Below are positions 1-58,241 of a DNA stretch of 58,241 nucleotides, piece by piece. How positions within the stretch are numbered: position 1 is the stretch's first letter; each line of letters opens with the position of its first letter. Source of the DNA: Patescibacteria group bacterium (GTDB taxonomy: Bacteria > Patescibacteriota > Minisyncoccia > Phycocordibacterales > UBA9973); assembly GCA_028865035.1 (NCBI GenBank), contig JAGWLB010000005.1:1-58241 (forward strand), in the 5' to 3' direction. The position numbers were made by a program, and so were the translations under genes. The notes under the pieces were generated by a model. The model ran no database searches. It was not told where the DNA came from and was given only the letters and a program-made list of their open reading frames with translations.

Positions 1-336
1 ACTTCATCACCAACAACATCTACTAACACTGGTTGTCTACCGGGATACCTATTCAGTACCATTGATGGTCATCCGTGTAATACTACTCAAACCTCAACTC
101 AACCTTCTACCTCCACAACTTACAACTTTGGACCAATCAATCTAATCTTTGGTAGTAGGGGAGATGCAGTTAAAGAACTCCAACGTTACTTCAATGACAC
201 TCTCCACTTAAACCTAGTAATCGATGGAATCCTAGGTAGAAACACCATAGCCATAGTTAAACAATGGCAACAAGATCATAATCTAACCCCAGATGGAATT
301 ATCGGACCTATGACTAAGGCGATGATGGAGAAGTAG
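1..336 (+). CDS. 3' fragment of a Thr/Ser-rich secreted protein ending in a peptidoglycan-binding (PG_binding_1-like) domain; 5' end lies outside the window
   Basis: Frame 1 is open from base 1 to TAG at 334-336. The tail GDAVKELQRYFNDTLHLNLVIDGILGRNTIAIVKQWQQDHNLTPDGIIGPMTKAMMEK has the LQ..L...DG..G..T...FQ...L..DG..G..T signature. Confidence 0.6.
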   Translation, partial: TSSPTTSTNTGCLPGYLFSTIDGHPCNTTQTSTQPSTSTTYNFGPINLIFGSRGDAVKELQRYFNDTLHLNLVIDGILGRNTIAIVKQWQQDHNLTPDGIIGPMTKAMMEK

Positions 337-448
337 AGGGTATACATTAAATATACTTTTGGTATAATGGTGTATATAACAATCTCCTGTTTTTTGGAAC
401 AAAATACACAGTTTATTTCATTAAAGCAAGAAATATATAACAATATTT

Positions 449-1183
449 ATGAAAATATCAAAAGTTATAGAAAATCTGGGCTATAAATATAAAGAAGTTA
501 AAGTGTATCTTGCTACGCGTGCACTTGGAGAAAGTAAAGTGTCTGATATTTCTAACAGAGTTGATATGCCACGTTCAAGCACACAGGTTTCATTAGAGAA
601 ATTGCATAAAAGTGGTCTCGTGAATTTCTACGTTCGTAAAAACCGTAAATATTGGATAACCGAGCCACTAGAAAAACTTCTTAATTCTATAAGAGAAAAA
701 GAAAAATCTTTAGTATCTGCTATTAAAGATTTAAAATTATCAAAAAATAATAATATGGCAAAGCCAAGAGTTAAAGTTTTTAATGACGTAGAAGACTTAA
801 GAATTCTTCAAGATTCAATAATTGAAGCTAAGCGCAATATATCAGCTATACTTCCTTGGGATATGTGGCTTGATACTATGGGGCAAGAATATATCGACGA
901 CTTTATCGCAGCTAGAGTTAGGAATTTTTTAAATATAAATGTTTTAGTATCTAAAACTGCCAGTTCTTTAAAATTAAAAGACGGAGATTCAAAGGATCTT
1001 CGCAAAATTAAATTTTTACCAAGTGATATTAATATAGAAAATGCAGTATTTATTTTCGGTGATAGTATCGCTATTATAACTTTAAATAAAAGCCAACCAA
1101 CCGGTATTATAATAGAAGATCCATCTACTGCAAGAACAATGAATGTATTTTTCCAAAATTTGTGGGAAAGAGGGAGTGATTAA
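449..1183 (+). CDS. TrmB-like winged-helix transcriptional regulator
   Basis: The N-terminal region (YKEVKVYLATRALGESKVSDISNRVDMPRSSTQVSLEKLHKSGLV) is HTH/wHTH-like and is followed by a TrmB-type C-terminal extension. Confidence 0.55.
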   Translation: MKISKVIENLGYKYKEVKVYLATRALGESKVSDISNRVDMPRSSTQVSLEKLHKSGLVNFYVRKNRKYWITEPLEKLLNSIREKEKSLVSAIKDLKLSKNNNMAKPRVKVFNDVEDLRILQDSIIEAKRNISAILPWDMWLDTMGQEYIDDFIAARVRNFLNINVLVSKTASSLKLKDGDSKDLRKIKFLPSDINIENAVFIFGDSIAIITLNKSQPTGIIIEDPSTARTMNVFFQNLWERGSD

Positions 1184-1204
1184 TTTAAATTAAATATAAT
1201 TTAA

Positions 1205-1270
1205 GTAACAACAATTTTGTTGTTACTTTCGAAAACAGCGTATATTTTTTATAAAAATATACGCTGTTTT
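1205..1270. terminator. two consecutive perfect hairpins downstream of the regulator gene
   Basis: GTAACAACAA-TTTT-GTTGTTAC, then AAAACAGCGTATATTTTT/AAAAATATACGCTGTTTT. Confidence 0.5.
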
Positions 1271-1640
1271 AGCCTTTGTAAATATGTTATTTAAGAATAG
1301 TATATTTACAAAACTAAAAATGTGTGGTCTTACATAAAATACTTTTTGAAAGATAAAACTTTTGAAAATATTTAAAGTATAAATAAGATAAGGGCATAGG
1401 AGTTTTTTAAACTATTCATTTGTCACTGCTTAATTATTAAATAAAGCGAAGTGCACTTGAATGACATGATAATGCGTAGATTGCATATTATGCTGATAGA
1501 TGTCAATCATAGCAGTATTTAATAAATACTGTGCGAGGGATATGTTTGATAACTACACTATGTTTATATGTACCTATGCCAAACCCCTTTGGGGTAATAA
1601 AGGTCGCGTATATTATTAATCACTAATAAATAATAATATT

Positions 1641-2039
1641 ATGAATAATTTTAATTTGACAAAAGCGTTAGTTTTCGGAGTGTTTATTTGGATTATTATG
1701 TTTGCTTTCATTTCATTTTTGATCGGTGTTAATCTGTATGATACATCCACATTAATGAAAGTAATAGTTGTTCTTGTTGCAGCAATCTTGTCGTATCTAT
1801 TTGCTAGAAATATAAAGTCACCAACATTGTCGCAGGCGTTTGGTTATGGTTTTATTTGGGCATTTATAGGTATTGGATTAGATATGCTAATTAATTCAGA
1901 ATTTAATTTCAATTTACTTAGCTCATGGGAATATTGGTTGAGTTATACCCTTATTATATTTGCACCAGTAATACGTGCAACTATGAGTAAAGGAGAAAAA
2001 ATTGAAGTTAAAAGTTCAACTATTTCACAAGCACACTAA
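1641..2039 (+). CDS. small integral membrane protein (about 4 TM segments), function unknown
   Basis: Hydrophobic segments run throughout the 132-aa ORF. Confidence 0.5.
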   Translation: MNNFNLTKALVFGVFIWIIMFAFISFLIGVNLYDTSTLMKVIVVLVAAILSYLFARNIKSPTLSQAFGYGFIWAFIGIGLDMLINSEFNFNLLSSWEYWLSYTLIIFAPVIRATMSKGEKIEVKSSTISQAH

Positions 2040-2121
2040 TTATATGTTTTAAGTTTTTAGTAATATTTTGTTCAAACAAAGGTCGTGATTGTTATTATTG
2101 GTAAATAATTTAAATAAATAT

Positions 2122-2538
2122 ATGAAATTAATTAAATGGGAGCCGTTTAGTAAAATTGATAACTTATTTGAAGATTTTCCGATAAGTACTACTCGTTTCT
2201 TTTCTTGGGATTTAGCAGTTGATGTTTATGAAGAGAAGGGGAATGCTGTAGCTAAAATGAATTTACCCGGTATTGATCCTGACAACATAGATATTTCTAT
2301 TGATGGAAACTTGCTATATATATCTGGAGAACGCGAAGAAGAAAAAGAAGAAAACGAAAAGGAATATTATAGTAAAGAGATAAGGAGAGGTTCATTCTCA
2401 AGAACAATCGAATTACCAAGTCATGTGAATGTCTCAAAATCAGAAGCAAACTATAAAGAAGGTGTTCTTACTATAGTTATGCCAGAAATTAAAGAAGAAA
2501 AAGAATCAAGGGTTAAATTAAAAATAAATAAAGGTTAA
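2122..2538 (+). CDS. Hsp20/alpha-crystallin small heat-shock protein
   Basis: Alpha-crystallin domain pattern (DVYEEKGNAVAKMNLPGIDPDNIDISIDGNLLYISGER...GSFSRTIELP...EANYKEGVLTIVMPE). The ATG at 2122 is preferred over the TTG at 2089. Confidence 0.85.
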   Translation: MKLIKWEPFSKIDNLFEDFPISTTRFFSWDLAVDVYEEKGNAVAKMNLPGIDPDNIDISIDGNLLYISGEREEEKEENEKEYYSKEIRRGSFSRTIELPSHVNVSKSEANYKEGVLTIVMPEIKEEKESRVKLKINKG

Positions 2539-2557
2539 TTTATCTAAGATATACAAT

Positions 2558-3211
2558 ATGTATCAAAATAGATCTGAAGCAGGAAAACAATTATCTAAAA
2601 GACTCATTAAATATAAAAATAATAAGGAGGCAATTGTCTTGGCATTACCTCGTGGAGGTGTGGTACTTGGGTATGAGATTGCCGAAGCGCTAAACCTACC
2701 CCTAGATATAGTTGTAGTGCGTAAAATTGGCCATCCTAGTAATCCTGAATATGCTATATGTGTTGTAAACGAAAATGGTTCGCTTTTATGCGACGAACCT
2801 GAATATAAATACATAGATCAGAATTGGCTTAAAAAAGAAATTTTAAAACAAAAAGTCGAAGCACAAAGACGTATAAACCTTTATAGAGGAGAGAGGAAGC
2901 CGGTAGAAATTACTGGTAAGGTTGTTATTATTGTTGATGATGGTATTGCTACAGGACTTTCAATGCAACTCGCTATACGTTCTGTAAAAATACAATCACC
3001 CAAAAGGATTATCGTAGCTGTACCAGTGGCACCATCAGATTCAAAATCTTTCATACACGAAGAAGGCGCTGATGAGATTATTACTCTAGAGCCTTTTGAA
3101 GAATATATGGGTTCTGTCGGTTCTCATTATTTAAATTTTGAACAAATCCAAGATGATAAAGTTGTTCAATTACTAAAATTATCATACGAAAAGTATAAAG
3201 ATCTAGTCTAA
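2558..3211 (+). CDS. phosphoribosyltransferase-family protein
   Basis: PRPP-binding loop VVIIVDDGIATGLSM and N-terminal LPRGGVVLGYEIA. Confidence 0.7.
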   Translation: MYQNRSEAGKQLSKRLIKYKNNKEAIVLALPRGGVVLGYEIAEALNLPLDIVVVRKIGHPSNPEYAICVVNENGSLLCDEPEYKYIDQNWLKKEILKQKVEAQRRINLYRGERKPVEITGKVVIIVDDGIATGLSMQLAIRSVKIQSPKRIIVAVPVAPSDSKSFIHEEGADEIITLEPFEEYMGSVGSHYLNFEQIQDDKVVQLLKLSYEKYKDLV

Positions 3212-3252
3212 AAATCTAAGTAGTGAACTTCATGGCTTAGATTTTTTATTTT

Positions 3253-5481
3253 TTATTCGAAGTGAAGATCTAAATTTTTACCCAATAAAGCTTTTGCAAG
3301 TATAGGAAGCGAAGATATATTTTTATCATTTTCTATTATTTTTGTAGCTTCATATCGTGCTGCTTCCACCATTTTAATATTCTTTATTGCTTCCATTCCT
3401 AAATCAGTAATACCCCACTGCTTTTCACCACCTAGTAATCCTGCTCCACGAAGAGATAAATCTAATTCTGCTAATTCAAAACCATTATTTGCTTTAACTA
3501 AAGCTTTTAATCTATCTATCGTTTTATCTGTTTTTGCGTCAGCGAATAAGTAACAGTAAGATTGATAGGTACTACGCATAACTCGTCCTCTAAGTTGGTG
3601 AAGCTGAGCAAGACCAAAACGTTCAGCCCCCTCTATTATTATAGATGTGGCATTTGGTATATTAACTCCAACTTCAATAACAGAAGTAGATACCAGTATG
3701 TCTAACTTATGATCTTTGAATTCTTTCATAACCTCTTCCTTTTTCTGTTTTGACATCTTGCTATGCATAATACCTATACGATACTGTGGAAATACATCAC
3801 GGGCAAGACGTTTTGATTCAGATATTACTGATTTAACCATTATAGCTTGTTCTTTAAACCCTAGTTCACCTGCCTGCGCAGGCAGGTCTATGCGTGGACA
3901 AATAACATACACCTGTCTTCCTTCTGATAATTCTTTTTTAATAGCTTCATAAGCCTTAATTCTTTTATCTGGTGATACGATTTCAGTAATTATTTTTTTA
4001 CGACCGAGAGGCATTTCATCTATAATGGTTAGATCTAAGTCCCCGTAGATAGTTAATGCCAGTGTTCTTGGGATTGGAGTAGCTGTCATTGAAAGATAAT
4101 GTGGAGCATGACCTTCCTTTTTTACTAATTTCATACGCTGATTTGTTCCGAAGCGATGTTGTTCATCTATGATAACTAAACCCAAATCTTGAAATAAAAC
4201 ATTTTTTGAAATAAGAGCGTGTGTACCTATAACTATTGGAATCTCCCCATTCTTAATCCATTTTAGGAGTTGATTTTTAGATATTGGAGTCCAAGTCTTC
4301 TCTTGCACCCCATTTATCCAGCGGGCACTTTTACTAGGAAACTTTCTACAACCTGAGCCAGTAATCAATGCTATTGATATACCTGTATGTTGAAAGTAAT
4401 TAATAAAATTCTCAAATAACTGAGTAGCTAATACTTCAGTAGGAGCCATATACGCAACTTGTAAATTACCAAAGGTTTGTTGTTTTCCCAAATCGGAGTT
4501 AAATGGTCTGTTTTTTATAACAGCGTATGCGACTGTTGCAGCAACAAAAGTCTTACCACTACCAACATCTCCTTCAATAAGTCGAGACATTGGCTTGTCT
4601 TTTTTGAAATCATCTAAAATTGTTTTTATTGCAGTCGTTTGAGATTTTGTTGGAGTAAAAGGAAACCTCGAAATGAAATCATTAATATCCTTTTGTGGAA
4701 TACTGAGCTTGTAAGAGAATAATTCTTCGTAACTTTTACGTTCCTGTTGTCGAGTTAGTTGAATAAAAAATATTTCTTCAAATGCAAATCTTTTACGAGC
4801 TATATCTGCATGAGACTTCTTTTGTGGCATATGTATCCAAATAAAGGACGTGTATAAAGAAGGTAATTTGTATTTATCGATTATGTTTTGTGGTAAATAG
4901 TCGACTATTCTTTTAGTGTTGTCATTTTTTAAAATTTTTTGAATTGCATGATAAATCCATAAAGACGTAATACCTTTTGATTCTCCGTAAACAGGGTAAC
5001 CAAAACAATTTGCTACATCAGATGATGCTTTAGCGCTTTTAAAAAGTGAATTATGTATATCTATCGGTAAAACTTCTTCAGAACTAATCTGTGGATTTGT
5101 TAATGTTAGACCATATGTTTTATTCTCGGACACCTTGCCGGTTACTTTAACCACAGACCCCTCTTTTAACATTTTTGCTAAATATGGTTGATGGAACCAA
5201 ATAATATTTATCGAACCCGTTAAGTCAGTAAGCACGGCTTGCCCCATAGATATCTTACTTTTGAAGCTTTTTTTTGTTTTTAATTTTGAAATATTACCGA
5301 GAACAGTAATATTATCACCTGACTTTAATGTATCGATAGAACGTATTTCTGAAATATCGGTATACCTTGATGGAAAATAATAAAGTAAATCGTGTATAGT
5401 ATGCAAACCCAGACGGTCTAGCGCCTTTCTCTGAATATTATTAATTCTAAAATGCTTATCTATCTTATCTTCCTGTTGCAT
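3253..5481 (-). CDS. recG: ATP-dependent DNA helicase RecG
   Basis: Wedge/OB N-terminus, Walker A GDVGSGKT, DEQHRFG, TATPIPRT and QLHQLRGRV motifs. Confidence 0.9.
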   Translation of the reverse strand: MQQEDKIDKHFRINNIQRKALDRLGLHTIHDLLYYFPSRYTDISEIRSIDTLKSGDNITVLGNISKLKTKKSFKSKISMGQAVLTDLTGSINIIWFHQPYLAKMLKEGSVVKVTGKVSENKTYGLTLTNPQISSEEVLPIDIHNSLFKSAKASSDVANCFGYPVYGESKGITSLWIYHAIQKILKNDNTKRIVDYLPQNIIDKYKLPSLYTSFIWIHMPQKKSHADIARKRFAFEEIFFIQLTRQQERKSYEELFSYKLSIPQKDINDFISRFPFTPTKSQTTAIKTILDDFKKDKPMSRLIEGDVGSGKTFVAATVAYAVIKNRPFNSDLGKQQTFGNLQVAYMAPTEVLATQLFENFINYFQHTGISIALITGSGCRKFPSKSARWINGVQEKTWTPISKNQLLKWIKNGEIPIVIGTHALISKNVLFQDLGLVIIDEQHRFGTNQRMKLVKKEGHAPHYLSMTATPIPRTLALTIYGDLDLTIIDEMPLGRKKIITEIVSPDKRIKAYEAIKKELSEGRQVYVICPRIDLPAQAGELGFKEQAIMVKSVISESKRLARDVFPQYRIGIMHSKMSKQKKEEVMKEFKDHKLDILVSTSVIEVGVNIPNATSIIIEGAERFGLAQLHQLRGRVMRSTYQSYCYLFADAKTDKTIDRLKALVKANNGFELAELDLSLRGAGLLGGEKQWGITDLGMEAIKNIKMVEAARYEATKIIENDKNISSLPILAKALLGKNLDLHFE
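3869..3886. repeat. 18-bp G+C-rich perfect palindrome CCTGCCTGCGCAGGCAGG, in-frame inside recG (encodes LPAQAG)
   Basis: A 20-nt identical string CCTGCCTGCGCAGGCAGGTC recurs at 36139-36158. Confidence 0.8.
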
Positions 5482-5584
5482 ATTTATATGTAGGAGCTTT
5501 ATCTTGACCGTATAACACTATGCCACCTATAGCAATAAGGATCATTAGTAATATTATAGCTTTTGTCCTCTCAGCTTTATTCAT
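5465..5584 (-). CDS. possible 39-aa single-TM peptide overlapping the recG start
   Basis: Translation is MNKAERTKAIILLMILIAIGGIVLYGQDKAPTYKYATGR. TATAAT lies 7 nt upstream of its ATG. It falls below the ORF-track size cutoff. Confidence 0.25.
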   Translation of the reverse strand: MNKAERTKAIILLMILIAIGGIVLYGQDKAPTYKYATGR

Positions 5585-5591
5585 CTGCTAC

Positions 5592-5597
5592 ATTATA
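5592..5597 (-). promoter_or_regulatory. -10 box TATAAT, 7 nt upstream of the ATG at 5584
   Basis: Read directly on the minus strand. Confidence 0.35.
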
Positions 5598-5616
5598 GCA
5601 TGTGGTTATGGAGTAT

Positions 5617-5646
5617 AAAAAATCCTGTTTAAAACAGGATTTTTTA
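5617..5646. terminator. bidirectional hairpin between recG upstream region and the receiver gene
   Basis: AATCCTGTT-taaa-AACAGGATT, flanked by an A-run and a T-run. Confidence 0.55.
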
Positions 5647-6009
5647 TTTTAGAGATTTATTAACACGTTCGATTAATTCATCAAGTGTGAAATTCGATTT
5701 AACCATAAAATCATCGGCTCCCAAGTCTTTTGCTTTTTTTATATCTTTTTCTTCAGATAAATTAGAAAATACGATAACCGGAATTTGTTTAATATTATCA
5801 GTTGATTTTACTTTTTCTAATATTTCAAAACCATCAAATTTAGGTAATGTTAAATCAAGAAGTATTAGACTAATGCCTGGCTCATTAATTTTCTCCATAC
5901 CTTCTTCACCAGTAGAAGCCACAACAACATCATAATTATGTTCCTTTAGCTTGCGAACTTCCAGACCTTGAAGAAAACCATCATCTTCTATTACTAAAAT
6001 TTTATGCAT
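5644..6009 (-). CDS. single-domain response regulator (CheY-like receiver)
   Basis: Acidic pocket DD, phospho-acceptor LILLDLTLP, and a conserved K near the C-terminus. Confidence 0.85.
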   Translation of the reverse strand: MHKILVIEDDGFLQGLEVRKLKEHNYDVVVASTGEEGMEKINEPGISLILLDLTLPKFDGFEILEKVKSTDNIKQIPVIVFSNLSEEKDIKKAKDLGADDFMVKSNFTLDELIERVNKSLK

Positions 6010-6038
6010 ATATTTATGTGTTTATTCTAACATATGAT

Positions 6039-6785
6039 TTAGATTATTGGTAGTCTAACAAAAAACGTTGTACCAGAATCATTATCACTCTCAAACCATA
6101 TTTCACCTTTGTGGCGTAAGACTATACTCTTTGTAGCAAAAAGCCCTAAACCTGAACCAGAGTAATCTTTTTTAATTGCATTTTCTGCTCTATAGAATTT
6201 GCTGAAAATTTTAGATTTATCTTCTTCCTTTATGCCTATACCATTATCGTGAACAGACATATTTATACTATTTGTTGTATTGTCATATTCGATATGTATA
6301 GATACAGTATCATCTTGCTTACTGTACTTGATTGAATTTTCAATTAAATTTTGAAAAACAATACGAATCATTCTTTTGTCACAATTGATTAGAGGAATGC
6401 TAGTTTGCGGTTTTGTGAAGTTTATTTTTACATGTTTTTTCCTTGCTTCTCCATAAAATTCTGAAAGTGTTTGTTCTAATAATTCTAGAATATCAATTTC
6501 TTTCAGATCTAATTTAACGTTAATATCGTCAGTATGATTGATAATTAATAAGTCATTCACTAAGATAATCATACGCTCGTTACTGTCGAAAGTTTTCTGT
6601 ATAAAATCTTTCTGCTCAGCTGTAAGTTCTCCAAGGTCACCATCAATGAACATTTTAAGTGTCCATTTAATAGCCGAAAGGGAAGTACGAAGCTGATGGG
6701 CAGAAATAGAAATTAAATCGGATTTAACAGTATTGTTATTTTTTAATTTTTCATTTTCTAATTTTAATTCTTCAATTTCATTCAT
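6039..6785 (-). CDS. soluble sensor histidine kinase (coiled coil + HisKA + HATPase_c, no TM segment)
   Basis: H-box SAHQLRTSL, N-box NLIENSIKYS, G-boxes DNGIGI and GSGLGL. Confidence 0.85.
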   Translation of the reverse strand: MNEIEELKLENEKLKNNNTVKSDLISISAHQLRTSLSAIKWTLKMFIDGDLGELTAEQKDFIQKTFDSNERMIILVNDLLIINHTDDINVKLDLKEIDILELLEQTLSEFYGEARKKHVKINFTKPQTSIPLINCDKRMIRIVFQNLIENSIKYSKQDDTVSIHIEYDNTTNSINMSVHDNGIGIKEEDKSKIFSKFYRAENAIKKDYSGSGLGLFATKSIVLRHKGEIWFESDNDSGTTFFVRLPII

Positions 6786-6792
6786 AACACTT

Positions 6793-6798
6793 ATTATA
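6793..6798 (-). promoter_or_regulatory. -10 box TATAAT, 7 nt upstream of the kinase ATG
   Basis: Read directly on the minus strand. Confidence 0.4.
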
Positions 6799-6903
6799 CC
6801 AGAAATTAATCAATAATATAAAGCTATTTAATATATAACTTTACCTAGGAACATCTAAAGAGTAGACTGTGTAAGTGAGATTATTCGATAAATTATAAAC
6901 AAT

Positions 6904-8058
6904 ATGGATAATACTGATATATATAAAAAGTCATTAGATTTACATAAAAAGTATCATGGTAAATTAGAAACTAAAAGCAAGGTTAAATTAGACTCGAAAG
7001 AATCCCTATCTCTTGCTTACAGCCCTGGAGTGGCTGAAATTTCTAGAGAAATTGCTCGTGATCCAAGTCTTGCAAGAGAATACACTCTTAAACGTAACAC
7101 TGTAGCTATCATCAGTGATGGTTCGGCAATTCTTGGGCTCGGCAACTTAGGTGCCCTAGCCGCAATACCTGTTATGGAAGGTAAAGCCGCAATTTTTAAA
7201 GAATTCGGAGGTGTCGACGCTTTTCCTATATGCCTCGATACGCAAGATACTGAAGAGATTATAAAAACCGTTAAGCATCTATCGCCAGTTTTTGGAGGAA
7301 TTAATCTTGAAGATATTTCTGCACCAAGATGTTTTGAGATCGAAGAAAGGTTACGAAAAGAACTCTCGATTCCAGTTATGCACGATGACCAATGGGGAGC
7401 GGCCACAGTCATCCTAGCTGGATTAATAAATGCTTTAAAATTAACCAAGAAAACAAAAGAAAATATCCAAGTTGTTATTAGTGGTGTTGGTGCTGCTGGT
7501 GTTGCCACAGCTAGACTTCTTATTATTTACGGTATTACTAATATTATTTTCTGTGATAGTAAAGGCATCATTCATACAGGCCGTGCAGATCTAACTTCTG
7601 AAAAAAAAGAATTACTAAAATTAAGTACTCTTATAGCATACGAAGGTACTTTACAGGATGCTATAAAACATTCTGACGTATTTATTGGACTATCAAAACC
7701 TAATATTCTAACTACTGATATGGTTAAATCTATGTCAGATCAACCAATTATTTTCGCTCTTGCAAATCCAACACCAGAAATAATGCCAGAGAAAGCAAAA
7801 GAAGCTGGAGCATATATAGTAGCTACTGGACGCAGTGATTATCCAAACCAAGTGAATAACTCATTAGTTTTCCCAGGTGCTTTTAAGGGTATGCTTGAGG
7901 CGAACATACCACAATTTAAAATAAAAATGTTTAGTCGTATAGCTGAAGAGATTGCTAACTCCGTGAAAGATTTATCTACTGAGAAAATAATTCCAACGAT
8001 GTGGGATAAAGGAATTGTAGAGCTAGTTTCAAAAACTATCCAAGAATTTAAATCATAG
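6904..8058 (+). CDS. NAD(P)-dependent malic enzyme (short bacterial form)
   Basis: LSLAYSPGVAEISREI, ISDGSAILGLGNLG, VMEGKAAIFKEFGGVDAFPI and GVGAAG Rossmann motif. Confidence 0.85.
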   Translation: MDNTDIYKKSLDLHKKYHGKLETKSKVKLDSKESLSLAYSPGVAEISREIARDPSLAREYTLKRNTVAIISDGSAILGLGNLGALAAIPVMEGKAAIFKEFGGVDAFPICLDTQDTEEIIKTVKHLSPVFGGINLEDISAPRCFEIEERLRKELSIPVMHDDQWGAATVILAGLINALKLTKKTKENIQVVISGVGAAGVATARLLIIYGITNIIFCDSKGIIHTGRADLTSEKKELLKLSTLIAYEGTLQDAIKHSDVFIGLSKPNILTTDMVKSMSDQPIIFALANPTPEIMPEKAKEAGAYIVATGRSDYPNQVNNSLVFPGAFKGMLEANIPQFKIKMFSRIAEEIANSVKDLSTEKIIPTMWDKGIVELVSKTIQEFKS

Positions 8059-8072
8059 TGTATACTGCATAT

Positions 8073-8648
8073 ATGTTTACAGGAATTATTACAAAAAAAG
8101 GTAAAGTGATATCTAGTACAAAGAAAAACAATTCATGTTTCTTAACGATAGAAAAACCAAAAGGATGGAAGATAAAAGAAGGTGAATCTATTGTGACCGA
8201 TGGAGTTTGTTTAACAGTAAAGAAAATAAATAATAAGAATTATATTTCAGAATTAATGGAAGAGACACTAAAGAAAACAACATTTGGGAAAATCGTTCCC
8301 CAATATGTAAATCTTGAACAATCATTACGTTTAACTGATAGATTGAGCGGTCACTTTGTTACAGGGCATATAGATACAGTCGGTGTTATAAAAAAAATAT
8401 CAAGAAGTGGTACATCTTCTTTGTATACAATATCCTTTCCAAAATCTTTCCAAAAGCTTATAGTGAAAAAAGGCTCAATAGCTATAGACGGGGTAAGTCT
8501 TACTGTCGTTGATACTCATCCTGGCATATTCTCCGTGGCTATACTTCCATATACCTTAGAAAAGACAACTCTTGGTGATAAAAAAGTAGGAATGTCGGTA
8601 AATCTAGAATTTGATATACTAGCTAAATATATACAAAATAATAAATAA
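8073..8648 (+). CDS. ribE: riboflavin synthase alpha chain
   Basis: Canonical MFTGII start and duplicated lumazine-binding halves (GESIVTDGVCLTV / GSIAIDGVSLTV). Confidence 0.85.
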   Translation: MFTGIITKKGKVISSTKKNNSCFLTIEKPKGWKIKEGESIVTDGVCLTVKKINNKNYISELMEETLKKTTFGKIVPQYVNLEQSLRLTDRLSGHFVTGHIDTVGVIKKISRSGTSSLYTISFPKSFQKLIVKKGSIAIDGVSLTVVDTHPGIFSVAILPYTLEKTTLGDKKVGMSVNLEFDILAKYIQNNK

Positions 8649-8651
8649 TAT

Positions 8652-9110
8652 ATGTCACAAAACATTGCAAAAAGAGAATTCGAAATATTTAACGCAAAGT
8701 CATATCATGTAGGTATAGTCGTTGGAGCTTTCAACTACGAAGTTACTGATAAGCTTTTAGAAAGTGCGGTGGAAATGTGTCATAAATATTCCATACCAGA
8801 TGACAATATAAAGATTTATCACGTAGCTGGATCAGTAGAAATACCCGTTATTCTTAAGGCACTTGCTGGTGAAAAGTATGATTGCTTGGTTGCTCTTGGT
8901 GCAATTATTCGTGGAGACACTCCACATTTTGATTACGTAGCTAAAATTGTTTCAGAAGGAGTATTACAAGTAATGATGACATCAGGCATACCAGTGGGAT
9001 TTGGTGTCCTAACTTGCGAAAATATAGAGCAGGCACAAGCAAGGCTTCATACAGGTGGTGGAGCAGTAGAAGCAGCTCTTCAGTCTGCAAAAATTATAAA
9101 AAATTTATAG
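8652..9110 (+). CDS. ribH: 6,7-dimethyl-8-ribityllumazine synthase
   Basis: VAGSVEIP, LGAIIRGDTPHFDYV, GVLT. Confidence 0.9.
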   Translation: MSQNIAKREFEIFNAKSYHVGIVVGAFNYEVTDKLLESAVEMCHKYSIPDDNIKIYHVAGSVEIPVILKALAGEKYDCLVALGAIIRGDTPHFDYVAKIVSEGVLQVMMTSGIPVGFGVLTCENIEQAQARLHTGGGAVEAALQSAKIIKNL

Positions 9111-9156
9111 ATTTGTAATAAATCTAACATCTTATACAAAGATAATATTTCACATT

Positions 9157-9720
9157 TTACCAGCAAATAGGATAATCACCATAAGTAAAATAAGGAGGAG
9201 TTGCACAAGGAGTAGGGTTCGTAGGAGGTATATCGTATTTATTTGTTACCATCCATGCTGATGTTGGGCGGATTAAATCATAAAAAGATTCACCGGCACT
9301 TGGATAACTTTCAGGACTGAGATTAGAAAGTAACTTATAGTTTGTTCCATTAGATTGATACAAAAATCCATCCAAAGTATTTGCAGGATCTAAAGGTAAA
9401 ACAGAAATATATTTTGGAACTAATCCTGGAATATAACCATTTGCTCCAGTGCCCCATCCACCATAAGAAGCAGCACCCCTCCACGCTCCCAAAGATGAAG
9501 GATAGGCATTGTGATCAATGTAATACATTTCGAGTGCTGATTGTATCTGTTTCATTTCCTGTTTACGAACTGCATCCCTACTTCTTGCTCGAGCACTGCT
9601 AATACTTGCAAGTATAATACTAGATAAAATACTTATGATAGCGATAACGACTAAAAGCTCAATAAGAGTGAATCCTTCATTGTTTTTATATTTTATCTCG
9701 GTATAATTTATTTTTTGCAT
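9157..9720 (-). CDS. type IV pilin-like protein (prepilin N-terminal cleavage/methylation domain)
   Basis: EGFTLIELLVVIAIISILSSIILA. Confidence 0.75.
   Translation of the reverse strand: MQKINYTEIKYKNNEGFTLIELLVVIAIISILSSIILASISSARARSRDAVRKQEMKQIQSALEMYYIDHNAYPSSLGAWRGAASYGGWGTGANGYIPGLVPKYISVLPLDPANTLDGFLYQSNGTNYKLLSNLSPESYPSAGESFYDLIRPTSAWMVTNKYDIPPTNPTPCATPPYFTYGDYPICW
9605..9696. repeat. 92-nt near-identical segment shared with 10259-10350 (5' ends of two pilin paralogs)
   Basis: Direct comparison shows only a few mismatches over 92 nt. Confidence 0.8.
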
Positions 9721-9810
9721 ATTAAATTTGATATTTGATCTATTTGTTTTAAAAATATTTTCTATTTTTCTATAAAAGTTATAAAAAGTTTGTAATGGAA
9801 TATTATTTTT

Positions 9811-10362
9811 TTAATTCTCAAATCCACCAGTTATCCAACTGAATCCTGAAGTTTTTTGCCAATCGTTGCCGCCATTACCAGGACAACTCCAACCCGGACT
9901 TCCTGGATATACCTTGCCAGTACCAACTGATTCCATTACACCTATACCTAAAACATAAAATGCACCACGCGAAGGATCGCAATACCCATCCCAACCAGCA
10001 GGATATTTATAATAAAAATAATTTCCGCAATTATTACTATTTATTGAGGGATCTAATATATTAGATGGTAAGAATTTGTTTTGTACTAATGCAGTAATAA
10101 ATGTACCATCCGCAGAAGTGTCCCATCCGAAACAACCCGCATTATCTCCAGAAGGGTAATGACCATATGTAGAGTTATATAATTCAAGAGCAATCTGTAT
10201 TTGATGCATATCAGATAGTCTTTTTGCATCTTTAGCTTTTGCACGAGCCGCACTTAGACTTGCAAGTACAATACTAGATAAAATACTTATGATAGCGATA
10301 ACTATTAAAAGCTCAATAAGAGTGAATCCTTCATTGTTTTTATATTTTATGCTCATAAGCAT
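9811..10362 (-). CDS. type IV pilin-like protein, paralog of 9157-9720
   Basis: EGFTLIELLIVIAIISILSSIVLA. Confidence 0.75.
   Translation of the reverse strand: MLMSIKYKNNEGFTLIELLIVIAIISILSSIVLASLSAARAKAKDAKRLSDMHQIQIALELYNSTYGHYPSGDNAGCFGWDTSADGTFITALVQNKFLPSNILDPSINSNNCGNYFYYKYPAGWDGYCDPSRGAFYVLGIGVMESVGTGKVYPGSPGWSCPGNGGNDWQKTSGFSWITGGFEN
10259..10350. repeat. second copy of the 92-nt pilin 5' segment
   Basis: See 9605-9696. Confidence 0.8.
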
Positions 10363-10667
10363 TATTTACCAGGCGTGGAGGTGTTATTTAGTCTCTGTAG
10401 ATTTATTTGTATATTTTTCTCTCTTTGTTTTAAAGATACTTTATGTCCGTTTCCAAAAACAAAAAATAATGGTATAATAATGGCTAATATTAAAATTCCA
10501 ACTACAATATATTCTGCTGTCTTTTCATCTTTTATTTTTCCACCAGAATATTTCATTACCAATCTTACAATTTTGGGTGTTTGAGTTTGAGTTTGGAAAG
10601 TAGGATGATTCATTCTGAATTCATCACCCTCAAATTCTACTTTTTGTTGATCATTATTTGAATACAT
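10362..10667 (-). CDS. small single-TM protein, translationally coupled (TAATG) to the downstream pilin paralog
   Basis: The stop overlaps the pilin ATG by 1 nt. One central hydrophobic helix. Confidence 0.45.
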   Translation of the reverse strand: MYSNNDQQKVEFEGDEFRMNHPTFQTQTQTPKIVRLVMKYSGGKIKDEKTAEYIVVGILILAIIIPLFFVFGNGHKVSLKQREKNIQINLQRLNNTSTPGK

Positions 10668-10754
10668 ATTTATTTTATATGCTAAATGTTTTATAAAATT
10701 CTATAAACCTATTTTAACATCAATATTTGAGTATCGCAAAAATATACATAACTG

Positions 10755-10841
10755 CGGAGCCGGCTGGATTCGAACCAGCGAGGGCTTTTAGACCCTGCAT
10801 CTTTAGCAAAGATGTACGTTAGACCACTCTGACACGGCTCC
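10755..10841 (-). tRNA. tRNA-Ser(GCT), type II with long variable arm
   Basis: Acceptor GGAGCCG/CGGCTCC, anticodon arm CATCT-TTGCTAA-AGATG, T-arm GCTGG-TTCGAAT-CCAGC, discriminator G. Confidence 0.85.
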
Positions 10842-10938
10842 TTTATACTTTTACACATTATCATATTTAATACTTTTACCCAAAAATCTTTTTACTTATA
10901 TTTATATTATGATAGTATGTGTAAATTGAAAGAAGTAG

Positions 10939-11025
10939 GGAGGCGTGGATGAGTGGTTTAAATCAACGGTTTACTAAACCGTCGTACTTTAATCGGTACC
11001 GTGAGTTCGAATCTCACCGCCTCCG
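10939..11025 (+). tRNA. type II tRNA with Ser identity features and an apparent ACT anticodon
   Basis: GGAGGCG-TG-GAT-GAGTGGTTTAA-ATC-A-ACGGT-TTACTAA-ACCGT-(variable arm)-GTGAG-TTCGAAT-CTCAC-CGCCTCC-G. Confidence 0.7.
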
Positions 11026-11124
11026 CAGTAAGAAAAAAGTATCGGCACACCCATCGTCATATGGCTGTAGTGTGATCCGAATGCCCGATTACCCAAAAGA
11101 CTTGTTTTAAGCTAAAATTAGAGC

Positions 11125-12069
11125 ATGAATTTCAAAGGTGACCAATTCCCCAAGAAAGAAGCAACCCCAATCAATTTAGAAGAAATGCGGGCTGATTTCA
11201 AGGGTTATAAAAACGCAGGCCTCCCGGCACAGGTTTGGCAAGATCTGCAAGAAAAATTTGAGAATGACACACTTCATTCATACGAAGAAACTCTAAATGA
11301 ATTCGGTGAGACTGAAATCATAATTGAAAACAATGACGAGAAGGTCATTGCAAACGAAGAACTTGTTAAATTTATCGACTCACACTTCTCAGGAGATCTA
11401 TTGAAACAAGCTCTTGTGTCGGCAATCGATATCAGATTGAACGAAGTAAATTACCAAGCACCTTCGGATAACTTCATTGGCATCGAGGCTGGGGAATATT
11501 ACATCCCAAAAGATGTCTTTCTAAAATATCACGACAAGCTTTCTGCTGAGCAACTTAAACACGTTGAGAATCATGTGTATCGCGCTGAGAGCTTTGCTGT
11601 TTGGAATCGCAACACCTCTAACGAATTGACTAATGTGGGATTGGTTGAGGCTGCTGCAGTATTACCAACGCCAGTCGCGATTTTCAATCAGGAATTTGAC
11701 AAAGAGAACAAGGGCATAAAGGAAAGCAAACTTAATGAAGTTGGTCTAGAATATCTTTCAGTGATTTCAGAAGAGGAAAGATCAAAAATGTATACTCTCG
11801 GTACTCTTTCTCATGAAATTGGACACAATATTTTTCAGCATTTGGTTTATAAAAAACCTCATGAGCAGGAATGGAAAGATATCATCGATAAGCTTGGTAA
11901 TATCACAGAGTATGCGAAAGAGTACGATAAGGGAAACGGAAAAGACTACGACGAAAACTTTTGTGAAGCGGTCCGTGTTTTTACCACGGCTCGTGAATGG
12001 TTAGATAAAAATGGATACGCTGAGATGGCTGGTTATATAGAGAAATATTTTCCAGATATCAAAAGCTAG
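11125..12069 (+). CDS. hypothetical protein with HExxH zinc-metallopeptidase motif
   Basis: TLSHEIGHNIF. The gene is visibly richer in G+C than its neighbours. TAAAAT lies 6 nt upstream of the ATG. Confidence 0.55.
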   Translation: MNFKGDQFPKKEATPINLEEMRADFKGYKNAGLPAQVWQDLQEKFENDTLHSYEETLNEFGETEIIIENNDEKVIANEELVKFIDSHFSGDLLKQALVSAIDIRLNEVNYQAPSDNFIGIEAGEYYIPKDVFLKYHDKLSAEQLKHVENHVYRAESFAVWNRNTSNELTNVGLVEAAAVLPTPVAIFNQEFDKENKGIKESKLNEVGLEYLSVISEEERSKMYTLGTLSHEIGHNIFQHLVYKKPHEQEWKDIIDKLGNITEYAKEYDKGNGKDYDENFCEAVRVFTTAREWLDKNGYAEMAGYIEKYFPDIKS

Positions 12070-12156
12070 TCCCGACCTACATGTCTCAGCTTGGTCCCTG
12101 AAAATATCCTCAATAACCTTTATGATGTCTCAAAGTCTTGGTACTAAACCCGAATG

Positions 12157-12263
12157 GCCCGCATTTACAAAATATGAGCCCTTTAGGGCCATTTTGTTAT
12201 GCGTAGGCGAGCAAAGTATCTACATACTTTGCGTGTGAGATTCGAAAATCTTTCCCCTACGAG
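12157..12263 (+). repeat. structured intergenic repeat R1 (hairpins followed by a T-arm-like CGTGTGAGATTCGAA)
   Basis: Homologous to 13019-13106: shared GCCCGCA, GGCGAG, a hairpin, and an exact 15-mer CGTGTGAGATTCGAA at 12232-12246 and 13088-13102. Confidence 0.6.
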
Positions 12264-12282
12264 ATTCCTCGTGGAAAAGGTG

Positions 12283-12288
12283 TATAAT
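12283..12288 (+). promoter_or_regulatory. -10 box TATAAT, 6 nt upstream of the ATG at 12295
   Basis: Read directly. Confidence 0.45.
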
Positions 12289-12294
12289 TTACAT

Positions 12295-12942
12295 ATGTAT
12301 TTCCATGGAGATAGAAATAAAAAAAATATTGCAATTACTTTTGATGATGGACCATCAGAAGAAACTCTTAATGTTTTAGCCATATTGAGAAAGTACAATA
12401 TTAAAGCAACATTTTTTATTGTTGGTAAGATGATAAAAAATAGAGAATCTATTATAGAAGCTATTAAAAAAGATGGCCACGAATTTGGAAATCATACTTT
12501 CTCACATAAAAGATTGTGGTTTAAATCAAAAAAGTTTATTAAGGAAGATATACAAAAATGTGATAATGAGTTACAAATATTTGGTATTAAAACTAATCTT
12601 ATTCGTTTTCCAGGATTAAAATATGGATTGAATGCTATTAAAATTTGCAAACTTTTAAATAAAAAAGTAATCGCTGTTGATTTTATAACTTTAAATCAAT
12701 TTGCTTGGGATTGGTTTAATCCATGGTTAAAGAAAATAGGATTAATTAAAAATAATATTAAAATCGACAAAGTAGTGAAAGTTACAGTAAAAAATACCAA
12801 AAATGGCTCAATATTAGGTTTCCATGATTATTTACAAGAAATAGGTCCTCACCCTGAATTATCCCCTATCTTAGAAGATATTTTGCCAAAACTGCAGATG
12901 AAGGGTTTTGATTTTGTAACCATTTCTGAGTTGTTAAATTAA
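12295..12942 (+). CDS. polysaccharide deacetylase (NodB homology domain)
   Basis: ITFDDGP and HEFGNHTFSH motifs. The start at 12295 is chosen because the longer ORF runs through repeat R1. Confidence 0.8.
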   Translation: MYFHGDRNKKNIAITFDDGPSEETLNVLAILRKYNIKATFFIVGKMIKNRESIIEAIKKDGHEFGNHTFSHKRLWFKSKKFIKEDIQKCDNELQIFGIKTNLIRFPGLKYGLNAIKICKLLNKKVIAVDFITLNQFAWDWFNPWLKKIGLIKNNIKIDKVVKVTVKNTKNGSILGFHDYLQEIGPHPELSPILEDILPKLQMKGFDFVTISELLN

Positions 12943-12979
12943 GTAATAATATAAAATATCATTTTCAGTATTTTAACCC

Positions 12980-13022
12980 TTATTCCCCAACAATCCAGTT
13001 CCAACTACGTACCATACTGCCC
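12980..13022 (+). repeat. 43-nt post-gene repeat A: TTATTCCCCAA..AGTTCCAACT..GTA..ATA...CCC
   Basis: Aligns with 13731-13772. Confidence 0.55.
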
Positions 13023-13106
13023 GCAAAAAAAAGAAGACCCGAAAGGGTTTTTCTTTTTGCGGGCGAGAAAGAGAACTGCTTCTCTTTCGTGTGAGATTCG
13101 AAGACC
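13019..13106 (+). repeat. structured intergenic repeat R2 (long hairpin CCCGCAAAAA...TTTTTGCGGG, second hairpin, then CGTGTGAGATTCGAA)
   Basis: See R1. Confidence 0.6.
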
Positions 13107-13189
13107 TTTTTTTATTTTCGAAAAGTGTACTCACTGTCTAATCACCGCATCAACAAGCAATCATTAAATATGTTAAAATAATCTTACTG

Positions 13190-13690
13190 ATGAACACATA
13201 TTTGTTTTATATTTTAAATATTTTACTTATAGCTCTACCTCTGGCTATTTTTGAAATAATTATAGAAAAGGATCATGGCTGGGGTAGCGGCTGGTCAAAA
13301 GATAAATGGTATGCAAAGCCATTCCACTCAAAAAGTTTATTCATTAGATCAATAATAAAAATACTGAACATTGAATCACCACTTTACTATCACGTCCTAG
13401 TATTTTGGGTAGTTCTACCAATAATTTTTATTACTGAATTTTTCTGGTTAGAGAGTAATATATTGTTATTAATATCCAGCTATATAGCAGTTATGATTTT
13501 TGAAGATTTCTTTTGGTTCTTACTTAATTGGAATTTTGATTCTTTAAGACAACTATGCAATGGACCAAAAGGTTCTATTTGGTGGCACAAACGCTGGCGT
13601 AAAATTTACAAGAATTATTATTTACCTGCATCATATTTTCCTACACTTTTATTGAGCATAATTTTACTTATCCTCTCTAGTGTATATTAA
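13190..13690 (+). CDS. integral membrane protein, function unknown
   Basis: Multiple hydrophobic helices. The gene is flanked by repeats A/R2 and B. Confidence 0.5.
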   Translation: MNTYLFYILNILLIALPLAIFEIIIEKDHGWGSGWSKDKWYAKPFHSKSLFIRSIIKILNIESPLYYHVLVFWVVLPIIFITEFFWLESNILLLISSYIAVMIFEDFFWFLLNWNFDSLRQLCNGPKGSIWWHKRWRKIYKNYYLPASYFPTLLLSIILLILSSVY

Positions 13691-13730
13691 TGTACTTATA
13701 ATTTTGTCTCTGTTGTCATACTACACTGAA

Positions 13731-13772
13731 TTATTGCCCCAAACGTAGTTCCAACTGAGTAGTATATTACCC
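13731..13772 (+). repeat. 42-nt post-gene repeat B (copy of repeat A)
   Basis: TTATTGCCCCAAACGTAGTTCCAACTGAGTAGTATATTACCC. Confidence 0.55.
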
Positions 13773-13809
13773 ATAGTAAATATACACAGTATGTATTAAA
13801 TGCTTAAAA

Positions 13810-13838
13810 TGTAATATATTTAAGGGTGTAAACGTCTT
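13810..13838 (+). promoter_or_regulatory. candidate ECF-type promoter TGTAAT-N17-CGTCTT just upstream of the sigma factor gene
   Basis: Resembles the ECF consensus (T)GAAC/GTAAC-N16-17-CGTC. The -10 element ends 5 nt before the ATG. Confidence 0.3.
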
Positions 13839-13843
13839 ATAGT

Positions 13844-14350
13844 ATGGATTACCTTAAAAAACAATTTGAAGAGGCATATGAAAATTATGCAAACGCAATA
13901 TACAGACTATGTATATATAAGACCAGCAATCATGAGCAAGCTGAAGACCTTACTCAAGAGGTATTTATACGTTACTGGGATTATGTATCAGAAGGTGGCA
14001 AGGTTTTAAATATAAAAGCATTTCTATATCAGACAGCAAGAAATCTTATTATTGATTATTATCGTAAAAAAAAGACCTCGTCACTTGATGTATTGCAAGA
14101 GCAAGGATTTGATCCGTCAGCAGATGATCATAATCGTATTGTGAATGAATCAGAGAAGAACATCGCTATACAGATAATAGAAAAGTTAGATGATAAATAT
14201 AGGGATGTAGTATATTTGCGATTAGTAGATGATATGAGTATGGAAGAAATTGCACAAACTCTCAAAATCAGCACGAATAATGCAACCGTACGTTTTCATA
14301 GAGGTTATAAACAGTTAGAATCATATATCAAAAACAATGAAAATCGATAA
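13844..14350 (+). CDS. ECF-type RNA polymerase sigma-70 family factor
   Basis: Region 2 (EDLTQEVFIRYW, ARNLIIDYYRKK) and region 4 HTH (MSMEEIAQTLKISTNNATVRFHRG). Confidence 0.85.
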   Translation: MDYLKKQFEEAYENYANAIYRLCIYKTSNHEQAEDLTQEVFIRYWDYVSEGGKVLNIKAFLYQTARNLIIDYYRKKKTSSLDVLQEQGFDPSADDHNRIVNESEKNIAIQIIEKLDDKYRDVVYLRLVDDMSMEEIAQTLKISTNNATVRFHRGYKQLESYIKNNENR

Positions 14351-15209
14351 AGAACAATTCAATATATCATTACAATCTTTTAAAGATATTAGATTGAGTG
14401 AAAAAGCTAAAGCCAGAATAAAATCTGAGCTAATTGAACATACTAACAATAGCAATGGTCATTCTATACCTAGCCCATATTCAAACATTATTACCAGCTT
14501 TTTATTTAAGCCTGTAGTCATAGCTTTGATCTTAGTATTTCTAATATCTGGAGGTGTGGCTTTTGCTTCACAAGCGAGTTTACCTGGCGATTTCCTTTAT
14601 CCTGTTAAAACAAATATTACAGAACCATTAATTAAACTCACGAAGTTAGACAATAAAGCAAAAGCATCATTTGAGCTAGAACTTGTAGATAGACGTATAT
14701 CAGAAATGCAGAAACTTTCGAAAGAAAATAAAGTAACCGAAGAAAAAACAAAAGAAAATTTTGCATTACTTGAGAGTAATATAAAGCAGTATAAACATTA
14801 TGAAAGCAATACAAAGCAGGAAGATTCTTATGACAAAAGAGCATCAGATATTAATGTACGTTTAAATGATTATAAAAATATTATTTCATCCGCTCCGGAA
14901 ACAACCCCTCCTACGAATGTTTATAGCAATGTTTTAGAAAAGATACCTTCACTTTCTTTACCTACAAAAAATAGTAATGAAAAAAATGATAAAGAAAAAA
15001 AAAGACAAGAACCTACAAACAAATTAGAAACTAAAATTATTCATAATGAAGACACTTCACACGAAGCAACAATACATAATAATACAAACGAAAATAATTT
15101 AAATATTGATACCAAGAACAATGTTGATATTGATACAAAAAGTACTTTGCCAGAGGAGGTAATTCCTGGTATAATTAAAAGTACTAACCCTAAAGATTTA
15201 AGTTTGTAA
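14337..15209 (+). CDS. putative anti-sigma factor / single-TM membrane protein
   Basis: Overlaps the sigma gene by 14 nt. It has an N-terminal cytoplasmic segment, one TM helix, and an extracytoplasmic coiled-coil/low-complexity region. Confidence 0.5.
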   Translation: MKIDKEQFNISLQSFKDIRLSEKAKARIKSELIEHTNNSNGHSIPSPYSNIITSFLFKPVVIALILVFLISGGVAFASQASLPGDFLYPVKTNITEPLIKLTKLDNKAKASFELELVDRRISEMQKLSKENKVTEEKTKENFALLESNIKQYKHYESNTKQEDSYDKRASDINVRLNDYKNIISSAPETTPPTNVYSNVLEKIPSLSLPTKNSNEKNDKEKKRQEPTNKLETKIIHNEDTSHEATIHNNTNENNLNIDTKNNVDIDTKSTLPEEVIPGIIKSTNPKDLSL

Positions 15210-15286
15210 TGTTTCATTGTTCACATACGTCTTCTATTGTGTCGGCGAAACAGGGTCATATTATTAGAAAATTATTAAAATTTATT

Positions 15287-16054
15287 ATGAAAAATATTAA
15301 AATATTAATGGGAGTAGGAAGTATTATAGCTCTATCACTTCTTACAACTTCAGTATCAGCTGCTAAATTAGCAACCGCTATTGATTCAAATGTTAGTGTA
15401 AGTAACAATGCTGAAAAATCAGTAGAAACAAATACTAACACAGACGCAAATATTAACGCTGATCTTAATGCATCTACAAACGCAAATGTGAATGCAAAAA
15501 CAGAAACATCTGTTGAGCAAAAAACTCAAGAGAGAAACCAAGAACAAACCAAAGAACAAACTCAAACAGAGACACAAAGTCAGGTGCAAAATCAAGATGA
15601 TGCTAATAAAGAACAGAATAAAGAACGTTCTGTCGTCTCAGAACAGAGGAGAAGCCAAGTAGCAAATGCTGTTCAAGAAATGCTAAAAGTAGCAGACAGA
15701 AGTGGCGGAATTGGCGAGCAAGTTAAGATTATAGCTCAAGACCAAAACCAGAACCAAGATAAATTAGAAGCAAGTTTAGCAAAAGTACAAGACAGAAGTG
15801 GATTTGCTAAGTTTTTCATTGGCCCAAATTATGGGGAGATAAATAATGCTCAAAAATTATTAGCTCAGAACAATGAACAAATTAAGCAATTAACTGAAAT
15901 TAAAGCCAAGATTTCAAATCAAGCCGATCAACAAGTTTTAGATCAGCAGATTCAGACATTAAACAATGCGAACTTGGAAGTTAATGCTTCTTTAAAAGCA
16001 TCTGAAAAAGGTTTTAGTTTGTTGGGATGGTTGTTTAAAATATTTGCTAAATAA
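15287..16054 (+). CDS. secreted coiled-coil / Asn-Gln-rich protein
   Basis: Signal peptide MKNIKILMGVGSIIALSLLTTSVSA. The internal ATG is preferred over the ORF-track start at 15209. Confidence 0.5.
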   Translation: MKNIKILMGVGSIIALSLLTTSVSAAKLATAIDSNVSVSNNAEKSVETNTNTDANINADLNASTNANVNAKTETSVEQKTQERNQEQTKEQTQTETQSQVQNQDDANKEQNKERSVVSEQRRSQVANAVQEMLKVADRSGGIGEQVKIIAQDQNQNQDKLEASLAKVQDRSGFAKFFIGPNYGEINNAQKLLAQNNEQIKQLTEIKAKISNQADQQVLDQQIQTLNNANLEVNASLKASEKGFSLLGWLFKIFAK

Positions 16055-16084
16055 TTAATATTTTATACATTATTCTTAATAAAT

Positions 16085-16107
16085 AAAATCCGCATTGAGC
16101 GGATTTT
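16085..16107 (+). terminator. rho-independent terminator
   Basis: AAAATCCGC-attga-GCGGATTTT followed by a T-rich tract. Confidence 0.6.
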
Positions 16108-16138
16108 ATTTATTGTTTTGACTTTATTATTATATTTA

Positions 16139-16327
16139 ATGTACAATAACACTATGATTATAGCTCAAACATTCATACAAACTATCTGGGCGACCATTCT
16201 ATTGTTAGGTTGGATAAAAGTTGCCATTATCGTACTTATTATAGCTGTGTTGTCTAGAGCACAGCCACTACTTGGTTTCCTAAGCGCAATTATCTTTATC
16301 GCATATCTAGCCCATTGGATAAATTAA
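16139..16327 (+). CDS. small two-TM membrane peptide (start uncertain)
   Basis: Hydrophobic ORF. Several in-frame ATGs are available. Confidence 0.3.
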   Translation: MYNNTMIIAQTFIQTIWATILLLGWIKVAIIVLIIAVLSRAQPLLGFLSAIIFIAYLAHWIN

Positions 16328-16342
16328 TTTTTTATTTGAATT

Positions 16343-16486
16343 ATGAAAACAAAAACAAAAAATTACTGGATAATAATTGTCTTAGTTATTATAGCGAACA
16401 TATTAATATTTTCATTTTTCTCAAAACATCTAGAAAGTTTAGTAACTAGTTATGCTATCGATAGTCAGAGCGCAAGTGGTTTATAG
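16343..16486 (+). CDS. possible 47-aa single-TM peptide
   Basis: MKTKTKNYWIIIVLVIIANILIFSFF... It falls below the ORF-track cutoff. Confidence 0.25.
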   Translation: MKTKTKNYWIIIVLVIIANILIFSFFSKHLESLVTSYAIDSQSASGL

Positions 16487-16500
16487 GATGTATTTCACCA

Positions 16501-17025
16501 ATGACTAAAAAAATAAAACTCACAACTAACCAAAGGATTAAGAAAAATATCTGGAGACGTATTTATCCTGTATTCCCTTGGTTGCAATCACATTTACTTA
16601 AATGGCATTTAGTTTGGCATGAAAAGGGTCGCCAGCCGTATCATTTAGGTTGGCTTGCTCCTGGAAAAACATTGCAAGATCTTGAAAATCATTTACACAA
16701 TGAATGGAATTTTGGTAATCACTTTGTAGCTTGGACTGATAAAGGACAAGTACTTTCATGGCGAAAGTTAGTGGATTTTGATAATCAATACCACATAAGA
16801 GTATTTAAAGATGGAGAAATACGTGGACACTTTGAGTATACCCCAGAAAGTAAACCCCTAGACCACTTTATAGAAATAAACGAGCAAGCTAGAATAGATG
16901 AATTTAAGAAATTTTTAGGACATTATGTAGTTCAAAAAAAATATATTTCACATCTAAAAAAGGATACAAGAACAGCTCCGGATTCTGAAATTACAATTGA
17001 TGAATCTTTGATTCTGGATAAATAA
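16501..17025 (+). CDS. hypothetical protein (Trp/His-rich), function unknown
   Basis: 174-aa ORF. Its 3' end overlaps the convergent ATP-grasp gene by 35 nt. Confidence 0.45.
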   Translation: MTKKIKLTTNQRIKKNIWRRIYPVFPWLQSHLLKWHLVWHEKGRQPYHLGWLAPGKTLQDLENHLHNEWNFGNHFVAWTDKGQVLSWRKLVDFDNQYHIRVFKDGEIRGHFEYTPESKPLDHFIEINEQARIDEFKKFLGHYVVQKKYISHLKKDTRTAPDSEITIDESLILDK

Positions 17026-18190
17026 TATCCCAAAGGGCGCCAGCAACATTGTGTGCTTGGCCAACAAGAGGGAAGTGATGCAAATCTATGAAAGGAGCAC
17101 TGTTACACTCAATTACTCCAGATTTAGGTTGATCTTTCCAAGATATACTCACGTCATTCATAATAAAATCTACACCAATGAGAGGATCATCTAGAGTCTC
17201 AGCAACTTTCTCAAGCATTTCTTTGTTATCGGGATGTACTGCATCTGTCACGTCTGTAATACCACCACCGACAGCACGACTAGTTTTTTGACCTAAAGTC
17301 ACTACTTCATCTTTCTCAGGAATTGTATTTTCTGTTCTGTTGAAATGCTTCAATTCTTTTATCGCTTCTTCATCTATTGATAATTTATGGAATATAGGTC
17401 CTGAGCGGAGAGGGTTTTTATTTGCTATCTCAACAAGCTCAGATACTTTATGTACTCCATCCCCAATAACATAAGCGGGTTCACGGCGTAGAACAGCTAT
17501 CAATTTTTTACCTATAAGTGTTCCTCTAAATACAAAACCACTAAGTTCTTCTTCAATCATAACCCAAGGACTTAGTTGTTTTGCTTTCTTAAAAGCAATT
17601 AAAAATTCCTCATCGGTTTCTATGTGAGTAGTTGTGTGCCTGCTACGTGAACCTATATTTGGTTTAGTAATTACTGGTTTATCTAACGAATGAAAAATTT
17701 CCAATGCTCTAGATTGAGAATAAGTAACATCACCTTTAGCAACAGGTATACCTACTTTTCTAAAATGTTTTTTCATTTCATTCTTATTATCCATCCATTC
17801 TAAACCATTCGGGTTATAGTCTTTAGGTCGTGGTAACACATCAAAAAACCTTTTTTGACCTTTATAGTTGGATATGAATATATCGTGACCTATATTAAAC
17901 AAATGAAATTCATACATACCAATACCTCTTTTTGTTGCTTCATCCCATAATACTCGAGTCCTGTTACTGTCATCATCTTTCGGTTCGATTGTAATCTTTC
18001 CTAAATGTAAGAATTTTAAAGTTTTTATTAATCCTGGTCCAACCCACTCAAACTGTTCTTCCGGTATTAATCGACTCATAAAGTTGGTCCATGGTTCAAT
18101 TAATGCTCCCATTAATATAGATAAATAAGTGAATTTATGATTTACTTGGCTACCACCACAATCTTTGCAGTATGTTTTCTTCTTTTTCAT
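16991..18190 (-). CDS. ATP-grasp enzyme resembling the N and G (ATP-grasp) domains of cyanophycin synthetase, without a Mur-ligase-like domain
   Basis: KKHFRKVGIPVAKG, KPVITKPNIGSRSRH, GGGITDVTDAVHPDN, IGVDFIM and ECNSAPF resemble the CphA G-domain. Confidence 0.6.
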   Translation of the reverse strand: MKKKKTYCKDCGGSQVNHKFTYLSILMGALIEPWTNFMSRLIPEEQFEWVGPGLIKTLKFLHLGKITIEPKDDDSNRTRVLWDEATKRGIGMYEFHLFNIGHDIFISNYKGQKRFFDVLPRPKDYNPNGLEWMDNKNEMKKHFRKVGIPVAKGDVTYSQSRALEIFHSLDKPVITKPNIGSRSRHTTTHIETDEEFLIAFKKAKQLSPWVMIEEELSGFVFRGTLIGKKLIAVLRREPAYVIGDGVHKVSELVEIANKNPLRSGPIFHKLSIDEEAIKELKHFNRTENTIPEKDEVVTLGQKTSRAVGGGITDVTDAVHPDNKEMLEKVAETLDDPLIGVDFIMNDVSISWKDQPKSGVIECNSAPFIDLHHFPLVGQAHNVAGALWDIIYPESKIHQL

Positions 18191-18209
18191 ATCGCTAGTG
18201 TATCAGATA

Positions 18210-18884
18210 TTAGTGGGCCAACGCAAAGCCGACCACTTTCTTTGCTCCGCCTTTTTTTAAAATTTTTATTATTTCATTAATTGTTCCTCCCGTTGTCGTG
18301 ACATCATCTATTACGAGAATAGTGCGACCTTTTACTGTTTTATTTTTTCTAATTTCAAATATATTTTTTACATTTAGAAGTCTTTCTCTACGATTTGCAA
18401 TTTTAGCTTGTGGTTTTGTGTCAAATTTTTTTACAACAATATTATTATTTAATTCAAAAAGACCTTTTTCACCAGAAGATGATAACCCATAAGCAATTAT
18501 CTGAGCTTGATTATACCCACGTTCTTTTTCTCGATGCCGAGACAATGGCACAGGTATTACAAGGATAGATTGTCCTTTTGTATAGGCTTCCATATTTGCG
18601 ATTTCTTCAAGGAAGAATTCGTATAGCATTGCTCCAAGTTTTTTCCCTAAATTTAAACGGTGATGATATTTTAAATCCCAAATAGCTTTCTTAATGAGAG
18701 GATCTCTGTAATCATATACTGCCATTATGTTTTTATCTGTTTCACGTTCAGTGTTGCGGATTTTTAAAATACATTGATTACATAGCGATTCACCACGATT
18801 TTTGCAACCCAAACAAGCTTCAGGGAAAATTATATCCAGTAAATACCATTTTATAGATTTTATTAAATTACGACTTGGTTCCAC
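18210..18884 (-). CDS. comFC: ComF-family phosphoribosyltransferase-like competence protein
   Basis: N-terminal Cys pairs (CLGC...CNQC), C-terminal ILVIDDVTTTGGT, GTG start with TAAAAT 6 nt upstream. Confidence 0.8.
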   Translation of the reverse strand: MEPSRNLIKSIKWYLLDIIFPEACLGCKNRGESLCNQCILKIRNTERETDKNIMAVYDYRDPLIKKAIWDLKYHHRLNLGKKLGAMLYEFFLEEIANMEAYTKGQSILVIPVPLSRHREKERGYNQAQIIAYGLSSSGEKGLFELNNNIVVKKFDTKPQAKIANRRERLLNVKNIFEIRKNKTVKGRTILVIDDVTTTGGTINEIIKILKKGGAKKVVGFALAH

Positions 18885-18930
18885 AGCTTTATTTTACTAT
18901 AGCTATGGTATAATAGACAGCATATAGAAT

Positions 18931-20079
18931 ATGAATAATTCACTAAAGACAATAATATCTTCAGGGTTAAAAAATCTATCTACAATTTTTACTTCAAACA
19001 AATCATCTGATGGATCAATTGGTATTGACATAGGTTCTTCAGCGATAAAGGTTGTTCAACTAAAGAAAAAAGGAGGTAAAGCAATACTTGAAACTTACGG
19101 TGCTATATCTTTAGGTCCTTATGGTAAAACTGACATAGGAGCTATTACTAATCTTCAAACAGATGATATTATCAAAGCCTTAATAGATGTTATGAAAGAA
19201 TCAAACATAACTACGCATTCAGGTACTGTTGCTATACCATCATCATCTAGTCTTATATTTACTATTTCCTTACCGGCAAAAGTTACAGAAGATCAGTTAC
19301 CGACTGTCATACCTATAGAAGCACGTAAATACATACCTGTTCCGATGTCAGAGGTTACTCTTGACTGGTTTTTGATTCCACAAGAGATAAACGACTATAA
19401 AGATGATTCTATGACTACAACTTCTACAACTCCACCACCAGAACCTAAACTTGAAGTTCTGGTTGTAGCTATTCATAATGACATACTCTCTAGGTATCGA
19501 GAGATTTTAACTAAAACAGATTTACAGTCCGATTCTTTCGAAATGGAAATATTTAGTAATATTCGTTCATCATTTAATTATGATATAGCTCCTGTGCTAT
19601 TTATGGATTTCGGAGCTTCAAAAACAAAGTTATCTATTGTAGAAGAGGGTGTTGTCAGAGCTTTTCATGTAGTTAATCGTGGTTCACATGATATAAGTAA
19701 AAATATTGCATCATCTTTAAGTATTCCATTTGCAGAAGCCGAGAAATTAAAAAGATCTGTTGGTCTTGATTCAGTAAAGAATGCTCAAGTTGCTGACATA
19801 GCTAGGTTATCCACTGATTATATTATTTCCAATACAAATAGTATTGTACTTGAGTACGAGAAGAAGTATAATAAAAACATAAGTAAAATTATTTTAGTAG
19901 GTGGCGGGTCTTTGCTTAGAGGGCTAATAGAAAAAGCAACAGAGAGTTTTCATACCGAGGTAGTCTATGGTGATCCATTTTCAAAAGCAGAAGCCCCAGC
20001 ATTCCTTAAACCTGTTTTAGAACTTAGTGGGCCAGAGTTTTCGGTTGCAGTTGGATTAGCCCTTCGTCAGTTGCTATAG
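18931..20079 (+). CDS. pilM: type IV pilus assembly protein PilM (actin-like ATPase fold)
   Basis: GIDIGSSAIKVVQL, DFGASKTKLSIV, ILVGGGSLLRGL. Confidence 0.85.
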   Translation: MNNSLKTIISSGLKNLSTIFTSNKSSDGSIGIDIGSSAIKVVQLKKKGGKAILETYGAISLGPYGKTDIGAITNLQTDDIIKALIDVMKESNITTHSGTVAIPSSSSLIFTISLPAKVTEDQLPTVIPIEARKYIPVPMSEVTLDWFLIPQEINDYKDDSMTTTSTTPPPEPKLEVLVVAIHNDILSRYREILTKTDLQSDSFEMEIFSNIRSSFNYDIAPVLFMDFGASKTKLSIVEEGVVRAFHVVNRGSHDISKNIASSLSIPFAEAEKLKRSVGLDSVKNAQVADIARLSTDYIISNTNSIVLEYEKKYNKNISKIILVGGGSLLRGLIEKATESFHTEVVYGDPFSKAEAPAFLKPVLELSGPEFSVAVGLALRQLL

Positions 20080-20083
20080 TCTT

Positions 20084-20770
20084 ATGGAAAATTCATTTCA
20101 AACATCATTCATACCAAAGAAACCGGTCACAGAAAATCCTAGATATAGGAGTCGACCGCAAACTAGTATTTTTACAGTGTTGGCCTTTACTGTTTTTATT
20201 TTAATGGGTATTGCCTCAGCTGGTTTGTTTTTATATAAAAATTATTTAACCCAGCAAGAAAAAACACTATCTAACTCTTTGGAAACTGTACGTAACAGTT
20301 TTGAGCAAGACACTATCAATCAGCTTGATCTATATGACAAACGTATTTCTGCTTCTAAACAGATTCTTAATGCGCATATTGTCTTATCTCCTATGTTTTC
20401 ACTTTTAGGAAGTTTAACTATTCCATCCATACAATACACGAAATTTAATTTTGATAATAATAACAAAGAATTTGATGTTAAAATGTCAGGTGTTGCTCTA
20501 GATTATAAATCTATTGCTCTTCAAGCAGATGTTTTCAATGATGCTAAAGGCCGTTACTTTAAGAATGTTGTTTTTTCTAATCTTACAAAAGATAATAATA
20601 ATAATGTGAATTTTGATCTTGATTTTACTGTTGATCCAGAATTATTGTCTTACCAGAAGGATATGTTACTTGAACAAGCAACGAATCCAGTAGTTAATTC
20701 AACAACAACACCTACGAATGCTACAAGTCCGATAAACAATGCAATACCAGTAAATAATCAAAAACAATAA
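20084..20770 (+). CDS. PilN-like bitopic pilus alignment protein
   Basis: The call rests on position after pilM, a single N-proximal TM helix and its size. Confidence 0.5.
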   Translation: MENSFQTSFIPKKPVTENPRYRSRPQTSIFTVLAFTVFILMGIASAGLFLYKNYLTQQEKTLSNSLETVRNSFEQDTINQLDLYDKRISASKQILNAHIVLSPMFSLLGSLTIPSIQYTKFNFDNNNKEFDVKMSGVALDYKSIALQADVFNDAKGRYFKNVVFSNLTKDNNNNVNFDLDFTVDPELLSYQKDMLLEQATNPVVNSTTTPTNATSPINNAIPVNNQKQ

Positions 20771-20772
20771 TT

Positions 20773-21372
20773 ATGAAATTTATTTTTTCCATTTCAATTT
20801 TAATAATATCAGGAGCACTATTCTTTATGGTTGTAAACCCTCTTTATGGTAATGTTTCTCAATTACGTACTGAAGTCGCCGTTTATAATACAGCTCTAAC
20901 CCACTCTACAGAACTACAGAAAACACGTGATCAGCTAGTGAATACATACAAGAATATTAAACCAGAAGATATGGCTCGTTTGGAGCATTTCCTGCCTAAT
21001 ACAGTAAATAATATTAAATTCATATTAGAAGTTGAACGTATTGCAAATTTGCATGGTATGTCAATAAAAGATATTAAATTTGATAACCCGACCACCACTG
21101 GAACAGATACAAATACTCAAAGTAATTCAAATGTAATAACAGCAAATGATCCATCAGCATCCTTACCTTATGGAACTTTCCCAATCGAATTCTCAACAGA
21201 TGGCAACTATAGTACTTTTACACTTTTCCTTAAAGACCTTGAGCATAATTTAAGACTTATAGATGTAAAATCCATTCAATTTTCAGTACCAACTCTTTCA
21301 AGTACTAAAACAAATTTAGATCCAAACATTTATAATTACACATTAAAACTTGAAACATATTGGCTAAAATAA
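20773..21372 (+). CDS. PilO-like bitopic pilus alignment protein
   Basis: The call rests on position, an N-terminal TM helix and a coiled-coil segment. Confidence 0.5.
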   Translation: MKFIFSISILIISGALFFMVVNPLYGNVSQLRTEVAVYNTALTHSTELQKTRDQLVNTYKNIKPEDMARLEHFLPNTVNNIKFILEVERIANLHGMSIKDIKFDNPTTTGTDTNTQSNSNVITANDPSASLPYGTFPIEFSTDGNYSTFTLFLKDLEHNLRLIDVKSIQFSVPTLSSTKTNLDPNIYNYTLKLETYWLK

Positions 21373-21373
21373 T

Positions 21374-22030
21374 ATGAACTACTTATATAACAAAATTATA
21401 ATAGCGTTCGCAATCATTATGTTACTCGGTGGGGTATACACATATTTCTCTAATGGTTTAAATGCTCAAGCTGCTAATTCAACACCCGACTCATCCCTTT
21501 CTTCATCAGCTCAAAGTGATCCATTAAATGCTGGAGTATCTAATAATTCTAGCAACAAAATAACCCAAGATACATCATTTCTTTATGCTCTTGCATCATT
21601 AAATAGTATTAAGATAGATACTTCTATATTTGGTAATCCATTATTTAATACACTTAACGATAATACAGTTACGCTAGACCCTGTTGTTCCCGGAAGATCC
21701 AATCCTTTTGCCCCTATTGATAAGAATGCACCACTTACTACAGCACAAATATCTCCTGTTACGACTAATATACCTACTCAAGTTACAAACAATAGTGCTA
21801 TTTTCAATGGTAGGACTAGTAGTATGAATGGTGTTTCGAATGTATTTTTTGAATACGGCACAACTCAAAGTTTAGGAAAAACTACACAAGACATTAAGCA
21901 ATCATTAGTCGGCACTTTTAGCACAAGCATTTCGGGTCTTACTTCTAGTACTATGTATTTTTACAGAGCAGTTGCGAAAATTAATGGCAATGTTGAATAC
22001 GGAGACATAGTCTCATTTAGTACTAATTAG
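21374..22030 (+). CDS. membrane-anchored pilus-cluster protein with C-terminal Ig/Fn3-like domain
   Basis: N-terminal TM helix. C-terminal FFEYGTT...YFYRAVA beta-sandwich-like pattern. Confidence 0.4.
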   Translation: MNYLYNKIIIAFAIIMLLGGVYTYFSNGLNAQAANSTPDSSLSSSAQSDPLNAGVSNNSSNKITQDTSFLYALASLNSIKIDTSIFGNPLFNTLNDNTVTLDPVVPGRSNPFAPIDKNAPLTTAQISPVTTNIPTQVTNNSAIFNGRTSSMNGVSNVFFEYGTTQSLGKTTQDIKQSLVGTFSTSISGLTSSTMYFYRAVAKINGNVEYGDIVSFSTN

Positions 22031-22031
22031 T

Positions 22032-23768
22032 ATGATATTCCTTGAAACACTAGTTAAAGAAAACATTCTTAAAGAAGATCAAGTACCAGAAGTCATAAAG
22101 ATAGCCAATGAAAAATATAATGGTAGTATAGACGAAGCCTTACTTGATCTTAATTTAGATGAAAACCAACTCCTTAGAATAAAAAGTGAGTTGTTTAATA
22201 TACCTATAAAAGATATTGATCCAACTACTGTCGCTCAGGATACTTTGAAATTAATTCCCGCTGATGCCACAAAAATGTATCACTTTTTACCTATCGGACT
22301 AACCGATAGCGTACTTGAAATAGGTATTCTTGACCCCGAGAATATTCAAGCTAATGATGCTATTACTTTTATTACCGCAAAGTTAGATAAACCTTATAAA
22401 TTGTTTTTAATAAAAACTTCTGTTTATAACAAGTTGCTTGAGAATTATGAGGGTATAGATAGTCAAGTTGACCAGGCTTTGTCTGAGTTAGATACTGAAA
22501 TTGCTGGAACAAAAGAAGATGATGTTAAAATTGAAACAAATAAAAAAGCATCAGACAGCTTAAAACCAGGAGAGGAAGAGAAAATTGTCGAAGATGCACC
22601 AATAATAAAAATTGTAGCGGTTATTTTGCGCCATGCTACTGAAGGTTTGGCTTCAGATATACATATTGAAAATGTCGGAGATAAAATAAGAGTACGTTTT
22701 CGTGTCGATGGTGTTATGCACACTTCACTAATACTACCTATTAGTGTTTACAATGGAGTTGTTGCTCGTATTAAAATATTAGCAAAGCTAAGACTTGATG
22801 AGAAACGTAAACCACAAGATGGTGGATTTTCTGCCAAGATAGATGGTCGTAAAATAGATTTTCGTGTCTCTACAATGCCATCATATTATGGAGAGAAACT
22901 AGAAATGCGTATTCTTGATTCAGAGAAAGGTGTTCAAAAACTTGAAAACTTAAGTATGTCACCTGAAAATCTTGCACTTGTTCGTGAAGCAATTGCAAGA
23001 CCATATGGATTAATATTAATTACAGGTCCAACAGGGTCAGGTAAAACAACAACTTTGTATTCTATGATTAATGAGTTAGATCATGAAGCAGAAAATATCA
23101 TTTCGCTTGAGGATCCAGTTGAGTATCATATGGATGGTGTTAACCAATCCCAAGTTATGCCTGAAATTGGTTACACTTTTGCATCTGGTCTCAGATCTAT
23201 TCTTCGTCAAGATCCAGATATCATAATGGTTGGAGAAATTCGTGATAAAGAGACAGCTGAACTTGCCATACAAGCTGCTCTTACTGGTCACTTGGTTTTC
23301 TCAACTCTACACACCAACACTGCAATAGGTGCTATACCACGTCTTATTGATATGGGTATTGATCCTTATCTAATAGCACCAACTCTTGTGTTGTGTATCG
23401 CTCAACGTTTAGCTCACAAGATATATCCTGCTTCAAAGCACGCAATTCCTATAGATGAGGCAACAAGAATAATGCTAGATAAACAATTCGCTGATCTACC
23501 GAAAGAGTATAGAGATAAGTTAAATATTAAAGATACTATATATGAGTCCGTGCCATCACCTGAATGTCCTCTCGGTGTTCGAGGGAGAATACCTTTATTT
23601 GAAATGTTTAAAGTAGACCAGGAAATGCAGAATATTATTCTTAAAAAACCGCAAGAGCAAGAAATCTATAAACTTGCTAGATCTAGAGGGATGTTATCTC
23701 TCCGTGAGGATGCCATAGTCAAGGCTATAAAGGGAGACGTACCTCTACAAGAAATCTATAATTACTAG
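22032..23768 (+). CDS. pilB: type IV pilus extension ATPase PilB (GspE family)
   Basis: Walker A GPTGSGKTTT, Asp box, Walker B, His box, and a tetracysteine-less CPR-type C-terminus. Confidence 0.9.
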   Translation: MIFLETLVKENILKEDQVPEVIKIANEKYNGSIDEALLDLNLDENQLLRIKSELFNIPIKDIDPTTVAQDTLKLIPADATKMYHFLPIGLTDSVLEIGILDPENIQANDAITFITAKLDKPYKLFLIKTSVYNKLLENYEGIDSQVDQALSELDTEIAGTKEDDVKIETNKKASDSLKPGEEEKIVEDAPIIKIVAVILRHATEGLASDIHIENVGDKIRVRFRVDGVMHTSLILPISVYNGVVARIKILAKLRLDEKRKPQDGGFSAKIDGRKIDFRVSTMPSYYGEKLEMRILDSEKGVQKLENLSMSPENLALVREAIARPYGLILITGPTGSGKTTTLYSMINELDHEAENIISLEDPVEYHMDGVNQSQVMPEIGYTFASGLRSILRQDPDIIMVGEIRDKETAELAIQAALTGHLVFSTLHTNTAIGAIPRLIDMGIDPYLIAPTLVLCIAQRLAHKIYPASKHAIPIDEATRIMLDKQFADLPKEYRDKLNIKDTIYESVPSPECPLGVRGRIPLFEMFKVDQEMQNIILKKPQEQEIYKLARSRGMLSLREDAIVKAIKGDVPLQEIYNY

Positions 23769-23812
23769 ACCTATAGTAAAACGTATCTTATTGTATTATA
23801 ATAGTTACATAT

Positions 23813-24205
23813 ATGGAATCTAAGAAAAAAATTTTTATTATCGACGATGACAGTTTTTTACTCGATATGTATTCTTTAAAGTTTCATCAATCAAACTTTG
23901 ATGTTACTACTGCTCTCGGGTCAGAACCAGCTTTAGAAAAGTTCCGCCAAGGATATGTTCCTGATGTTGTGCTTATGGATATTGTAATGCCAGTAATGGA
24001 TGGGTTTGAGCTTATTGAAAAACTAAAAGAAGAGAACTTAGCACAAAATGCGATTTTTATAATACTTTCAAATAGAGGTCAACCTTCAGACATCGCCAGA
24101 GGGGAAGCGCTAGGTGCTGCTGGCTATATTGTCAAAGCTTCAAGTACACCATCTGAAGTTATTGATAAGGTTAATACTATAATTAACAATATAAGCAAAA
24201 AATAA
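23813..24205 (+). CDS. single-domain response regulator embedded between pilB and pilT
   Basis: IIDDD and VLMDIVMPVMDG receiver signature. TATAAT lies 10 nt upstream. Confidence 0.85.
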   Translation: MESKKKIFIIDDDSFLLDMYSLKFHQSNFDVTTALGSEPALEKFRQGYVPDVVLMDIVMPVMDGFELIEKLKEENLAQNAIFIILSNRGQPSDIARGEALGAAGYIVKASSTPSEVIDKVNTIINNISKK

Positions 24206-24206
24206 T

Positions 24207-25265
24207 ATGAATCACCAGAAATTTTTAGATGAATTATTAACAAGCCTAATACACGAAGATGGATCAGATCTCCATCTTGGCTCAGGAAGAAAACCAGCAA
24301 TGAGAGTTAATGGTCAACTCCTTTTCCTTGTTAATCAAGATGCTTTAACAAGAGATGATATGATTAATATTCTAAAGGCGATGATAGGATCAGAAAGAAC
24401 AAGTAAGTTCCTGGAAGAGAAGGAAGTTGATTTCTCTTATACTTTTGGGGAATCTACGAACTTACGTGGGAATGCATTTTTCCAACGCGGCCAGATAAGT
24501 ATCGCCCTACGTCTTATATCGAAAGCTAAAACTATCCAAGAATTAAATTTACCTCCTGTACTTGAGAGTTTCACTCAGAAAAATCAAGGGTTTTTCTTGT
24601 GTGTAGGACCAGTTGGGCAAGGTAAGTCAACGACACTTTCAACAATGATAAATCTAATCAATAAAGCTCGAGCCTGTCATATAGTAACTATAGAAGACCC
24701 TATCGAGTTTGTTTACGAACCGGACAAATCTATTATAGACCAACGTGAAGTTGGTGGTGATACTAAGGATTTTCCAACTGCTCTTAAAGAAGTTTTTCGT
24801 GAAGATGTAAATGTTATCTTTATTGGAGAAATGCGTAGCCCAGATACTATAGCTGCTGCTGTAACAGCTGCTGAGACTGGTCACTTAGTCTTCTCAACAC
24901 TTCATACTAACAATGCTGCTCAAACTATTGATCGTATTATTGATTCGTTCCCACCATCTCAACAAGATCAGATTCGTTTACAATTATCATCTAGCTTGCT
25001 TGGAGTATTTTCACAACGTTTGATTCCCCGTATTTCCGGTGGGCGTATTCCTGCATATGAACTTCTTATTAATAATAATGCAGTTTCAAATCTAATAAGA
25101 GAAAAGCGTACACACGAAATAAATAATGTTATAGAAACGTCCTCTGAGTTAGGTATGGTTGATATGAATAGATCTTTAATAGAGTTAGTCCAAAGAGGTG
25201 AGATAAGTATGGAAAGTGCATATCAGTATTCTATTAATCCTAAGGCCCTAGAGCGAATGTTATAA
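24207..25265 (+). CDS. pilT: twitching-motility retraction ATPase PilT
   Basis: GPVGQGKSTT, IGEMRSPDTI, TGHLVFSTLHTN, AVSNLIREKRTHE. Confidence 0.9.
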   Translation: MNHQKFLDELLTSLIHEDGSDLHLGSGRKPAMRVNGQLLFLVNQDALTRDDMINILKAMIGSERTSKFLEEKEVDFSYTFGESTNLRGNAFFQRGQISIALRLISKAKTIQELNLPPVLESFTQKNQGFFLCVGPVGQGKSTTLSTMINLINKARACHIVTIEDPIEFVYEPDKSIIDQREVGGDTKDFPTALKEVFREDVNVIFIGEMRSPDTIAAAVTAAETGHLVFSTLHTNNAAQTIDRIIDSFPPSQQDQIRLQLSSSLLGVFSQRLIPRISGGRIPAYELLINNNAVSNLIREKRTHEINNVIETSSELGMVDMNRSLIELVQRGEISMESAYQYSINPKALERML

Positions 25266-25269
25266 TTTT

Positions 25270-26478
25270 ATGCTTTTTAATTACGAAGCCATATCAAATA
25301 CTGGAGAAAAGAAAAGAGGTACTATAGATGCTAGTTCTCATGATTCAGCTATTGCTGCTATTCAGCATCGAGATCTTATCGTCGTTTCTGTTACTGAAGG
25401 AGATAAAAAGAATGGGATAATGCAGTTATCTTTCTTTGAAAAGAAAGTGGCAATGAAAGATATAGTTATGATGTCTCGCCAGATATCTACACTTTTCGAA
25501 GCACAAGTATCAGCCCTTAAAGCATTCAATCTATTAGCAACCAATACTGAGAATAGAGCTTTAGTTAAAGTATTGGTCAGTGTGTCTGATGATATATCTT
25601 CTGGTCTTTCTATTTCTGAATCATTAGCCAAACACCCAGAAGCATTTTCAACTTTCTATGTAAATATGGTTAAATCAGGAGAAGAGTCAGGAAAGCTCAC
25701 CCAGACATTTTCTTACCTAGCAGATTATCTTGATCGCCAGTACCAACTTACTTCAAAGACAAAGAACGCACTTGTTTACCCAGCATTCGTTATATCTGTT
25801 TTCGTTTTAGTTATGGTTATGATGTTCGTTTTCATTATTCCTAAACTCGGAGTCATTATTAAAGAATCAGGTCAAGATATGCCATTTTCTACAAAAATAG
25901 TCCTTGGTATAAGTGATTTCCTTATCCACTATGGACTATTTATCCTAATAGCAATTGTTGTTTTGATTGTTTATATTTTTAGATTAAGCAGATCAAAATC
26001 CGGACAAACATATATGGATAGTATAAAAATCACAACACCAATATTAAAGAACATTTACATTAAGTTATATTTGTCACGTATTTCAGATAATATGGACACT
26101 ATGCTTTCCTCAGGCATACCTATTGTCAGAGCACTCGAAATCACAAGTGGTATAGTAGGTAATCATATATATGAAGATATTTTAAATCATACTGCCGAAG
26201 AAGTGAAAAGTGGTAGCTCTTTTTCTGAAGCCTTTGCCCGACATCCTGAGATACCAGCTATTATGTCAGGTATGATTCGTGTTGGAGAAGAAACCGGCTC
26301 AGTTGGTAGTATCTTAAAAACACTAGGTCATTTTTACAGTCGTGAAGTTAACGATGCCGTTGATACATTAGTTGGATTAATAGAACCATTTATGATCGTT
26401 GGACTTGGTCTTGGTGTCGGATTATTATTGACATCTATTTTGATGCCGATATACAACATTGCCGGTGGTATTAAGTAA
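25270..26478 (+). CDS. pilC: type IV pilus platform protein PilC (GspF family)
   Basis: Two GspF repeats and three TM segments. Confidence 0.9.
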   Translation: MLFNYEAISNTGEKKRGTIDASSHDSAIAAIQHRDLIVVSVTEGDKKNGIMQLSFFEKKVAMKDIVMMSRQISTLFEAQVSALKAFNLLATNTENRALVKVLVSVSDDISSGLSISESLAKHPEAFSTFYVNMVKSGEESGKLTQTFSYLADYLDRQYQLTSKTKNALVYPAFVISVFVLVMVMMFVFIIPKLGVIIKESGQDMPFSTKIVLGISDFLIHYGLFILIAIVVLIVYIFRLSRSKSGQTYMDSIKITTPILKNIYIKLYLSRISDNMDTMLSSGIPIVRALEITSGIVGNHIYEDILNHTAEEVKSGSSFSEAFARHPEIPAIMSGMIRVGEETGSVGSILKTLGHFYSREVNDAVDTLVGLIEPFMIVGLGLGVGLLLTSILMPIYNIAGGIK

Positions 26479-26600
26479 AAGCTATCCACAGGTAAATAAT
26501 TTGCGCTTTTTATGCAGTAGTATGATATAATAAGGTTATTAAAAATAAGGTCGCGTCTTTCTTTTATATAAAGACACAATTAACAGAATTAAATTTTAGT

Positions 26601-27008
26601 ATGAAAAAAAATAAAGGTTTTACACTTATCGAACTCTTGGTCGTTATCGCTATCATAGGAATACTTGCTTCCGTTGTGCTTGCTGCTCTTGGATCAGCTA
26701 GAAATAAAGGTAAAGATGCTGCTATTGAATCTGAATTGTCATCTTTGCGTGCACAAGGTGAAATTGTTGCGAATTCCGCAGCAAATAATAGTTATGCTGC
26801 TATGTTCTCTGATCCTCAGGTTGTAAAAATTATAGCCGGGGTTACAGCTAACAATAATGGTGCGGCCGTTGCTCAAAATGCAGCAGCTGGCGCATGGGCA
26901 GCTGCATCACCACTTGCAAGTGATTCTACTAAATACTTTTGTGCAGACAGTACAGGAACTGCACATGTAACTTCTACAGCTCTTGGTACTGCAACTGTTT
27001 GTCCATAA
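26601..27008 (+). CDS. major type IV pilin
   Basis: KGFTLIELLVVIAIIGILASVVLAAL, C-terminal Cys pair, and a strong terminator downstream. Confidence 0.85.
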   Translation: MKKNKGFTLIELLVVIAIIGILASVVLAALGSARNKGKDAAIESELSSLRAQGEIVANSAANNSYAAMFSDPQVVKIIAGVTANNNGAAVAQNAAAGAWAAASPLASDSTKYFCADSTGTAHVTSTALGTATVCP

Positions 27009-27026
27009 AGATTCATTTTGAATTTT

Positions 27027-27062
27027 CAAAACCCTAAACTATTAATTTAGTTTAGGGTTTTG
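27027..27062 (+). terminator. rho-independent terminator after the major pilin gene
   Basis: CAAAACCCTAAACT...AGTTTAGGGTTTTG followed by a T-run. Confidence 0.7.
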
Positions 27063-27173
27063 TTTTATATGCGATCATAATTTAAATCTAAAATGTCCAT
27101 ATTATATAATAATTATATTAAAAATAATGCCTCTATTTGTGTTTATTTAGTTTTAGTTTTTATTTTTGAGTGG

Positions 27174-27179
27174 TATAAT
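27174..27179 (+). promoter_or_regulatory. -10 box TATAAT, 6 nt upstream of the ATG at 27186
   Basis: Read directly. Confidence 0.45.
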
Positions 27180-27185
27180 ATACTG

Positions 27186-27998
27186 ATGAACACCCTTGTC
27201 TTTATATTTGTTTTTTTACTAGGTATGATTATTGGGAGTTTCTTAAATGTTGTTATCTATAGATTCAATACGGGTAAATCTATATCTAAAGGAAGGTCAG
27301 TGTGTATGACTTGTAATAAGCAACTTCGTTGGTATGAATTAATACCTGTTTTTTCTTTTTTAATACAATCTGGTCGTTGCCGCAGATGTGCAAGTAACAT
27401 TTCGCATCAATATCCTTTAGTTGAGTTTATCACTGGCTTGATGTTTACATTAATTGTATTTCATTTCTACCCAGTGCTTTTTATTTCACAGAATTCATTT
27501 ATACTTCTAGTTATATTTTGGTCATTTATCTTTTCTTTATTATTAGTTATATCGGTTTATGACATTCGTCACAAAATTATTCCAGATAAATTGGTCTACG
27601 TATTCATAGTTGTATCATTCATTTTTCTTTTTATAAATCAGACGGGTGTTGGGCCTCTAATAATTCAAACATCACTTTCTCATATTGTTGCTGGTCCACT
27701 ATTTGCTCTACCATTTGCTCTGCTTTGGCTTTTAAGCAAAGGACGTCTTATGGGTTTGGGTGACTCGAAACTTATTTTAGGTATTGCTTGGGCTCTATCA
27801 CCGCTAGAAAGTTTTGCAGCTTTAACTTTATCATTCTGGATTGGGTCAATCGTTAGCCTAGCATTAATCTTCTTCTCTCGTAAAAAAGTAGGGATGAAAA
27901 CTGAGATACCGTTTGCACCATTCTTAGTATTGAGTACATTCATTGTTTTTTTCTATAGCTTAGACATTTTTTCTTTAATATCATTATTCCACCTTTAA
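27186..27998 (+). CDS. pilD: prepilin peptidase (A24 family) PilD
   Basis: Cys-rich CMTC...CRRC segment, catalytic-Asp context VYDIRHKIIPD and GLGDSKL. Confidence 0.85.
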   Translation: MNTLVFIFVFLLGMIIGSFLNVVIYRFNTGKSISKGRSVCMTCNKQLRWYELIPVFSFLIQSGRCRRCASNISHQYPLVEFITGLMFTLIVFHFYPVLFISQNSFILLVIFWSFIFSLLLVISVYDIRHKIIPDKLVYVFIVVSFIFLFINQTGVGPLIIQTSLSHIVAGPLFALPFALLWLLSKGRLMGLGDSKLILGIAWALSPLESFAALTLSFWIGSIVSLALIFFSRKKVGMKTEIPFAPFLVLSTFIVFFYSLDIFSLISLFHL

Positions 27999-28008
27999 TC
28001 CTTAATAA

Positions 28009-28674
28009 ATGAAAAAAATTTTTTTCAAAAATAAATATTTTGACAACAAACAAAAGGGGATGACTCTCATAGAGCTTATGGTTGTTATCGCCATCTTTAT
28101 GATTGTGTCTGGTATTATTATGTTTGATTATAATGGATTTAGATCAAACGTTTCTATCCAGAACTTAGCTGATGATATAGCGTTATCAATACGCAGTGTT
28201 CAGAATTATGCTATAGGAGTACAAAGCTCTCAAAGTTCTCAATTCTCTAAAGGTTATGGTATTCATTTTTCAACTGCAGCAACAGCTATATATCCTTTAG
28301 CTGGTTACAATAAATCTTTTATTGTATACAATGATTTAAATAACAATAATTATTATGATTACTCTACTTCTGCCTCTGTGTGCAACACTACCACTCTAGC
28401 GAACGGTAATGAATGTATAAATATGATAAATATTACAAGTAATGATTATATATCTCAGATATGTTCAGGTACAGGAAGTAATAGTTGTAATCATACTTCT
28501 GTGAACATAAATTTCCTTCGTCCCAATCCAGATGCTACAATTTGCTTAGACAGTCCAAATCCCTGCACGATATCTAATGGTGTTTCAAACGTAGATATAA
28601 TTATTAAAAACGCACAGAGTAATGCTACGAAAACTATATCTGTTTCAAATGTTGGACAGATAAGTGTTAAATAA
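28009..28674 (+). CDS. minor pilin / pseudopilin
   Basis: KGMTLIELMVVIAIFMIVSGIIMF. Confidence 0.7.
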   Translation: MKKIFFKNKYFDNKQKGMTLIELMVVIAIFMIVSGIIMFDYNGFRSNVSIQNLADDIALSIRSVQNYAIGVQSSQSSQFSKGYGIHFSTAATAIYPLAGYNKSFIVYNDLNNNNYYDYSTSASVCNTTTLANGNECINMINITSNDYISQICSGTGSNSCNHTSVNINFLRPNPDATICLDSPNPCTISNGVSNVDIIIKNAQSNATKTISVSNVGQISVK

Positions 28675-28675
28675 T

Positions 28676-29224
28676 ATGAATAATCATTCACTTAAAATTA
28701 AAGGATTTACTCTAGTCGAGATTATGGTATCTCTGTCGATTTTTATGATTATAATGGTTATAGCTTTAGGGGCGCTTGTGTCAGCATCTAATGACGCAGG
28801 TAATGCTAGAGCTCTGCGTTCTGCGATGGATAATGTAAACTTTGCAATGGAATCTATGACTAGATCGCTACGCACTGGTAGTGAGTATTATTGTAGTAAT
28901 ACTATTACTCTTCCATTTTCAAGCGCAACGACTAGAGATTGTAATGGTGAATCAGGGATTGCCTTTATGCCAGCTACTAGCACTAACCAAGATACGGCTT
29001 ATATAAGTAATAATGGCGCATTACAAGTTTGTCACCCTAACTGTGTTGATATTACTTCTCCTGATGTATCTATTGATATGTTAAAGTTTTTCGTTAAAGG
29101 TACTTCTACAACTGACAATATTCAACCAAGTATTTATATAATAATGAAAGGCACCGTGACCATTAAAGGCGTACCGAATACTTTTGCCATACAGACAATG
29201 GTATCTCAACGTTCAAGCGAATAA
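28676..29224 (+). CDS. minor pilin / pseudopilin
   Basis: KGFTLVEIMVSLSIFMIIMVIALGALV. Confidence 0.7.
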   Translation: MNNHSLKIKGFTLVEIMVSLSIFMIIMVIALGALVSASNDAGNARALRSAMDNVNFAMESMTRSLRTGSEYYCSNTITLPFSSATTRDCNGESGIAFMPATSTNQDTAYISNNGALQVCHPNCVDITSPDVSIDMLKFFVKGTSTTDNIQPSIYIIMKGTVTIKGVPNTFAIQTMVSQRSSE

Positions 29225-29225
29225 T

Positions 29226-29801
29226 ATGAAATCAAAAAATTTACAAAAAAATACTGGCTTCACACTTATAGAGACTATGGTTGCTATATTCATATTAACC
29301 CTAGCTATGAATGCTTTGATGGGTCTTATCTCTAGTAGTTTATTCTCGGCTCGTTATGCTCGTAACGAAATTGTTGCTAATTATTTAGTACAAGAAGCAG
29401 TAGACTATATCAGAAATGATCGAGACACTACAGCTCTGCAACATTACGGAGGAGGTACTTGGAATAGTTTTTTATCCAAATATGGATCCTCAACTTCAGG
29501 TACTGAATGTTTTAATTCTACTAATGGATGCGAAATAGAACCAGCCAATAGTACTATTCAAGCCTGTCCTAGTAGTGGTTGTGGTTTATTAAACTATGAT
29601 GGCAATGCTACAAATAATGATTTCTATACTTATCTAACACCTAGTGGTTTTTCTACTACTACTTTTAGTAGACAAGTAAAAATGTCTATAAATAGCAAGA
29701 ATGCTGACGAGTTAGATATTACAATTACAGTTAAATGGAAAAATGGTAATATCTCTCGAACAAAAACACTATCAGTAAGTTTGCTTAACTGGCTACAGTA
29801 A
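29226..29801 (+). CDS. minor pilin / pseudopilin
   Basis: TGFTLIETMVAIFILTLAMNAL. The ATG at 29226 is preferred over the start at 29184. Confidence 0.7.
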   Translation: MKSKNLQKNTGFTLIETMVAIFILTLAMNALMGLISSSLFSARYARNEIVANYLVQEAVDYIRNDRDTTALQHYGGGTWNSFLSKYGSSTSGTECFNSTNGCEIEPANSTIQACPSSGCGLLNYDGNATNNDFYTYLTPSGFSTTTFSRQVKMSINSKNADELDITITVKWKNGNISRTKTLSVSLLNWLQ

Positions 29802-29820
29802 TTAGTATAATAAATTATAT

Positions 29821-32366
<2,546 letters not shown>

Positions 32367-32394
32367 ATGACTGATAATATGTTATTCTAGGTTT

Positions 32395-32673
32395 ATGGAA
32401 TTAGAAGATATTAAGAATTTAGCCCAGATGGCTCGAATAGATATGAGCGATAATGAGCTTGCTGATATGGCCAGTGATTTTGGCCCTATTTTAGAGTATG
32501 TAGGCCAGATAGGAGAAGTGAAGCAGTCTTTGGAAATTAAACCTAATTATACATTGCAAAATGTTGTCCGGGAAGATGTATCAACAAACAAAACTGGTGA
32601 ATATACTGAGAGGATTATTGAACAAATGCCAGATTCGCAGGACGGGTTCTTGAAAGTAAAACAAATTCTATGA
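32395..32673 (+). CDS. gatC: Asp/Glu-tRNA amidotransferase subunit C
   Basis: Size, IKNLAQMARIDMSDNE start, and 4-nt overlap with gatA. Confidence 0.85.
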   Translation: MELEDIKNLAQMARIDMSDNELADMASDFGPILEYVGQIGEVKQSLEIKPNYTLQNVVREDVSTNKTGEYTERIIEQMPDSQDGFLKVKQIL

Positions 32674-34091
32674 TTGATTTAAAAGCTCTCACAATAGAAA
32701 AAACCCACGAGCATTTTAAGAATGGCGACTTTACTATTACCGATCTAGTAAATGCTTATCTTGATGTGATTAAAGAAAAAAACAAAGATATAAATGCCTA
32801 TCTAGAAGTTTACACTGATATCAAAGAACAAATTAAAAATGCTGAAGAAATGTTCGCAAATGGGACCTCTACTCTTATGACAGGTATTCCTATTGCCCTA
32901 AAAGATAATATGCTTTTTACGGGACATACTGTTTCTGCTGGATCGAAAATACTTGATGGCTATGTAGCTACATACGATGCAGGTGTAGTAAAACAATTAA
33001 AATCAAAAGGAGCGATTATTTTAGGCCGTGCAAATATGGATGAATTTGCTATGGGTTCATCGACCGAAACTAGTGCCTACGGTGTTACTCGTAACCCCGT
33101 AAATAGAGATTACGTACCTGGAGGTACTTCAGGTGGATCAGCCGCAGCTGTGGCTATGGATGGAGCTTTAGTTACTCTTGGCAGCGATACTGGTGGGTCT
33201 ATTCGTCAGCCCGCATCGTTTTGTGGTGTTGTCGGTATGAAGCCAACTTATGGAAATGTGTCGCGTTTTGGGATTATTGCGATGGCAAGTTCTTTAGATC
33301 AAGTGGGCCCTATGGGTAAAACCGTTCGTGATGTAGAAATACTTTACAATGCTATAAATGACCACGACACAGATGATAGTACGTCCATTCCAAATGAGCT
33401 ACGAATAAAAAAAGATAAACTCAAAAAAGTAATTGGTGTACCTAAAGATTTTTTACTCAGTGATGGTATCAACAAAGAAGTAATAAAGAACTTTGAAGAA
33501 AGTTGCAAGAAATTAGAAAAAGAAGGGTATACGCTTGTAGATATATCACTGCCACTTATTAAATACTCACTAGCTGTGTATTATATTGTTATGCCAGCAG
33601 AGGTTTCAAGTAACCTAGCAAGATTTGATGGTATTCGCTACGGTCAATCTGCTCCTGCTGATAGTATATACGATGTTTATGCAAAGACTCGTGGAGCTTT
33701 CTTTGGAAAAGAAGTTCGTCGAAGAATCTTACTGGGTACATATATACTCTCTCATGGATACTATGATGCTTATTACAATAAAGCTGTAAATGTCCGTGAG
33801 TTAATTAAAGCTGAGCTTGCTCAAGTTTTTGAAAAAGTTGATGCTATTATTACTCCGACAGTACCATTCCCCCCATTTAAGTTTGGTGAAAAATTAAAAG
33901 ATCCTATAGCGATGTATATGTCTGATTTATTTACTGTACCTGCAAATATTGCCGGTGTTCCTGCTATGTCAGTTCCTTCTGGCAAGACAGAAGAAGGACT
34001 TCCTTTAGGTTTACATATTATGACTGCCCATTTTCAGGAAGATATTCTTTTTGCTATAGGAAAAGACTTTGAGAATGCATTGAAAAACTAG
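32670..34091 (+). CDS. gatA: Asp/Glu-tRNA amidotransferase subunit A
   Basis: Amidase signature GGTSGGSAAAVA...GSDTGGSIRQPASFCG. Confidence 0.92.
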   Translation: MIDLKALTIEKTHEHFKNGDFTITDLVNAYLDVIKEKNKDINAYLEVYTDIKEQIKNAEEMFANGTSTLMTGIPIALKDNMLFTGHTVSAGSKILDGYVATYDAGVVKQLKSKGAIILGRANMDEFAMGSSTETSAYGVTRNPVNRDYVPGGTSGGSAAAVAMDGALVTLGSDTGGSIRQPASFCGVVGMKPTYGNVSRFGIIAMASSLDQVGPMGKTVRDVEILYNAINDHDTDDSTSIPNELRIKKDKLKKVIGVPKDFLLSDGINKEVIKNFEESCKKLEKEGYTLVDISLPLIKYSLAVYYIVMPAEVSSNLARFDGIRYGQSAPADSIYDVYAKTRGAFFGKEVRRRILLGTYILSHGYYDAYYNKAVNVRELIKAELAQVFEKVDAIITPTVPFPPFKFGEKLKDPIAMYMSDLFTVPANIAGVPAMSVPSGKTEEGLPLGLHIMTAHFQEDILFAIGKDFENALKN

Positions 34092-34097
34092 TATAAT
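34092..34097 (+). promoter_or_regulatory. -10 box TATAAT, 7 nt upstream of the ATG at 34105
   Basis: Read directly. Confidence 0.4.
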
Positions 34098-34104
34098 ATA
34101 ACTT

Positions 34105-34719
34105 ATGGATCAGCAAGGCATTGTCCAACCTCTCATAAGTAAACCTCTTTTTCAACCAACATATATTAATATTGATTATGTTTTTAATAAAATATATACA
34201 GCTATTAAACCAATAGTTGATTTCTTTGCTAGTTCACATACTTGGGTTGTGCTAGGTATTATATCCTCATTTATTTCTATTATTTGTATTGCTATTATAA
34301 TATTTTCACTTGTTCGAATGAGAGAAATACAGTTAGAGGAAAAAAGGGAGATTGACCATGAGATACACGAAGCACTTTTACTAGACAAGCAAAAAGAGCG
34401 CAATCAAAATCCACGATGGCACTACGTACTTACCCTTATAGAAAGCTCAAATGAATCAGACTGGCGTGTAGCTATTATAGAAGCGGATTCTATGCTCGAA
34501 GAATTATTAAGGAATAAAGGATTTACAGGGAATACAACAAGTGAACTTCTGGAATCTGCTCGCTCGAACGGTTACCAGACGATACAAAATGCTTGGGATG
34601 CACATCTAGTCCGCAATCAGATAGCTCACGCGGGAGCAGAGTTCTCATTGACTCAGCTAGAAGGACGACGAGTTATAAAACTATTCCAAAGCTTTTTTGA
34701 AGAGTTGGGAGTTATATAG
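34105..34719 (+). CDS. membrane-anchored protein with C-terminal HEPN/DUF4145-like helical domain
   Basis: One TM helix. The C-terminal segment carries RNQIAH (an Rx4H motif). Confidence 0.45.
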   Translation: MDQQGIVQPLISKPLFQPTYINIDYVFNKIYTAIKPIVDFFASSHTWVVLGIISSFISIICIAIIIFSLVRMREIQLEEKREIDHEIHEALLLDKQKERNQNPRWHYVLTLIESSNESDWRVAIIEADSMLEELLRNKGFTGNTTSELLESARSNGYQTIQNAWDAHLVRNQIAHAGAEFSLTQLEGRRVIKLFQSFFEELGVI

Positions 34720-34747
34720 ATGACATCAAACAATACTTATAAATTAG

Positions 34748-35488
34748 TTATTTTACTTCAAATTTATTAATAACAACACTTTTTGTAGTATTGTTAAATT
34801 CATACTCAAAAGTAGCATTGCTTTGTATATGTCCATCCTCATATGTTACTTCACCTCTATGTAAGGCAGGGTTTACTATAATAGATACTACATACCAAGA
34901 TCCACCAAGTACTGGCTTGTCTGTTGCAATTGTTTTTATATTATCTCTGACATATTTCTCGACAGTAATCATTTCATCAAGATTTTCACATTGTATTTGA
35001 CCAAGAGTAGGGGTATATGTTAGTTGTGATTTATCTTTATATATATAAACACCATCACCTTGATTTATCATTTCTCCAGAGGCAACACTAGCACTACCAT
35101 CACCAAATTCTGCAATTAGCTCTTGTTTTATTTGTAGACCTTGAGATAAATAATTCCACCAAAGGTTTGCTGTCCGACCCATAATTTTTTGATTGAGTGG
35201 ACCAACTGTACCTTCAATAGTCCCAATCTTAGAATCTTTTTCTGCTGGAGAGTTATTAAATTCACCAGAAACATTTTCACCAGTAATATTTAATCTTAAC
35301 CAAGCTTTATCGTATTGCCCATTATTTATTTCCTTAGAGTAATAATAGCAAAGAGATTGTGTCTCTTTTGGAATTATTACTTTAGTATCTCCATTTTCTT
35401 CTAGGTTTTTATTTTCTCCAATTAACAAAAAGCCAACAATTATGAGGATAAAAGCAAATATTATAAGTATAATAATATTCTTCTTCAT
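34748..35488 (-). CDS. N-terminally anchored extracytoplasmic protein, function unknown
   Basis: MKKNIIILIIFAFILIIVGFLLIG anchor. An internal ATG was chosen as the start. Confidence 0.45.
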   Translation of the reverse strand: MKKNIIILIIFAFILIIVGFLLIGENKNLEENGDTKVIIPKETQSLCYYYSKEINNGQYDKAWLRLNITGENVSGEFNNSPAEKDSKIGTIEGTVGPLNQKIMGRTANLWWNYLSQGLQIKQELIAEFGDGSASVASGEMINQGDGVYIYKDKSQLTYTPTLGQIQCENLDEMITVEKYVRDNIKTIATDKPVLGGSWYVVSIIVNPALHRGEVTYEDGHIQSNATFEYEFNNTTKSVVINKFEVK

Positions 35489-35608
35489 ATCTAAATGGTA
35501 GCATAATAAATATATTATATTAAACAAACTTATACCCTTTAAATACTATGTAAATATATGACTTAATAAAACAAACAATACCCCTTATTAAGGGGTATTG
35601 TTTGTTTG

Positions 35609-35682
35609 CGCGGTCGACCGGACTTGAACCGGCAACCTCTCGCGTGACAGGCGAGTGCTCTAACCAGTTGAGCTACGACCGC
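35609..35682 (-). tRNA. tRNA-Asp(GTC)
   Basis: GCGGTCG...CTCGC-CTGTCAC-GCGAG...GCCGG-TTCAAGT-CCGGT-CGACCGC-G. Confidence 0.9.
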
Positions 35683-35852
35683 GTATTGTTATTTATTCTG
35701 GAGACTCGACCTCTACAAGGTCAGTACACCTTTCATATTTATTCAGATGAGTACATTTTCATAAATAAATTCAAGGTCTTCGATTCCTCCATGAAAAGCC
35801 GTTCAGGCTTTTCTCGCACTACACAAACAAATACTTTGTATTTATCTGTTTG

Positions 35853-35926
35853 TGTCGGCGGGAGGAATCGAACCTCCGACCTCGGGCTTATGAGTCCCGC
35901 GCTCTAACCGTCTGAGCTACGCCGAC
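35853..35926 (-). tRNA. tRNA(CAT), elongator type (Met or lysidine-dependent Ile2)
   Basis: GTCGGCG-TA-GCTC...GAGC-G-CGGGA-CTCATAA-GCCCG-AGGTC-GGAGG-TTCGATT-CCTCC-CGCCGAC-A. Pair 1:72 is paired and 11:24 is C:G. Confidence 0.85.
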
Positions 35927-35974
35927 ATATTCGACACAGCTGACATATCTTTTGGCATGTCACTTGCCGACTTG

Positions 35975-36045
35975 TTGCGGGGCCTGGAATCGAACCAGGG
36001 TCTCAAGGTTATGAGCCTTACGAGATACCATTTCTCCACCCCGCT
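35975..36045 (-). tRNA. tRNA(CAT) with initiator-like features
   Basis: AGCGGGG-TG-GAGA-AATGGTA-TCTC-G-TAAGG-CTCATAA-CCTTG-AGAC-CCTGG-TTCGATT-CCAGG-CCCCGCA-A. It has a 1:72 A/A mismatch and A11:T24, but only two G:C pairs at the base of the anticodon stem. Confidence 0.7.
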
Positions 36046-36083
36046 ATAATACTACAAACTATCTAATATTGATATCATTTTTA

Positions 36084-36194
36084 TAGGCTCATAACCTTGG
36101 TTATTCGCACTATCAGTCCTTATCGGAGATACCATTTCCCTGCCTGCGCAGGCAGGTCCACCTCGCTATAATACTACAAACTATCTAATATTGA
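36084..36194 (-). pseudogene. rearranged pseudo-copy of the 5' part of tRNA(CAT) plus its upstream region, carrying the 18-bp palindrome
   Basis: 36126-36194 equals 36022-36072 plus the 18-bp insert, with 1 mismatch. 36084-36100 is an inverted copy of the anticodon arm. Confidence 0.6.
36139..36156. repeat. second copy of palindrome CCTGCCTGCGCAGGCAGG
   Basis: Identical to 3869-3886. Confidence 0.8.
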
Positions 36195-36420
36195 AATAAT
36201 ACATAATATACAAATATAATCTATATTATTCAAGCTAATTAGCTAAATCAGGAGATAACGTCTAGTAATACCTTTAAATAGTTATATTGCTATTGTACTT
36301 AAAATTAGAAATTTTGCAATCATATTATAAATTAAGTTAATAACATATATATTTTTACACATTATTAAAATAGGTTTATAATATAAGTAAACATATTTTA
36401 AATACTTAAAATAGACAGTC

Positions 36421-36642
36421 ATGAATGTACAAACAACCGACCTCACATCTTTGTTTGAAGCTTACGCTCACAACAAAAAAATCAAAACAAATCTTAGTAT
36501 GACTGAAATTCCCCATTATGAAGAAGTTTATGTGTGCATTATACCTTTTGCTGAAGACATAAGTTTTGTAAAAGATACAAAATGTCATTACAAAATCGAA
36601 AAAGTAGGCTACTTGTATAATGTATGGTTTTGGCCATATTAA
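36421..36642 (+). CDS. doubtful 73-aa ORF in the AT-rich spacer between divergent tRNA clusters
   Basis: ORF only; no recognisable motif. Confidence 0.2.
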   Translation: MNVQTTDLTSLFEAYAHNKKIKTNLSMTEIPHYEEVYVCIIPFAEDISFVKDTKCHYKIEKVGYLYNVWFWPY

Positions 36643-36738
36643 TATTTGTAAAGACTACAACAAATCCGAAAAATATGTTGTAGCCTTTTATTTTTACCTT
36701 TTGCAAAATAATCAAATTTAAACTAGTATATTTCATAT

Positions 36739-36764
36739 GCCGTTGTAGCTGTCTTGGTAGGTAT
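36739..36764 (+). pseudogene. 5' fragment of tRNA-Thr (acceptor + D-arm remnant)
   Basis: GCCGTTGTAGCTGTCTTGGTAGGTAT compared with the intact GCCGTTGTAGCTCAGTTGGTAGAGCA at 36806. Confidence 0.45.
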
Positions 36765-36805
36765 GAACTATAAGTTTGTCATTGTTAGTTAAAGTAATAT
36801 ATTAT

Positions 36806-36878
36806 GCCGTTGTAGCTCAGTTGGTAGAGCACTCCATTGGTAATGGGGAGGTCAGCAGTTCAATCCTGCTCAACGGCT
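36806..36878 (+). tRNA. tRNA-Thr(GGT)
   Basis: GCCGTTG...CTCCA-TTGGTAA-TGGGG...AGCAG-TTCAATC-CTGCT-CAACGGC-T. Confidence 0.9.
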
Positions 36879-36913
36879 CCGCAAGAGTTTGCCAAAGTTT
36901 ATTAAATTTTCTT

Positions 36914-36989
36914 GCCAAAGTAGCTCAGTTGGTAGAGCAACCCCTTCGTAAGGGGTAGGTCGTGAGTTCGATTCTCACCTTTGGCTCCA
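36914..36989 (+). tRNA. tRNA-Thr(CGT), CCA encoded
   Basis: GCCAAAG...ACCCC-TTCGTAA-GGGGT...GTGAG-TTCGATT-CTCAC-CTTTGGC-T-CCA. Confidence 0.9.
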
Positions 36990-36994
36990 TTTGT

Positions 36995-37000
36995 TATAAT
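36995..37000 (+). promoter_or_regulatory. -10 box TATAAT, 6 nt upstream of the ATG at 37007
   Basis: Read directly. It lies immediately after tRNA-Thr(CGT). Confidence 0.4.
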
Positions 37001-37006
37001 AGACGT

Positions 37007-38137
37007 ATGTCAGAAATTCTAGAAGAATCGAAAAAAGATATCTTCTTACTTGTCACCAAAGATAAAAGTATTCTTGATCCCACTTCTCCAGCGGGAAAGT
37101 TTGTCACAGACATTGAATCTGTGGTTTCTCAATTACATATTGTTTATATCGGAAAGGACAAGAAATCGGCAGAAAAAGTGAATAATAACACTTGGGTATA
37201 TAAAGTGAAGAACATCCCATTTTTTAGTTTTTTTGCGGTTTACCACGTTATTCATTTTCAATTAGTTTGGAAAAAGCATTTTCAACCAACTGTTATTATT
37301 AGTATGGGTGATGAAATTAAGATTGCCAAAAGACTTTCAGAAAAATATCATCGACCAATGTATGTTTTTTATTCATATATGAAGGCATTGGGTAGAAAGA
37401 GTGTATCAATTAGTTCTCTCACTCACGCTAAACCTAAAAAGATTTTTATTCCAAATGCTTATATAAGTGAAGCGATTGAAAATTACCCAGGATTTAAACC
37501 CGCAGAAACTGAAATTAAAATTTTAACAGAATATATAGATGTGGCAAACCTTGAAAATATGTTTAACAATAAGCATGTTGAAGGCGATGCCACTACTAGG
37601 AATAAGATTTTTACGATGTTGGTTTTTCCCAGAAACGCTAATCTGAAATCTTTTCGGATGATTCAAGCAATAGCAAAGGAAGTTAAAATTTCTATCGCCA
37701 GATTCCAATTTTATGTAGTTATTAAAGATAGTCAGATCCTGTGGGCTAAAATATTAAGACGTTTCCTAGGGATACCCCTGAACCTTATTAATGAAAAGGA
37801 AGAATCTGTTAATCTTTTTCATGCCTCGCAGATGATGCTATATTTTGATACAAAGAAGACCCCTTACGAACCAATCTTGTACTCCTTTGTCTCTGGCTGT
37901 CCAGTGCTTTCCACGGGAGATGAATATAGTCAGACGATTCTGTTTAACTCAGGGTTAGAAGAGTACGGCAAGCTAGCTAGAGATGGAAAAATGTTTGGTC
38001 AATTAATAAAGAAATTAATAAATGATCCGTATCTTTATACCAAATATAAAATGAACTGTGTCGGATTCGCAAAAGCTGCATTTACTCACGATCACGATTT
38101 GTATATTAGTAAGCTTAAAGAGAGTTTAAATGTCTAA
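37007..38137 (+). CDS. hypothetical protein; C-terminal half loosely resembles a GT-B (group 1) glycosyltransferase
   Basis: The start at 37007 avoids overlap with the tRNA. The only support is a weak C-terminal pattern (GCPVLSTGDEYSQTI). Confidence 0.4.
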   Translation: MSEILEESKKDIFLLVTKDKSILDPTSPAGKFVTDIESVVSQLHIVYIGKDKKSAEKVNNNTWVYKVKNIPFFSFFAVYHVIHFQLVWKKHFQPTVIISMGDEIKIAKRLSEKYHRPMYVFYSYMKALGRKSVSISSLTHAKPKKIFIPNAYISEAIENYPGFKPAETEIKILTEYIDVANLENMFNNKHVEGDATTRNKIFTMLVFPRNANLKSFRMIQAIAKEVKISIARFQFYVVIKDSQILWAKILRRFLGIPLNLINEKEESVNLFHASQMMLYFDTKKTPYEPILYSFVSGCPVLSTGDEYSQTILFNSGLEEYGKLARDGKMFGQLIKKLINDPYLYTKYKMNCVGFAKAAFTHDHDLYISKLKESLNV

Positions 38138-38148
38138 GTTTATTTTGC

Positions 38149-38154
38149 TATAAT
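38149..38154 (+). promoter_or_regulatory. -10 box TATAAT, 6 nt upstream of the prfB ATG
   Basis: Read directly. Confidence 0.45.
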
Positions 38155-38160
38155 AGATCA

Positions 38161-39048
38161 ATGCAAGAAAATACAGAAGAAATAAAGAAAGAAATAGAAA
38201 AATTAGAGAAAGGTATGGCAAGTGCAGATTTCTGGAACAACAAAGCCAAGGCTCAGGCAACTATCAAACAACTAAATTTACTTAAAGATCAGTTACTAGG
38301 GAACGAGAAGTACGATAAAGGCAATGCTATTATCTCTATTTTATCTGGAGCCGGAGGTGACGATGCTGAGGATTTTTCCTCGATGCTATTGAATATGTAT
38401 CTAAAGTATATAGCCAGAAGTGGTTGGACTTTTAACTTAATTCACGAGAATAAGAATAATCTAGGTGGCTATCGCAATGTCTCTATAGAAGTTATCGGCA
38501 AGAATGCTTACGGTAAACTCAAGAATGAATCTGGTGTCCATAGACTTGTACGCATATCTCCATTTAACGCAAAATCTCTTCGCCATACTTCTTTTTCTCT
38601 AGTAGAAGTTACCCCCAAGTTTGAGAAGAATGATAATGCTATAGAGATTCCACCTGAGGACATACGAATCGAGTTCTCCAAATCTGGTGGACCAGGTGGT
38701 CAGAATGTAAATAAGCGTGAGACAGCAGTTCGTATCGTACATCTGCCGACAAATATATCAGTTCATGTTACTACCGAGCGTTCCCAAGAACAAAATAGAG
38801 AAAAAGCCATAGAAATATTAAAAGGTAAACTTTTCAAACTTCGTGAAGAAGAGAATTTATCAACGAAAAATAATCTATCTATTTCAAAAACTACCGATAT
38901 AGAGTGGGGGAATCAAATACGTTCTTATGTCCTTCATCCATACAAGAAAATCAAAGACCACAGGACAGATGTAGAAGTAAATGATGTTGACGCAGTCCTA
39001 GAACGAGGTGAATTAGATATTTTTATTGAAGCGGAAGCGCATATATGA
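38161..39048 (+). CDS. prfB: peptide chain release factor 2, short form, single uninterrupted ORF
   Basis: SPF tripeptide (RISPFNA) and GGQ (SGGPGGQNVNK). Confidence 0.9.
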   Translation: MQENTEEIKKEIEKLEKGMASADFWNNKAKAQATIKQLNLLKDQLLGNEKYDKGNAIISILSGAGGDDAEDFSSMLLNMYLKYIARSGWTFNLIHENKNNLGGYRNVSIEVIGKNAYGKLKNESGVHRLVRISPFNAKSLRHTSFSLVEVTPKFEKNDNAIEIPPEDIRIEFSKSGGPGGQNVNKRETAVRIVHLPTNISVHVTTERSQEQNREKAIEILKGKLFKLREEENLSTKNNLSISKTTDIEWGNQIRSYVLHPYKKIKDHRTDVEVNDVDAVLERGELDIFIEAEAHI

Positions 39049-39066
39049 TATCCTTAATGATGTAGT

Positions 39067-39744
39067 ATGATCTATTTCAACAATGTTACAAAAAAATATG
39101 TAGATAATGTTTCTCTCGACAATGTTACTATCTCAGTATCAGCTGGAGAGTTCGTGTCCATCGTCGGTCACTCAGGTGCCGGTAAGACAACAATAACAAA
39201 ACTCATCTTGGCTGAGGAATTTCCGACAGAAGGAACTATATTCTTCGAATCAACAAACATAAATACACTTTCTAAACGCGAGTTAACAAACTTTCGTCGC
39301 AAAGTTGGAGTGGTTTTCCAGGATTTTAGACTTTTGTCGAATAAAACTGCTTACGAGAACATAGCTTTTGCTATGGAGGCACTAGGAAGGGATAATGAAC
39401 AGATAGAGATAGACGTGCCTCACGTGCTAGACCTAGTTGACCTTACTAACAGATCGTCTCATTTCCCACACCAGCTCTCAGGTGGTGAGAAACAGCGTTT
39501 AGCTATCGCTCGAGCTATTATTACTCAACCAGAACTTATCATTGCAGATGAGCCGACAGGCAACCTCGATCCGCTTAATGCTAAAGAAGTCATAAATATA
39601 CTAAAGAAATTAAATGATTTGGGGACAACAGTTATCCTCACTACACATAATCGTGATGTTATAGACCAAGTAGGCAAGAGGGTTATTACTCTTGAGAATG
39701 GCCGTGTAGTCCGAGATGATAAAGATGGTAAGTATGTGATATAA
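39067..39744 (+). CDS. ftsE: cell-division ABC ATPase FtsE
   Basis: Walker A GHSGAGKTT, signature LSGGEKQR, Walker B IIADEPTG. Confidence 0.85.
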   Translation: MIYFNNVTKKYVDNVSLDNVTISVSAGEFVSIVGHSGAGKTTITKLILAEEFPTEGTIFFESTNINTLSKRELTNFRRKVGVVFQDFRLLSNKTAYENIAFAMEALGRDNEQIEIDVPHVLDLVDLTNRSSHFPHQLSGGEKQRLAIARAIITQPELIIADEPTGNLDPLNAKEVINILKKLNDLGTTVILTTHNRDVIDQVGKRVITLENGRVVRDDKDGKYVI

Positions 39745-39751
39745 TAATTTT

Positions 39752-40675
39752 ATGTTTTTGATTAATACCAAAAGAGTTATAATTTCCGGGTATCGCAATT
39801 TTATGCGTAGCGGTTTCACCTCCTTAGCCTCTGTGCTTATGATGGTCATAACTCTCTCTGTTATTACTAGTCTTATTTTTGTTAAGACCACGCTTACAGC
39901 CACACTAAACGATGTCAGAGACAAAGTTGATATCAATGTCTATTTTATACCAGGTGCAGCAGAGTCTGATATTACAAATATTCAATCCGATATATCAAAG
40001 TTACCAGAAGTAAAAAGTGTTACTTATACTTCTGCTTCTGATGCTATGACTGCTTTTAAAGCAAAGCATGCCAATGACTACCTGACACTTCAAGCGTTTG
40101 ATGAACTTGGAAGTAATCCGCTCGGGGCCTCTTTAGATATTAAAGCCAAAGACCCTTCACAATATGAAGAAATATCAAAATATTTTGAAAACGATAATGC
40201 TGTGTCTCAAAATACATCAAATATTGTTGATAAGATAGATTACCATCAAAACAAAGTTATCATCGATAGACTTACCGCGATTATAAATGGAGCTCAGAAG
40301 CTGGGATTTGTCTTATCTCTTGTTCTTGTTCTTATCTCGATTATTATTACATTCAGTACTATTCGCTTGATTATCTATATGTCCCGTGAAGAGATCGGGG
40401 TTATGAGGTTAGTCGGAGCTAGTCCAAGGTACATACAAGGACCATTTGTGGTCTCTGGAGTGTTAGTTGGCGTAGCCGCTAGTCTTATTACTATACTTAT
40501 GTTTATACCTATATCTATATGGCTGGGTAATCAGATGACTGACTTTATAGGTATAAATATGTTTACTTATTTTAAAGATAATTTTATTCAATTATTTATT
40601 ATTATGCTTGGGTGTGGAGTCCTCATTGGAGGTATCTCTAGCTCTTTAGCCATCTCACGATATCTACGCAAATAA
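39752..40675 (+). CDS. ftsX: cell-division permease-like protein FtsX
   Basis: Position after ftsE, a large periplasmic loop, and four TM segments. Confidence 0.8.
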   Translation: MFLINTKRVIISGYRNFMRSGFTSLASVLMMVITLSVITSLIFVKTTLTATLNDVRDKVDINVYFIPGAAESDITNIQSDISKLPEVKSVTYTSASDAMTAFKAKHANDYLTLQAFDELGSNPLGASLDIKAKDPSQYEEISKYFENDNAVSQNTSNIVDKIDYHQNKVIIDRLTAIINGAQKLGFVLSLVLVLISIIITFSTIRLIIYMSREEIGVMRLVGASPRYIQGPFVVSGVLVGVAASLITILMFIPISIWLGNQMTDFIGINMFTYFKDNFIQLFIIMLGCGVLIGGISSSLAISRYLRK

Positions 40676-40678
40676 ACC

Positions 40679-42358
40679 ATGAAGACACAGAAGACTCCAG
40701 ATAAAAAGACTGAAACCTGTAAATATATTTTCGTCATCGGTGGTGTTATCTCTGGTGTGGGTAAAGGTGTCGCAGCTTCATCTATTGCTCGTATTCTACA
40801 AGACAGAGGTAAGACTGTCACAGCTCTGAAAATAGACCCTTATATAAATATTGACGCAGGTACGATGAACCCTACTGAGCACGGCGAAGTTTTTGTCCTC
40901 GATGATGGTTATGAATGCGATCAAGATATGGGTAACTATGAGCGTTTCTTGAATATTAATTTATCAAAAATAAATTATATGACTACCGGTGTTGTCTATC
41001 AGAGTGTGATAGATAAAGAACGCAACTTAGAATATGCTGGTAAGTGCGTCGAAGTAGTGCCTCATATTCCAATGGAAGTTATTCGTCGAATAGAGACAGC
41101 TCGTGATAACGCCAAAGCAAATGTAGTAGTTATAGAAATCGGTGGTACTGTCGGTGAGTATCAGAATATGCTTTTCCTAGAAGCTGCTCGTATGATGAAG
41201 ATAAAATATAATAGAGACGTATTCTTTGTTATGGTTTCTTACTTACCTATACCATCGAAAATCGGTGAGATGAAAACAAAGCCTACACAATATGCCGTCA
41301 GGACACTGAATGCTTCAGGTATCCAACCAGATATAATTATTGCTCGTAGTAAGCAGTCCATCGATGGTCCTCGTAAAGAAAAAATATCAATGTTCTGCAA
41401 TATTCCTACTGATCGAGTTATCTCTGCTCCCGATGTAGAGAGTATTTACGATATTCCTATTAACTTCGAAAAGGAAGGGCTAGGGGATATGATTTGCGAT
41501 GTTGTAGATATGACTTGTGGTCCTGCATTTGGTAAAAGTGCTAAAGAGTGGCAGAAGTTTGCTGGCTCGACTCACTCTCCAAAAGAAGAAGTTCATATCG
41601 CTATCATTGGTAAATATTTTAATACAGGTGACTTCACTTTATCTGATTCATACTTATCTGTTATCGAAGCTATTAAGTACTCAGCGTATGCACTTCACAG
41701 AAAGCCGGTAATTACTTGGCTTTCGTCTGTTGATTTTGAGAAGGATCCGAAGAAAATAAAATCTTTATCTAAATATGATGGCATCCTTGTTCCTGGTGGC
41801 TTTGGTTCAAGAGGGATAGAAGGAAAGATTAAAGCTATCGAGTATGCTCGTAAGAATAATATTCCATACTTTGGTTTATGCTATGGTATGCAGCTTATGG
41901 TGGTAGAGTACGCACGCAATGTCCTTGGCTTGAAAGATGCAAATACTCGCGAGATAAATCCTAAATCAAAAAATCTTATCATCGATGTGATGGAAGATCA
42001 GAAAGATAAGATTAAAAATAAGAAGCTAGGAGGTACAATGAGGCTAGGAGCTTACCCTGCTACACTGCTAAAAGATAGCGTAGCAGCAAATGCCTACAGA
42101 GCAAAGAATATTTCTGAGCGTCATCGACATCGCTATGAAGTCAATAATGCTTACAGGGAAGATTTAGAGAAAGCAGGTCTAGTGTTCTCTGGAGTCTCAC
42201 CCGATGGACACTTAGCTGAGATTGCTGAACTGCCGAATTCCAAACATCCATTCTTCTTAGGTACACAATTCCACCCAGAGTTCAAAGCAAGACCTCTGTC
42301 GCCACATCCTCTTTTCTCTGCTTTTGTGAAAGCATGTATAAAATCTAATAAAAAATAA
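40679..42358 (+). CDS. pyrG: CTP synthase
   Basis: KYIFVIGGVISGVGKG, GTMNPTEHGEVFV, and glutaminase domain GLCYGMQ...HRHRYEVN. Confidence 0.95.
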   Translation: MKTQKTPDKKTETCKYIFVIGGVISGVGKGVAASSIARILQDRGKTVTALKIDPYINIDAGTMNPTEHGEVFVLDDGYECDQDMGNYERFLNINLSKINYMTTGVVYQSVIDKERNLEYAGKCVEVVPHIPMEVIRRIETARDNAKANVVVIEIGGTVGEYQNMLFLEAARMMKIKYNRDVFFVMVSYLPIPSKIGEMKTKPTQYAVRTLNASGIQPDIIIARSKQSIDGPRKEKISMFCNIPTDRVISAPDVESIYDIPINFEKEGLGDMICDVVDMTCGPAFGKSAKEWQKFAGSTHSPKEEVHIAIIGKYFNTGDFTLSDSYLSVIEAIKYSAYALHRKPVITWLSSVDFEKDPKKIKSLSKYDGILVPGGFGSRGIEGKIKAIEYARKNNIPYFGLCYGMQLMVVEYARNVLGLKDANTREINPKSKNLIIDVMEDQKDKIKNKKLGGTMRLGAYPATLLKDSVAANAYRAKNISERHRHRYEVNNAYREDLEKAGLVFSGVSPDGHLAEIAELPNSKHPFFLGTQFHPEFKARPLSPHPLFSAFVKACIKSNKK

Positions 42359-42376
42359 CTCCCATCGCTGGGAGTT
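42357..42376. terminator. bidirectional hairpin between pyrG and the convergent LOG-family gene
   Basis: AACTCCCA-tcgc-TGGGAGTT, flanked by A and T runs. Confidence 0.6.
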
Positions 42377-42389
42377 ATTTTTTATTTTA

Positions 42390-43121
42390 CTATTTTAGTG
42401 CATCTTCTCCGTCTCGGAGTCTACTGTCGGCGATAATTCTTAGTATTTCATCTTCATCATCTGTGATAGTGTATAAATTCAGATCTTCAATGTTCACAGT
42501 ATGATACTTTTCTACTAAAACTTCTTTTATAATTTTCTCTATTGGATTCCAGAAATCTGATCCGAAAAGAATAACAGGGATTTTGCCTATCTTGCCGGTC
42601 TGCTGTAATGTCAGCATTTCGAAAAGTTCATCGAAAGTACCAAAACCACCAGGACAGAAGATACAAACTTCTGTAGTGTAAGACATAGATACTTGTCTAG
42701 CGAAGAAGAAGTAGAAAGGTATTACTTCTGTCACGTATTCATTCGTCTTTTGTTCGTGGGGGAGGCGAATTGTCAAACCGACAGATTTACCGCCTGCCTC
42801 ATAGGCTCCACGGCTAGCAGCCTCCATAATGCCTCCACCTCCTCCAGAGAGGATAATATAGCCTAATTCCTTTGATATGCGGTGAGCAAGCGAACGAGCC
42901 TGCTCATAGGCAGGATTGCCTTCCTTTAACCTAGCTGAGCCATAGAAAGTCACTGACGGAGTGAATTCACTAATAGTGTCTATTCCTTGGCGGAATTCCT
43001 CTTCCATCATACATAACTTCGTCTCTTCTTCGTTTTCACCGTAGAGAGTGACACAGCCACTTTTAATATCATCAATTGTTAAATGTTTTGGTCTGTACTT
43101 TATAGTGTCTGTTTTTTCCAT
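42390..43121 (-). CDS. LOG-family (TIGR00730-type) Rossmann-fold nucleotide-binding protein
   Basis: GGGGGIMEAASRGA and PGGFGTFDELFE motifs. The ATG at 43121 is preferred. Confidence 0.8.
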   Translation of the reverse strand: MEKTDTIKYRPKHLTIDDIKSGCVTLYGENEEETKLCMMEEEFRQGIDTISEFTPSVTFYGSARLKEGNPAYEQARSLAHRISKELGYIILSGGGGGIMEAASRGAYEAGGKSVGLTIRLPHEQKTNEYVTEVIPFYFFFARQVSMSYTTEVCIFCPGGFGTFDELFEMLTLQQTGKIGKIPVILFGSDFWNPIEKIIKEVLVEKYHTVNIEDLNLYTITDDEDEILRIIADSRLRDGEDALK

Positions 43122-43236
43122 ATAAATGTAATTGTACCTCAGCACGAGCCTATTTTCAATTGTTTTTCTTGGGTTTTGTGGTAATATATCGAAGTTAGAG
43201 TATATTGCCGACTCAAAGTGAAATAAAATAGTATAT

Positions 43237-43307
43237 TGCCAGATCGTCTAATGGTAGGACACCTCCCTCTGGAGGAGGTTATCTTGGTTCGAGTCCAGGT
43301 CTGGCAG
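43237..43307 (+). tRNA. tRNA-Gln(CTG)
   Basis: TGCCAGA-TC-GTCT-AATGGTA-GGAC-A-CCTCC-CTCTGGA-GGAGG-TTAT-CTTGG-TTCGAGT-CCAGG-TCTGGCA-G. Confidence 0.9.
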
Positions 43308-43329
43308 CAGGTAGCGTAGCGTAGGAAGC

Positions 43330-43474
43330 TGCCAGAAGTATGTGGGAGTACCCGCATACGCCCTGGACGAGAAAACCCTGAGTATATCGCACGGAGTGTA
43401 GCGAGTACGATACGAAAGGTGTACAGAATCTGTAAGATTCGAGAAGCGTACTCGCGGTCCAGGTCTGGCAGCCA
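43330..43474 (+). ncRNA. G+C-rich tRNA-like element (or decayed tandem tRNA-Gln copy) with perfect acceptor and T stems and an encoded CCA
   Basis: TGCCAGA ... hairpin 43338-43359 ... CCTGG ... stem 43401-43409/43447-43455 ... CCAGG-TCTGGCA-G-CCA. Confidence 0.35.
43457..43472 (+). repeat. exact 16-nt repeat of the tRNA-Gln 3' end (GTCCAGGTCTGGCAGC; first copy 43293-43308)
   Basis: Direct comparison. Confidence 0.85.
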
Positions 43475-43516
43475 GCACGAGCGAGGTTATTACGCTCGAG
43501 TCTAAATAAAAACTAT

Positions 43517-44770
43517 ATGAAAAAAAAGGATTTAGCGGAAAAATTAAAATTAATTAGAAGTCTTAAAAAGGAAGATGGATTTGATAATGATAAAGAAATA
43601 GAAGAAATCATTATCCCTTTGATTAAGGAGTTATTCGAAGAAAAAAAATATAAAGACATTGTAGAAATTTTTTTGAAGACTCTTAGTGCAGAAGATCCTG
43701 GTTATTATGAGTTTGAGACAGCATATTCTTTTGACAATTTAGGGAAACAAGATGAGGCCGAGGAAATATATGATTCTTTGCTTTTTTTTGACGGTGGCAA
43801 CACCAGCGTTCTTAATAATCTTTCTAATATAAAGAAAAATAAAGGTGAAATGAATGAGGCATGGGATTTAATTAAAAAAGCATTTGAGCTTACTAAAGGG
43901 AAAGATGAAGTTGTAAAAAGAAATTATAACTCTTTATTAAAAATTGTTGAAGAACAAAAACAAATTGATTATCTTTTTGAATCAGCTAAAAATTCTTTAG
44001 AAAAAGAAACAAAATGGGCTATATCTAAATTAGAATATTTTTTGATAAACGTTCTCAAAGATTCAGAATACAAAGACGGACAAATCCCTATAGCTCGATG
44101 GAAATTTAAGGTAATGATGGGTGTGGATGAAGAAAAAGCTTCTTCCTTGCGTGATCAGTGGATAAACAAAGGTTATATAAAAGTACTAGAAAAAAGAAAC
44201 GAACATGGAGTACAATTTTACAAAATAAATCCCAAATTATCATCATTTATAAAACAAGTTAAACCCGTAGATTTAAATAATGAATGGTTTAAGGGTATAG
44301 ATAATGTAAATCGAGAGTCTTTAGAAAAGTGTGGATATTTTAATCTGCTTAAAAAAATTGAACATGTAAGCGTTAAATATAAAAGTTTAGTAAAAAGAGA
44401 TTATGATGAATTGGTATTTAATTATCTTCTGGGAAATAAAAAGTCAACAATTATTAACTCTGGTTCTTTCTTGGAGTTATTATTTACATATTTTTGTGAA
44501 AAGAAGAAAATCTTATCAATCAGCTATACAATTAATAATAAGATAGTTAATAAAAAATTGCATGAGTCTAATCTAAATGATTTTCTAAGTTATTTCGAGG
44601 AGAAACAAACATTTAAAACTATTATTGTATCTCTTGGAGAAGTAACTCGGATTTATAGAAATTTTATTCATCCGGGTAATGAAATAAGAAATAAGGAAAA
44701 GTTAGATATGCAAAAAGCTGAATTGTGTTTCTTCTCGGTTAATCAAATAGCAAACTATTTGCTCAAATAG
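43517..44770 (+). CDS. TPR-repeat / winged-helix-like protein with possible C-terminal HEPN-like domain
   Basis: TPR-like N-terminal repeats. The C-terminal segment is TRIYRNFIHPGNE (R..RN..H). Confidence 0.45.
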   Translation: MKKKDLAEKLKLIRSLKKEDGFDNDKEIEEIIIPLIKELFEEKKYKDIVEIFLKTLSAEDPGYYEFETAYSFDNLGKQDEAEEIYDSLLFFDGGNTSVLNNLSNIKKNKGEMNEAWDLIKKAFELTKGKDEVVKRNYNSLLKIVEEQKQIDYLFESAKNSLEKETKWAISKLEYFLINVLKDSEYKDGQIPIARWKFKVMMGVDEEKASSLRDQWINKGYIKVLEKRNEHGVQFYKINPKLSSFIKQVKPVDLNNEWFKGIDNVNRESLEKCGYFNLLKKIEHVSVKYKSLVKRDYDELVFNYLLGNKKSTIINSGSFLELLFTYFCEKKKILSISYTINNKIVNKKLHESNLNDFLSYFEEKQTFKTIIVSLGEVTRIYRNFIHPGNEIRNKEKLDMQKAELCFFSVNQIANYLLK

Positions 44771-44794
44771 TTTTTGTAAAGTCCTTATTAAAAA

Positions 44795-44821
44795 GAAAAT
44801 AGTCCATTTAGGACTATTTTC
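44795..44821 (+). terminator. rho-independent terminator
   Basis: GAAAATAGTCC-attta-GGACTATTTTC. Confidence 0.6.
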
Positions 44822-45129
44822 TTTCAACCGTTTTCACTTAAAATGCTCTATTTTCAAGCAAGGTACCTCCCGTCTTACGCCACAACTCTTTCGCCATTTC
44901 TCTTCCCCCATCGGATTCCGATGCAGGTATGCCGCTGGAGAGGGTTTTATTTTGGGTTGATATAAATATCATAGCATAGAAGAAAAATTGCCAAAGCAAA
45001 AAGTACATAAAACTGTTATTAAAATGGAGATAAAATAGATAATTTCAAACCCTGTATAATATTATCAATAACGATATAAAATATTTTTAAGTGCTCGAGA
45101 CACGTCGTTTTGGTAAATAAAAGAGTTAA

Positions 45130-45150
45130 AAATAACATTGTGGGGTAAGG
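45130..45150 (+). repeat. spacer motif GTGGGGTAAGGAACCAGTTGG (related copy at 46481-46532)
   Basis: GTGGG(G)TAAGGAA and CCAGTTGG are shared. The second copy carries a 32-nt insertion between the two halves. Confidence 0.4.
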
Positions 45151-45205
45151 AACCAGTTGGTCCTAGCCCGAGCGTCTCAGCAACTACTTTTTGTGTTTGG
45201 TTTGG

Positions 45206-45211
45206 TATAAT
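45206..45211 (+). promoter_or_regulatory. -10 box TATAAT, 6 nt upstream of the ATG at 45218
   Basis: Read directly. Confidence 0.45.
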
Positions 45212-45217
45212 AAAAAA

Positions 45218-45658
45218 ATGGAAATTAAATTAAAAGAAATCGGAAATGAATTTAAATGTCCAATAGCTATTATAATGAAAGATGGGAAAATATTAACTGG
45301 ACATCGTCATTATACGCCAGACAAATGGAAAAAAATTTCAGTGTGGACAGTTCCTGGTGGTAGGTGTAATTCTGGTGAAATAATACGAGATGCTCTTACC
45401 AGAGAGATTCAAGAAGAAGTCGGAATTACTGAATTTGAAATCATTGATTTTATTGGAGAAGTACCAGGCGCAAAAGATGGAGATATTGTTCCAATGTTTT
45501 TTTGTACAACAGAACAAGATTTTAAACTTATGGAACCAGAAAAATTCTCTGAATGGAGGTGGGTTTCAAAGGATGAATATATAGCAGGAGGAGAGTATAG
45601 TGGCTTTAATCCAATAGCAAGAGAAGTAATAGTTGATTATCTTAAAAAGTTAATTTAA
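45218..45658 (+). CDS. NUDIX hydrolase
   Basis: Nudix box GGRCNSGEIIRDALTREIQEEVGI. Confidence 0.85.
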   Translation: MEIKLKEIGNEFKCPIAIIMKDGKILTGHRHYTPDKWKKISVWTVPGGRCNSGEIIRDALTREIQEEVGITEFEIIDFIGEVPGAKDGDIVPMFFCTTEQDFKLMEPEKFSEWRWVSKDEYIAGGEYSGFNPIAREVIVDYLKKLI

Positions 45659-45679
45659 CTATTAAATTATAATAAATAA

Positions 45680-45710
45680 GTTCCAAAGTTGCCCTAGGTC
45701 GCTAGCCAGC
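45680..45710 (+). repeat. cassette-boundary motif GTTCCAAAGTTGCCCTAGGTCGCTAGCCAGC
   Basis: Aligns with 47245-47271 and 48267-48293, and with the tRNA-Gln 3' end. Confidence 0.55.
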
Positions 45711-45719
45711 AAAATTTGC

Positions 45720-45725
45720 TATAAT
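45720..45725 (+). promoter_or_regulatory. -10 box TATAAT, 6 nt upstream of the ATG at 45732
   Basis: Read directly. Confidence 0.45.
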
Positions 45726-45731
45726 AAAAAA

Positions 45732-46148
45732 ATGGAACAAATACCAAAATCAAATAATCAATCTAATTCAGAATCAAAAATTGTAAGTTTTGAAGCAAAT
45801 ATAGATCGTGCTCTTTATAATAATATTAAAAATGAAACGAGAAATGATTTAAAAAATTCACTTAAAAAATTAAAAGAAGAACTAGAATTGCTCGAAGAGG
45901 AAAAAAGATCAAAGAAAAATTACACAAAAAATGTCAGTTCAAATAAAACAGAATACTCTGAAAATGAAATTGAACATTTTAATGAACGAATTTCAGAAAT
46001 AGAGCAATCAATAAAAGACATTCACGGCTATATGACTGAACTTGATTTAGATTCAATAATGATTGATGATACACTTGAGGAGATTAAATATCTTGAAAAT
46101 AAATATAGAAAAATTTTGTTTAATATAGATAAATCGCAGTTAAATTAA
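45732..46148 (+). CDS. coiled-coil hypothetical protein
   Basis: Lys/Glu-rich heptad-like sequence. Confidence 0.45.
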   Translation: MEQIPKSNNQSNSESKIVSFEANIDRALYNNIKNETRNDLKNSLKKLKEELELLEEEKRSKKNYTKNVSSNKTEYSENEIEHFNERISEIEQSIKDIHGYMTELDLDSIMIDDTLEEIKYLENKYRKILFNIDKSQLN

Positions 46149-46149
46149 A

Positions 46150-46476
46150 ATGAAAACACTAAAATTTACTGCGCAACTTGTAGATAAAATACTTTCAGGT
46201 GATAAGACTTCTACATGGAGATTGTTTGATGACAAGGATTTGAAAAATGGAGATGAGCTTATATTTATAAATAAAGATACCGGTAATCAATTTGGAACTG
46301 CCAAGATTACCTCACTAAAAGTTAAGACACTAGGTACTCTAGCAGATGAGGATTGGGTAGGACATGAAAAGTTTTCCTCAGAGGAAGAAATGTATGAAAC
46401 CTATAAAAGATATTATGGTGATATGGTAAATAAAGATTCTGAAGTTAAAATTTTAACCTTTAATTTTAAAAAATAA
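46150..46476 (+). CDS. ASCH domain protein
   Basis: LKFTAQLVDKILSGDKTSTWRLFDDKDLKNGDELIF...AKITSL pattern, typical of ASCH/PUA-like folds. Confidence 0.75.
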   Translation: MKTLKFTAQLVDKILSGDKTSTWRLFDDKDLKNGDELIFINKDTGNQFGTAKITSLKVKTLGTLADEDWVGHEKFSSEEEMYETYKRYYGDMVNKDSEVKILTFNFKK

Positions 46477-46480
46477 CATC

Positions 46481-46532
46481 GTGGGTAAGGAATTAAAAGC
46501 TTTAATCAGATTAACGAAAAGCCTCCAGTTGG
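46481..46532 (+). repeat. second copy of the GTGGGTAAGGAA...CCAGTTGG spacer motif
   Basis: See 45130-45150. Contains the hairpin GCCTCC-agtt-GGAGGC. Confidence 0.4.
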
Positions 46533-46685
46533 AGGCCTGTATTAGGTAATCAATTCTATAGATCAAGCCTAACCTATTGGTAAAAGTTAAGGATGTCCAG
46601 CCTCGTAAAAGAGGTTGTTTGCAATAGTGGTTTTTGATGATAGAAAACAATCATATTCCTTATTATTATATCATATAATATTTGA

Positions 46686-46691
46686 TATAAT
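46686..46691 (+). promoter_or_regulatory. -10 box TATAAT, 6 nt upstream of the ATG at 46698
   Basis: Read directly. Confidence 0.45.
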
Positions 46692-46697
46692 TAAAAA

Positions 46698-47240
46698 ATG
46701 AAAAACGCAATAATATTTCATGGAACAGGAAGTACTGGTAAATATTTTTGGTTCCCATATTTAAAAGAAAAACTTGAAAAGAAAGGTTTTGAAGTGTGGC
46801 TTCCAGATTTACCGAACAAGGATAATCCAAATATTAATGAATTAGTCCCTTTTGTTTTAAAAAATGGAAAATTTAATTCAGAAACTGTATTGATAGGTCA
46901 CTCTTCTGGGGCGCAATTAATTTTAAATATTTTAGAGAAAATTGATATTAAGATAGAGCAGGCAATACTAGTTTCAGGATACGCAGAATCTTTAGCTGAA
47001 AGTGCTAATTCAAATATAAAACCTGATCTTGATTGGAATAAAATTAAAGAAAATGTAGAAAATATTATTTTTATAAACTCTGATAATGATCCTTGGGGTT
47101 GGGATGATAAGCAGGGTAGAGCTATGTTTAATAAGCTAGGAGGAATTCAAATTATTATGCACAACGAAGGACATATGGGTTCAGTATCCTACAATCAACC
47201 CTACAAAGAATTTCCTTTATTGGTTGACCTTATTCATTAA
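46698..47240 (+). CDS. YdeN/RBBP9-type alpha/beta serine hydrolase
   Basis: IIFHG start, nucleophile elbow GHSSGA, and downstream D and H (NEGHM). Confidence 0.75.
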   Translation: MKNAIIFHGTGSTGKYFWFPYLKEKLEKKGFEVWLPDLPNKDNPNINELVPFVLKNGKFNSETVLIGHSSGAQLILNILEKIDIKIEQAILVSGYAESLAESANSNIKPDLDWNKIKENVENIIFINSDNDPWGWDDKQGRAMFNKLGGIQIIMHNEGHMGSVSYNQPYKEFPLLVDLIH

Positions 47241-47244
47241 AAAG

Positions 47245-47271
47245 GTTCCGATATAATCCCAGGTCGCCAGC
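47245..47271 (+). repeat. cassette-boundary motif GTTCCGATATAATCCCAGGTCGCCAGC
   Basis: See 45680-45710. Confidence 0.55.
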
Positions 47272-47285
47272 TCTGAGTGGCAAAT

Positions 47286-47319
47286 AAAAAAGTCACTAAT
47301 TATAAATTAGCGACTTTTT
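47286..47319. terminator. bidirectional hairpin between convergent genes
   Basis: AAAAAGTCACTAAT...ATTAGCGACTTTTT. Confidence 0.6.
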
Positions 47320-47323
47320 GATT

Positions 47324-47710
47324 TTAGTTTAGGGCTTTGAGTTCGGTAAGTTCTTTTTCAATTTTCATAATTGCATTTTGATAACCACTTTTTTCATTCT
47401 CGAATTCTTTTTCAATTGATTTTTTATAAATCTCAATTTCATGTTTCGTTGGTGGAAACAGTTTGTATGAAAAAAAGGATGAACCAGTGGAGCCAACAAG
47501 CATCCCAAAAAACAAACCGAAGATTCCAAATCCTACGAGGAAAATTTTTAATTCATGGACGGTAAAATATGGACTTCGTTCAAATTTGTAAAAAAGATAA
47601 ACCATTACTAATGAGAAAAGGCACATAATTGTTCCCATCTCTATTAATGAGATAATTTTACCTCTTTTACTCCTCCTAAAAATTTTCCATTGAAGGCTAT
47701 CATTTTTCAT
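47324..47710 (-). CDS. membrane protein (2-3 TM segments) with C-terminal coiled coil, function unknown
   Basis: Hydrophobic segments. Confidence 0.45.
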   Translation of the reverse strand: MKNDSLQWKIFRRSKRGKIISLIEMGTIMCLFSLVMVYLFYKFERSPYFTVHELKIFLVGFGIFGLFFGMLVGSTGSSFFSYKLFPPTKHEIEIYKKSIEKEFENEKSGYQNAIMKIEKELTELKALN

Positions 47711-47857
47711 AATTAATTAAATTTAAGGTTCAAGAATATTATATTTCTGTTATGTAATATCATTATTTATATGTTTTGTCAAAAATATTTTAGTGAATAA
47801 AAAAAGAGGTCCGGATAGAAATCCAACCCCTTATTAATAACCGCCTATGAAACAATT

Positions 47858-48196
47858 TTAAAGCCCAAGTAACTTTTTTTCTACTTGCGTAAGTTTTCTT
47901 AGAGCCCTGTCTTTTATTTTTAATGATTCTGTTTCTTCGTCAAATAGTGTTGCTGGTTTGCAGTTATCCATCACAAAACTAATTTCCCCATCAGTTAATA
48001 CCGGTTTTTTAGCTGTTTTAATATAATTTTCATCAGTTTGTTGTCCAGCAAAGGCGACAGCGATTGTGTCGTCTTTGAAAAAACCAATTGAAGAAGAATA
48101 TATACCGCCATAATCTACTCTATAGACTTCAGTCATTTCTATTATTTTAAATGAACTTAAGTCTTTACCTATAAGTATCGAAATATCATTTTCCAT
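47858..48196 (-). CDS. hypothetical protein
   Basis: 112-aa ORF. TAAAAT lies 8 nt upstream of the ATG. Confidence 0.45.
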   Translation of the reverse strand: MENDISILIGKDLSSFKIIEMTEVYRVDYGGIYSSSIGFFKDDTIAVAFAGQQTDENYIKTAKKPVLTDGEISFVMDNCKPATLFDEETESLKIKDRALRKLTQVEKKLLGL

Positions 48197-48266
48197 TTTA
48201 ATTTATTTTAGCTGAAAAATATTGTTTAACTAAACATTACCACCTCCTCTATATTTGTCAATAACT

Positions 48267-48293
48267 GTTCCAATGTCGTACTAGGTCGTCAGC
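48267..48293 (+). repeat. cassette-boundary motif GTTCCAATGTCGTACTAGGTCGTCAGC
   Basis: See 45680-45710. Confidence 0.55.
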
Positions 48294-48320
48294 TACTAAT
48301 CTTTGGCTTTATAGATTATA

Positions 48321-48638
48321 ATGATTTTAATTATGGCTAAACATTTAATTGCCGGAGGGGTGGCACATGAGTTGCCAGAAGATTTGCGAAAAGCTTTGAC
48401 AGCTGATCGTAAAGCTTTAACCGCATGGGAAGATATCACACCACTTGCTCGCAATGAGTGGATTTGCTGGACTATCTCAGTTAAGACTCCAGAAACTAGG
48501 AAAGAGCATATTGCTAGAGTTGTTTCGGAACTCAAAGAGGGGATTCGTAGACCATGTTGCTGGATGGGTTGCGTTCATCGCACCGATAAAAAATTAAGCC
48601 CTTCACAGAAATTCATACTTAAAAAACAGAAATGCTAG
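48321..48638 (+). CDS. YdeI/OmpD-associated family protein
   Basis: ALTAWEDITPLARNEWICWTISVKTPETRKEHIARVVSELKEG. Confidence 0.7.
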   Translation: MILIMAKHLIAGGVAHELPEDLRKALTADRKALTAWEDITPLARNEWICWTISVKTPETRKEHIARVVSELKEGIRRPCCWMGCVHRTDKKLSPSQKFILKKQKC

Positions 48639-48663
48639 GATACTTTATGTAAAGTGTCCTAGC
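48634..48663. terminator. bidirectional hairpin overlapping the stop codon
   Basis: GCTAGGATACTTT-atgt-AAAGTGTCCTAGC. Confidence 0.6.
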
Positions 48664-48673
48664 ATTTAATTGG

Positions 48674-48991
48674 TTACGATATTACATCGTAGCATTCTTT
48701 TAGTTCATCTAATAGTTTAAGCATATGGTACAGACCACGTTGCTCGTCAGTGGGAGGTATACCATGTTGCAGATATAATTCCCTAAGTTTATCCAGATGT
48801 TTAAAAATTTTTTCTTTTTTGCCGTACTTAATAGCTTCAATAAGGCTTTCCTCTGTAAACCTTATTTCGGGCTGAGTGCCGTAAACATAGTCGTGTATTG
48901 ATATAGAACGACTTCCACTCAATAAATTCTCTACAGCTTCAATAAAAACACCGAAATGACTTTTGTTTAAAAATAACAATACATTTTTCAT
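48674..48991 (-). CDS. hypothetical protein
   Basis: 105-aa ORF with no recognisable motif. Confidence 0.4.
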   Translation of the reverse strand: MKNVLLFLNKSHFGVFIEAVENLLSGSRSISIHDYVYGTQPEIRFTEESLIEAIKYGKKEKIFKHLDKLRELYLQHGIPPTDEQRGLYHMLKLLDELKECYDVIS

Positions 48992-49125
48992 AATACAAAT
49001 TTTCTTTTTATATTACGTTAAATTGACATTTTGTCAACAAATTATTCCAAACATTTTTATGATTAAAATAGTGATTTCAACTTTACCTTATACTATCACT
49101 AGATAAATTCTGTTATACTCTCCAT

Positions 49126-50217
49126 ATGACTTTCCTCGAACCAGCTAGTAAATTCTATTCTCGCTTTGAGCGACCGATATCATCGTTGTCATTACTTTCG
49201 GGTTTCATATTTGATGCACTTACACTCAAACGAGTAGATACACTCTGGGAGAATTTCTGGATATTGATACATCTTCTCATTATTTGCGTGTTTATAATCT
49301 TAATTCACGCGAATGAAAGTGGAGAAGGAGATGAAAAAAACCCGTCCAAGGCACACTTCTGGTATGTGAATATATTACAATTCTTTTTTGGTGGCATCCT
49401 TTCTGCGTTTTTGGTTTTTTATTTCCGTAGTGCTGACATCTTGGTGACTTGGCCGTTCATCTTGCTTCTTATTGCAGCTTTTGTGGCCAATGAGTCACTC
49501 AAGCGTCATTATGTAAGATTAAGTTTTCAGATTAGTCTCTTTTTCCTCTCAGTTTATTCTTTTGCTATATTTTTTATCCCGGTTATATTACACCAAATAG
49601 GTACATATATATTTCTGCTATCTGGTTTGGTAAGTCTTGTTTTTATCAGTATCTTTGTGAGCGTGCTGTTCTACTTTCTAAAAGATCGCTTTACAGAGAG
49701 TAAAAGATTAGTTGTCTTTCTTGTGCTTGGTATCTTTGCTACAGTGAACATACTTTATTTCACAAATCTTATTCCGCCTATTCCACTATCACTCAAAAGT
49801 GGGGGAATATATCATTCTGTACAAAAGAATGATACTGGAAACTACGATGTCACTTCTGAACCACGGAGTTGGCGTGACTATCTTAATATTTATCAAGACT
49901 TCACTCAGACGCCAACAGATCCAGTGTATGCATTCAGTGCTGTGTTCTCACCTAGAGATTTAAATATTACTATTGTTCACGAGTGGCAACATTACGATGA
50001 AGTAAAGAAGAAGTGGCTGACTAATGCTACTATACGTCTACCGGTGGTAGGCGGGCGCGATGGAGGCTTCCGTACGTATTCTATGCTTACCAATCTCACT
50101 CCTGGTAAGTGGCGGGTGAATATAAAGACTACAGAAAATAAAGTTATCGGACGCTTACGGTTTCGTATTGTTGATTCTAACACCCTGCCTGCTCTTGTGG
50201 ATGAGATAGTGAAATAG
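49126..50217 (+). CDS. polytopic membrane protein with C-terminal DUF2914-like beta domain
   Basis: About 7 TM segments, then WQHYDE...GGFRTYS...GKWRVNI. TATACT lies 6 nt upstream of the ATG. Confidence 0.6.
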   Translation: MTFLEPASKFYSRFERPISSLSLLSGFIFDALTLKRVDTLWENFWILIHLLIICVFIILIHANESGEGDEKNPSKAHFWYVNILQFFFGGILSAFLVFYFRSADILVTWPFILLLIAAFVANESLKRHYVRLSFQISLFFLSVYSFAIFFIPVILHQIGTYIFLLSGLVSLVFISIFVSVLFYFLKDRFTESKRLVVFLVLGIFATVNILYFTNLIPPIPLSLKSGGIYHSVQKNDTGNYDVTSEPRSWRDYLNIYQDFTQTPTDPVYAFSAVFSPRDLNITIVHEWQHYDEVKKKWLTNATIRLPVVGGRDGGFRTYSMLTNLTPGKWRVNIKTTENKVIGRLRFRIVDSNTLPALVDEIVK

Positions 50218-50244
50218 CAACTGAAAGTTACCTGAAAATAAAAA

Positions 50245-50267
50245 ACCACTTCGATAAATGAAGTGGT
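50245..50267. terminator. bidirectional hairpin
   Basis: CCACTTC...GAAGTGG, flanked by A and T runs. Confidence 0.55.
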
Positions 50268-50287
50268 GATTTTTTAATAAATTAATT

Positions 50288-50737
50288 TTAGTAATACTGT
50301 AACTCTTTGATCTCAAGCCCAAATTTTTTAAGCTTTTTAATGTTTTCTTCTGAGTACAAGAATTTAAGAAAGGTTTCTTTGATTTCTTCATTTTTAAAAG
50401 AATCTAATCTGAATTTTTCAGATACAACTAAAACAATCTGATGAAGAAAAGAATGTTCTTCAGGGGTGGCAATATCATAAAGCATACAGAATAGAGGATT
50501 AGATTTGAACTGATTATCATGAACGAAGAAGCAAATACTTTTATTATCCTTAAAAAGTTTTATCATCTGGTCCATAATAATTGAGTCTATCCTTCCTCGA
50601 CGCGTTGCTTCCTCATCGTATTCACATTTGCGGATATGTTCTGAAAGATAAAATGAAATACCTTTAGTATCTCTGTCTACTTCCATCTTCCATAGGAACA
50701 AGAAGTTTCCTTTTTGTAATGGGGATATTTTTTCCAT
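50288..50737 (-). CDS. hypothetical protein
   Basis: 149-aa ORF. Confidence 0.4.
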   Translation of the reverse strand: MEKISPLQKGNFLFLWKMEVDRDTKGISFYLSEHIRKCEYDEEATRRGRIDSIIMDQMIKLFKDNKSICFFVHDNQFKSNPLFCMLYDIATPEEHSFLHQIVLVVSEKFRLDSFKNEEIKETFLKFLYSEENIKKLKKFGLEIKELQYY

Positions 50738-50892
50738 TTTTTAAAATTTTAGATTTATGTTTTTCTTTACATTATAATTTTTACCTTACTGTGTCAACTT
50801 ATTTAAATAAGTTGTTTTTAAAACCTTTACAGAATCTCATTTTTAGTGTATAAAATATTTAAACATTTTTTCACAATCTAAATTCTTTAAAG

Positions 50893-51312
50893 ATGAGTTT
50901 ACCAAGCACATTACCCCCAACAGAAAAAACCTGGAAAGAAATAGTTCTGGCTCGCAATAATAAATCAGCCATACTAGCAAAATTATTGTCAGATAATGGC
51001 GTAAGGCACGGCCAGATGATTTTTGTAAATTTGAAAAATATCCGTATCAAAGTTAGCAATAGAACTAACAACAAACCCAAAATTTATTTCCGTAAGCAGA
51101 CTCAACTTGAGGTTGTTAGGAGAATTAATGCAGGGGATGATAAGATGTTGCCATGCATTGCTTCACTGCCTAATGGTTTGTTCTCAAACGCAAATTTACG
51201 GTCAGGTTCGTGTGATTTGATTGGGTTAAAAATTTACTCAAATAACACTATTCAAATCATCCAAATTGAAAACACAGAGTTGTTGATGCAACCCCAAACC
51301 AATTACAATTAA
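50893..51312 (+). CDS. hypothetical protein
   Basis: 139-aa ORF followed by a hairpin at 51333-51359. Confidence 0.4.
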   Translation: MSLPSTLPPTEKTWKEIVLARNNKSAILAKLLSDNGVRHGQMIFVNLKNIRIKVSNRTNNKPKIYFRKQTQLEVVRRINAGDDKMLPCIASLPNGLFSNANLRSGSCDLIGLKIYSNNTIQIIQIENTELLMQPQTNYN

Positions 51313-51407
51313 TTGGCAAACACCTTCATTTTAAAGCCGCTGTACAATACAGTGGCTTTTATTTTAAGATGTTTTTCATGTATTTATGCGCATTTTTCAT
51401 ATTGGTG

Positions 51408-51413
51408 TATAAT
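51408..51413 (+). promoter_or_regulatory. -10 box TATAAT, 6 nt upstream of the ATG at 51420
   Basis: Read directly. Confidence 0.45.
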
Positions 51414-51419
51414 GTACAT

Positions 51420-52169
51420 ATGAAATCCTCCAGAATCATATTAATAATCGTTATTATTGTCGGGGTTGTGCTAATCCTTACACGTAATGCGTGGATGCCA
51501 AAATTAGTAAATAAAACTAATAAAAACAATATTACAAACACCCAAACTGCTAATTACGGTCCGATAACCATTACAACTAAGAAGATAAATGAAGCAAATT
51601 TCACTGGTGTTACGACTACCATCACAGGATCAAGTCAAATTGCTATCGATATGCAAAAGTACATAGATGACACTATTAATGATTTCAGGAATCAAGCGAA
51701 TAATGAGGTTCCAGATATGCGAGCACAATTCGGAGCAAATAATCCTACATCAAACTATGAAATTGATATTAATTCAAAATATATAAAAGATGAAAAAACC
51801 GAGTCTCTAGTGACTAGTGTTTATACTTTCACTGGCGGAGCTCATGGTAGCACTATATATAAAGTTTTAACCGCGGATCTTAACACAGGGAAAATTTTAT
51901 CGCTTTCTGATGTTATCAAGCCAGATATGCAAAGTGCTTTTACATCATTAGTTAAGAAAGATTTGATTGATTGGAGACCAGAGGGTAGTGACGCCCCTGT
52001 AGTTTTCCCTGATAGTGTGAATAGTTTAACTTTTGATGATTTTAGTAATTGGTCTATGAATAGCAAAGATTTAATTATTTATTTTGATCAATACTCTATT
52101 GGTCCAAGTGTTATAGGCACTACAGAATTCCCTATACCTATTACAGATTTAAAAGGTTTCTTTAAATAA
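51420..52169 (+). CDS. membrane-anchored DUF3298/DUF4163-like (RsiV/PdaC C-terminal type) protein
   Basis: N-terminal TM helix, FTGGAHG motif, and LIIYFDQYSIGP. Confidence 0.6.
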   Translation: MKSSRIILIIVIIVGVVLILTRNAWMPKLVNKTNKNNITNTQTANYGPITITTKKINEANFTGVTTTITGSSQIAIDMQKYIDDTINDFRNQANNEVPDMRAQFGANNPTSNYEIDINSKYIKDEKTESLVTSVYTFTGGAHGSTIYKVLTADLNTGKILSLSDVIKPDMQSAFTSLVKKDLIDWRPEGSDAPVVFPDSVNSLTFDDFSNWSMNSKDLIIYFDQYSIGPSVIGTTEFPIPITDLKGFFK

Positions 52170-52198
52170 ATTCAGTTTATTTTTAGAAATATTTGATA

Positions 52199-52204
52199 TA
52201 TAAT
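52199..52204 (+). promoter_or_regulatory. -10 box TATAAT, 6 nt upstream of the ATG at 52211
   Basis: Read directly. Confidence 0.45.
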
Positions 52205-52210
52205 TACAAA

Positions 52211-52750
52211 ATGAAAAAAGGATTTACTCTGATCGAATTGCTCGTTGTGATAGCAATCATCTCCATACTTTCATCTATAATTATTAGTAGTCTAAGATCT
52301 GCTAGAGAAAGAGCCTATTATGCGAACGCCCTTCAAGAACTGAATTCATATCGTACAGCGCTCGAGTTTTATGCATCTGATAATAATGGTAATTATCCAC
52401 CAGATGTTTCAAGAGGAACACCTTCTGGTTTAGAGAAATATCTTGCTGGTGGGGCACTGCCGACAGTGGGGCCTTGGCCAGGAAGTGTATTTGACTGGGA
52501 TAACTGGCAAAATGATTCAGGGGTAAATAATACAGAACCCACGTATCAAATCAGTATACGTTTCTGCCCGTATGGAGGAACTTTATCTCAATGTAATTTC
52601 CCCGATGAACCTTGGGCAAGTTGCTTTAATGTTGATAGTTCTGTTTATTATTGTATTTCCGGTAATTGTAGAGCACAGCAAAGTCAGCCTACGACTTATC
52701 CTGGGTATTGTGTGAATTGTACTACTCAACCATCACCACCGTGTCCATAA
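52211..52750 (+). CDS. type IV pilin-like protein with Cys-rich C-terminus
   Basis: KKGFTLIELLVVIAIISILSSIII. Confidence 0.75.
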   Translation: MKKGFTLIELLVVIAIISILSSIIISSLRSARERAYYANALQELNSYRTALEFYASDNNGNYPPDVSRGTPSGLEKYLAGGALPTVGPWPGSVFDWDNWQNDSGVNNTEPTYQISIRFCPYGGTLSQCNFPDEPWASCFNVDSSVYYCISGNCRAQQSQPTTYPGYCVNCTTQPSPPCP

Positions 52751-52755
52751 TCGTA

Positions 52756-53799
52756 TTATACGGTAGGGTCTGGTATTTCTTTGTAAACAGATTCAATCTC
52801 ATTTAAAACTTCATCGGATAGTACTAAGTCCGCAGATTTAATATCTGAAGATAGTTGTTCGATAGTTGTCGCTCCTATTATGACACTTGTGTTAAATGGC
52901 CGACTTAATACGAACGCTAGCGCCATCTGAGATGGATCTAAATTATATTTTTTAGCAATTTCTACATAGCGAGCTATCGCTACTTGAGCATGCTCTGGAT
53001 TATATCTCTCACTGTTGCGTTTTGTCACAGTAAATCGTGCTTTTTCTGGTTTGGCTCCACCAAGATATTTACCACTAAGCACGCCCATAGAAAGTGGAGA
53101 GTAGGGCAGAAACCCTATATGCTCATTGGTAACTATTTCAGCAAGGCCTATTTCGAAAGTTCTATTCAATAGTGAATACTGATTCTGTATAGTAACTATC
53201 CGAGGATAACCCTTTTCTTTTGCTATGCGTAAATATTCAGAAACTCCCCAAGGGGTTTCATTTGAGACTCCTATGTATCGAACTTTTCCTTCCTTTACTA
53301 ATTCATTCAAAGCTTCTAGAGTTTCTTCAATTTTAGTTGATTCATCTTTTTCGTAATATTTATAACCACGAATACCAAAGAAATTTGTCTTCCTTTCTGG
53401 CCAATGTATTTGATATATGTCTATGTAATCGGTTTTTAATCTAGATAGCGAACCATCTATTGCCTCTCTGATACTTTTGCGATCATAGTGAGGTATTGTG
53501 CCAGTATCTCTTGTGGTGATGTCAGTAGAGACGCAAACTTTAGTAGCTAGAATTATCTTTTTTCGATTACCAGTTTTCTCAAGCCAGCTACCTATATATC
53601 TCTCTGTTGTTCCTTGTTTGGCAGGATCAACAGGTATAGGATAAACCTCTGCCGTATCTATAAAATTAATACCTTGAGATAATGCATAATCTAGTTGTCT
53701 ATGTGCATCTTCCTCAGTGTTTTGTTGTCCCCAGTTCATAGAACCTAAGCATATTTCTGAAACTTCTAAATCTGTATTTGGAATTTTTTTATATTTCAT
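52756..53799 (-). CDS. NADP-dependent aldo/keto reductase (Tas-like)
   Basis: LGSMNWG, DTAEVYP, IHWP and GVSNETPWG motifs. Confidence 0.9.
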   Translation of the reverse strand: MKYKKIPNTDLEVSEICLGSMNWGQQNTEEDAHRQLDYALSQGINFIDTAEVYPIPVDPAKQGTTERYIGSWLEKTGNRKKIILATKVCVSTDITTRDTGTIPHYDRKSIREAIDGSLSRLKTDYIDIYQIHWPERKTNFFGIRGYKYYEKDESTKIEETLEALNELVKEGKVRYIGVSNETPWGVSEYLRIAKEKGYPRIVTIQNQYSLLNRTFEIGLAEIVTNEHIGFLPYSPLSMGVLSGKYLGGAKPEKARFTVTKRNSERYNPEHAQVAIARYVEIAKKYNLDPSQMALAFVLSRPFNTSVIIGATTIEQLSSDIKSADLVLSDEVLNEIESVYKEIPDPTV

Positions 53800-53805
53800 T
53801 TTCAG

Positions 53806-53811
53806 ATTATA
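53806..53811 (-). promoter_or_regulatory. -10 box TATAAT, 6 nt upstream of the reductase ATG
   Basis: Read on the minus strand. Confidence 0.45.
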
Positions 53812-53878
53812 CCAATAATTTCATTTTATTCTAAATATACATTTTGTATTATCAAGAATTTTTAGTAGAATAGTATAT

Positions 53879-54418
53879 ATGATGGATAAGTTAAAATTTG
53901 CATTACTTTCAATTGTTGTTTTATTTGTATTAGGTCTTATTGGTTACTGGGCTGTGGCAACTTTACAAACTGGTACCGAATTTAAAACTAATCAGCAAGT
54001 AGATCAATTACAAAAAGAAAACGAAGATTTAAAAAAGCAAGTAGCTGATCTTACAGATCAACTAAGTTCCTCTCAAGCTAAAACAGACAGTACTGCTATT
54101 GCTGTATCACAAAATTCAACTTCTACCACGACTACTCCAACAACTACATCAAAATACCAAAGTCTTATAGATCAGCTGCAGAAGCTTATCGATAGCAACG
54201 TTTCTATGAAGTTAAAATCTACTGGTAGTAGAGTAGGTACAGTTCAAAACTTTTTAAATATCTATAATAATACTTCATCTAAAGTAGATAATGACTATGG
54301 TGCAAGCACTCAAAAAGCAGTAATGGCATTTCAGAAAGACCAAGGTTTAAGCGCCGATGGGCAAGCCGGAAGTAGTACTTTTGCCAAGATGATTAGCTGG
54401 CTTAAAAAACAAGGATAA
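53879..54418 (+). CDS. membrane-anchored coiled-coil protein with C-terminal peptidoglycan-binding domain
   Basis: TM helix, coiled coil, then VQNFL...DNDYGASTQKAVMAFQKDQGLSADGQAGSSTF. Confidence 0.65.
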   Translation: MMDKLKFALLSIVVLFVLGLIGYWAVATLQTGTEFKTNQQVDQLQKENEDLKKQVADLTDQLSSSQAKTDSTAIAVSQNSTSTTTTPTTTSKYQSLIDQLQKLIDSNVSMKLKSTGSRVGTVQNFLNIYNNTSSKVDNDYGASTQKAVMAFQKDQGLSADGQAGSSTFAKMISWLKKQG

Positions 54419-54496
54419 AATAAGTACTTATTTTTGAACCAAATCGATGTTTTGATACGTATATAATTAGTGAGTCAAAATTTGGCTTTATTAATT

Positions 54497-54943
54497 ATGA
54501 AAAATAAAACAAAAAAATATTTAACTGGTGCACTAATGATTATGTTCTTTGGTGTGTATTTGTATAATCAACATATGTCAGATAGTAAACAAGCTACAGT
54601 ATCTAGTAACTTATTATCTACAGCAGAAAAAGTAAAATTATTAACTAAACCATTAGCTGGTTATAGAAATGGAACATATGTCGGCTCCAATGTAGATGCA
54701 TATTATGGTAATGTACAAGTTCAAGCGACCATAACAAATGGACGTCTGACAGATGTATCTTTTCTGAATTATCCTCAAGACCGCAATGCATCTCTCCGAA
54801 GAAGTGATTACGCAATGCCAATCTTAAAATCAGAAGCCATAGCAGCTCAAACTGCAAATGTTAACACTGTTTCAAGTGCGACATCAACTAGTGAAGCATT
54901 TATAAGTTCTCTTGCATCTGCACTCTCTAAAGCAAGTGCATAG
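54497..54943 (+). CDS. FMN-binding domain protein (start uncertain: GTG 54470 or ATG 54497)
   Basis: N-terminal TM helix. VNTVSSATSTSEAFISSL is typical of FMN_bind domains. Confidence 0.6.
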   Translation: MKNKTKKYLTGALMIMFFGVYLYNQHMSDSKQATVSSNLLSTAEKVKLLTKPLAGYRNGTYVGSNVDAYYGNVQVQATITNGRLTDVSFLNYPQDRNASLRRSDYAMPILKSEAIAAQTANVNTVSSATSTSEAFISSLASALSKASA

Positions 54944-55001
54944 TATTAAATATTATAGATCACTCTAGGAATTATATTTTGTTATGCTATTATATTAGTA
55001 G

Positions 55002-55715
55002 ATGTTTAACGGAATATTTACGAATGTTACTGAAAGTGACAAAAATACCGCTATAGAAGGGATTATTCAGCATGCAACACCTAGGCATGACTTCTTTGTA
55101 ATGCTTACTTTGTCAGTGGCTATGGCCTCGTTCGGTCTTTTACTAAATAATATTACTATTGTTGTGGGTAGTATGCTTATCGCTCCTTTGTTATATCCAC
55201 TACTCTCACTTTCTTTGGGAATTATTACTGCTGATATTGATCTTATCAGTCGTTCTATTTTTACTATTTTTAAATCTATGGTTTTTGCTATTGCAACTGG
55301 TTTTGCTATTGGTTTACTTTTTTCATCTCATCATATTATATTTAACCCTCCATTTGTTAATACTATAAATATGCAATCACCATTAATGTATGCACTAGTC
55401 GCTGCTATCGCTGGATTTGCTGCTGCTTTTGCTATTATTAAACCTCGTCTAAGTGATACTCTGCCTGGTGTTGCTATATCTGTAGCTCTTGTTCCTCCTC
55501 TGTCGGTAGCAGGATTAGCTATATCATCATTTAATTGGGCAGTTTTTAGTAATGCTTTCTTGTTGTTTTTAGTAAACGTTGTCGGTATTGTATTTTCTGC
55601 AATGATAGTTTTTGCTCTTTTTAGATTTTCTATTAAAAAAGTTGTAACTCAGGAGATTGTTAAACACGAAGATAAAATTGTAAAAAAAGAAGAGAATAAA
55701 ATATCAAAGGTTTAA
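55002..55715 (+). CDS. DUF389-family integral membrane protein
   Basis: Repeated hydrophobic helices with SMLIAPLLYP and AISVALVPPL. Confidence 0.65.
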   Translation: MFNGIFTNVTESDKNTAIEGIIQHATPRHDFFVMLTLSVAMASFGLLLNNITIVVGSMLIAPLLYPLLSLSLGIITADIDLISRSIFTIFKSMVFAIATGFAIGLLFSSHHIIFNPPFVNTINMQSPLMYALVAAIAGFAAAFAIIKPRLSDTLPGVAISVALVPPLSVAGLAISSFNWAVFSNAFLLFLVNVVGIVFSAMIVFALFRFSIKKVVTQEIVKHEDKIVKKEENKISKV

Positions 55716-55719
55716 ATAT

Positions 55720-56838
55720 TTAAGAATTATTTTTCAAGTATTTATCAATGTTTGCTAAATGTTCATCGTATGTTGCAGCACAGTGTGTGATATGATTTTT
55801 GTCGTGTAAGTAATATAAGCAATCTGTTTTTGTTGGATTAAGAACTGCTTCGATAGCTGGAATTCCTGGGTTGGAAATAGGATGTGGTGGTAATCCTGTA
55901 TGCATATAAGTATTATAAGGAGAATCGATTTTTTTATCTGCGATAGAAATAGGTGCCCACCAGCCATTACCTGTATTACCTCGAACATACTGAAGGGTAG
56001 CATCTACTTCTAGCTTCATATTCTGATGGAGACGGTTCCAAAGTATGCCTGCTATCAGAGGTGCATCGGCGTCGTTGGCAGATTCACGTTGTACTATCGA
56101 TGCGAGAGTTAGACCTGTAGTCCACTTTATATTTTGTGATGTAAATAGCGAAAGATATGGTGCAAATTTCTCGTTAAATTTTGAGATAAGTCGTGTTGCT
56201 ACAAGTGCAGGTGATTCATCTACTGGTATAAGATATGTGTCAGGCGAATAGACTCCTTCTATGTATTCTGGTTTTGTAGCTGTATCTGTTTTAATCCATT
56301 CGTCTTTTTGTTTTGCTGTCCAGCCTAAAGTATCTGCTAGAATTGTAGCGATCTCTTCTTTTCTAAGACCTTCAGGTATTACTATCCATTTCATATAAGC
56401 TTTGCCTCTCAAGACTTGCACGAGTTGACTAGGATTCATTTCTTTTGAAATCTTATAACCGCCAGGAAGAATAATGCTTTTACCATCTATTCCAGATATA
56501 AGTGAAATAAAAGAATTTTTATCATTAATATACCCTTGATCAAAAAGATTACTTGCTATATTCGCACTCGTATCTTTAAGTGAGACGATAAATCTATCTG
56601 TGCCTATAGGAAGGGGAACAGGCTTAGGCTTAGACACTGGGTTATTAGTTATCGTTTCTGTCGGTTTTTCTATATTTATGTCGACTTTATTTTCTGGTAG
56701 TGTGGTCGTTTGAGTGATAGGGATTGCAGTTTTGTTTATATTGGTTTTATGTTTGAAGTAATATAAAGTAGCACCTATAGCAATTATAACTACTATAGTG
56801 AGTAAAATTTTTAACTTTTTTGTTAATTGTGCATACAT
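55720..56838 (-). CDS. mltG: endolytic murein transglycosylase MltG (YceG-like)
   Basis: LASIVQRESAN, AGILWNRL, YNTYMHTGLPPHPISNPG. Confidence 0.88.
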   Translation of the reverse strand: MYAQLTKKLKILLTIVVIIAIGATLYYFKHKTNINKTAIPITQTTTLPENKVDINIEKPTETITNNPVSKPKPVPLPIGTDRFIVSLKDTSANIASNLFDQGYINDKNSFISLISGIDGKSIILPGGYKISKEMNPSQLVQVLRGKAYMKWIVIPEGLRKEEIATILADTLGWTAKQKDEWIKTDTATKPEYIEGVYSPDTYLIPVDESPALVATRLISKFNEKFAPYLSLFTSQNIKWTTGLTLASIVQRESANDADAPLIAGILWNRLHQNMKLEVDATLQYVRGNTGNGWWAPISIADKKIDSPYNTYMHTGLPPHPISNPGIPAIEAVLNPTKTDCLYYLHDKNHITHCAATYDEHLANIDKYLKNNS

Positions 56839-56906
56839 ATTTGTGCCTACCTAATTGTATCACAGGCCCTAAAAATCATTAATTTAGCAATAATCATATG
56901 ATGCTG

Positions 56907-56912
56907 TATAAT
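56907..56912 (+). promoter_or_regulatory. -10 box TATAAT, 7 nt upstream of the ATG at 56920
   Basis: Read directly. Confidence 0.45.
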
Positions 56913-56919
56913 ACTGTTA

Positions 56920-58241
56920 ATGAAACGTAATAAAATATTTTTAAGTATTGCAATGTTTGTTATCATTGCTTTTATTGTGTCTGTAGCCATTGCTAAAACA
57001 AAATCCAAAGATAATTCTGAACAAGAATTAACTCCAGCCACTCCAGTTCCTGTTACAGCAGCAGACATAGAAGGTACATCGCATGATACCACTGCTCTAG
57101 GAGGCTACAATGTTCTGATTGCTGATAGAGGTAATAATCGTATTATAGAAGTAACACCAGATAAAAAGATTGTTTGGGAATATAAATTTGATCTCCCAAA
57201 ACTTGGTTTAGGTGCAGACGATGCGTTTTTTACAGATGATGGCAAATCCATAATTGTAAACTTAGAAGAATATCACACTATAGAAGTTATAGATTATGCC
57301 ACTAAAAAAGTTACGTGGAGTTATGGTGTTGCTGGTAAACCAGGATCCAAAGATGGTATGCTCAATACTCCTGATGATGCCTACAAGCTTCCAAATGGTG
57401 ATATTACAGTAGCCGATATAAAGAATTGTCGTGTATTAGAAATTTCTCCTGATAAGAAAATTGTTCGACAATATGGTCAGGCTGGCAAATGTAAAAATAC
57501 AGAAGGCTACCTGAATAAACCGAATGGTGATACGCCACTTGCAAATGGTCATACTTTTATAAGTAATATTGTGGGTAGAACTCTCGTAGAGCTAGATCAA
57601 GCTTGGAAGCAAGTCTTTACTATGCCATTCCCAGTGAATTACCCTTCAGATCCACAACTCACTAAAGCAGGGAATATATTAATATCTGATTATAGTAATC
57701 CTGGACAGATTGTAGAAGTTAGTAGACAAGGTGATATTGTATGGAAGTTTAATGGTCAAAGTGGTGACGTAAAATTAAATCATCCATCACTTGCTGTGGA
57801 ACTTCCAAATGGAAACATTCTTTCCAATGACGATCTTAATCACCGCGTTATTGTTATAGATAAAAATACAAAGAAAATTATTTGGCAATATGGAGTGACT
57901 GGTAAACCAGGTTCTGGTCCAGATCAATTAAATATTCCTGATGGTATGGATATAATTATGCGTAATCCTGCTGATGAAACCCCCATACCTCCATCTTCTA
58001 TATCCTTTGATAATGTTTTAAAAATTGGGCAAGTAAGTAGACATACTGATAATTATGTGAATAAGTCCGTAACCTTAACTGGCTATGTTATAAGCAAAGA
58101 AAATGGCTATGCTATATTCTCTGATGAAAGTAATGGCTCAGTAGGTTATTATGATTTACCCGTAAGCGGTCCGGGGGTAGGTAACTTTGCTTTAAAACAG
58201 AAATACACTTTTCAGGGAGTTCTTAAATATAAAGGTTTAAC
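56920..58241 (+). CDS. membrane-anchored beta-propeller (NHL/arylsulfotransferase-like repeat) protein, 3' end outside window
   Basis: The frame is open from ATG 56920 to the window end. There is an N-terminal TM helix and repeated ...NRIIEV / CRVLEI / HRVIVID blades with LN.PD motifs. It is absent from the ORF track because no stop codon is reached. Confidence 0.6.
   Translation, partial: MKRNKIFLSIAMFVIIAFIVSVAIAKTKSKDNSEQELTPATPVPVTAADIEGTSHDTTALGGYNVLIADRGNNRIIEVTPDKKIVWEYKFDLPKLGLGADDAFFTDDGKSIIVNLEEYHTIEVIDYATKKVTWSYGVAGKPGSKDGMLNTPDDAYKLPNGDITVADIKNCRVLEISPDKKIVRQYGQAGKCKNTEGYLNKPNGDTPLANGHTFISNIVGRTLVELDQAWKQVFTMPFPVNYPSDPQLTKAGNILISDYSNPGQIVEVSRQGDIVWKFNGQSGDVKLNHPSLAVELPNGNILSNDDLNHRVIVIDKNTKKIIWQYGVTGKPGSGPDQLNIPDGMDIIMRNPADETPIPPSSISFDNVLKIGQVSRHTDNYVNKSVTLTGYVISKENGYAIFSDESNGSVGYYDLPVSGPGVGNFALKQKYTFQGVLKYKGL

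Follow-up and report, generated by a model that had tools for sequence, protein, structure and literature searches.

The window, by which we mean the whole 58,241-nucleotide stretch of DNA analyzed here, carries on its reverse strand a recG gene of 742 amino acids (3253-5481) with RecG_wedge, DEAD, Helicase_C and RecG_dom3_C domains. Within this gene lies the 18-bp palindrome CCTGCCTGCGCAGGCAGG, hereafter PAL18, of which the 58-kb window holds two exact copies, neither assigned a strand: copy 1 in recG (3869-3886) and copy 2 in the orphaned 5' piece of a tRNA-Met gene (36139-36156). The flanks of copy 1 lengthen it to a perfect 20-bp palindrome (3868-3887), and the initial annotation was correct in reporting that the 20-mer CCTGCCTGCGCAGGCAGGTC is common to both sites. 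A search of the whole window at up to three mismatches returned no further copies, and 100 dinucleotide shuffles of the window returned no matches at all; the two copies are the sole G+C-rich palindromes of at least 12 bp in the window. All six reading frames of PAL18 are free of stop codons. As a DNA hairpin copy 1 has a dG of -7.9 kcal/mol (z -3.6), and no known RNA family was found at either PAL18 site of the window. A contig from an independent public run spans 3556-3899 with zero differences from the window, and copy 1 is therefore not an assembly artefact of the window.

In recG, PAL18 splits an Asp codon between positions 2 and 3 and is translated as D-LPAQAG-E, and removal of the 18 bp preserves the frame, as expected of the in-frame insertion originally proposed. 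LPAQAG falls in a loop of variable length that follows the first beta-strand of helicase lobe 2, in agreement with the earlier placement at the start of the second helicase lobe; on T. maritima RecG (1gm5) the position lies between residues 589 and 591. The orthologues speak against an ancestral LPAQAG: the segment is absent from 117 and present in 3 of the 120 best RecG matches, the three carriers encode it with identical codons, and a grouping of these alleles as a clade was rejected, their nearest relatives (94% and 88% amino acid identity) being devoid of PAL18. The description of a clean six-codon insertion holds for the frame but not for its immediate surroundings. Thirteen nucleotides adjoining PAL18 downstream are co-inherited with the palindrome in the recG alleles, such that LPAQAG+E[PL]GF stands in place of the EPDPD of the nearest PAL18-less alleles; past these 13 downstream bases, nothing convincing was found of a co-conversion tract.

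Copy 2 interrupts an orphan duplicate (36126-36194, reverse strand) made up of the tRNA-Met upstream region (36167-36194) and tRNA positions 1-23 (36126-36166). The fragment is not recognized as a tRNA, and PAL18 lies in its D-arm part, after position 10 (ARAGORN numbering). The window also has an uninterrupted paralogue: tRNA-Met(cat) is intact at 35974-36045 and, together with the region upstream of it, spans 35974-36073 on the reverse strand, the empty site falling between 36034 and 36035 (catttc|tccacc). When the two are aligned, the fragment proves longer by exactly 18 bases, with no duplication of the target, which bears out the earlier argument that the paralogue proves an insertion; the RNA-gene copy is thus a genuine insertion, but its host is an orphan tRNA 5' fragment and not a working tRNA. 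The base to the left of PAL18 in this copy is C, not a purine. An apparent joint, 36041>36164, was considered as a PAL18 presence/absence polymorphism and rejected as an alignment ambiguity over a 31-nt direct repeat; the source runs are mine-drainage metagenomes with a depth of ~3-6, represented by contigs only.

Distribution, junctions and reading frame of PAL18

The motif extends beyond the two sites of the window. A scan of reference genomes found the exact 18-mer in at least 120 loci, 71 of 120 among the matches listed bearing a CPR (Patescibacteria) label, with PAL18 present in several phyla and in independent assemblies and runs. The window itself belongs to the CPR. Under uniform composition about 9 exact matches to an 18-mer would be expected, and at 33% GC the expectation for PAL18 falls to about 1e-7 copies per Mb. 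Empty sites are seen for copies in tRNA-Met, tRNA-Gln and UvrB; in the last of these, KPITE|VKG at the empty site compares with KPITD-LPAQAG-VKG at the filled one, and 2 of the 120 best UvrB matches carry the insertion. When the flanks are symmetrized, a pyrimidine occupies position +1 in 79% of cases, giving a purine|PAL18|pyrimidine junction that is the only bias seen, and no target duplication was found either in the symmetrized flanks or at the empty/filled pairs.

Open frames of at least 150 amino acids enclose 79 of 127 copies, with a broad range of housekeeping genes as hosts, and ~40% of the copies lie outside long ORFs or in tRNA fragments. Where PAL18 is read within ORFs of at least 200 amino acids (n=41), it encodes LPAQAG in 31 cases, PACAGR in 8 and CLRRQ in 2. 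The excess of the LPAQAG frame is significant against equal frames (p=4e-8) and equally so when the R|Y steps that each codon phase offers are taken as the baseline (p=4e-8); an origin of the frame bias as a by-product of R|Y target preference was accordingly rejected, the CLRRQ/LPAQAG/PACAGR expectation being 17/14/10 and the observation 2/31/8.

The reading in which PAL18 is no element at all, whether because the sequence is ancestral to recG, because the palindrome arose by chance or because an adaptor or faulty assembly produced it, is already refuted and retains next to no credence. Some matches in G+C-rich genomes and most of those in viral contigs (GC 0.58-0.67) do fall within chance expectation. 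Set against this are the 117 of 120 best RecG matches without PAL18, the paralogous empty site that proves insertion, the vanishing expectation at 33% GC, a frame bias impossible for an artefact, and the occurrence of PAL18 in independent assemblies and runs; the taxon bias and the empty/filled pairs also weighed in the rejection of an artefact or adaptor. PAL18 was also found in 25 viral contigs, most of them G+C-rich and only about 3 A+T-rich. Phages were considered as a reservoir and rejected, chance or longer hairpins explaining the copies in most of these contigs, namely the G+C-rich ones.

In-frame GIY-YIG cassettes with the same termini

A metagenome scan matched, at 120 or more loci, the ends of a family of coding cassettes that begin CCTGCCTGCgccgcg and end cgcgGCAGGCAGG and are 279-303 bp long, most often 282 bp (94 codons). 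The cassettes bring neither a start nor a stop codon of their own and encode a GIY-YIG nuclease with a single domain, of the UPF0213/Slx1-like type (94 codons, Pfam PF01541), whose closest solved structures are the UPF0213 proteins 1zg2 and 1ywl. Translation of the host gene runs through the nuclease, which becomes a domain within the host protein, D|LPAPRP–GIY-YIG–RQAG|G, with the consensus LPAPrPg…GraRQAG followed by variable host residues. Among the matches listed, cassette length is divisible by 3 in 116/120, an open LPAPRP…RQA(G) GIY-YIG frame is continuous with the host ORF in 110/120, and the open cassettes are read in the LPA frame in 110 of 111 cases and in the PACAGR frame in one. 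A purine stands at 94% of left junctions and a pyrimidine at 89% of right junctions. The catalytic motifs are conserved in a set of 64 different 282-bp cassettes, with conservation of 0.77/0.81/0.44 at the three codon positions, which marks the cassette nuclease as a live gene. The GIY-YIG insert is presumably retained in the host protein, because its junctions carry neither a nucleophile nor the HN motif of protein splicing. Nearly all of 20 hosts sampled are restriction-modification enzymes or helicases. A full cassette was found in uvrB of a Paceibacterota MAG, at locus L192, with a clean empty site in 96%-identical orthologues; the bacterial group to which the window belongs thus has full cassettes too.

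At E<=1e-30 an exhaustive profile search for the cassette recovered 174 cluster representatives, a number that rose to 4051 at E<=1e-10. Of 143 new top matches, 81 contain an LPAP…RQAG span, most often of 94 aa, and in 64 of these 81 the span is internal. The hairpin-ended, in-frame cassette family is widespread and, it appears, so far undescribed, and our search of the literature found no description of it apart from one HsdR case from 2006. In that case, HsdR MCA0838 of Methylococcus capsulatus contains an Slx1-like GIY-YIG domain that an 80%-identical homologue does not have (Dunin-Horkawicz et al. 2006, PMC1564403). The authors judged that the domain had been inserted recently and might be a molecular parasite, and reported it as a unique case, without describing termini, a family, miniatures or CPR copies (PMC1564403). 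The MCA0838 insert probably belongs to the cassette family.

The link to PAL18 lies in the termini. PAL18 equals the cassette ends CCTGCCTGC and GCAGGCAGG, 9 bp each, joined together; the ends were read in loci L070, L127, L129, L130, L131 and L192. Both classes insert between codon positions 2 and 3, have lengths that are multiples of three, share the purine|pyrimidine junction and leave no target duplication. Between them in size are mini hairpins with cassette ends (n=47 over all loci), mostly of 30, 33, 36 or 39 bp, of which 43 have a length divisible by 3, and about 40 of 113 cassette loci also carry same-ended hairpins or solitary half-sites. A single WOR-3 hsdR gene, at L070, unites all three size classes, namely PAL18, a hairpin of 39 bp and a GIY-YIG insert of 291 bp, with ends and frame in common, and is the only locus in which they coexist; no PAL18 was found in 113 cassette-bearing metagenome loci. 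The initial annotation had likened the palindrome to Rickettsia palindromic elements (RPE). The idea of a mobile palindromic element that enters both coding and RNA-gene DNA is supported, with the resemblance to RPE standing as an analogy only; its real relatives are the in-frame GIY-YIG cassettes with the same 9-bp termini.

The window contains no GIY-YIG gene. A solitary left half-site CCTGCCTGC is present on the forward strand (50184-50192), near the 3' end of an ORF (49126-50217) and read as ..TLPAL..; it may be a chance occurrence or a remnant, and its membership in the cassette family is uncertain. The notion that the PAL18 copies are the ends of a longer transposon in the window was rejected, this one stray half-site (50184) having no partner.

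With ends and codon phase identical to those of the cassettes, PAL18 could be an immobile excision footprint, marking a former in-frame cassette that was cut out leaving 9 bp from each end. The UvrB copy (P0228) lies just 3 bp from the cassette site of P0156, and the near-exclusive LPA frame of the cassettes (110/111 open ones among the matches listed) would explain the LPAQAG excess. We nevertheless regard a footprint as unlikely, given that the PACAGR frame is read in 8/41 genic PAL18 copies versus 1/111 cassettes, that ~40% of copies fall outside long ORFs or in tRNA fragments, that the broad housekeeping hosts of PAL18 are unlike those of the cassettes, and that PAL18 is absent from the 113 cassette loci, where the small forms measure 30-39 bp.

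Maintenance and proposed mobility of PAL18

The constancy of PAL18 raises the question of whether the hairpin is kept by selection. Exact copies number 127 in 940 kb of loci, against 5 that differ at one position and none that differ at two or three, a perfection that carries the ascertainment bias of a genome scan finding exact copies only. Among the three recG alleles, which are ~72% identical in nucleotides, none of the 18 PAL18 positions varies, whereas the neighboring positions do: the 13 shared bases are variable at 4 sites and 0/9 third-codon positions upstream are conserved, giving the invariance a p of about 0.001. An invariant PAL18 at a shared recG site is not predicted by a simple selfish-and-decaying model. 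PAL18 might instead be a functional hairpin under selection and no decaying selfish remnant, for example as the site on which an Ssn-like ssDNA nuclease acts to modulate natural transformation or recombination, or as a landing pad for cassettes, a reading we consider quite improbable. CPR genomes encode pilus and competence genes, which suits such a role, and pilus genes were seen in this analysis. In Neisseria, SsnA and the NTS hairpins modulate transformation (PMC11893778). The breadth of PAL18 across several phyla is, however, unlike that of lineage-specific uptake or control signals, and its density is low (2 per 58 kb). PAL18 moreover interrupts essential genes whose orthologues mostly lack it (carried by 3/120 RecG and 2/120 UvrB best matches), and its perfect copies, subject to the same ascertainment bias, could reflect recent spread plus loss.

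We favor, with some reserve, the reading that PAL18 is a cargo-less miniature, the smallest member of the hairpin-ended in-frame GIY-YIG cassette family. Internal deletion of cassettes would yield hairpins of 30-66 bp with the same 9-bp ends, those of 30-39 bp bridging the full cassette and PAL18. By analogy with Ssn/NTS, we infer that PAL18 is mobilized by a hairpin-specific GIY-YIG nuclease: the family enzyme, supplied in trans, would bind the GC-rich stem formed by the termini in single-stranded DNA and cut at its base, such that copies are made or moved and then fixed at new R|Y sites, or passed between alleles via short-patch conversion. Since the window holds no GIY-YIG gene, a trans-acting enzyme in the source organism is an assumption. 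Genic copies would survive only where six extra residues do no harm, LPAQAG in a surface loop being the best-tolerated reading; recG would still look intact because PAL18 is stop-free in six frames and is read in this tolerated form. GIY-YIG nucleases cut but do not ligate, and we counted this against PAL18 as a mobile miniature, along with its symmetry and lack of the oriented SRM motif, its absence from the 113 cassette loci and the ~6% of copies that lie in the D-arm of orphan tRNA 5' fragments. GIY-YIG or HNH genes are neighbors of such fragments in CPR genomes. PAL18 and the cassettes may differ in their dynamics, because the hosts of the former are housekeeping genes and those of the latter restriction-modification enzymes and helicases.

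A broader proposal, which we advance tentatively and rate somewhat short of probable, is that the family represents a new class of mobile element, here termed a "domain parasite", in which a promoterless in-frame cassette spawns miniatures down to 18 bp that have spread into housekeeping genes and tRNA-gene fragments across the CPR. Devoid of promoter, start and stop, it would be expressed solely as an internal domain of the protein it interrupts and would borrow the DNA binding of that protein, which would account for the preference of cassettes for restriction subunits, helicases and repair enzymes. Its miniatures would be kept perfect through repeated recognition, cutting and recopying by the nuclease, and such recopying would explain the invariant recG copies, the patchy, homing-like spread and the 13 co-converted bases.

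Relation to known systems and significance

RPE are elements of ~100-150 bp, known only from Rickettsia, that insert in frame and add a peptide on the protein surface, where it is tolerated. PAL18 resembles them in its in-frame insertion, its tolerated surface peptide and the lack of an obvious transposase in the repeat, and differs in its 18-bp length, its presence in several phyla including the CPR, and a coding parent with the same ends; for RPE no coding parent is known. As with MITEs, a non-autonomous miniature retains only the termini of its coding parent and outnumbers it. Unlike MITEs, PAL18 shows no target-site duplication at any empty/filled pair, its parent codes for a GIY-YIG nuclease and not a DDE transposase, and lengths are in-frame multiples of three. 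Inteins and homing-endonuclease genes likewise place a nuclease in frame within conserved genes, often for DNA enzymes, with patchy occurrence among orthologues and co-inherited neighboring bases (as in recG). The D|LPAP…RQAG|G junctions, however, lack the splice residues of inteins (Cys/Ser/Thr at 1 and +1, C-terminal His-Asn), and insertion at many sites sets the cassettes apart from homing-endonuclease genes, which have one homing site. A DNA uptake sequence, at ~1 copy per kb, belongs to one lineage and arises by substitution, whereas PAL18, at 2 per 58 kb, occurs in several phyla as insertions.

A precedent for the proposed enzyme is SsnA, a GIY-YIG nuclease of 94 aa and one domain, which binds hairpin repeats in their ssDNA form and cuts a few bases from them (PMC11893778); the ssnA gene is often flanked by such repeats, an arrangement its authors liken to an insertion sequence (Chenal et al. 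2025, PMC11893778). Both systems tie a ~94-aa single-domain GIY-YIG nuclease to short, many-copy, GC-rich hairpins and bracket the nuclease gene with repeat sequence. With 94 codons, the cassette nuclease fits the size of CDD family cd10448 (~94 aa, single domain), the family of the Ssn enzymes. The cassette nuclease differs in having no start or stop of its own, being read through inside a host protein, and in being bracketed by two halves of one hairpin, where Ssn is bracketed by two whole repeats. Compared with NTS, PAL18 is symmetric, lacks the oriented GTCWY flank and is found mostly inside genes, as opposed to only 2% of NTS (PMC11893778). The SRM motif HGTCWYN(0-2)YYVSBRHN(0-5)WNVSBRGN(0-2)RNCYNB was absent from all 127 PAL18 sites searched with their flanks and has one chance match in the window, at 35958. 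REP/BIME sequences with their RAYT enzyme share with PAL18 short GC-rich hairpins, the absence of target duplication and a single-strand-hairpin chemistry. REPs lie outside genes and take their orientation from a GTAG or CGTC tag (PMC3733652); PAL18, unlike these, lies in open frames of at least 150 amino acids in 79/127 cases and has flanks without a conserved tag. RAYT, moreover, is an HUH/Y1 transposase of IS200/IS605 type that both cuts and joins, in which it differs from the cassette nuclease.

If the miniature reading is true, it explains puzzling small in-frame indels (LPAQAG, LPA…AQAG) in essential genes of the CPR and other organisms, indels that would affect alignments, phylogenies and gene calls. 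It would give the recently found GIY-YIG nucleases specific for ssDNA hairpins a place in a true mobile-element life cycle within reading frames, a niche known so far mainly for inteins and Rickettsia palindromic elements. It would also supply matched pairs of enzyme and hairpin that are directly testable in vitro, and would make PAL18 a simple marker for gene flow among uncultured lineages.

PAL18 in recG and in a tRNA fragment

The initial annotation described an 18-bp G+C-rich palindrome (PAL18) inside recG and once more in the window, and both copies are confirmed as the exact 18-mer CCTGCCTGCGCAGGCAGG. Copy 1 (3869-3886) lies inside the recG ORF (742 aa, minus strand), where the contig of an independent run spans it with zero differences; copy 2 (36139-36156) lies inside a duplicated 5' fragment of tRNA-Met(cat). 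No third copy was found in the window with up to three mismatches allowed (0 in shuffled sequence), and the pair are the only G+C-rich palindromes of at least 12 bp in this ~33% G+C window. Copy 2 is hosted by a duplicate that takes in the 5'-most 23 nt of tRNA-Met(cat) and the region upstream of it; the intact gene is 100 bp away. Aligned with that gene, the fragment, which is no functional tRNA, differs by exactly 18 bases (catttc|tccacc) with no target duplication, so the earlier argument for insertion from an uninterrupted paralogue stands.

Copy 1 is translated as …CPRID-LPAQAG-ELGFKEQ…, placing LPAQAG in the loop following the first strand of RecG helicase lobe 2, where T. maritima RecG, used for the mapping, has just 2 or 3 residues. 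LPAQAG is absent from 117 of the best 120 RecG homologues. The three carriers have it at the same position and share an invariant 20-mer, ACCTGCCTGCGCAGGCAGGT, yet their genes are only 71-73% identical in nucleotides; of the nine third-codon positions upstream of PAL18, 0/9 are conserved among them. Grouping the three alleles as a clade was ruled out, as the nearest relatives of two (94% and 88% aa identity) lack PAL18. The PAL-less nearest relatives read CPRI[DN]-EPDPD-KEQ, whereas all three PAL-bearing proteins read CPRID-LPAQAG-E[PL]GF-KEQ, and 13 neighbouring bases, TGAACCTGGATTC, co-occur with PAL18 (3/3 vs 0/117 among the best 120). Compared with its nearest PAL-less counterparts, the recG copy is therefore not strictly a clean insertion of 18 bp. 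Among the three alleles this tract varies at 4 of 13 positions and PAL18 at 0 (p ~0.001). By sequence comparison, the pattern fits short-patch transfer between alleles, like homing with co-conversion; alternatively or additionally, the palindrome may be actively maintained. Overall, the reading of PAL18 as a short palindromic insertion element is supported. Separately, two relatives with the same RecG protein (P0002; L126 1-7100 and L125 1-7000) differ upstream of recG: one carries type IV pilus genes there, while the genes of the other (terminase, DNA methylase, LexA-like repressor and the Thoeris pair ThsB_TIR and ThsA_Macro) point to an inserted prophage or defence island.

Distribution, target site and reading frame

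RecG homologues place the window among Paceibacteria/Nomurabacteria-like bacteria of the Candidate Phyla Radiation (CPR). A scan of reference genomes, one per species, found the exact 18-mer at at least 120 loci. Among the matches listed, 71 carry CPR labels, spanning many classes, and another 16 are Bacteroidota-like; WOR-3 and MAGs labelled 'Gammaproteobacteria' are found among the remainder, as are a few G+C-rich genomes, in which chance hits are plausible. The chance expectation at 33% G+C is ~1e-7 copies per Mb; in the 940 kb of fetched loci, 127 copies are exact, 5 have a single mismatch and 0 have two or three. The sole bias in the symmetrised flanks is a pyrimidine at +1 (79%); PAL18 therefore sits at a purine|pyrimidine (R|Y) step, and empty sites show that these bases are part of the target.

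PAL18 lacks stop codons in all six frames, and its sampled hosts are ordinary housekeeping genes, encoding DNA enzymes (TopA, PolA, RecJ, AddA-like, GyrB, DnaG), translation proteins (TrmD and five aminoacyl-tRNA synthetases) and cell wall or other proteins (FtsW, Mur ligases, SOD). In ORFs of at least 200 aa in A+T-rich loci, coding copies favour the LPAQAG frame (31/41) without being confined to it, 8 reading PACAGR and 2 CLRRQ. The R|Y target preference predicts a 14/10/17 split and was ruled out as the source of this bias (p=4e-8), so the excess of LPAQAG reflects either selection or descent.

Other repeats accompany some copies. Five A+T-rich loci of different genomes (L066 2079, L097 7450, L105 4962, L112 5470, L107 5737) have a second G+C-rich palindrome, TCCGCCAGCTGGCGGA, at a distance of 40-200 bp from PAL18; it may represent another miniature family of this kind. 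Within Bacteroidota MAGs (L004/L043, L012/L102, L105/L112, L033/L083) PAL18 occurs in longer multi-copy intergenic repeats; since copies from a given genome share their flanks, the repeats appear to be composites that include PAL18. Some intergenic copies lie among GTCATTCC…GGAATC-type hairpins (L076 7830-7960, L072 5930-5965, L113 2430-2465), similar to the NTS/SRM repeats known from the Ssn system (PMC11893778), e.g. gtcattcccgccaaagcgggaatc in L076, where PAL18 is apparently mid-unit in one such hairpin.

PAL18 also recurs in the D-arm of orphan tRNA 5' fragments (Gln, Met and one other). Besides the window's tRNA-Met (36126-36194), seven further copies lie in such fragments, including five that split tRNA-Gln fragments between positions 10 and 11 as well as one in a fragment of a different tRNA (loci L027 1735-2105, L110 389-745, L038 6792-7173, L037 3540-4013, L042 372-487, L120 538-673). 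Some 6% of all copies thus fall in a rare kind of sequence, a very large enrichment. Every such fragment adjoins an intact tRNA. In four tRNA-Gln loci an endonuclease gene separates the two: in three it is a small, free-standing GIY-YIG gene that shares homology with the cassette nuclease described below (hhalign probability 96%), and in the fourth an HNH gene. Fragment and resident tRNA have different acceptor bases, and co-transfer of the fragment with the endonuclease gene is therefore possible. The window holds a second orphan 5' fragment (atgccgttgtagct…; 36737-36760 vs 36806-36830), which has no palindrome and precedes tRNA-Thr(ggt) by ~70 bp; partial duplication of tRNAs seems frequent in the cluster. 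ARAGORN also predicts two divergent tRNA-Ser, at 10754-10841(-) and 10939-11026(+), with anticodons gct and act; only the one at 10939-11025 reaches the Rfam gathering score.

GIY-YIG cassettes with the same termini

A single hsdR of a WOR-3 MAG (L070) carries three inserts in one frame: PAL18, reading LPAQAG; a 39-bp hairpin, CCTGCCTGC…GCAGGCAGG, reading LPAPQSEAARQAG; and a 291-bp insert, likewise bounded by these ends, encoding a GIY-YIG domain and reading LPAPRPGQYCIYVL…NLSAARQAG. A protein search with the product of the last returned unrelated hosts (HsdM, HsdR, O6-methylguanine methyltransferase, Fic, DUF899, DUF1156 methylase), all containing D|LPAPRP…RQAG| as an internal module whose DNA starts with CCTGCCTGCgccgcg and ends with cgcgGCAGGCAGG. 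Scanning metagenomes for these ends gave at least 120 cassette loci. Among the 120 listed, length is a multiple of three in 116 (mode 282 bp), and 110 have an open GIY-YIG frame continuous with an open host frame on both sides. Cassette junctions are likewise purine|pyrimidine, mostly GA|YG. Extra same-ended sequences, as short hairpins or solitary half-sites, occur in ~40/113 cassette loci; mini hairpins number 47 over all loci, mostly of 30, 33, 36 or 39 bp (43/47 multiples of three), with inner stems similar to the inner repeats of cassettes. Some family members lie head to tail (L129 1130-1180, L070 7070-7087), either as a cassette followed by a 39-mer (…GCAGGCAGG|CCTGCCTGC…) or as a stray right half followed by a cassette, as if element ends were themselves preferred insertion points.

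Cassettes occur in the window's own group, since uvrB of a Paceibacterota MAG carries one. Orthologues at 96% identity show a clean empty site, …gtgaaaaa|tgg…, so this insertion was recent, precise and without duplication. PAL18 is present in 2 of the best 120 UvrB orthologues, at KPITE|VKG in one and 3 bp from the cassette site in the other.

An exhaustive profile search returned 174 cluster representatives with E<=1e-30, rising to 4051 when E<=1e-10 was allowed; the top matches are mostly long proteins matched mid-protein, and 81/143 have the LPAP…RQAG span (mode 94 aa). The nearest solved relatives are UPF0213 proteins, and similarity to Slx1 is weak. Across 64 distinct 282-bp cassettes, median aa identity is 62%, catalytic motifs are retained and codon-position conservation is 0.77/0.81/0.44, the nuclease being under purifying selection. 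Of 20 randomly drawn host ORFs, one lacks a recognisable domain and the 19 identifiable are all DNA enzymes (HsdM 6, HsdR 4, SNF2-type helicases 4, HsdS 2, DNA methylases 2, UvrD/PD-(D/E)XK 1). Two hosts, L176:3-2012(-) and L244:3-2573(+), hold other nuclease-type domains in frame too (a DUF559, Vsr-like, domain between PPKEG repeats in an HsdR; an IS200-like Y1_Tnp domain in a NOV_C protein), and restriction and helicase genes may more generally harbour nuclease cassettes in frame.

Proposed mechanism and known systems

PAL18, mini hairpins and cassettes share termini, insertion phase, junction rule, lack of duplication and a three-fold length constraint; intermediates between PAL18 and the cassette exist, and all forms can coexist within one gene. 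The mechanism is only partly established. PAL18 would be a cargo-less derivative in which everything between the two 9-mers, flanked by GC microhomology, was deleted, and it would be copied in trans by a putative family nuclease recognising the stem formed by the termini in single-stranded DNA (hairpin dG -7.9 kcal/mol for the 20-mer, -17.7 kcal/mol for the 39-mer). Since cassettes favour DNA-binding hosts, the domain might, speculatively, exploit the DNA binding of the host protein.

A precedent for such recognition is SsnA, a 94-aa single-domain GIY-YIG enzyme that binds NTS hairpins solely in ssDNA form, cutting a few bases from them; repeats often flank its gene (PMC11893778). Ssn genes, however, are free-standing, and their repeats are oriented and mostly intergenic (PMC11893778); PAL18 does not match the SRM motif. 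Dunin-Horkawicz et al. (2006) reported a single case of an Slx1-like GIY-YIG domain inserted in an HsdR and missing from an 80%-identical homologue, and raised its parasitic nature as a question (PMC1564403). Literature searches by sequence, peptide and concept, run mostly outside subscription journals, turned up no account of these termini, of the family, of its in-frame miniatures or of the CPR spread, though an earlier description is possible. PAL18 is best filed among hairpin-plus-GIY-YIG systems, as part of an in-frame cassette family with miniatures.

What the first reader, a model, noticed from the sequence alone, without database searches (positions are those of the whole stretch)
43237..48293. 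tRNA-Gln-anchored array of single-gene cassettes punctuated by a tRNA-3'-end-like motif, with no recombinase in the window
Immediately 3' of tRNA-Gln(CTG) the content switches to short, functionally unrelated accessory genes in both orientations. They are TPR/HEPN-like (43517-44770), NUDIX (45218-45658), coiled-coil plus ASCH (45732-46476), YdeN-type hydrolase (46698-47240), membrane protein (47324-47710), unknown (47858-48196) and YdeI-like (48321-48638). Most have their own TATAAT-N6-ATG start and their own hairpin terminator. The borders carry a recurring motif: GTTCCAAAGTTGCCCTAGGTCGCTAGCCAGC (45680), GTTCCGATATAATCCCAGGTCGCCAGC (47245) and GTTCCAATGTCGTACTAGGTCGTCAGC (48267). Its right half resembles the tRNA T-stem/acceptor strand CCAGGTCTGGCAGC. 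The exact 16-nt tRNA end is itself repeated at 43457-43472, followed by CCAGCA, just as the 45680 copy ends AGCCAGCA. Serial integration into a tRNA gene leaves such direct repeats. But the units here are only 0.4-1.3 kb, and no integrase, transposase or phage gene occurs anywhere in 58 kb. That makes the arrangement look more like an integron-style cassette array using a tRNA-derived site, or an extremely decayed island. The left half (GTTCCAA...CGTAC) is shared with the tRNA-Ser islet repeats.
Basis: partly seen in the sequence, partly recalled or inferred. Interest (0 to 1): 0.72.

Follow-up and report, generated by a model that had tools for sequence, protein, structure and literature searches.

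The report
tRNA-Gln-anchored gene-cassette array in CPR
Behind a glutamine tRNA gene of a tiny uncultured bacterium sits a row of small accessory-gene blocks, each closed by the same roughly 50-base motif and headed by a folded copy of the tRNA's own end; related genomes carry the same punctuation around different genes, which suggests a gene-capture hot spot working without a nearby recombinase.

Summary
The window comes from a Paceibacteria (CPR) genome. The three motif copies (45680, 47245, 48267) belong to a conserved ~50-nt family, "m". It has 11 copies in 2.04 Mb of related loci, all just after stop codons, all downstream of tRNA-Gln or tRNA-Ser on the tRNA's strand. A sister motif, m', lies at 45116-45195.

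The 16-nt tRNA-end repeat (43457-43472) closes a ~150-nt compound palindrome, "E" (43326-43474). E is built from an inverted and a direct copy of the tRNA's own 3' end. It is conserved behind tRNA-Gln in about ten relatives, and type-matched copies follow tRNA-Asp and Thr there and lie near tRNA-Ser and Met in the window. Covariation is strong and Rfam has no match.

In relatives, E, m and m' punctuate one- to three-gene blocks with unrelated cargo. No recombinase was found in the window or in any such locus.

Most likely this is a tRNA-anchored integration hot spot, filled by serial site-specific insertion of small cassettes that lack an integrase. It is not an integron: m does not fold, cassettes carry their own promoters, and there is no intI. 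The likeness of m to tRNA is weak by sequence and rests mainly on position. Mobility was not shown directly.

The parts
43237..43308 (+). tRNA-Gln(CTG), the anchor of the array. Its last 16 nt (43293-43308, 'T') are the repeated sequence.
   Evidence: ARAGORN. Rfam tRNA, 58.3 bits. The pyrG-LOG-tRNA-Gln order is conserved in most related Paceibacteria loci.
43326..43474 (+). Element E, a compound palindrome. It comprises: an inverted copy of the tRNA 3' end (GCTGCCAGA at 43328-43336 and CCTGGAC at 43362-43368), split by the P2 hairpin (43338-43359); an internal region with further helices; and a direct copy of the tRNA 3' end (T*, 43457-43472).
   Evidence: Covariance model R1 scores 130.6 bits. 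RNAalifold finds compensatory changes in 27 of 39 pairs. Across 16 copies, 90.7% of cells are paired against 64.7% in shuffles and 27-38% in slid controls. The DNA fold has z = -7.2. Rfam gives no match.
43469..43477 (+). CAGC|CAGCA junction at the 3' edge of E. The same tail follows E in L002, a partial E in L010, and motif m1.
   Evidence: Read directly from the sequences.
43517..44770 (+). Block 1 cargo: a 417-aa protein with a weak TPR hit and unknown function. It is followed by a hairpin terminator and ~350 nt of unexplained non-coding DNA (44771-45115).
   Evidence: Pfam TPR_8, E = 0.0039, below the cut-off. NCBIfam gives only weak TPR-chaperone hits and PHROGs none. No homologue in any related locus.
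45116..45195 (+). Junction motif m' (core 45136-45183, ...GGTCCTAGCCCGAGCGTCTCAGCAA), between block 1 and NUDIX.
   Evidence: The m' profile gives E = 2.4e-16. Further copies lie at gene borders in the L010 array (3004-3100, 5263-5330, 1158-1247) and at 7452-7529 in L006/L083, about 2.3 kb downstream of the tRNA-Gln there.
45218..45658 (+). Block 2 cargo: a NUDIX hydrolase, a single gene bounded by m' and m1.
   Evidence: Pfam NUDIX, 2.5e-17. Its own TTTGGTATAAT-N7-ATG start is visible in the sequence.
45660..45713 (+).
   Evidence: Exact pattern match. m profile E = 1.1e-6. It starts 21 nt after the NUDIX stop codon.
45732..47240 (+). Block 3 cargo: a coiled-coil protein (45732-46148), an ASCH protein (46150-46476), a 220-nt GC-rich spacer whose start (46469-46492) repeats the 5' part of m', and a serine hydrolase (46698-47240).
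   Evidence: Pfam ASCH 9e-11 and Ser_hydrolase 2.6e-10. The repeat 46469-46492 / 45128-45152 is 92% identical.
47227..47278 (+). Its 5' part overlaps the last codons of the hydrolase gene. Its last 16 nt differ at 2 positions from the tRNA-Gln 3' end of relative L002.
   Evidence: m profile E = 1.4e-8. Edit distance 2 of 16 to ATCCCTGGTCGGCAGC.
47324..48196 (-). Block 4 cargo: a 128-aa membrane protein and a 112-aa protein of unknown function, both on the minus strand.
   Evidence: ORFs. No family hits.
48247..48299 (+).
   Evidence: m profile E = 2.1e-7. The genes beyond it are shared with relatives downstream of their tRNA-Gln: YdeI 48333-48638 with L002, 49126-50217 with L005, 51369-52169 with L002.
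12976..13153 (+). The same junction module in the tRNA-Ser islet: motif m (12976-13032, ending CCGC like tRNA-Ser), a terminator hairpin, and an E copy of tRNA-Ser type (13054-13153). A partial E lies at 12199-12264.
   Evidence: R1 scores 41.2 and 21.2 bits. m profile E = 2.1e-5. Sequence.
35700..35787 (-). Probable remnant of an E copy, 3' of tRNA-Met.
   Evidence: R1 scores 18.3 bits, E = 0.0057 in a 173-kb search. The inverted-repeat hit I12 links it to 43410-43443.

Best explanation
The stretch 43309-48299 is a tRNA-anchored integration hot spot, a flexible islet, in a Paceibacteria genome.

The proposed mechanism is as follows. Small DNA units of one to three accessory genes, each with its own promoter, were inserted one after another at the 3' end of tRNA-Gln. 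Insertion was by site-specific recombination, catalysed by a recombinase encoded elsewhere, either in the genome or on a helper element. Each unit ends in a conserved ~50-nt right-end sequence (m or m'). The last ~15 nt of that sequence are a degenerate tRNA-Gln 3' end finishing in CAGC, that is, a hybrid attachment-site scar.

Element E sits directly behind the tRNA. It carries one inverted and one direct copy of the tRNA's 3' end, so a folded single strand rebuilds that end as a duplex. E most likely acts as the attachment or landing module, letting cassettes be added without damaging the tRNA gene.

Shown here:
- the repeats, their conservation, their confinement to tRNA-downstream gene borders, and E's structure;
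- different cargo between the same motifs in other genomes;
- T-like sequences of foreign tRNA-Gln variants inside arrays.

Inferred:
- the recombination mechanism;
- the trans-acting enzyme;
- the role of E;
- whether the cassettes are still mobile.
For: - **Motif family m.** 11 copies in 2.04 Mb, found only in four genomes. All are downstream of, and co-oriented with, tRNA-Gln (10 copies) or tRNA-Ser (1 copy), and all sit right after stop codons. The m' subfamily behaves the same way.
- **L007 array.** tRNA-Gln, E, then three successive units of promoter, single gene and m, followed by a fourth gene (an APH-family kinase) that has no m after it.
- **L010 array.** Four E copies sit on the tRNA's strand. 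The three inside the array are each preceded by m or m' plus a terminator, the same layout as tRNA-end + terminator + E. Homology starts in the last ~8 nt of the tRNA.
- **Cargo.** It differs between genomes and is of accessory type: NUDIX, HAD, APH, S8 peptidase, HEPN, unknowns. Flanking pyrG-LOG synteny is conserved. Beyond m3, backbone genes shared with L002 and L005 resume.
- **Right ends of m.** They are nearest to tRNA-Gln 3' ends among all tRNA types. m2 matches 14 of 16 nt of the L002-type tRNA-Gln. L007's first m copy matches 13 of 16 nt of its own tRNA. The Ser-array copy ends in CCGC, like tRNA-Ser.
- **Foreign tRNA-Gln variants inside arrays.** These are L010's third E copy, the partial E after L010's second E copy, and the partial tRNA-Gln copies in L181 and L006. 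In L181 the inserted block is flanked by 24-nt direct repeats that include the tRNA end. This indicates import from other lineages.
- **Distribution of E.** It is patchy among relatives and matched to tRNA type. It follows tRNA-Asp and Thr in relatives and lies near tRNA-Ser and Met in the window.
- **Precedent.** Serial integration at tRNA genes that leaves partial tRNA repeats is an established process (bioRxiv 10.1101/2020.12.28.424599).
Against: - No recombinase was found in the window or in any locus bearing E or m, so the enzyme is hypothetical.
- No cassette-level gain or loss was seen between near-identical strains. All 24 contigs that share the identical LOG protein of the L087 lineage have the same neighbours. 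No close relative of the window genome is in the collections.
- m is not significantly similar to tRNA-Gln by alignment or by profile.
- Homologous cargo in different genomes does not carry recognisably conserved m flanks.
- In the window only the first junction has E. The others carry m or m' alone, and two long non-coding stretches (44771-45115, 46477-46697) are unexplained.
Confidence: 0.5

Rival explanations
1. This is an integron-like capture system that uses folded single-stranded DNA. E plays the role of attC/attI. When single-stranded, it folds so that helices P1 and P3 rebuild the tRNA 3' end as a duplex. A dedicated recombinase encoded in trans recognises structure rather than sequence, and inserts or excises circular cassettes at the direct tRNA-end copy.
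For: - E is a strongly conserved fold with highly variable stem sequences, even between copies within one array.
- Its stems are almost purely Watson-Crick. P2 has 140 of 144 cells Watson-Crick and one G-T, as expected for a DNA palindrome rather than an RNA stem.
- The 5' arm is the exact complement of the tRNA 3' strand, including the unpaired T-loop and discriminator bases. For example, it reads CCTGG where the tRNA's own 5' strand reads CTTGG, and the Asp-type copy carries ACCGGACTTGAA.
- E sits between a terminator and the next promoter, so it is not obviously transcribed.
- In L010 most junctions carry E, and cassettes are co-oriented.
Against: - There is no integrase next to the array.
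- In the window and in L007 the cassettes end in m, which has no secondary structure.
- Cassettes have their own promoters.
- E also occurs alone behind tRNA-Asp and tRNA-Thr with no array.
- No excision or insertion polymorphism was observed.
Confidence: 0.15
2. These are decayed classical genomic islands. One or a few ordinary tRNA-integrating elements (prophages or integrative elements with an integrase) once sat here. They have since been whittled down by deletion. m, m' and E are leftover attachment-site arms, and the present 'cassettes' are survivors rather than units of transfer.
For: - Direct repeats of the tRNA end and degenerate copies further out are the classic signature of serial integration followed by decay.
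- The m copies are degenerate.
- The array is stable across the 24 contigs of one lineage.
- CPR genomes are strongly reduced (general knowledge).
Against: - m and m' sit immediately after stop codons at almost every gene border in L007 and L010, with spacing of 0.3-1.6 kb.
- The motifs are conserved across genomes whose flanking LOG proteins are only about 62-64% identical to the window's, which implies selection or recent spread.
- No phage or integrase remnant was detected in any array.
Confidence: 0.17
3. E is a tRNA-like non-coding RNA. Its P1 and P3 helices stack like an acceptor/T-arm minihelix. It acts at the RNA level, for example as a mimic or decoy for tRNA-Gln-handling enzymes, or as a processing signal. 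m and m' would be RNA 3'-end or processing elements. On this view the variable gene content is ordinary turnover near a tRNA gene.
For: - E keeps acceptor-like and T-stem-like helices that track the neighbouring tRNA in every lineage.
- In four copies E ends in an encoded CCA after the discriminator base.
- In the window there is no terminator between the tRNA and E.
- G-T pairs outnumber A-C mismatches 28 to 13 overall.
Against: - In several relatives a strong A-run/hairpin/T-run terminator separates the tRNA from E, and no promoter precedes E.
- P1-P3 show no G-T excess (10 against 10), and P2 is almost purely Watson-Crick.
- The 5' arm also copies the complement of unpaired tRNA bases.
- E occurs with five different tRNA types and repeats inside arrays.
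- E is absent from many close relatives, so it is not essential.
- No Rfam family matches.
Confidence: 0.13
4. The motif copies are chance similarities or ordinary regulatory sites, with no link to the tRNA.
For: The motif is short, and its similarity to the tRNA end is not significant on its own.
Against: - Profile E-values are 1e-6 to 1e-11.
- Copies occur only downstream of tRNA genes, on the same strand, in four genomes.
- m occupies the same position as the tRNA end in the junction module.
Confidence: 0.03

Closest known systems
tRNA-targeting integrative elements and their island scars (for example the tycheposon islands of Prochlorococcus, and tRNA-anchored hypervariable regions of streamlined genomes such as SAR11)
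   Same: - Insertion at the 3' end of a tRNA gene.
- Direct repeats of the tRNA end.
- Successive insertions that push older ones outward, leaving partial tRNA copies scattered through a flexible island.
- Accessory cargo in a small, streamlined genome.
   Different: - No integrase or any mobility gene here.
- Units are only 0.3-1.7 kb, one to three genes.
- Borders carry a conserved ~50-nt motif that is not simply a partial tRNA.
- A structured ~150-nt palindrome (E) built from inverted and direct tRNA-end copies accompanies the tRNA. I found no description of such an element.
Integrons (intI, attI, attC cassette arrays) and attC clusters that lack an integrase (CALINs)
   Same: - An array of small, mostly co-oriented accessory-gene cassettes.
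- Each cassette is closed by a recurring site.
- One junction element (E) has conserved structure but variable sequence, like attC.
- Arrays can exist without an adjacent integrase, as in CALINs (general knowledge).
   Different: - No intI and no attI.
- The common border motif (m) does not fold.
- E is a branched, tRNA-derived palindrome and lacks the R/L-box attC layout.
- Cassettes carry their own promoters.
- The array is anchored on a tRNA gene.
- The host is a CPR bacterium.
XerC/D-dependent modules (pdif modules on Acinetobacter plasmids, IMEX elements)
   Same: Small gene modules that lack a recombinase and are bounded by short recombination sites, moved by a host recombinase encoded elsewhere (general knowledge).
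   Different: Those sites are 28-bp dif-like sequences with dyad symmetry, and adjacent ones are inverted. Here the sites are direct, non-symmetric, ~50 nt long and linked to a tRNA. No Xer gene was seen in these loci.
Structured RNAs of Rfam (nearest score: Clostridiales-1 RNA, RF01699)
   Same: Similar size and a multi-stem layout.
   Different: The score is 12.9 bits against a gathering score of 48, with E = 1.6 on a 201-nt query. E is not a member.

Membership tests
Integron | An IntI-type tyrosine recombinase gene next to the array, with an attI site | tested here: not met
   A XerD/lambda-Int profile found no tyrosine recombinase in the window or in any E/m locus. The sensitivity of that three-sequence profile is limited. 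Pfam, NCBIfam and PHROGs scans of unknown ORFs were negative. The array is flanked by LOG and pyrG.
Integron | Each cassette ends in an attC site, an imperfect palindrome that folds as single-stranded DNA | tested here: not met
   m1-m3 and m' show no fold beyond shuffles (z -0.25, -0.14, +1.12, -0.89). Only E folds (z -7.2). E is present at just one junction in the window and has a different, branched architecture.
Integron | Promoterless cassettes, co-oriented and expressed from a common Pc promoter | tested here: not met
   NUDIX, CC138 and the hydrolase each have their own TTTGNTATAAT-N6-7-ATG start. Two genes are on the opposite strand.
tRNA-integrating genomic island / integrative element | Located at the 3' end of a tRNA gene and flanked by direct repeats of the tRNA's 3' part | tested here: met
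   The exact 16-nt repeat is at 43293-43308 and 43457-43472. In relatives the repeat tracks each genome's own tRNA, up to 25 nt in L014. The distal m copies end in degenerate tRNA-Gln 3' ends.
tRNA-integrating genomic island / integrative element | The element encodes its own integrase and further mobility or replication genes | tested here: not met
   None in the window or in the arrays of L002, L007, L010, L087/L179 and L181.
tRNA-integrating genomic island / integrative element | Presence or absence varies between closely related strains, exactly at the att repeats | tested here: inconclusive
   Content differs completely between species-level relatives, while the flanks are conserved. The only deep population sampled, 24 contigs of the P0137 lineage, shows no variation. 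No close relative of the window genome is available.
MITE / insertion-sequence derivative | Terminal inverted repeats, target-site duplication, and many dispersed copies | tested here: not met
   E has inverted arms, but they equal the neighbouring tRNA's end and change with tRNA type. Copies occur only 3' of tRNA genes or inside their arrays. No transposase was found.
Known structured RNA family (Rfam 15) | A score at or above a family's gathering threshold | tested here: not met
   Only tRNAs pass. The best other hit on E is 12.9 bits against a threshold of 48.

The most novel reading that the evidence does not exclude
CPR bacteria of the Paceibacteria/Nomurabacteria group may possess a previously undescribed gene-cassette capture system.
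- Its recombination sites derive from the 3' end of a tRNA gene.
- A folded palindrome (E) presents that end as a duplex, functionally like an integron attC/attI.
- Short direct sites (m, m') close each cassette.
- The recombinase is encoded in trans and may be of an unrecognised type.

This would be an independent invention of integron-like evolvability in ultra-small genomes.
Probability: 0.17. Interest if true: 0.9.

Novelty: new variant of a known kind. Interest (0 to 1): 0.66.

Why it matters
CPR/Patescibacteria have tiny genomes, and few mobile elements have been recognised in them. How they gain accessory genes is poorly understood.

This locus family shows a recurrent, sequence-defined architecture for holding, and probably acquiring, single accessory genes next to tRNA genes with no mobility gene nearby. 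The architecture is: tRNA end, terminator, palindrome E, then genes each closed by m or m'.

If the cassettes move, the system gives a directly testable model for gene flux in streamlined episymbionts. It also points to a recombinase that recognises a tRNA-derived site, possibly a folded one.

Even if the arrays are now fossil, E is a new, strongly structured element. E, m and m' are defined well enough, by one covariance model and two profile HMMs, to be mapped across thousands of MAGs. These elements also mark places where assemblies break.

Tried and rejected
- **Known RNA families.** Rfam at gathering and at permissive thresholds found nothing but tRNAs.
- **More E copies in the window array.** The full-length covariance model with filters off, and a sequence HMM with --max, found none in 43480-49200. 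The GC-rich spacers at 44771-45115 and 46477-46697 are therefore not detectably E-derived.
- **Derivation of m from tRNA-Gln.** Local alignment with shuffles and a profile search against 131 tRNAs were both non-significant. Only the terminal ~16 nt rank nearest to tRNA-Gln.
- **m as a hairpin site.** No fold was found.
- **Near-identical strains.** Exact-protein look-ups for three window genes and for P0001 found nothing. The genome and metagenome scans gave at best 79-83% LOG identity. Populations that share an identical LOG protein were either of lineages without E (P0021, P0013) or invariant (P0137, P0176).
- **Viral contigs.** The E core pattern gave no match.
- **Recombinase search.** A XerD/lambda-Int profile over 4233 ORFs hit only an unrelated XerD-like gene in L043.
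- **Hammerhead ribozyme, SRP RNA, tmRNA-like domain, a hidden tRNA-Gln(UUG), an invertible promoter, a primer-binding site for reverse transcription.** Each was considered from the sequence and dropped for lack of the defining motifs or genes.
- **Generic promoter and terminator scan.** It is uninformative in this AT-rich DNA.
- **Literature.** I found no description of such arrays or of E in CPR genomes.

Full report
**Source and setting**

The window has about 33% G+C. Its pyrG-LOG-tRNA-Gln segment finds its best matches in MAGs labelled Candidatus Paceibacteria, Paceibacterota or Nomurabacteria, which are CPR bacteria. LOG protein identity in the loci studied is 54-83%. No closer relative exists in the collections. 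The pyrG-LOG-tRNA-Gln(CTG) order is conserved in most of these relatives. Everything 3' of the tRNA differs between them.

**Check of the observation**

- tRNA-Gln is at 43237-43308.
- The 16-nt tRNA end recurs exactly at 43457-43472.
- GTTCC-N9-CYAGGTCG matches exactly at 45680, 47245 and 48267. All three are on the + strand and intergenic. Shuffles give 0.48 matches even with two mismatches allowed. There is one chance match in 1.13 Mb of related DNA.
- NUDIX, ASCH, serine hydrolase and OmdA/YdeI are confirmed. The 417-aa protein has only a sub-threshold TPR hit.
- The TATAAT-N6-7-ATG starts are real but are the general promoter style of this genome.

**Element E**

The GC-rich 165 nt after the tRNA is not a random scar. 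It is conserved behind tRNA-Gln in L002, L007, L009/L180, L010, L014, L084, L087/L179 and L181-184, and in shortened form in L008.

In every genome E ends with a copy of that genome's own tRNA-Gln 3' end, although the acceptor stems differ between genomes. Its 5' part carries the exact Watson-Crick complement of the same sequence, split by a hairpin (P2). For example, it reads CCTGG where the tRNA's own 5' strand reads CTTGG. In the Asp-type copy it reads ACCGGACTTGAA, which includes the complement of the unpaired T-loop. E is therefore a compound palindrome whose arms are an inverted and a direct copy of the tRNA 3' region.

The evidence for structure is strong:
- RNAalifold predicts 39 pairs, 27 of them with compensatory changes.
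- Across 16 copies, 90.7% of cells pair, against 64.7% in shuffles and 27-38% in slid controls. 36 of 39 pairs show double changes. That alignment was fitted to the model, which favours the structure.
- The window copy folds with z = -7.2.
- Rfam has no match.

Copies matched to other tRNAs lie directly 3' of tRNA-Asp (L002, L007) and tRNA-Thr (L003). In the window they lie in the tRNA-Ser islet (13054-13153, with a partial copy at 12199-12264) and after tRNA-Met (35700-35787). E is absent from many relatives, so it is not essential.

**The motif family**

In L010 four E copies lie behind tRNA-Gln on the same strand, separated by two or three genes. The three copies inside the array are each preceded by a terminator and, before that, by a motif that stands where the tRNA end stands at the first junction.

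A profile finds 11 members in 2.04 Mb. Four are in the window (45660-45713, 47227-47278, 48247-48299, 12976-13032), three in L007, three in L010 and one in L088. All are downstream of the tRNA on its strand, and all sit just after stop codons.

A sister motif, m', lies at 45116-45195 between the 417-aa gene and NUDIX, at three gene borders in L010, and in L006/L083.

L007 shows the cleanest picture. After tRNA-Gln and E come three successive units of promoter, single gene and m, spaced 0.3-0.7 kb. A fourth gene, an APH-family kinase, follows without an m.

The window array therefore reads:
- tRNA-Gln, then E;
- block 1: the 417-aa gene, closed by m';
- block 2: NUDIX, closed by m1;
- block 3: coiled-coil protein, ASCH and hydrolase, closed by m2;
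- block 4: two minus-strand genes, closed by m3;
- then backbone genes (YdeI, 49126-50217, 51369-52169) that relatives L002 and L005 also carry downstream of their tRNA-Gln.

**How tRNA-like is m?**

By sequence alone, only weakly. Local alignments to the tRNA are not significant. The m profile hits none of 33 tRNA-Gln genes.

Support comes from position and from the 3' end of the motif:
- m replaces the tRNA end in an otherwise identical junction module.
- All Gln-array copies end in CAGC, as the tRNA does. The Ser-array copy ends in CCGC, like tRNA-Ser.
- The last 16 nt of m rank nearest to tRNA-Gln 3' ends among 14 tRNA types. m2 differs at 2 of 16 positions from the L002-type tRNA-Gln. L007's first copy differs at 3 of 16 from its own tRNA.

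m has no secondary structure.

**Signs of import**

Arrays contain tRNA-end sequences of tRNA-Gln variants foreign to the host:
- L010's third E copy, and a partial E after its second copy.
- L181 and L006 carry a partial tRNA-Gln (the 3' two-thirds) with a different acceptor type downstream of the working gene.
- In L181 the inserted block is flanked by 24-nt direct repeats that include the tRNA end.

The LOG/tRNA-Gln junction is also a rearrangement point. The tRNA is inverted in some relatives (L003, L082, the P0021 lineage). It is replaced by tRNA-Ala/Pro plus a methyltransferase in L164, and it is absent in L001. Many assemblies break there.

**Recombinase**

None was found.
- A XerD/lambda-Int profile over 4233 ORFs from the window and all loci hit only an unrelated gene in L043.
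- Family scans of the unknown ORFs in the window and of array cargo in L007 and L010 found hydrolases, kinases, a peptidase and unknowns.
- The one nuclease seen is a free-standing LAGLIDADG gene next to tRNA-Gln, in L007 only.

**Interpretation**

The best reading (confidence about 0.5) is a tRNA-anchored integration hot spot filled by serial site-specific insertion of small units that lack an integrase. In this reading m and m' are conserved right-end or hybrid att scars, and E is an attachment or landing module. Serial insertion at tRNA genes is known from tycheposon islands and similar systems. tRNA-anchored hypervariable regions in other streamlined genomes have been described.

What sets this case apart is the very small unit size, the absence of any mobility gene, the conserved non-tRNA part of m, and E itself.

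The rivals are:
- **A true integron-like system that uses folded E (0.15).** E's almost purely Watson-Crick stems (P2: 140 of 144 cells) and its position between a terminator and the next promoter fit a DNA-level site.
- **Decayed ordinary islands (0.17).**
- **A tRNA-like RNA function for E (0.13).**

Integron membership fails on three defining features. Mobility itself is unproven. The one deeply sampled population, 24 contigs, shows an invariant array.

**Verdict**

The finding is real. It is a new variant of tRNA-anchored flexible islands. E is a new structured element whose function is open.

Noticed in passing
window 10754-11026: A divergent pair of tRNA-Ser genes. One (GCT, minus strand) is missed by Rfam at its gathering score. 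The other has the unusual anticodon ACT. Together they anchor a second small array that contains E and m copies.
   Followed up: partly
window 37007-38137: A 376-aa ORF with no hit in Pfam, NCBIfam or PHROGs sits between tRNA-Thr(CGT) and prfB. In several relatives (for example L001, L004, L163) the tRNA lies within about 150 nt of prfB. This looks like another single-gene insertion at a tRNA 3' end, but no m motif is visible.
   Followed up: partly
window 36035-36200 and 36735-36770: The 5' end of tRNA-Met with its upstream region is duplicated as 44-nt copies (93% identical), and a partial copy of the 5' start of tRNA-Thr is present. Partial tRNA gene copies are common in this genome.
   Followed up: no
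window 44771-45115 and 46477-46697: Two long, relatively GC-rich non-coding stretches lie inside the array. They match no RNA family, no E model and no related locus. The stretch 46469-46492 repeats the 5' part of m' (45128-45152).
   Followed up: partly
window 13844-15209: Two adjacent genes follow the tRNA-Ser array here. The first looks like an ECF-type sigma factor by eye, but no family scan was run. Their homologues lie downstream of the tRNA-Gln array in L002 and L005, which suggests rearrangement between tRNA-anchored arrays.
   Followed up: no
L007 9057-9758: A free-standing LAGLIDADG homing-endonuclease gene is inserted between LOG and tRNA-Gln. It was seen in this relative only.
   Followed up: partly
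L181 2300-2860 (minus strand) and L006 9500-9790 (minus strand): A partial tRNA-Gln (the 3' two-thirds) with a foreign acceptor type lies downstream of the working tRNA-Gln. It is preceded by a conserved double hairpin (AGTAGTCGCC..GGCGACCCGCC..GGCGGG). In L181 the block is flanked by 24-nt direct repeats that include the tRNA end.
   Followed up: partly
L168-L172, L185-L186, L009/L180 (contig ends): Independent assemblies repeatedly break contigs at or just after tRNA-Gln. This is expected at a repeat-rich or population-variable site.
   Followed up: no
L005, L006 and L010, after genes in the arrays: Another recurring border sequence is the perfect palindrome AGCAAGGACGGTCCTTGCT. It may be a different junction or terminator family in those lineages.
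   Followed up: no
window 36990, 38144, 45201, 45715, 46681, 52188: The genome-wide start signal TTTGNTATAAT-N6-7-ATG is an extended -10 box placed so close to the start codon that many mRNAs should be leaderless or nearly so.
   Followed up: no

Follow-up and report, generated by a model that had tools for sequence, protein, structure and literature searches.

R1, a structured element behind tRNA and tmRNA genes in one family of Patescibacteria, is a likely non-autonomous insertion element

Introduction

Tycheposons are integrative elements that reside in tRNA or tmRNA genes and restore the 3′ end of the gene (bioRxiv 10.1101/2020.12.28.424599). The multi-copy structured element studied here, which was found behind a tRNA-Gln gene of a Patescibacteria group bacterium and is labelled R1 in the following, resembles tycheposon-like elements in several respects: tRNA or tmRNA genes serve as targets, the unit lies between a full tRNA and a partial 3′ copy, the tRNA stays intact, later arrivals push earlier ones downstream (seen in genome G077), and remnants pile up. 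R1 differs from tycheposons in that it carries no integrase or other gene and measures only about 120–165 nt, contains both an antisense and a sense copy of its target, keeps its fold by compensatory changes, and occurs with the same core but with arms for different tRNAs.

Integron attC and CTX phage attP(+) are folded single-strand recombination sites. attC sites do not match their target and need IntI, and CTX uses XerCD at dif. In R1, as in these sites, the structure is kept while the stem sequence varies, the folded strand would rebuild a duplex, and no gene lies inside. Unlike for attC, no integron integrase was identified in the genome, and the target of R1 is the T-loop of a tRNA. The junction strands of R1 are conserved in sequence as well, which is another difference to attC and attP(+).

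The bridge RNA of IS110 and the EBS/IBS pairs of group II introns share with R1 that the element holds the complement of its own insertion target, beside that target. In R1, however, the arms comprise 12–15 nt within one interrupted helix and there is no protein. A DEDD transposase (PF01548) and a reverse transcriptase (RVT_1, PF00078) each gave 0 matches in the genome, the latter also separating R1 from a retroelement, and R1 has no Rfam intron or ribozyme match. Viral tRNA-like structures, mascRNA and the tRNA-like domain of tmRNA resemble R1 in acceptor- and T-like helices that can stack, and the R1 copy studied here ends in G-CCA. In contrast to these structures, the T-loop of R1 is interrupted by about 90 nt, an anticodon or D arm is missing, the CCA is not conserved, and the helix sequence follows the neighbouring gene. 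R1 also differs from a MITE, since it has no constant terminal inverted repeats (its arms fit each local tRNA) and no target duplication of fixed length (5 to 31 nt), and from tmRNA, which ARAGORN does not call at the element; the ordinary tmRNA of this genome is on contig C1.

Results

Anatomy of the R1 copy behind tRNA-Gln(CTG)

The window, that is, the whole stretch of 58,241 nt that was analysed, is contig C16 of a 735-kb genome with a completeness rating of 100%. The R1 copy behind tRNA-Gln(CTG) and its surroundings consist of the following features:

43237-43307/8, plus strand: tRNA-Gln(CTG), intact, without encoded CCA (ARAGORN; Rfam RF00005, 58.3 bits)
43294-43308, plus strand: first copy of the repeated block, comprising T60, the 3′ strands of T-stem and acceptor, the discriminator G and a C, an exact repeat of 43458-43472
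43309-43327, plus strand: spacer, the loop of a possible long hairpin of the tRNA 3′ strand with the antisense arm
43328-43336, plus strand: P1 5′ strand, a 2-bp extension (GC) and the antisense of the acceptor 3′ strand, pairing with 43464-43472
43338-43359, plus strand: P2, a 9-bp tetraloop hairpin that exactly separates the acceptor-antisense segment from the T-stem-antisense segment
43362-43367, plus strand: P3 5′ strand, antisense to the 3′ strand of the T-stem, and an A that pairs with T60
43368-43374, plus strand: junction motif J3/4, family consensus NNNGAAR (alignment columns)
43375-43420, plus strand: P4 arm, of a subtype common to the Gln(TTG) copy of this genome and to copies in genomes G077 and G112
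43421-43425, plus strand: junction J4/5 with the conserved GUACW motif
43426-43440, plus strand: P5, a 5-bp hairpin with a conserved UGUAA loop, whose 3′ strand runs into the T-loop copy
43438-43443, plus strand: copy of the T-loop bases of tRNA-Gln (TTCGAG), compared by eye with each tRNA
43444-43457, plus strand: P6 module, 14 nt inserted after T-loop position 59 and before position 60 (3-bp hairpin with UACU as its loop, then GG)
43458-43474, plus strand: second copy of the block (43458-43472) and CA, giving G-CCA
43475-43500, plus strand: hairpin-forming trailer after R1

The first copy of the repeated block belongs to the working tRNA-Gln. Within the window the 14-nt block of T-stem and acceptor 3′ strands occurs exactly at 43294 and 43458 only; five further matches have 2–3 mismatches each, and a total of 7 matches was reached in 0 of 100 shuffles. 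The 145-nt stretch folds with a minimum free energy of −58.1 kcal/mol (z = −5.12), and none of 200 shuffles folded equally well.

Much of this anatomy had been described in an initial annotation made from the sequence alone. The second TGCCAGA (43330-43336), the 9-bp hairpin at 43338-43359, the CCTGG at 43362-43366 and the end CCAGG-TCTGGCA-G-CCA at 43459-43474 are present as it had placed them. The element is indeed rich in G+C compared to its surroundings (0.52 across the element versus 0.20–0.35 downstream), and the two minus-strand ORFs across it, taken there as non-coding, have no Pfam match at E ≤ 1. The acceptor-like helix is present, but its full extent had been missed: it is 2 bp longer (43328-29 with 43471-72), and the first C of the "CCA" is therefore paired. 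A proposed 9-bp inner stem can indeed form between GCGAGTACG (43401-43409) and CGTACTCGC (43447-43455), but it is not a helix of the family; in relatives its 3′ partner forms the separate 3-bp hairpin P6, which covaries, and the segment is missing in two of the three closest cores. What had been read as an echo of the anticodon arm is the 5′ strand of the T-like stem P3 together with the junction motif, and this motif is also found in copies behind other tRNAs.

ARAGORN called a tRNA only at 43237-43308 and not at the element, which has neither a D arm nor an anticodon arm. A search of Rfam, which the initial annotation had proposed, gave for 43150-43560 a tRNA match to the genuine tRNA alone; no ribozyme, intron or other Rfam family matched the element at E ≤ 10, and only the tRNAs of the window reached the gathering score.

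Six helices are supported by compensatory changes

Across the family, R1 is a non-coding unit of about 120–165 nt. From the 5′ end, a spacer is followed by the 5′ strand of P1 with its 2-bp extension, one base, and P2, a 9-bp hairpin that usually has a CUGC tetraloop. After another single base come the 5′ strand of P3, including the A that pairs with T60, a junction motif, and P4, a long variable arm. The GUACW junction leads to P5 and to bases that copy T-loop positions 55–59 of the local tRNA. In most copies the 14-nt P6 follows, and the unit ends with the sense copy of T60, T-stem, acceptor and discriminator and with 0–15 further bases. By their antisense and second sense copies these segments form P1 as an acceptor-like and P3 as a T-like helix. 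P3 closes a four-way junction of P3, P4, P5 and P6, the joining strands of which are conserved.

In 40 aligned copies 91.9% of the cells were paired, versus 36–47% when the partners were slid, and changes on both sides were found at 37 of 40 pairs; the observed values were reached in 0 of 500 shuffles. These numbers come from an alignment fitted to the R1 model, in which P1 and P3 vary by construction with the tRNA and P2, P4 and P5 do not. For P1 all 9 pairs showed both-side changes across the family. The values for P2 were 98.8% of cells paired with 9 of 9 pairs changed on both sides, and for P5 96.7% with 4 of 5 pairs. P6 occurred in five covarying stem variants among the 40 copies, and the module is missing in short forms. 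The six helices of R1 around a conserved junction are supported by compensatory changes. The initial annotation had made its reading depend on conservation of the helices in relatives, and there they are kept.

On the tRNA-sense strand G-U pairs outnumbered A-C pairs (51 versus 23, binomial p = 0.0015, a value that overstates the evidence as the copies are related). For P2, P4 and P5 alone the excess was weak (19 versus 10, p = 0.14). The excess is thus no more than a hint that the sense strand folds, either as RNA or as single-stranded DNA. A pseudoknot between J4/5 and the P6 loop was considered and rejected, since variants of the P6 loop were not matched by changes in J4/5.

R1 is a multi-copy family behind tRNA and tmRNA genes

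A covariance model built from three copies found R1 at 13 places of the 735-kb genome at E ≤ 10, 12 of them distinct and one being the antisense of the copy at tRNA-His. Four matches lie in the window: 43328-43472 and the following three:

35691-35822, minus strand: R1 copy behind tRNA-Met, with a second 3′-end copy that is cut short (covariance model, E = 0.037)
13057-13150, plus strand: R1 copy with Ser-type arms and without P5 (covariance model, E = 7.6e-7)
12202-12290 (model match to 12349), plus strand: 5′ half of R1 that breaks off immediately behind J4/5, with a NodB-like ORF coming next (covariance model)

The broken copies at 12202-13150 lie between single genes. In the stretch 12202-12942 the R1 half stops after a GUAYA junction and an ORF for a NodB-type polysaccharide deacetylase directly follows; this join may be the site at which a gene was inserted into the element. 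The row of single genes interspersed with broken R1 copies is headed by a tRNA-Ser (10939-11026, Rfam 57 bits) with the unusual anticodon ACT (A at position 34), and the acceptor 5′ strand and the T-stem/acceptor 3′ end of this tRNA are identical to those of tRNA-Ser(TGA) on contig C12. An orphan module of J4/5 and P5 was seen elsewhere in the genome (C12:152943-152968), just after a terminator-like hairpin and far from tRNA genes.

At E ≤ 0.001 R1 matched in 94 of 151 sampled genomes of the same family, and as often as 14 times in a single genome; 150 sampled genomes from other families of the phylum gave no match at E ≤ 1e-5. The core of the window copy recurs in this genome behind tRNA-Gln(TTG) on contig C4 and behind tRNA-His on contig C12, and it is 84.5–90.1% identical to the cores of the Gln(TTG) copy and of the copies in G077 and G112. 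When all 40 tRNA genes were scanned for downstream repeats of their 3′ ends, further copies were found at Tyr, Leu(TAA), Ser(TGA), Ser(CGA), Ala and Arg(CCT). Altogether the R1 architecture and core were observed behind His, Ser, Leu, Tyr, Glu, Gly, Ile, Thr, Val, Trp, Arg, Pro and tmRNA genes. A tRNA or tmRNA on the same strand was located upstream of R1 in 23 of 29 loci of relatives, with a gap of at most 51 nt in 22 of these 23; three of the remaining six loci are near contig ends.

No protein family recurred among the neighbours of 41 R1 loci. In phage records only the tRNA part of the element region found a match. Viral contigs of IMG/VR gave 0 hits for a pattern of J4/5 and P5 and 16 hits for a P6 pattern, none of which was confirmed by the covariance model or lay beside a matching tRNA. 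A description of an R1-like element was found neither in Rfam nor in the literature searched, and by these sources R1 appears to match no described family.

The arms of each copy fit the local tRNA

In each R1 copy the sequence of its own tRNA recurs from T-loop position 60 (54/55 in short forms) up to the 3′ end plus a few bases, and the repeated block usually starts 15 nt before the tRNA end called by ARAGORN (−15 in most loci). Such a segment from the T-loop to the 3′ end is typical for insertions into tRNA genes. The exact run shared by the tRNA 3′ end and the 3′ end of the element ranged from 5 to 31 nt across 23 loci, the shortest runs being decayed or partial matches. The start of R1 is the exact Watson–Crick antisense of the repeated stretch, split by the hairpin P2. 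In other copies the bases of the T-loop copy also track their own tRNA or tmRNA, as judged by eye.

The origin of the antisense arm can be read from positions at which the tRNA itself has a wobble pair or a mismatch. In the window copy, P3 has a C-G pair in place of the U-G pair of tRNA-Gln. At 21 loci all 14 comparable sites were Watson–Crick in R1, and the tRNA's own base was found at none of them. It follows that the template of the antisense arm, or the strand against which the arm is selected, is the 3′ strand or its DNA complement rather than the 5′ half of the tRNA.

In many copies the spacer between tRNA and R1 is a terminator-like palindrome; the window copy has no terminator-like site at this position. 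The encoded CCA that had been reported for the window copy is present there, but it is not a conserved feature: the tRNA gene lacks an encoded CCA at 20 of 24 loci, and at only 3 of these 20 is the element followed by CCA. CCA as a sign of copying from mature tRNA was rejected on the same count, C being the usual first trailer base anyway. Among the 24 family tRNA genes examined, encoded CCA was scored in only four (the call of a tRNA-His is doubtful), and in ten the three bases after the discriminator are C-A-A. Three relatives with an empty site (L054, L056, L058) encode CCA on their tRNA-Gln(CTG), and the trailer at 43475-43500 resembles the sequence directly after tRNA-Gln(CTG) in relatives without R1 (moderate similarity, by eye). 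Given the CCA of the empty sites and the resemblance of the flank, the G-CCA of the window copy is probably the original 3′ end of the tRNA-Gln gene.

Occupied and empty sites, and cores shared between tRNAs

To compare orthologous sites we used ten loci of the same genus in which tRNA-Gln(CTG) lies beside a LOG-family gene. R1 was present in two of them (L048, L050), a third (L052) showed a weak R1 hit and a 3′ fragment, and seven had no R1. One of the latter, L051, has a tRNA identical to that of the window, its contig stopping 40 nt after the tRNA. Truncated, nested and piled-up R1 copies occur as well. No excised or empty form of the window copy was detected: contigs from four DNA runs cover the element exactly, without a joint that skips it.

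Two cores from different genera, one behind tRNA-Leu(TAG) in G077 (L149:15224-15349) and one behind tRNA-Gln(CTG) in G112 (L039:1501-1632), are identical at 70 of 71 positions. The core of the window copy is 88.7–90.1% identical to both, and in each case the arms and T-loop bases fit the local tRNA. The acceptor-antisense segment of the Leu copy of G077 comprises only 4 nt, and this copy has no P2. Such identity across genera is not proof of de novo retargeting, because near-identical cores could also be spread by gene conversion between resident copies. An argument from a "foreign T stem" in the Tyr copy was dropped because the same motif occurs in the Cys copy.

A genome-wide search for copies of tRNA 3′ ends identified, beyond the element copies and tRNA genes with similar ends, a single extra case: the 3′ end of tRNA-Ile(TAT), which is encoded on contig C1, has a distant copy near position 3602 of contig C3 (minus strand, 1 mismatch in 14 nt). 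This copy may mark the far border of a larger insert.

Recombinases and other candidate partners

The unit of about 165 nt contains no ORF with a Pfam match, and a site-specific recombinase of its own was not found within it. A Y1 transposase gave no match in the genome. As in most genomes of the family, there is one tyrosine recombinase, apparently Xer-like and encoded on contig C12 at 17384-17893.

Large serine recombinases are encoded twice in this genome and were found in 105 of the 151 family genomes. One of the two is a 510-aa ORF (C12:201481-203064) in which the antisense of the tRNA-Ser(GGA) 3′ end supplies the C-terminal codons. The 3′ end of a convergent tRNA directly adjoins the recombinase gene in 18 of 30 serine recombinase loci, and these layouts involve Ala, Glu, Tyr, Arg, Ser, Val, His and Asn tRNA genes. 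In G077, tRNA-Tyr is followed by a 6-kb serine-recombinase element, then by a second 3′-end copy, an R1 copy and a cut third copy. The type-B core behind tRNA-Tyr and tRNA-Cys in the genome of the window ends with the same 15 nt as this 6-kb element. From this layout and the common 15-nt end it follows that R1 and the serine-recombinase elements share a site and stack in the manner of tycheposons. The recombinase-proximal end of these elements, however, has no spacer, antisense arm or P2.

The presence of a serine recombinase was not associated with that of R1 among the 151 genomes (64/30/41/16 for both, R1 only, recombinase only and neither; odds ratio 0.83, p = 0.72). The 30 genomes that have R1 without a serine recombinase match include G141 with 14 R1 matches and G104 with nine, and none of the 30 serine recombinase loci had R1 within 1.5 kb. 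With neither association nor adjacency, a serine recombinase was rejected as a required enzyme for R1.

At L052 an 81-aa GIY-YIG ORF (2813-3058) lies between tRNA-Gln and the 3′ fragment of R1. This ORF family is present in 127 of the 151 family genomes, a single genome having as many as 8 matches. A tRNA within 1.5 kb was found at 13 of 30 GIY-YIG loci (L065-L094) and was always tRNA-Gln; R1 adjoined only one of the 30. We regard the ORF as an independent neighbour, or a cassette, of tRNA-Gln and not as a component of R1. At L065 and L074 at least, the stretch from the tRNA to the GIY-YIG ORF can form a long hairpin.

Discussion

The position of R1 behind tRNA and tmRNA genes, its anatomy, the covariation of its helices, the polymorphism of its sites and the sharing of its cores are all observed in the family. 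The reading that we consider likely is that R1 is a non-autonomous structured insertion element of one Patescibacteria family that has as its target the 3′ ends of tRNA and tmRNA genes, more exactly the border of T-loop and T-stem.

A different view of the same anatomy, which the initial annotation had also considered, is that R1 is an expressed RNA that mimics tRNA, being co-transcribed with the upstream gene and cut by RNase P and RNase Z at the acceptor-like helix so as to serve as a processing signal, decoy or regulator; the arms would then fit the neighbouring tRNA only because each copy arose locally. Its acceptor- and T-like helices can stack, P2 then taking the place at which the D and anticodon arms would branch off, and the strongly conserved joining strands of the four-way junction, the preference for G-U over A-C on the sense strand and the missing terminator-like site between tRNA and element in the window copy are all in favour of such an RNA. 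The terminator-like palindrome that separates many other copies from their tRNA speaks against it, as do the additional 2 bp of the outer helix and the CCA after only 3 of 20 copies at CCA-less tRNA genes. The element is also missing at orthologous sites of the same genus, exists in truncated, nested and piled-up copies, and has no tRNA or other Rfam match at E ≤ 10, and we regard a tRNA mimic as unlikely. Even less can be said for a decayed tandem duplicate of tRNA-Gln, one of the readings of the initial annotation, which the family data already contradict. The 5′ acceptor strand is identical to that of the tRNA, T-loop bases are repeated, and a short relative copy in L088 has a 12-nt match to the anticodon arm. 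However, the same non-tRNA core is found behind at least 13 other tRNA types and tmRNA, the arms are not copies of the tRNA 5′ strand, all 14 wobble or mismatch positions of the tRNA that could be compared carry the complement of the 3′ strand instead, and neither a D or anticodon arm nor a tRNA call by ARAGORN or Rfam exists. A duplicate is very improbable.

The closest of the earlier readings is that of an attachment-site scar, which accounts for the repeated block from the T-loop to the 3′ end, yet it is too passive: the roughly 130 nt between the block copies are not debris but a conserved folded module with covariation. In its explicit form this explanation takes R1 for the leftover ends of elements that were carried by a serine or tyrosine recombinase and have lost their interior by deletion. 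The frequency of serine recombinase elements (105 of 151 family genomes), the recombinase genes abutting convergent tRNA 3′ ends (18 of 30 loci) and the 15-nt end of the G077 element, identical to the type-B core end, fit it, and so does the downstream displacement of older elements in tandem, which is described for tycheposons (bioRxiv 10.1101/2020.12.28.424599). A scar would not be expected, however, to keep six helices through compensatory changes, or an exact antisense arm, or a core that is identical at 70 of 71 positions across genera and different tRNAs. The recombinase-proximal ends of the elements, which lack spacer, antisense arm and P2, and the 30 R1 genomes without a serine recombinase match (G141 with 14 R1 and G104 with 9 among them) also disagree with a passive origin, which appears rather improbable to us.

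If R1 is an insertion element, it would enter the tRNA gene at the T-loop/T-stem border and leave the tRNA whole. It might bring a replacement 3′ end together with a terminator-like spacer, in which case the original 3′ end (here with CCA) would be pushed downstream, or its insertion might duplicate the target. The folded single strand, DNA or RNA, would rebuild a duplex copy of the target, and by analogy with attC and attP(+) this duplex may be the substrate for recognition or recombination. Since R1 encodes no protein, the enzyme would have to act in trans. The large serine recombinases, which use the same position in tRNA genes, and the single Xer-like tyrosine recombinase are candidates. 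That no enzyme is tied to R1 counts against the insertion reading, as does the lack of an excised or empty form of the window copy in the four DNA runs; by our own reasoning, a double-stranded circle of 165 bp would also be hard to form.

The swap of arms between tRNAs is left unexplained by the first of these two routes, because an R1 that brings its own 3′ end would break a different tRNA. A bolder version of the insertion reading is that R1 is a mobile element without protein that retargets itself, the antisense guide being rewritten from each new target with only host or borrowed enzymes, so that a single core could settle at any tRNA or tmRNA gene. It fits the 14 wobble corrections at 14 sites, the core shared at 70 of 71 positions with Leu arms in one genus and Gln arms in another, and the lack of a linked gene. 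We regard self-retargeting as possible, though doubtful. If true, it would be a new way for DNA or RNA to pick an insertion site by base pairing.

Whatever its explanation, R1 is a large structured family that is supported by covariation and missing from Rfam. It marks insertion hot spots in the genomes of this family and is a source of false "tRNA-like" calls in them. If R1 moves, it would be a very small, gene-free mobile unit that finds tRNA genes by a built-in copy of its target. It would then be relevant to the turnover of DNA, by gain and by loss, at the tRNA genes of ultra-small genomes, and it could lead to an insertion mechanism that is programmable and based on pairing.
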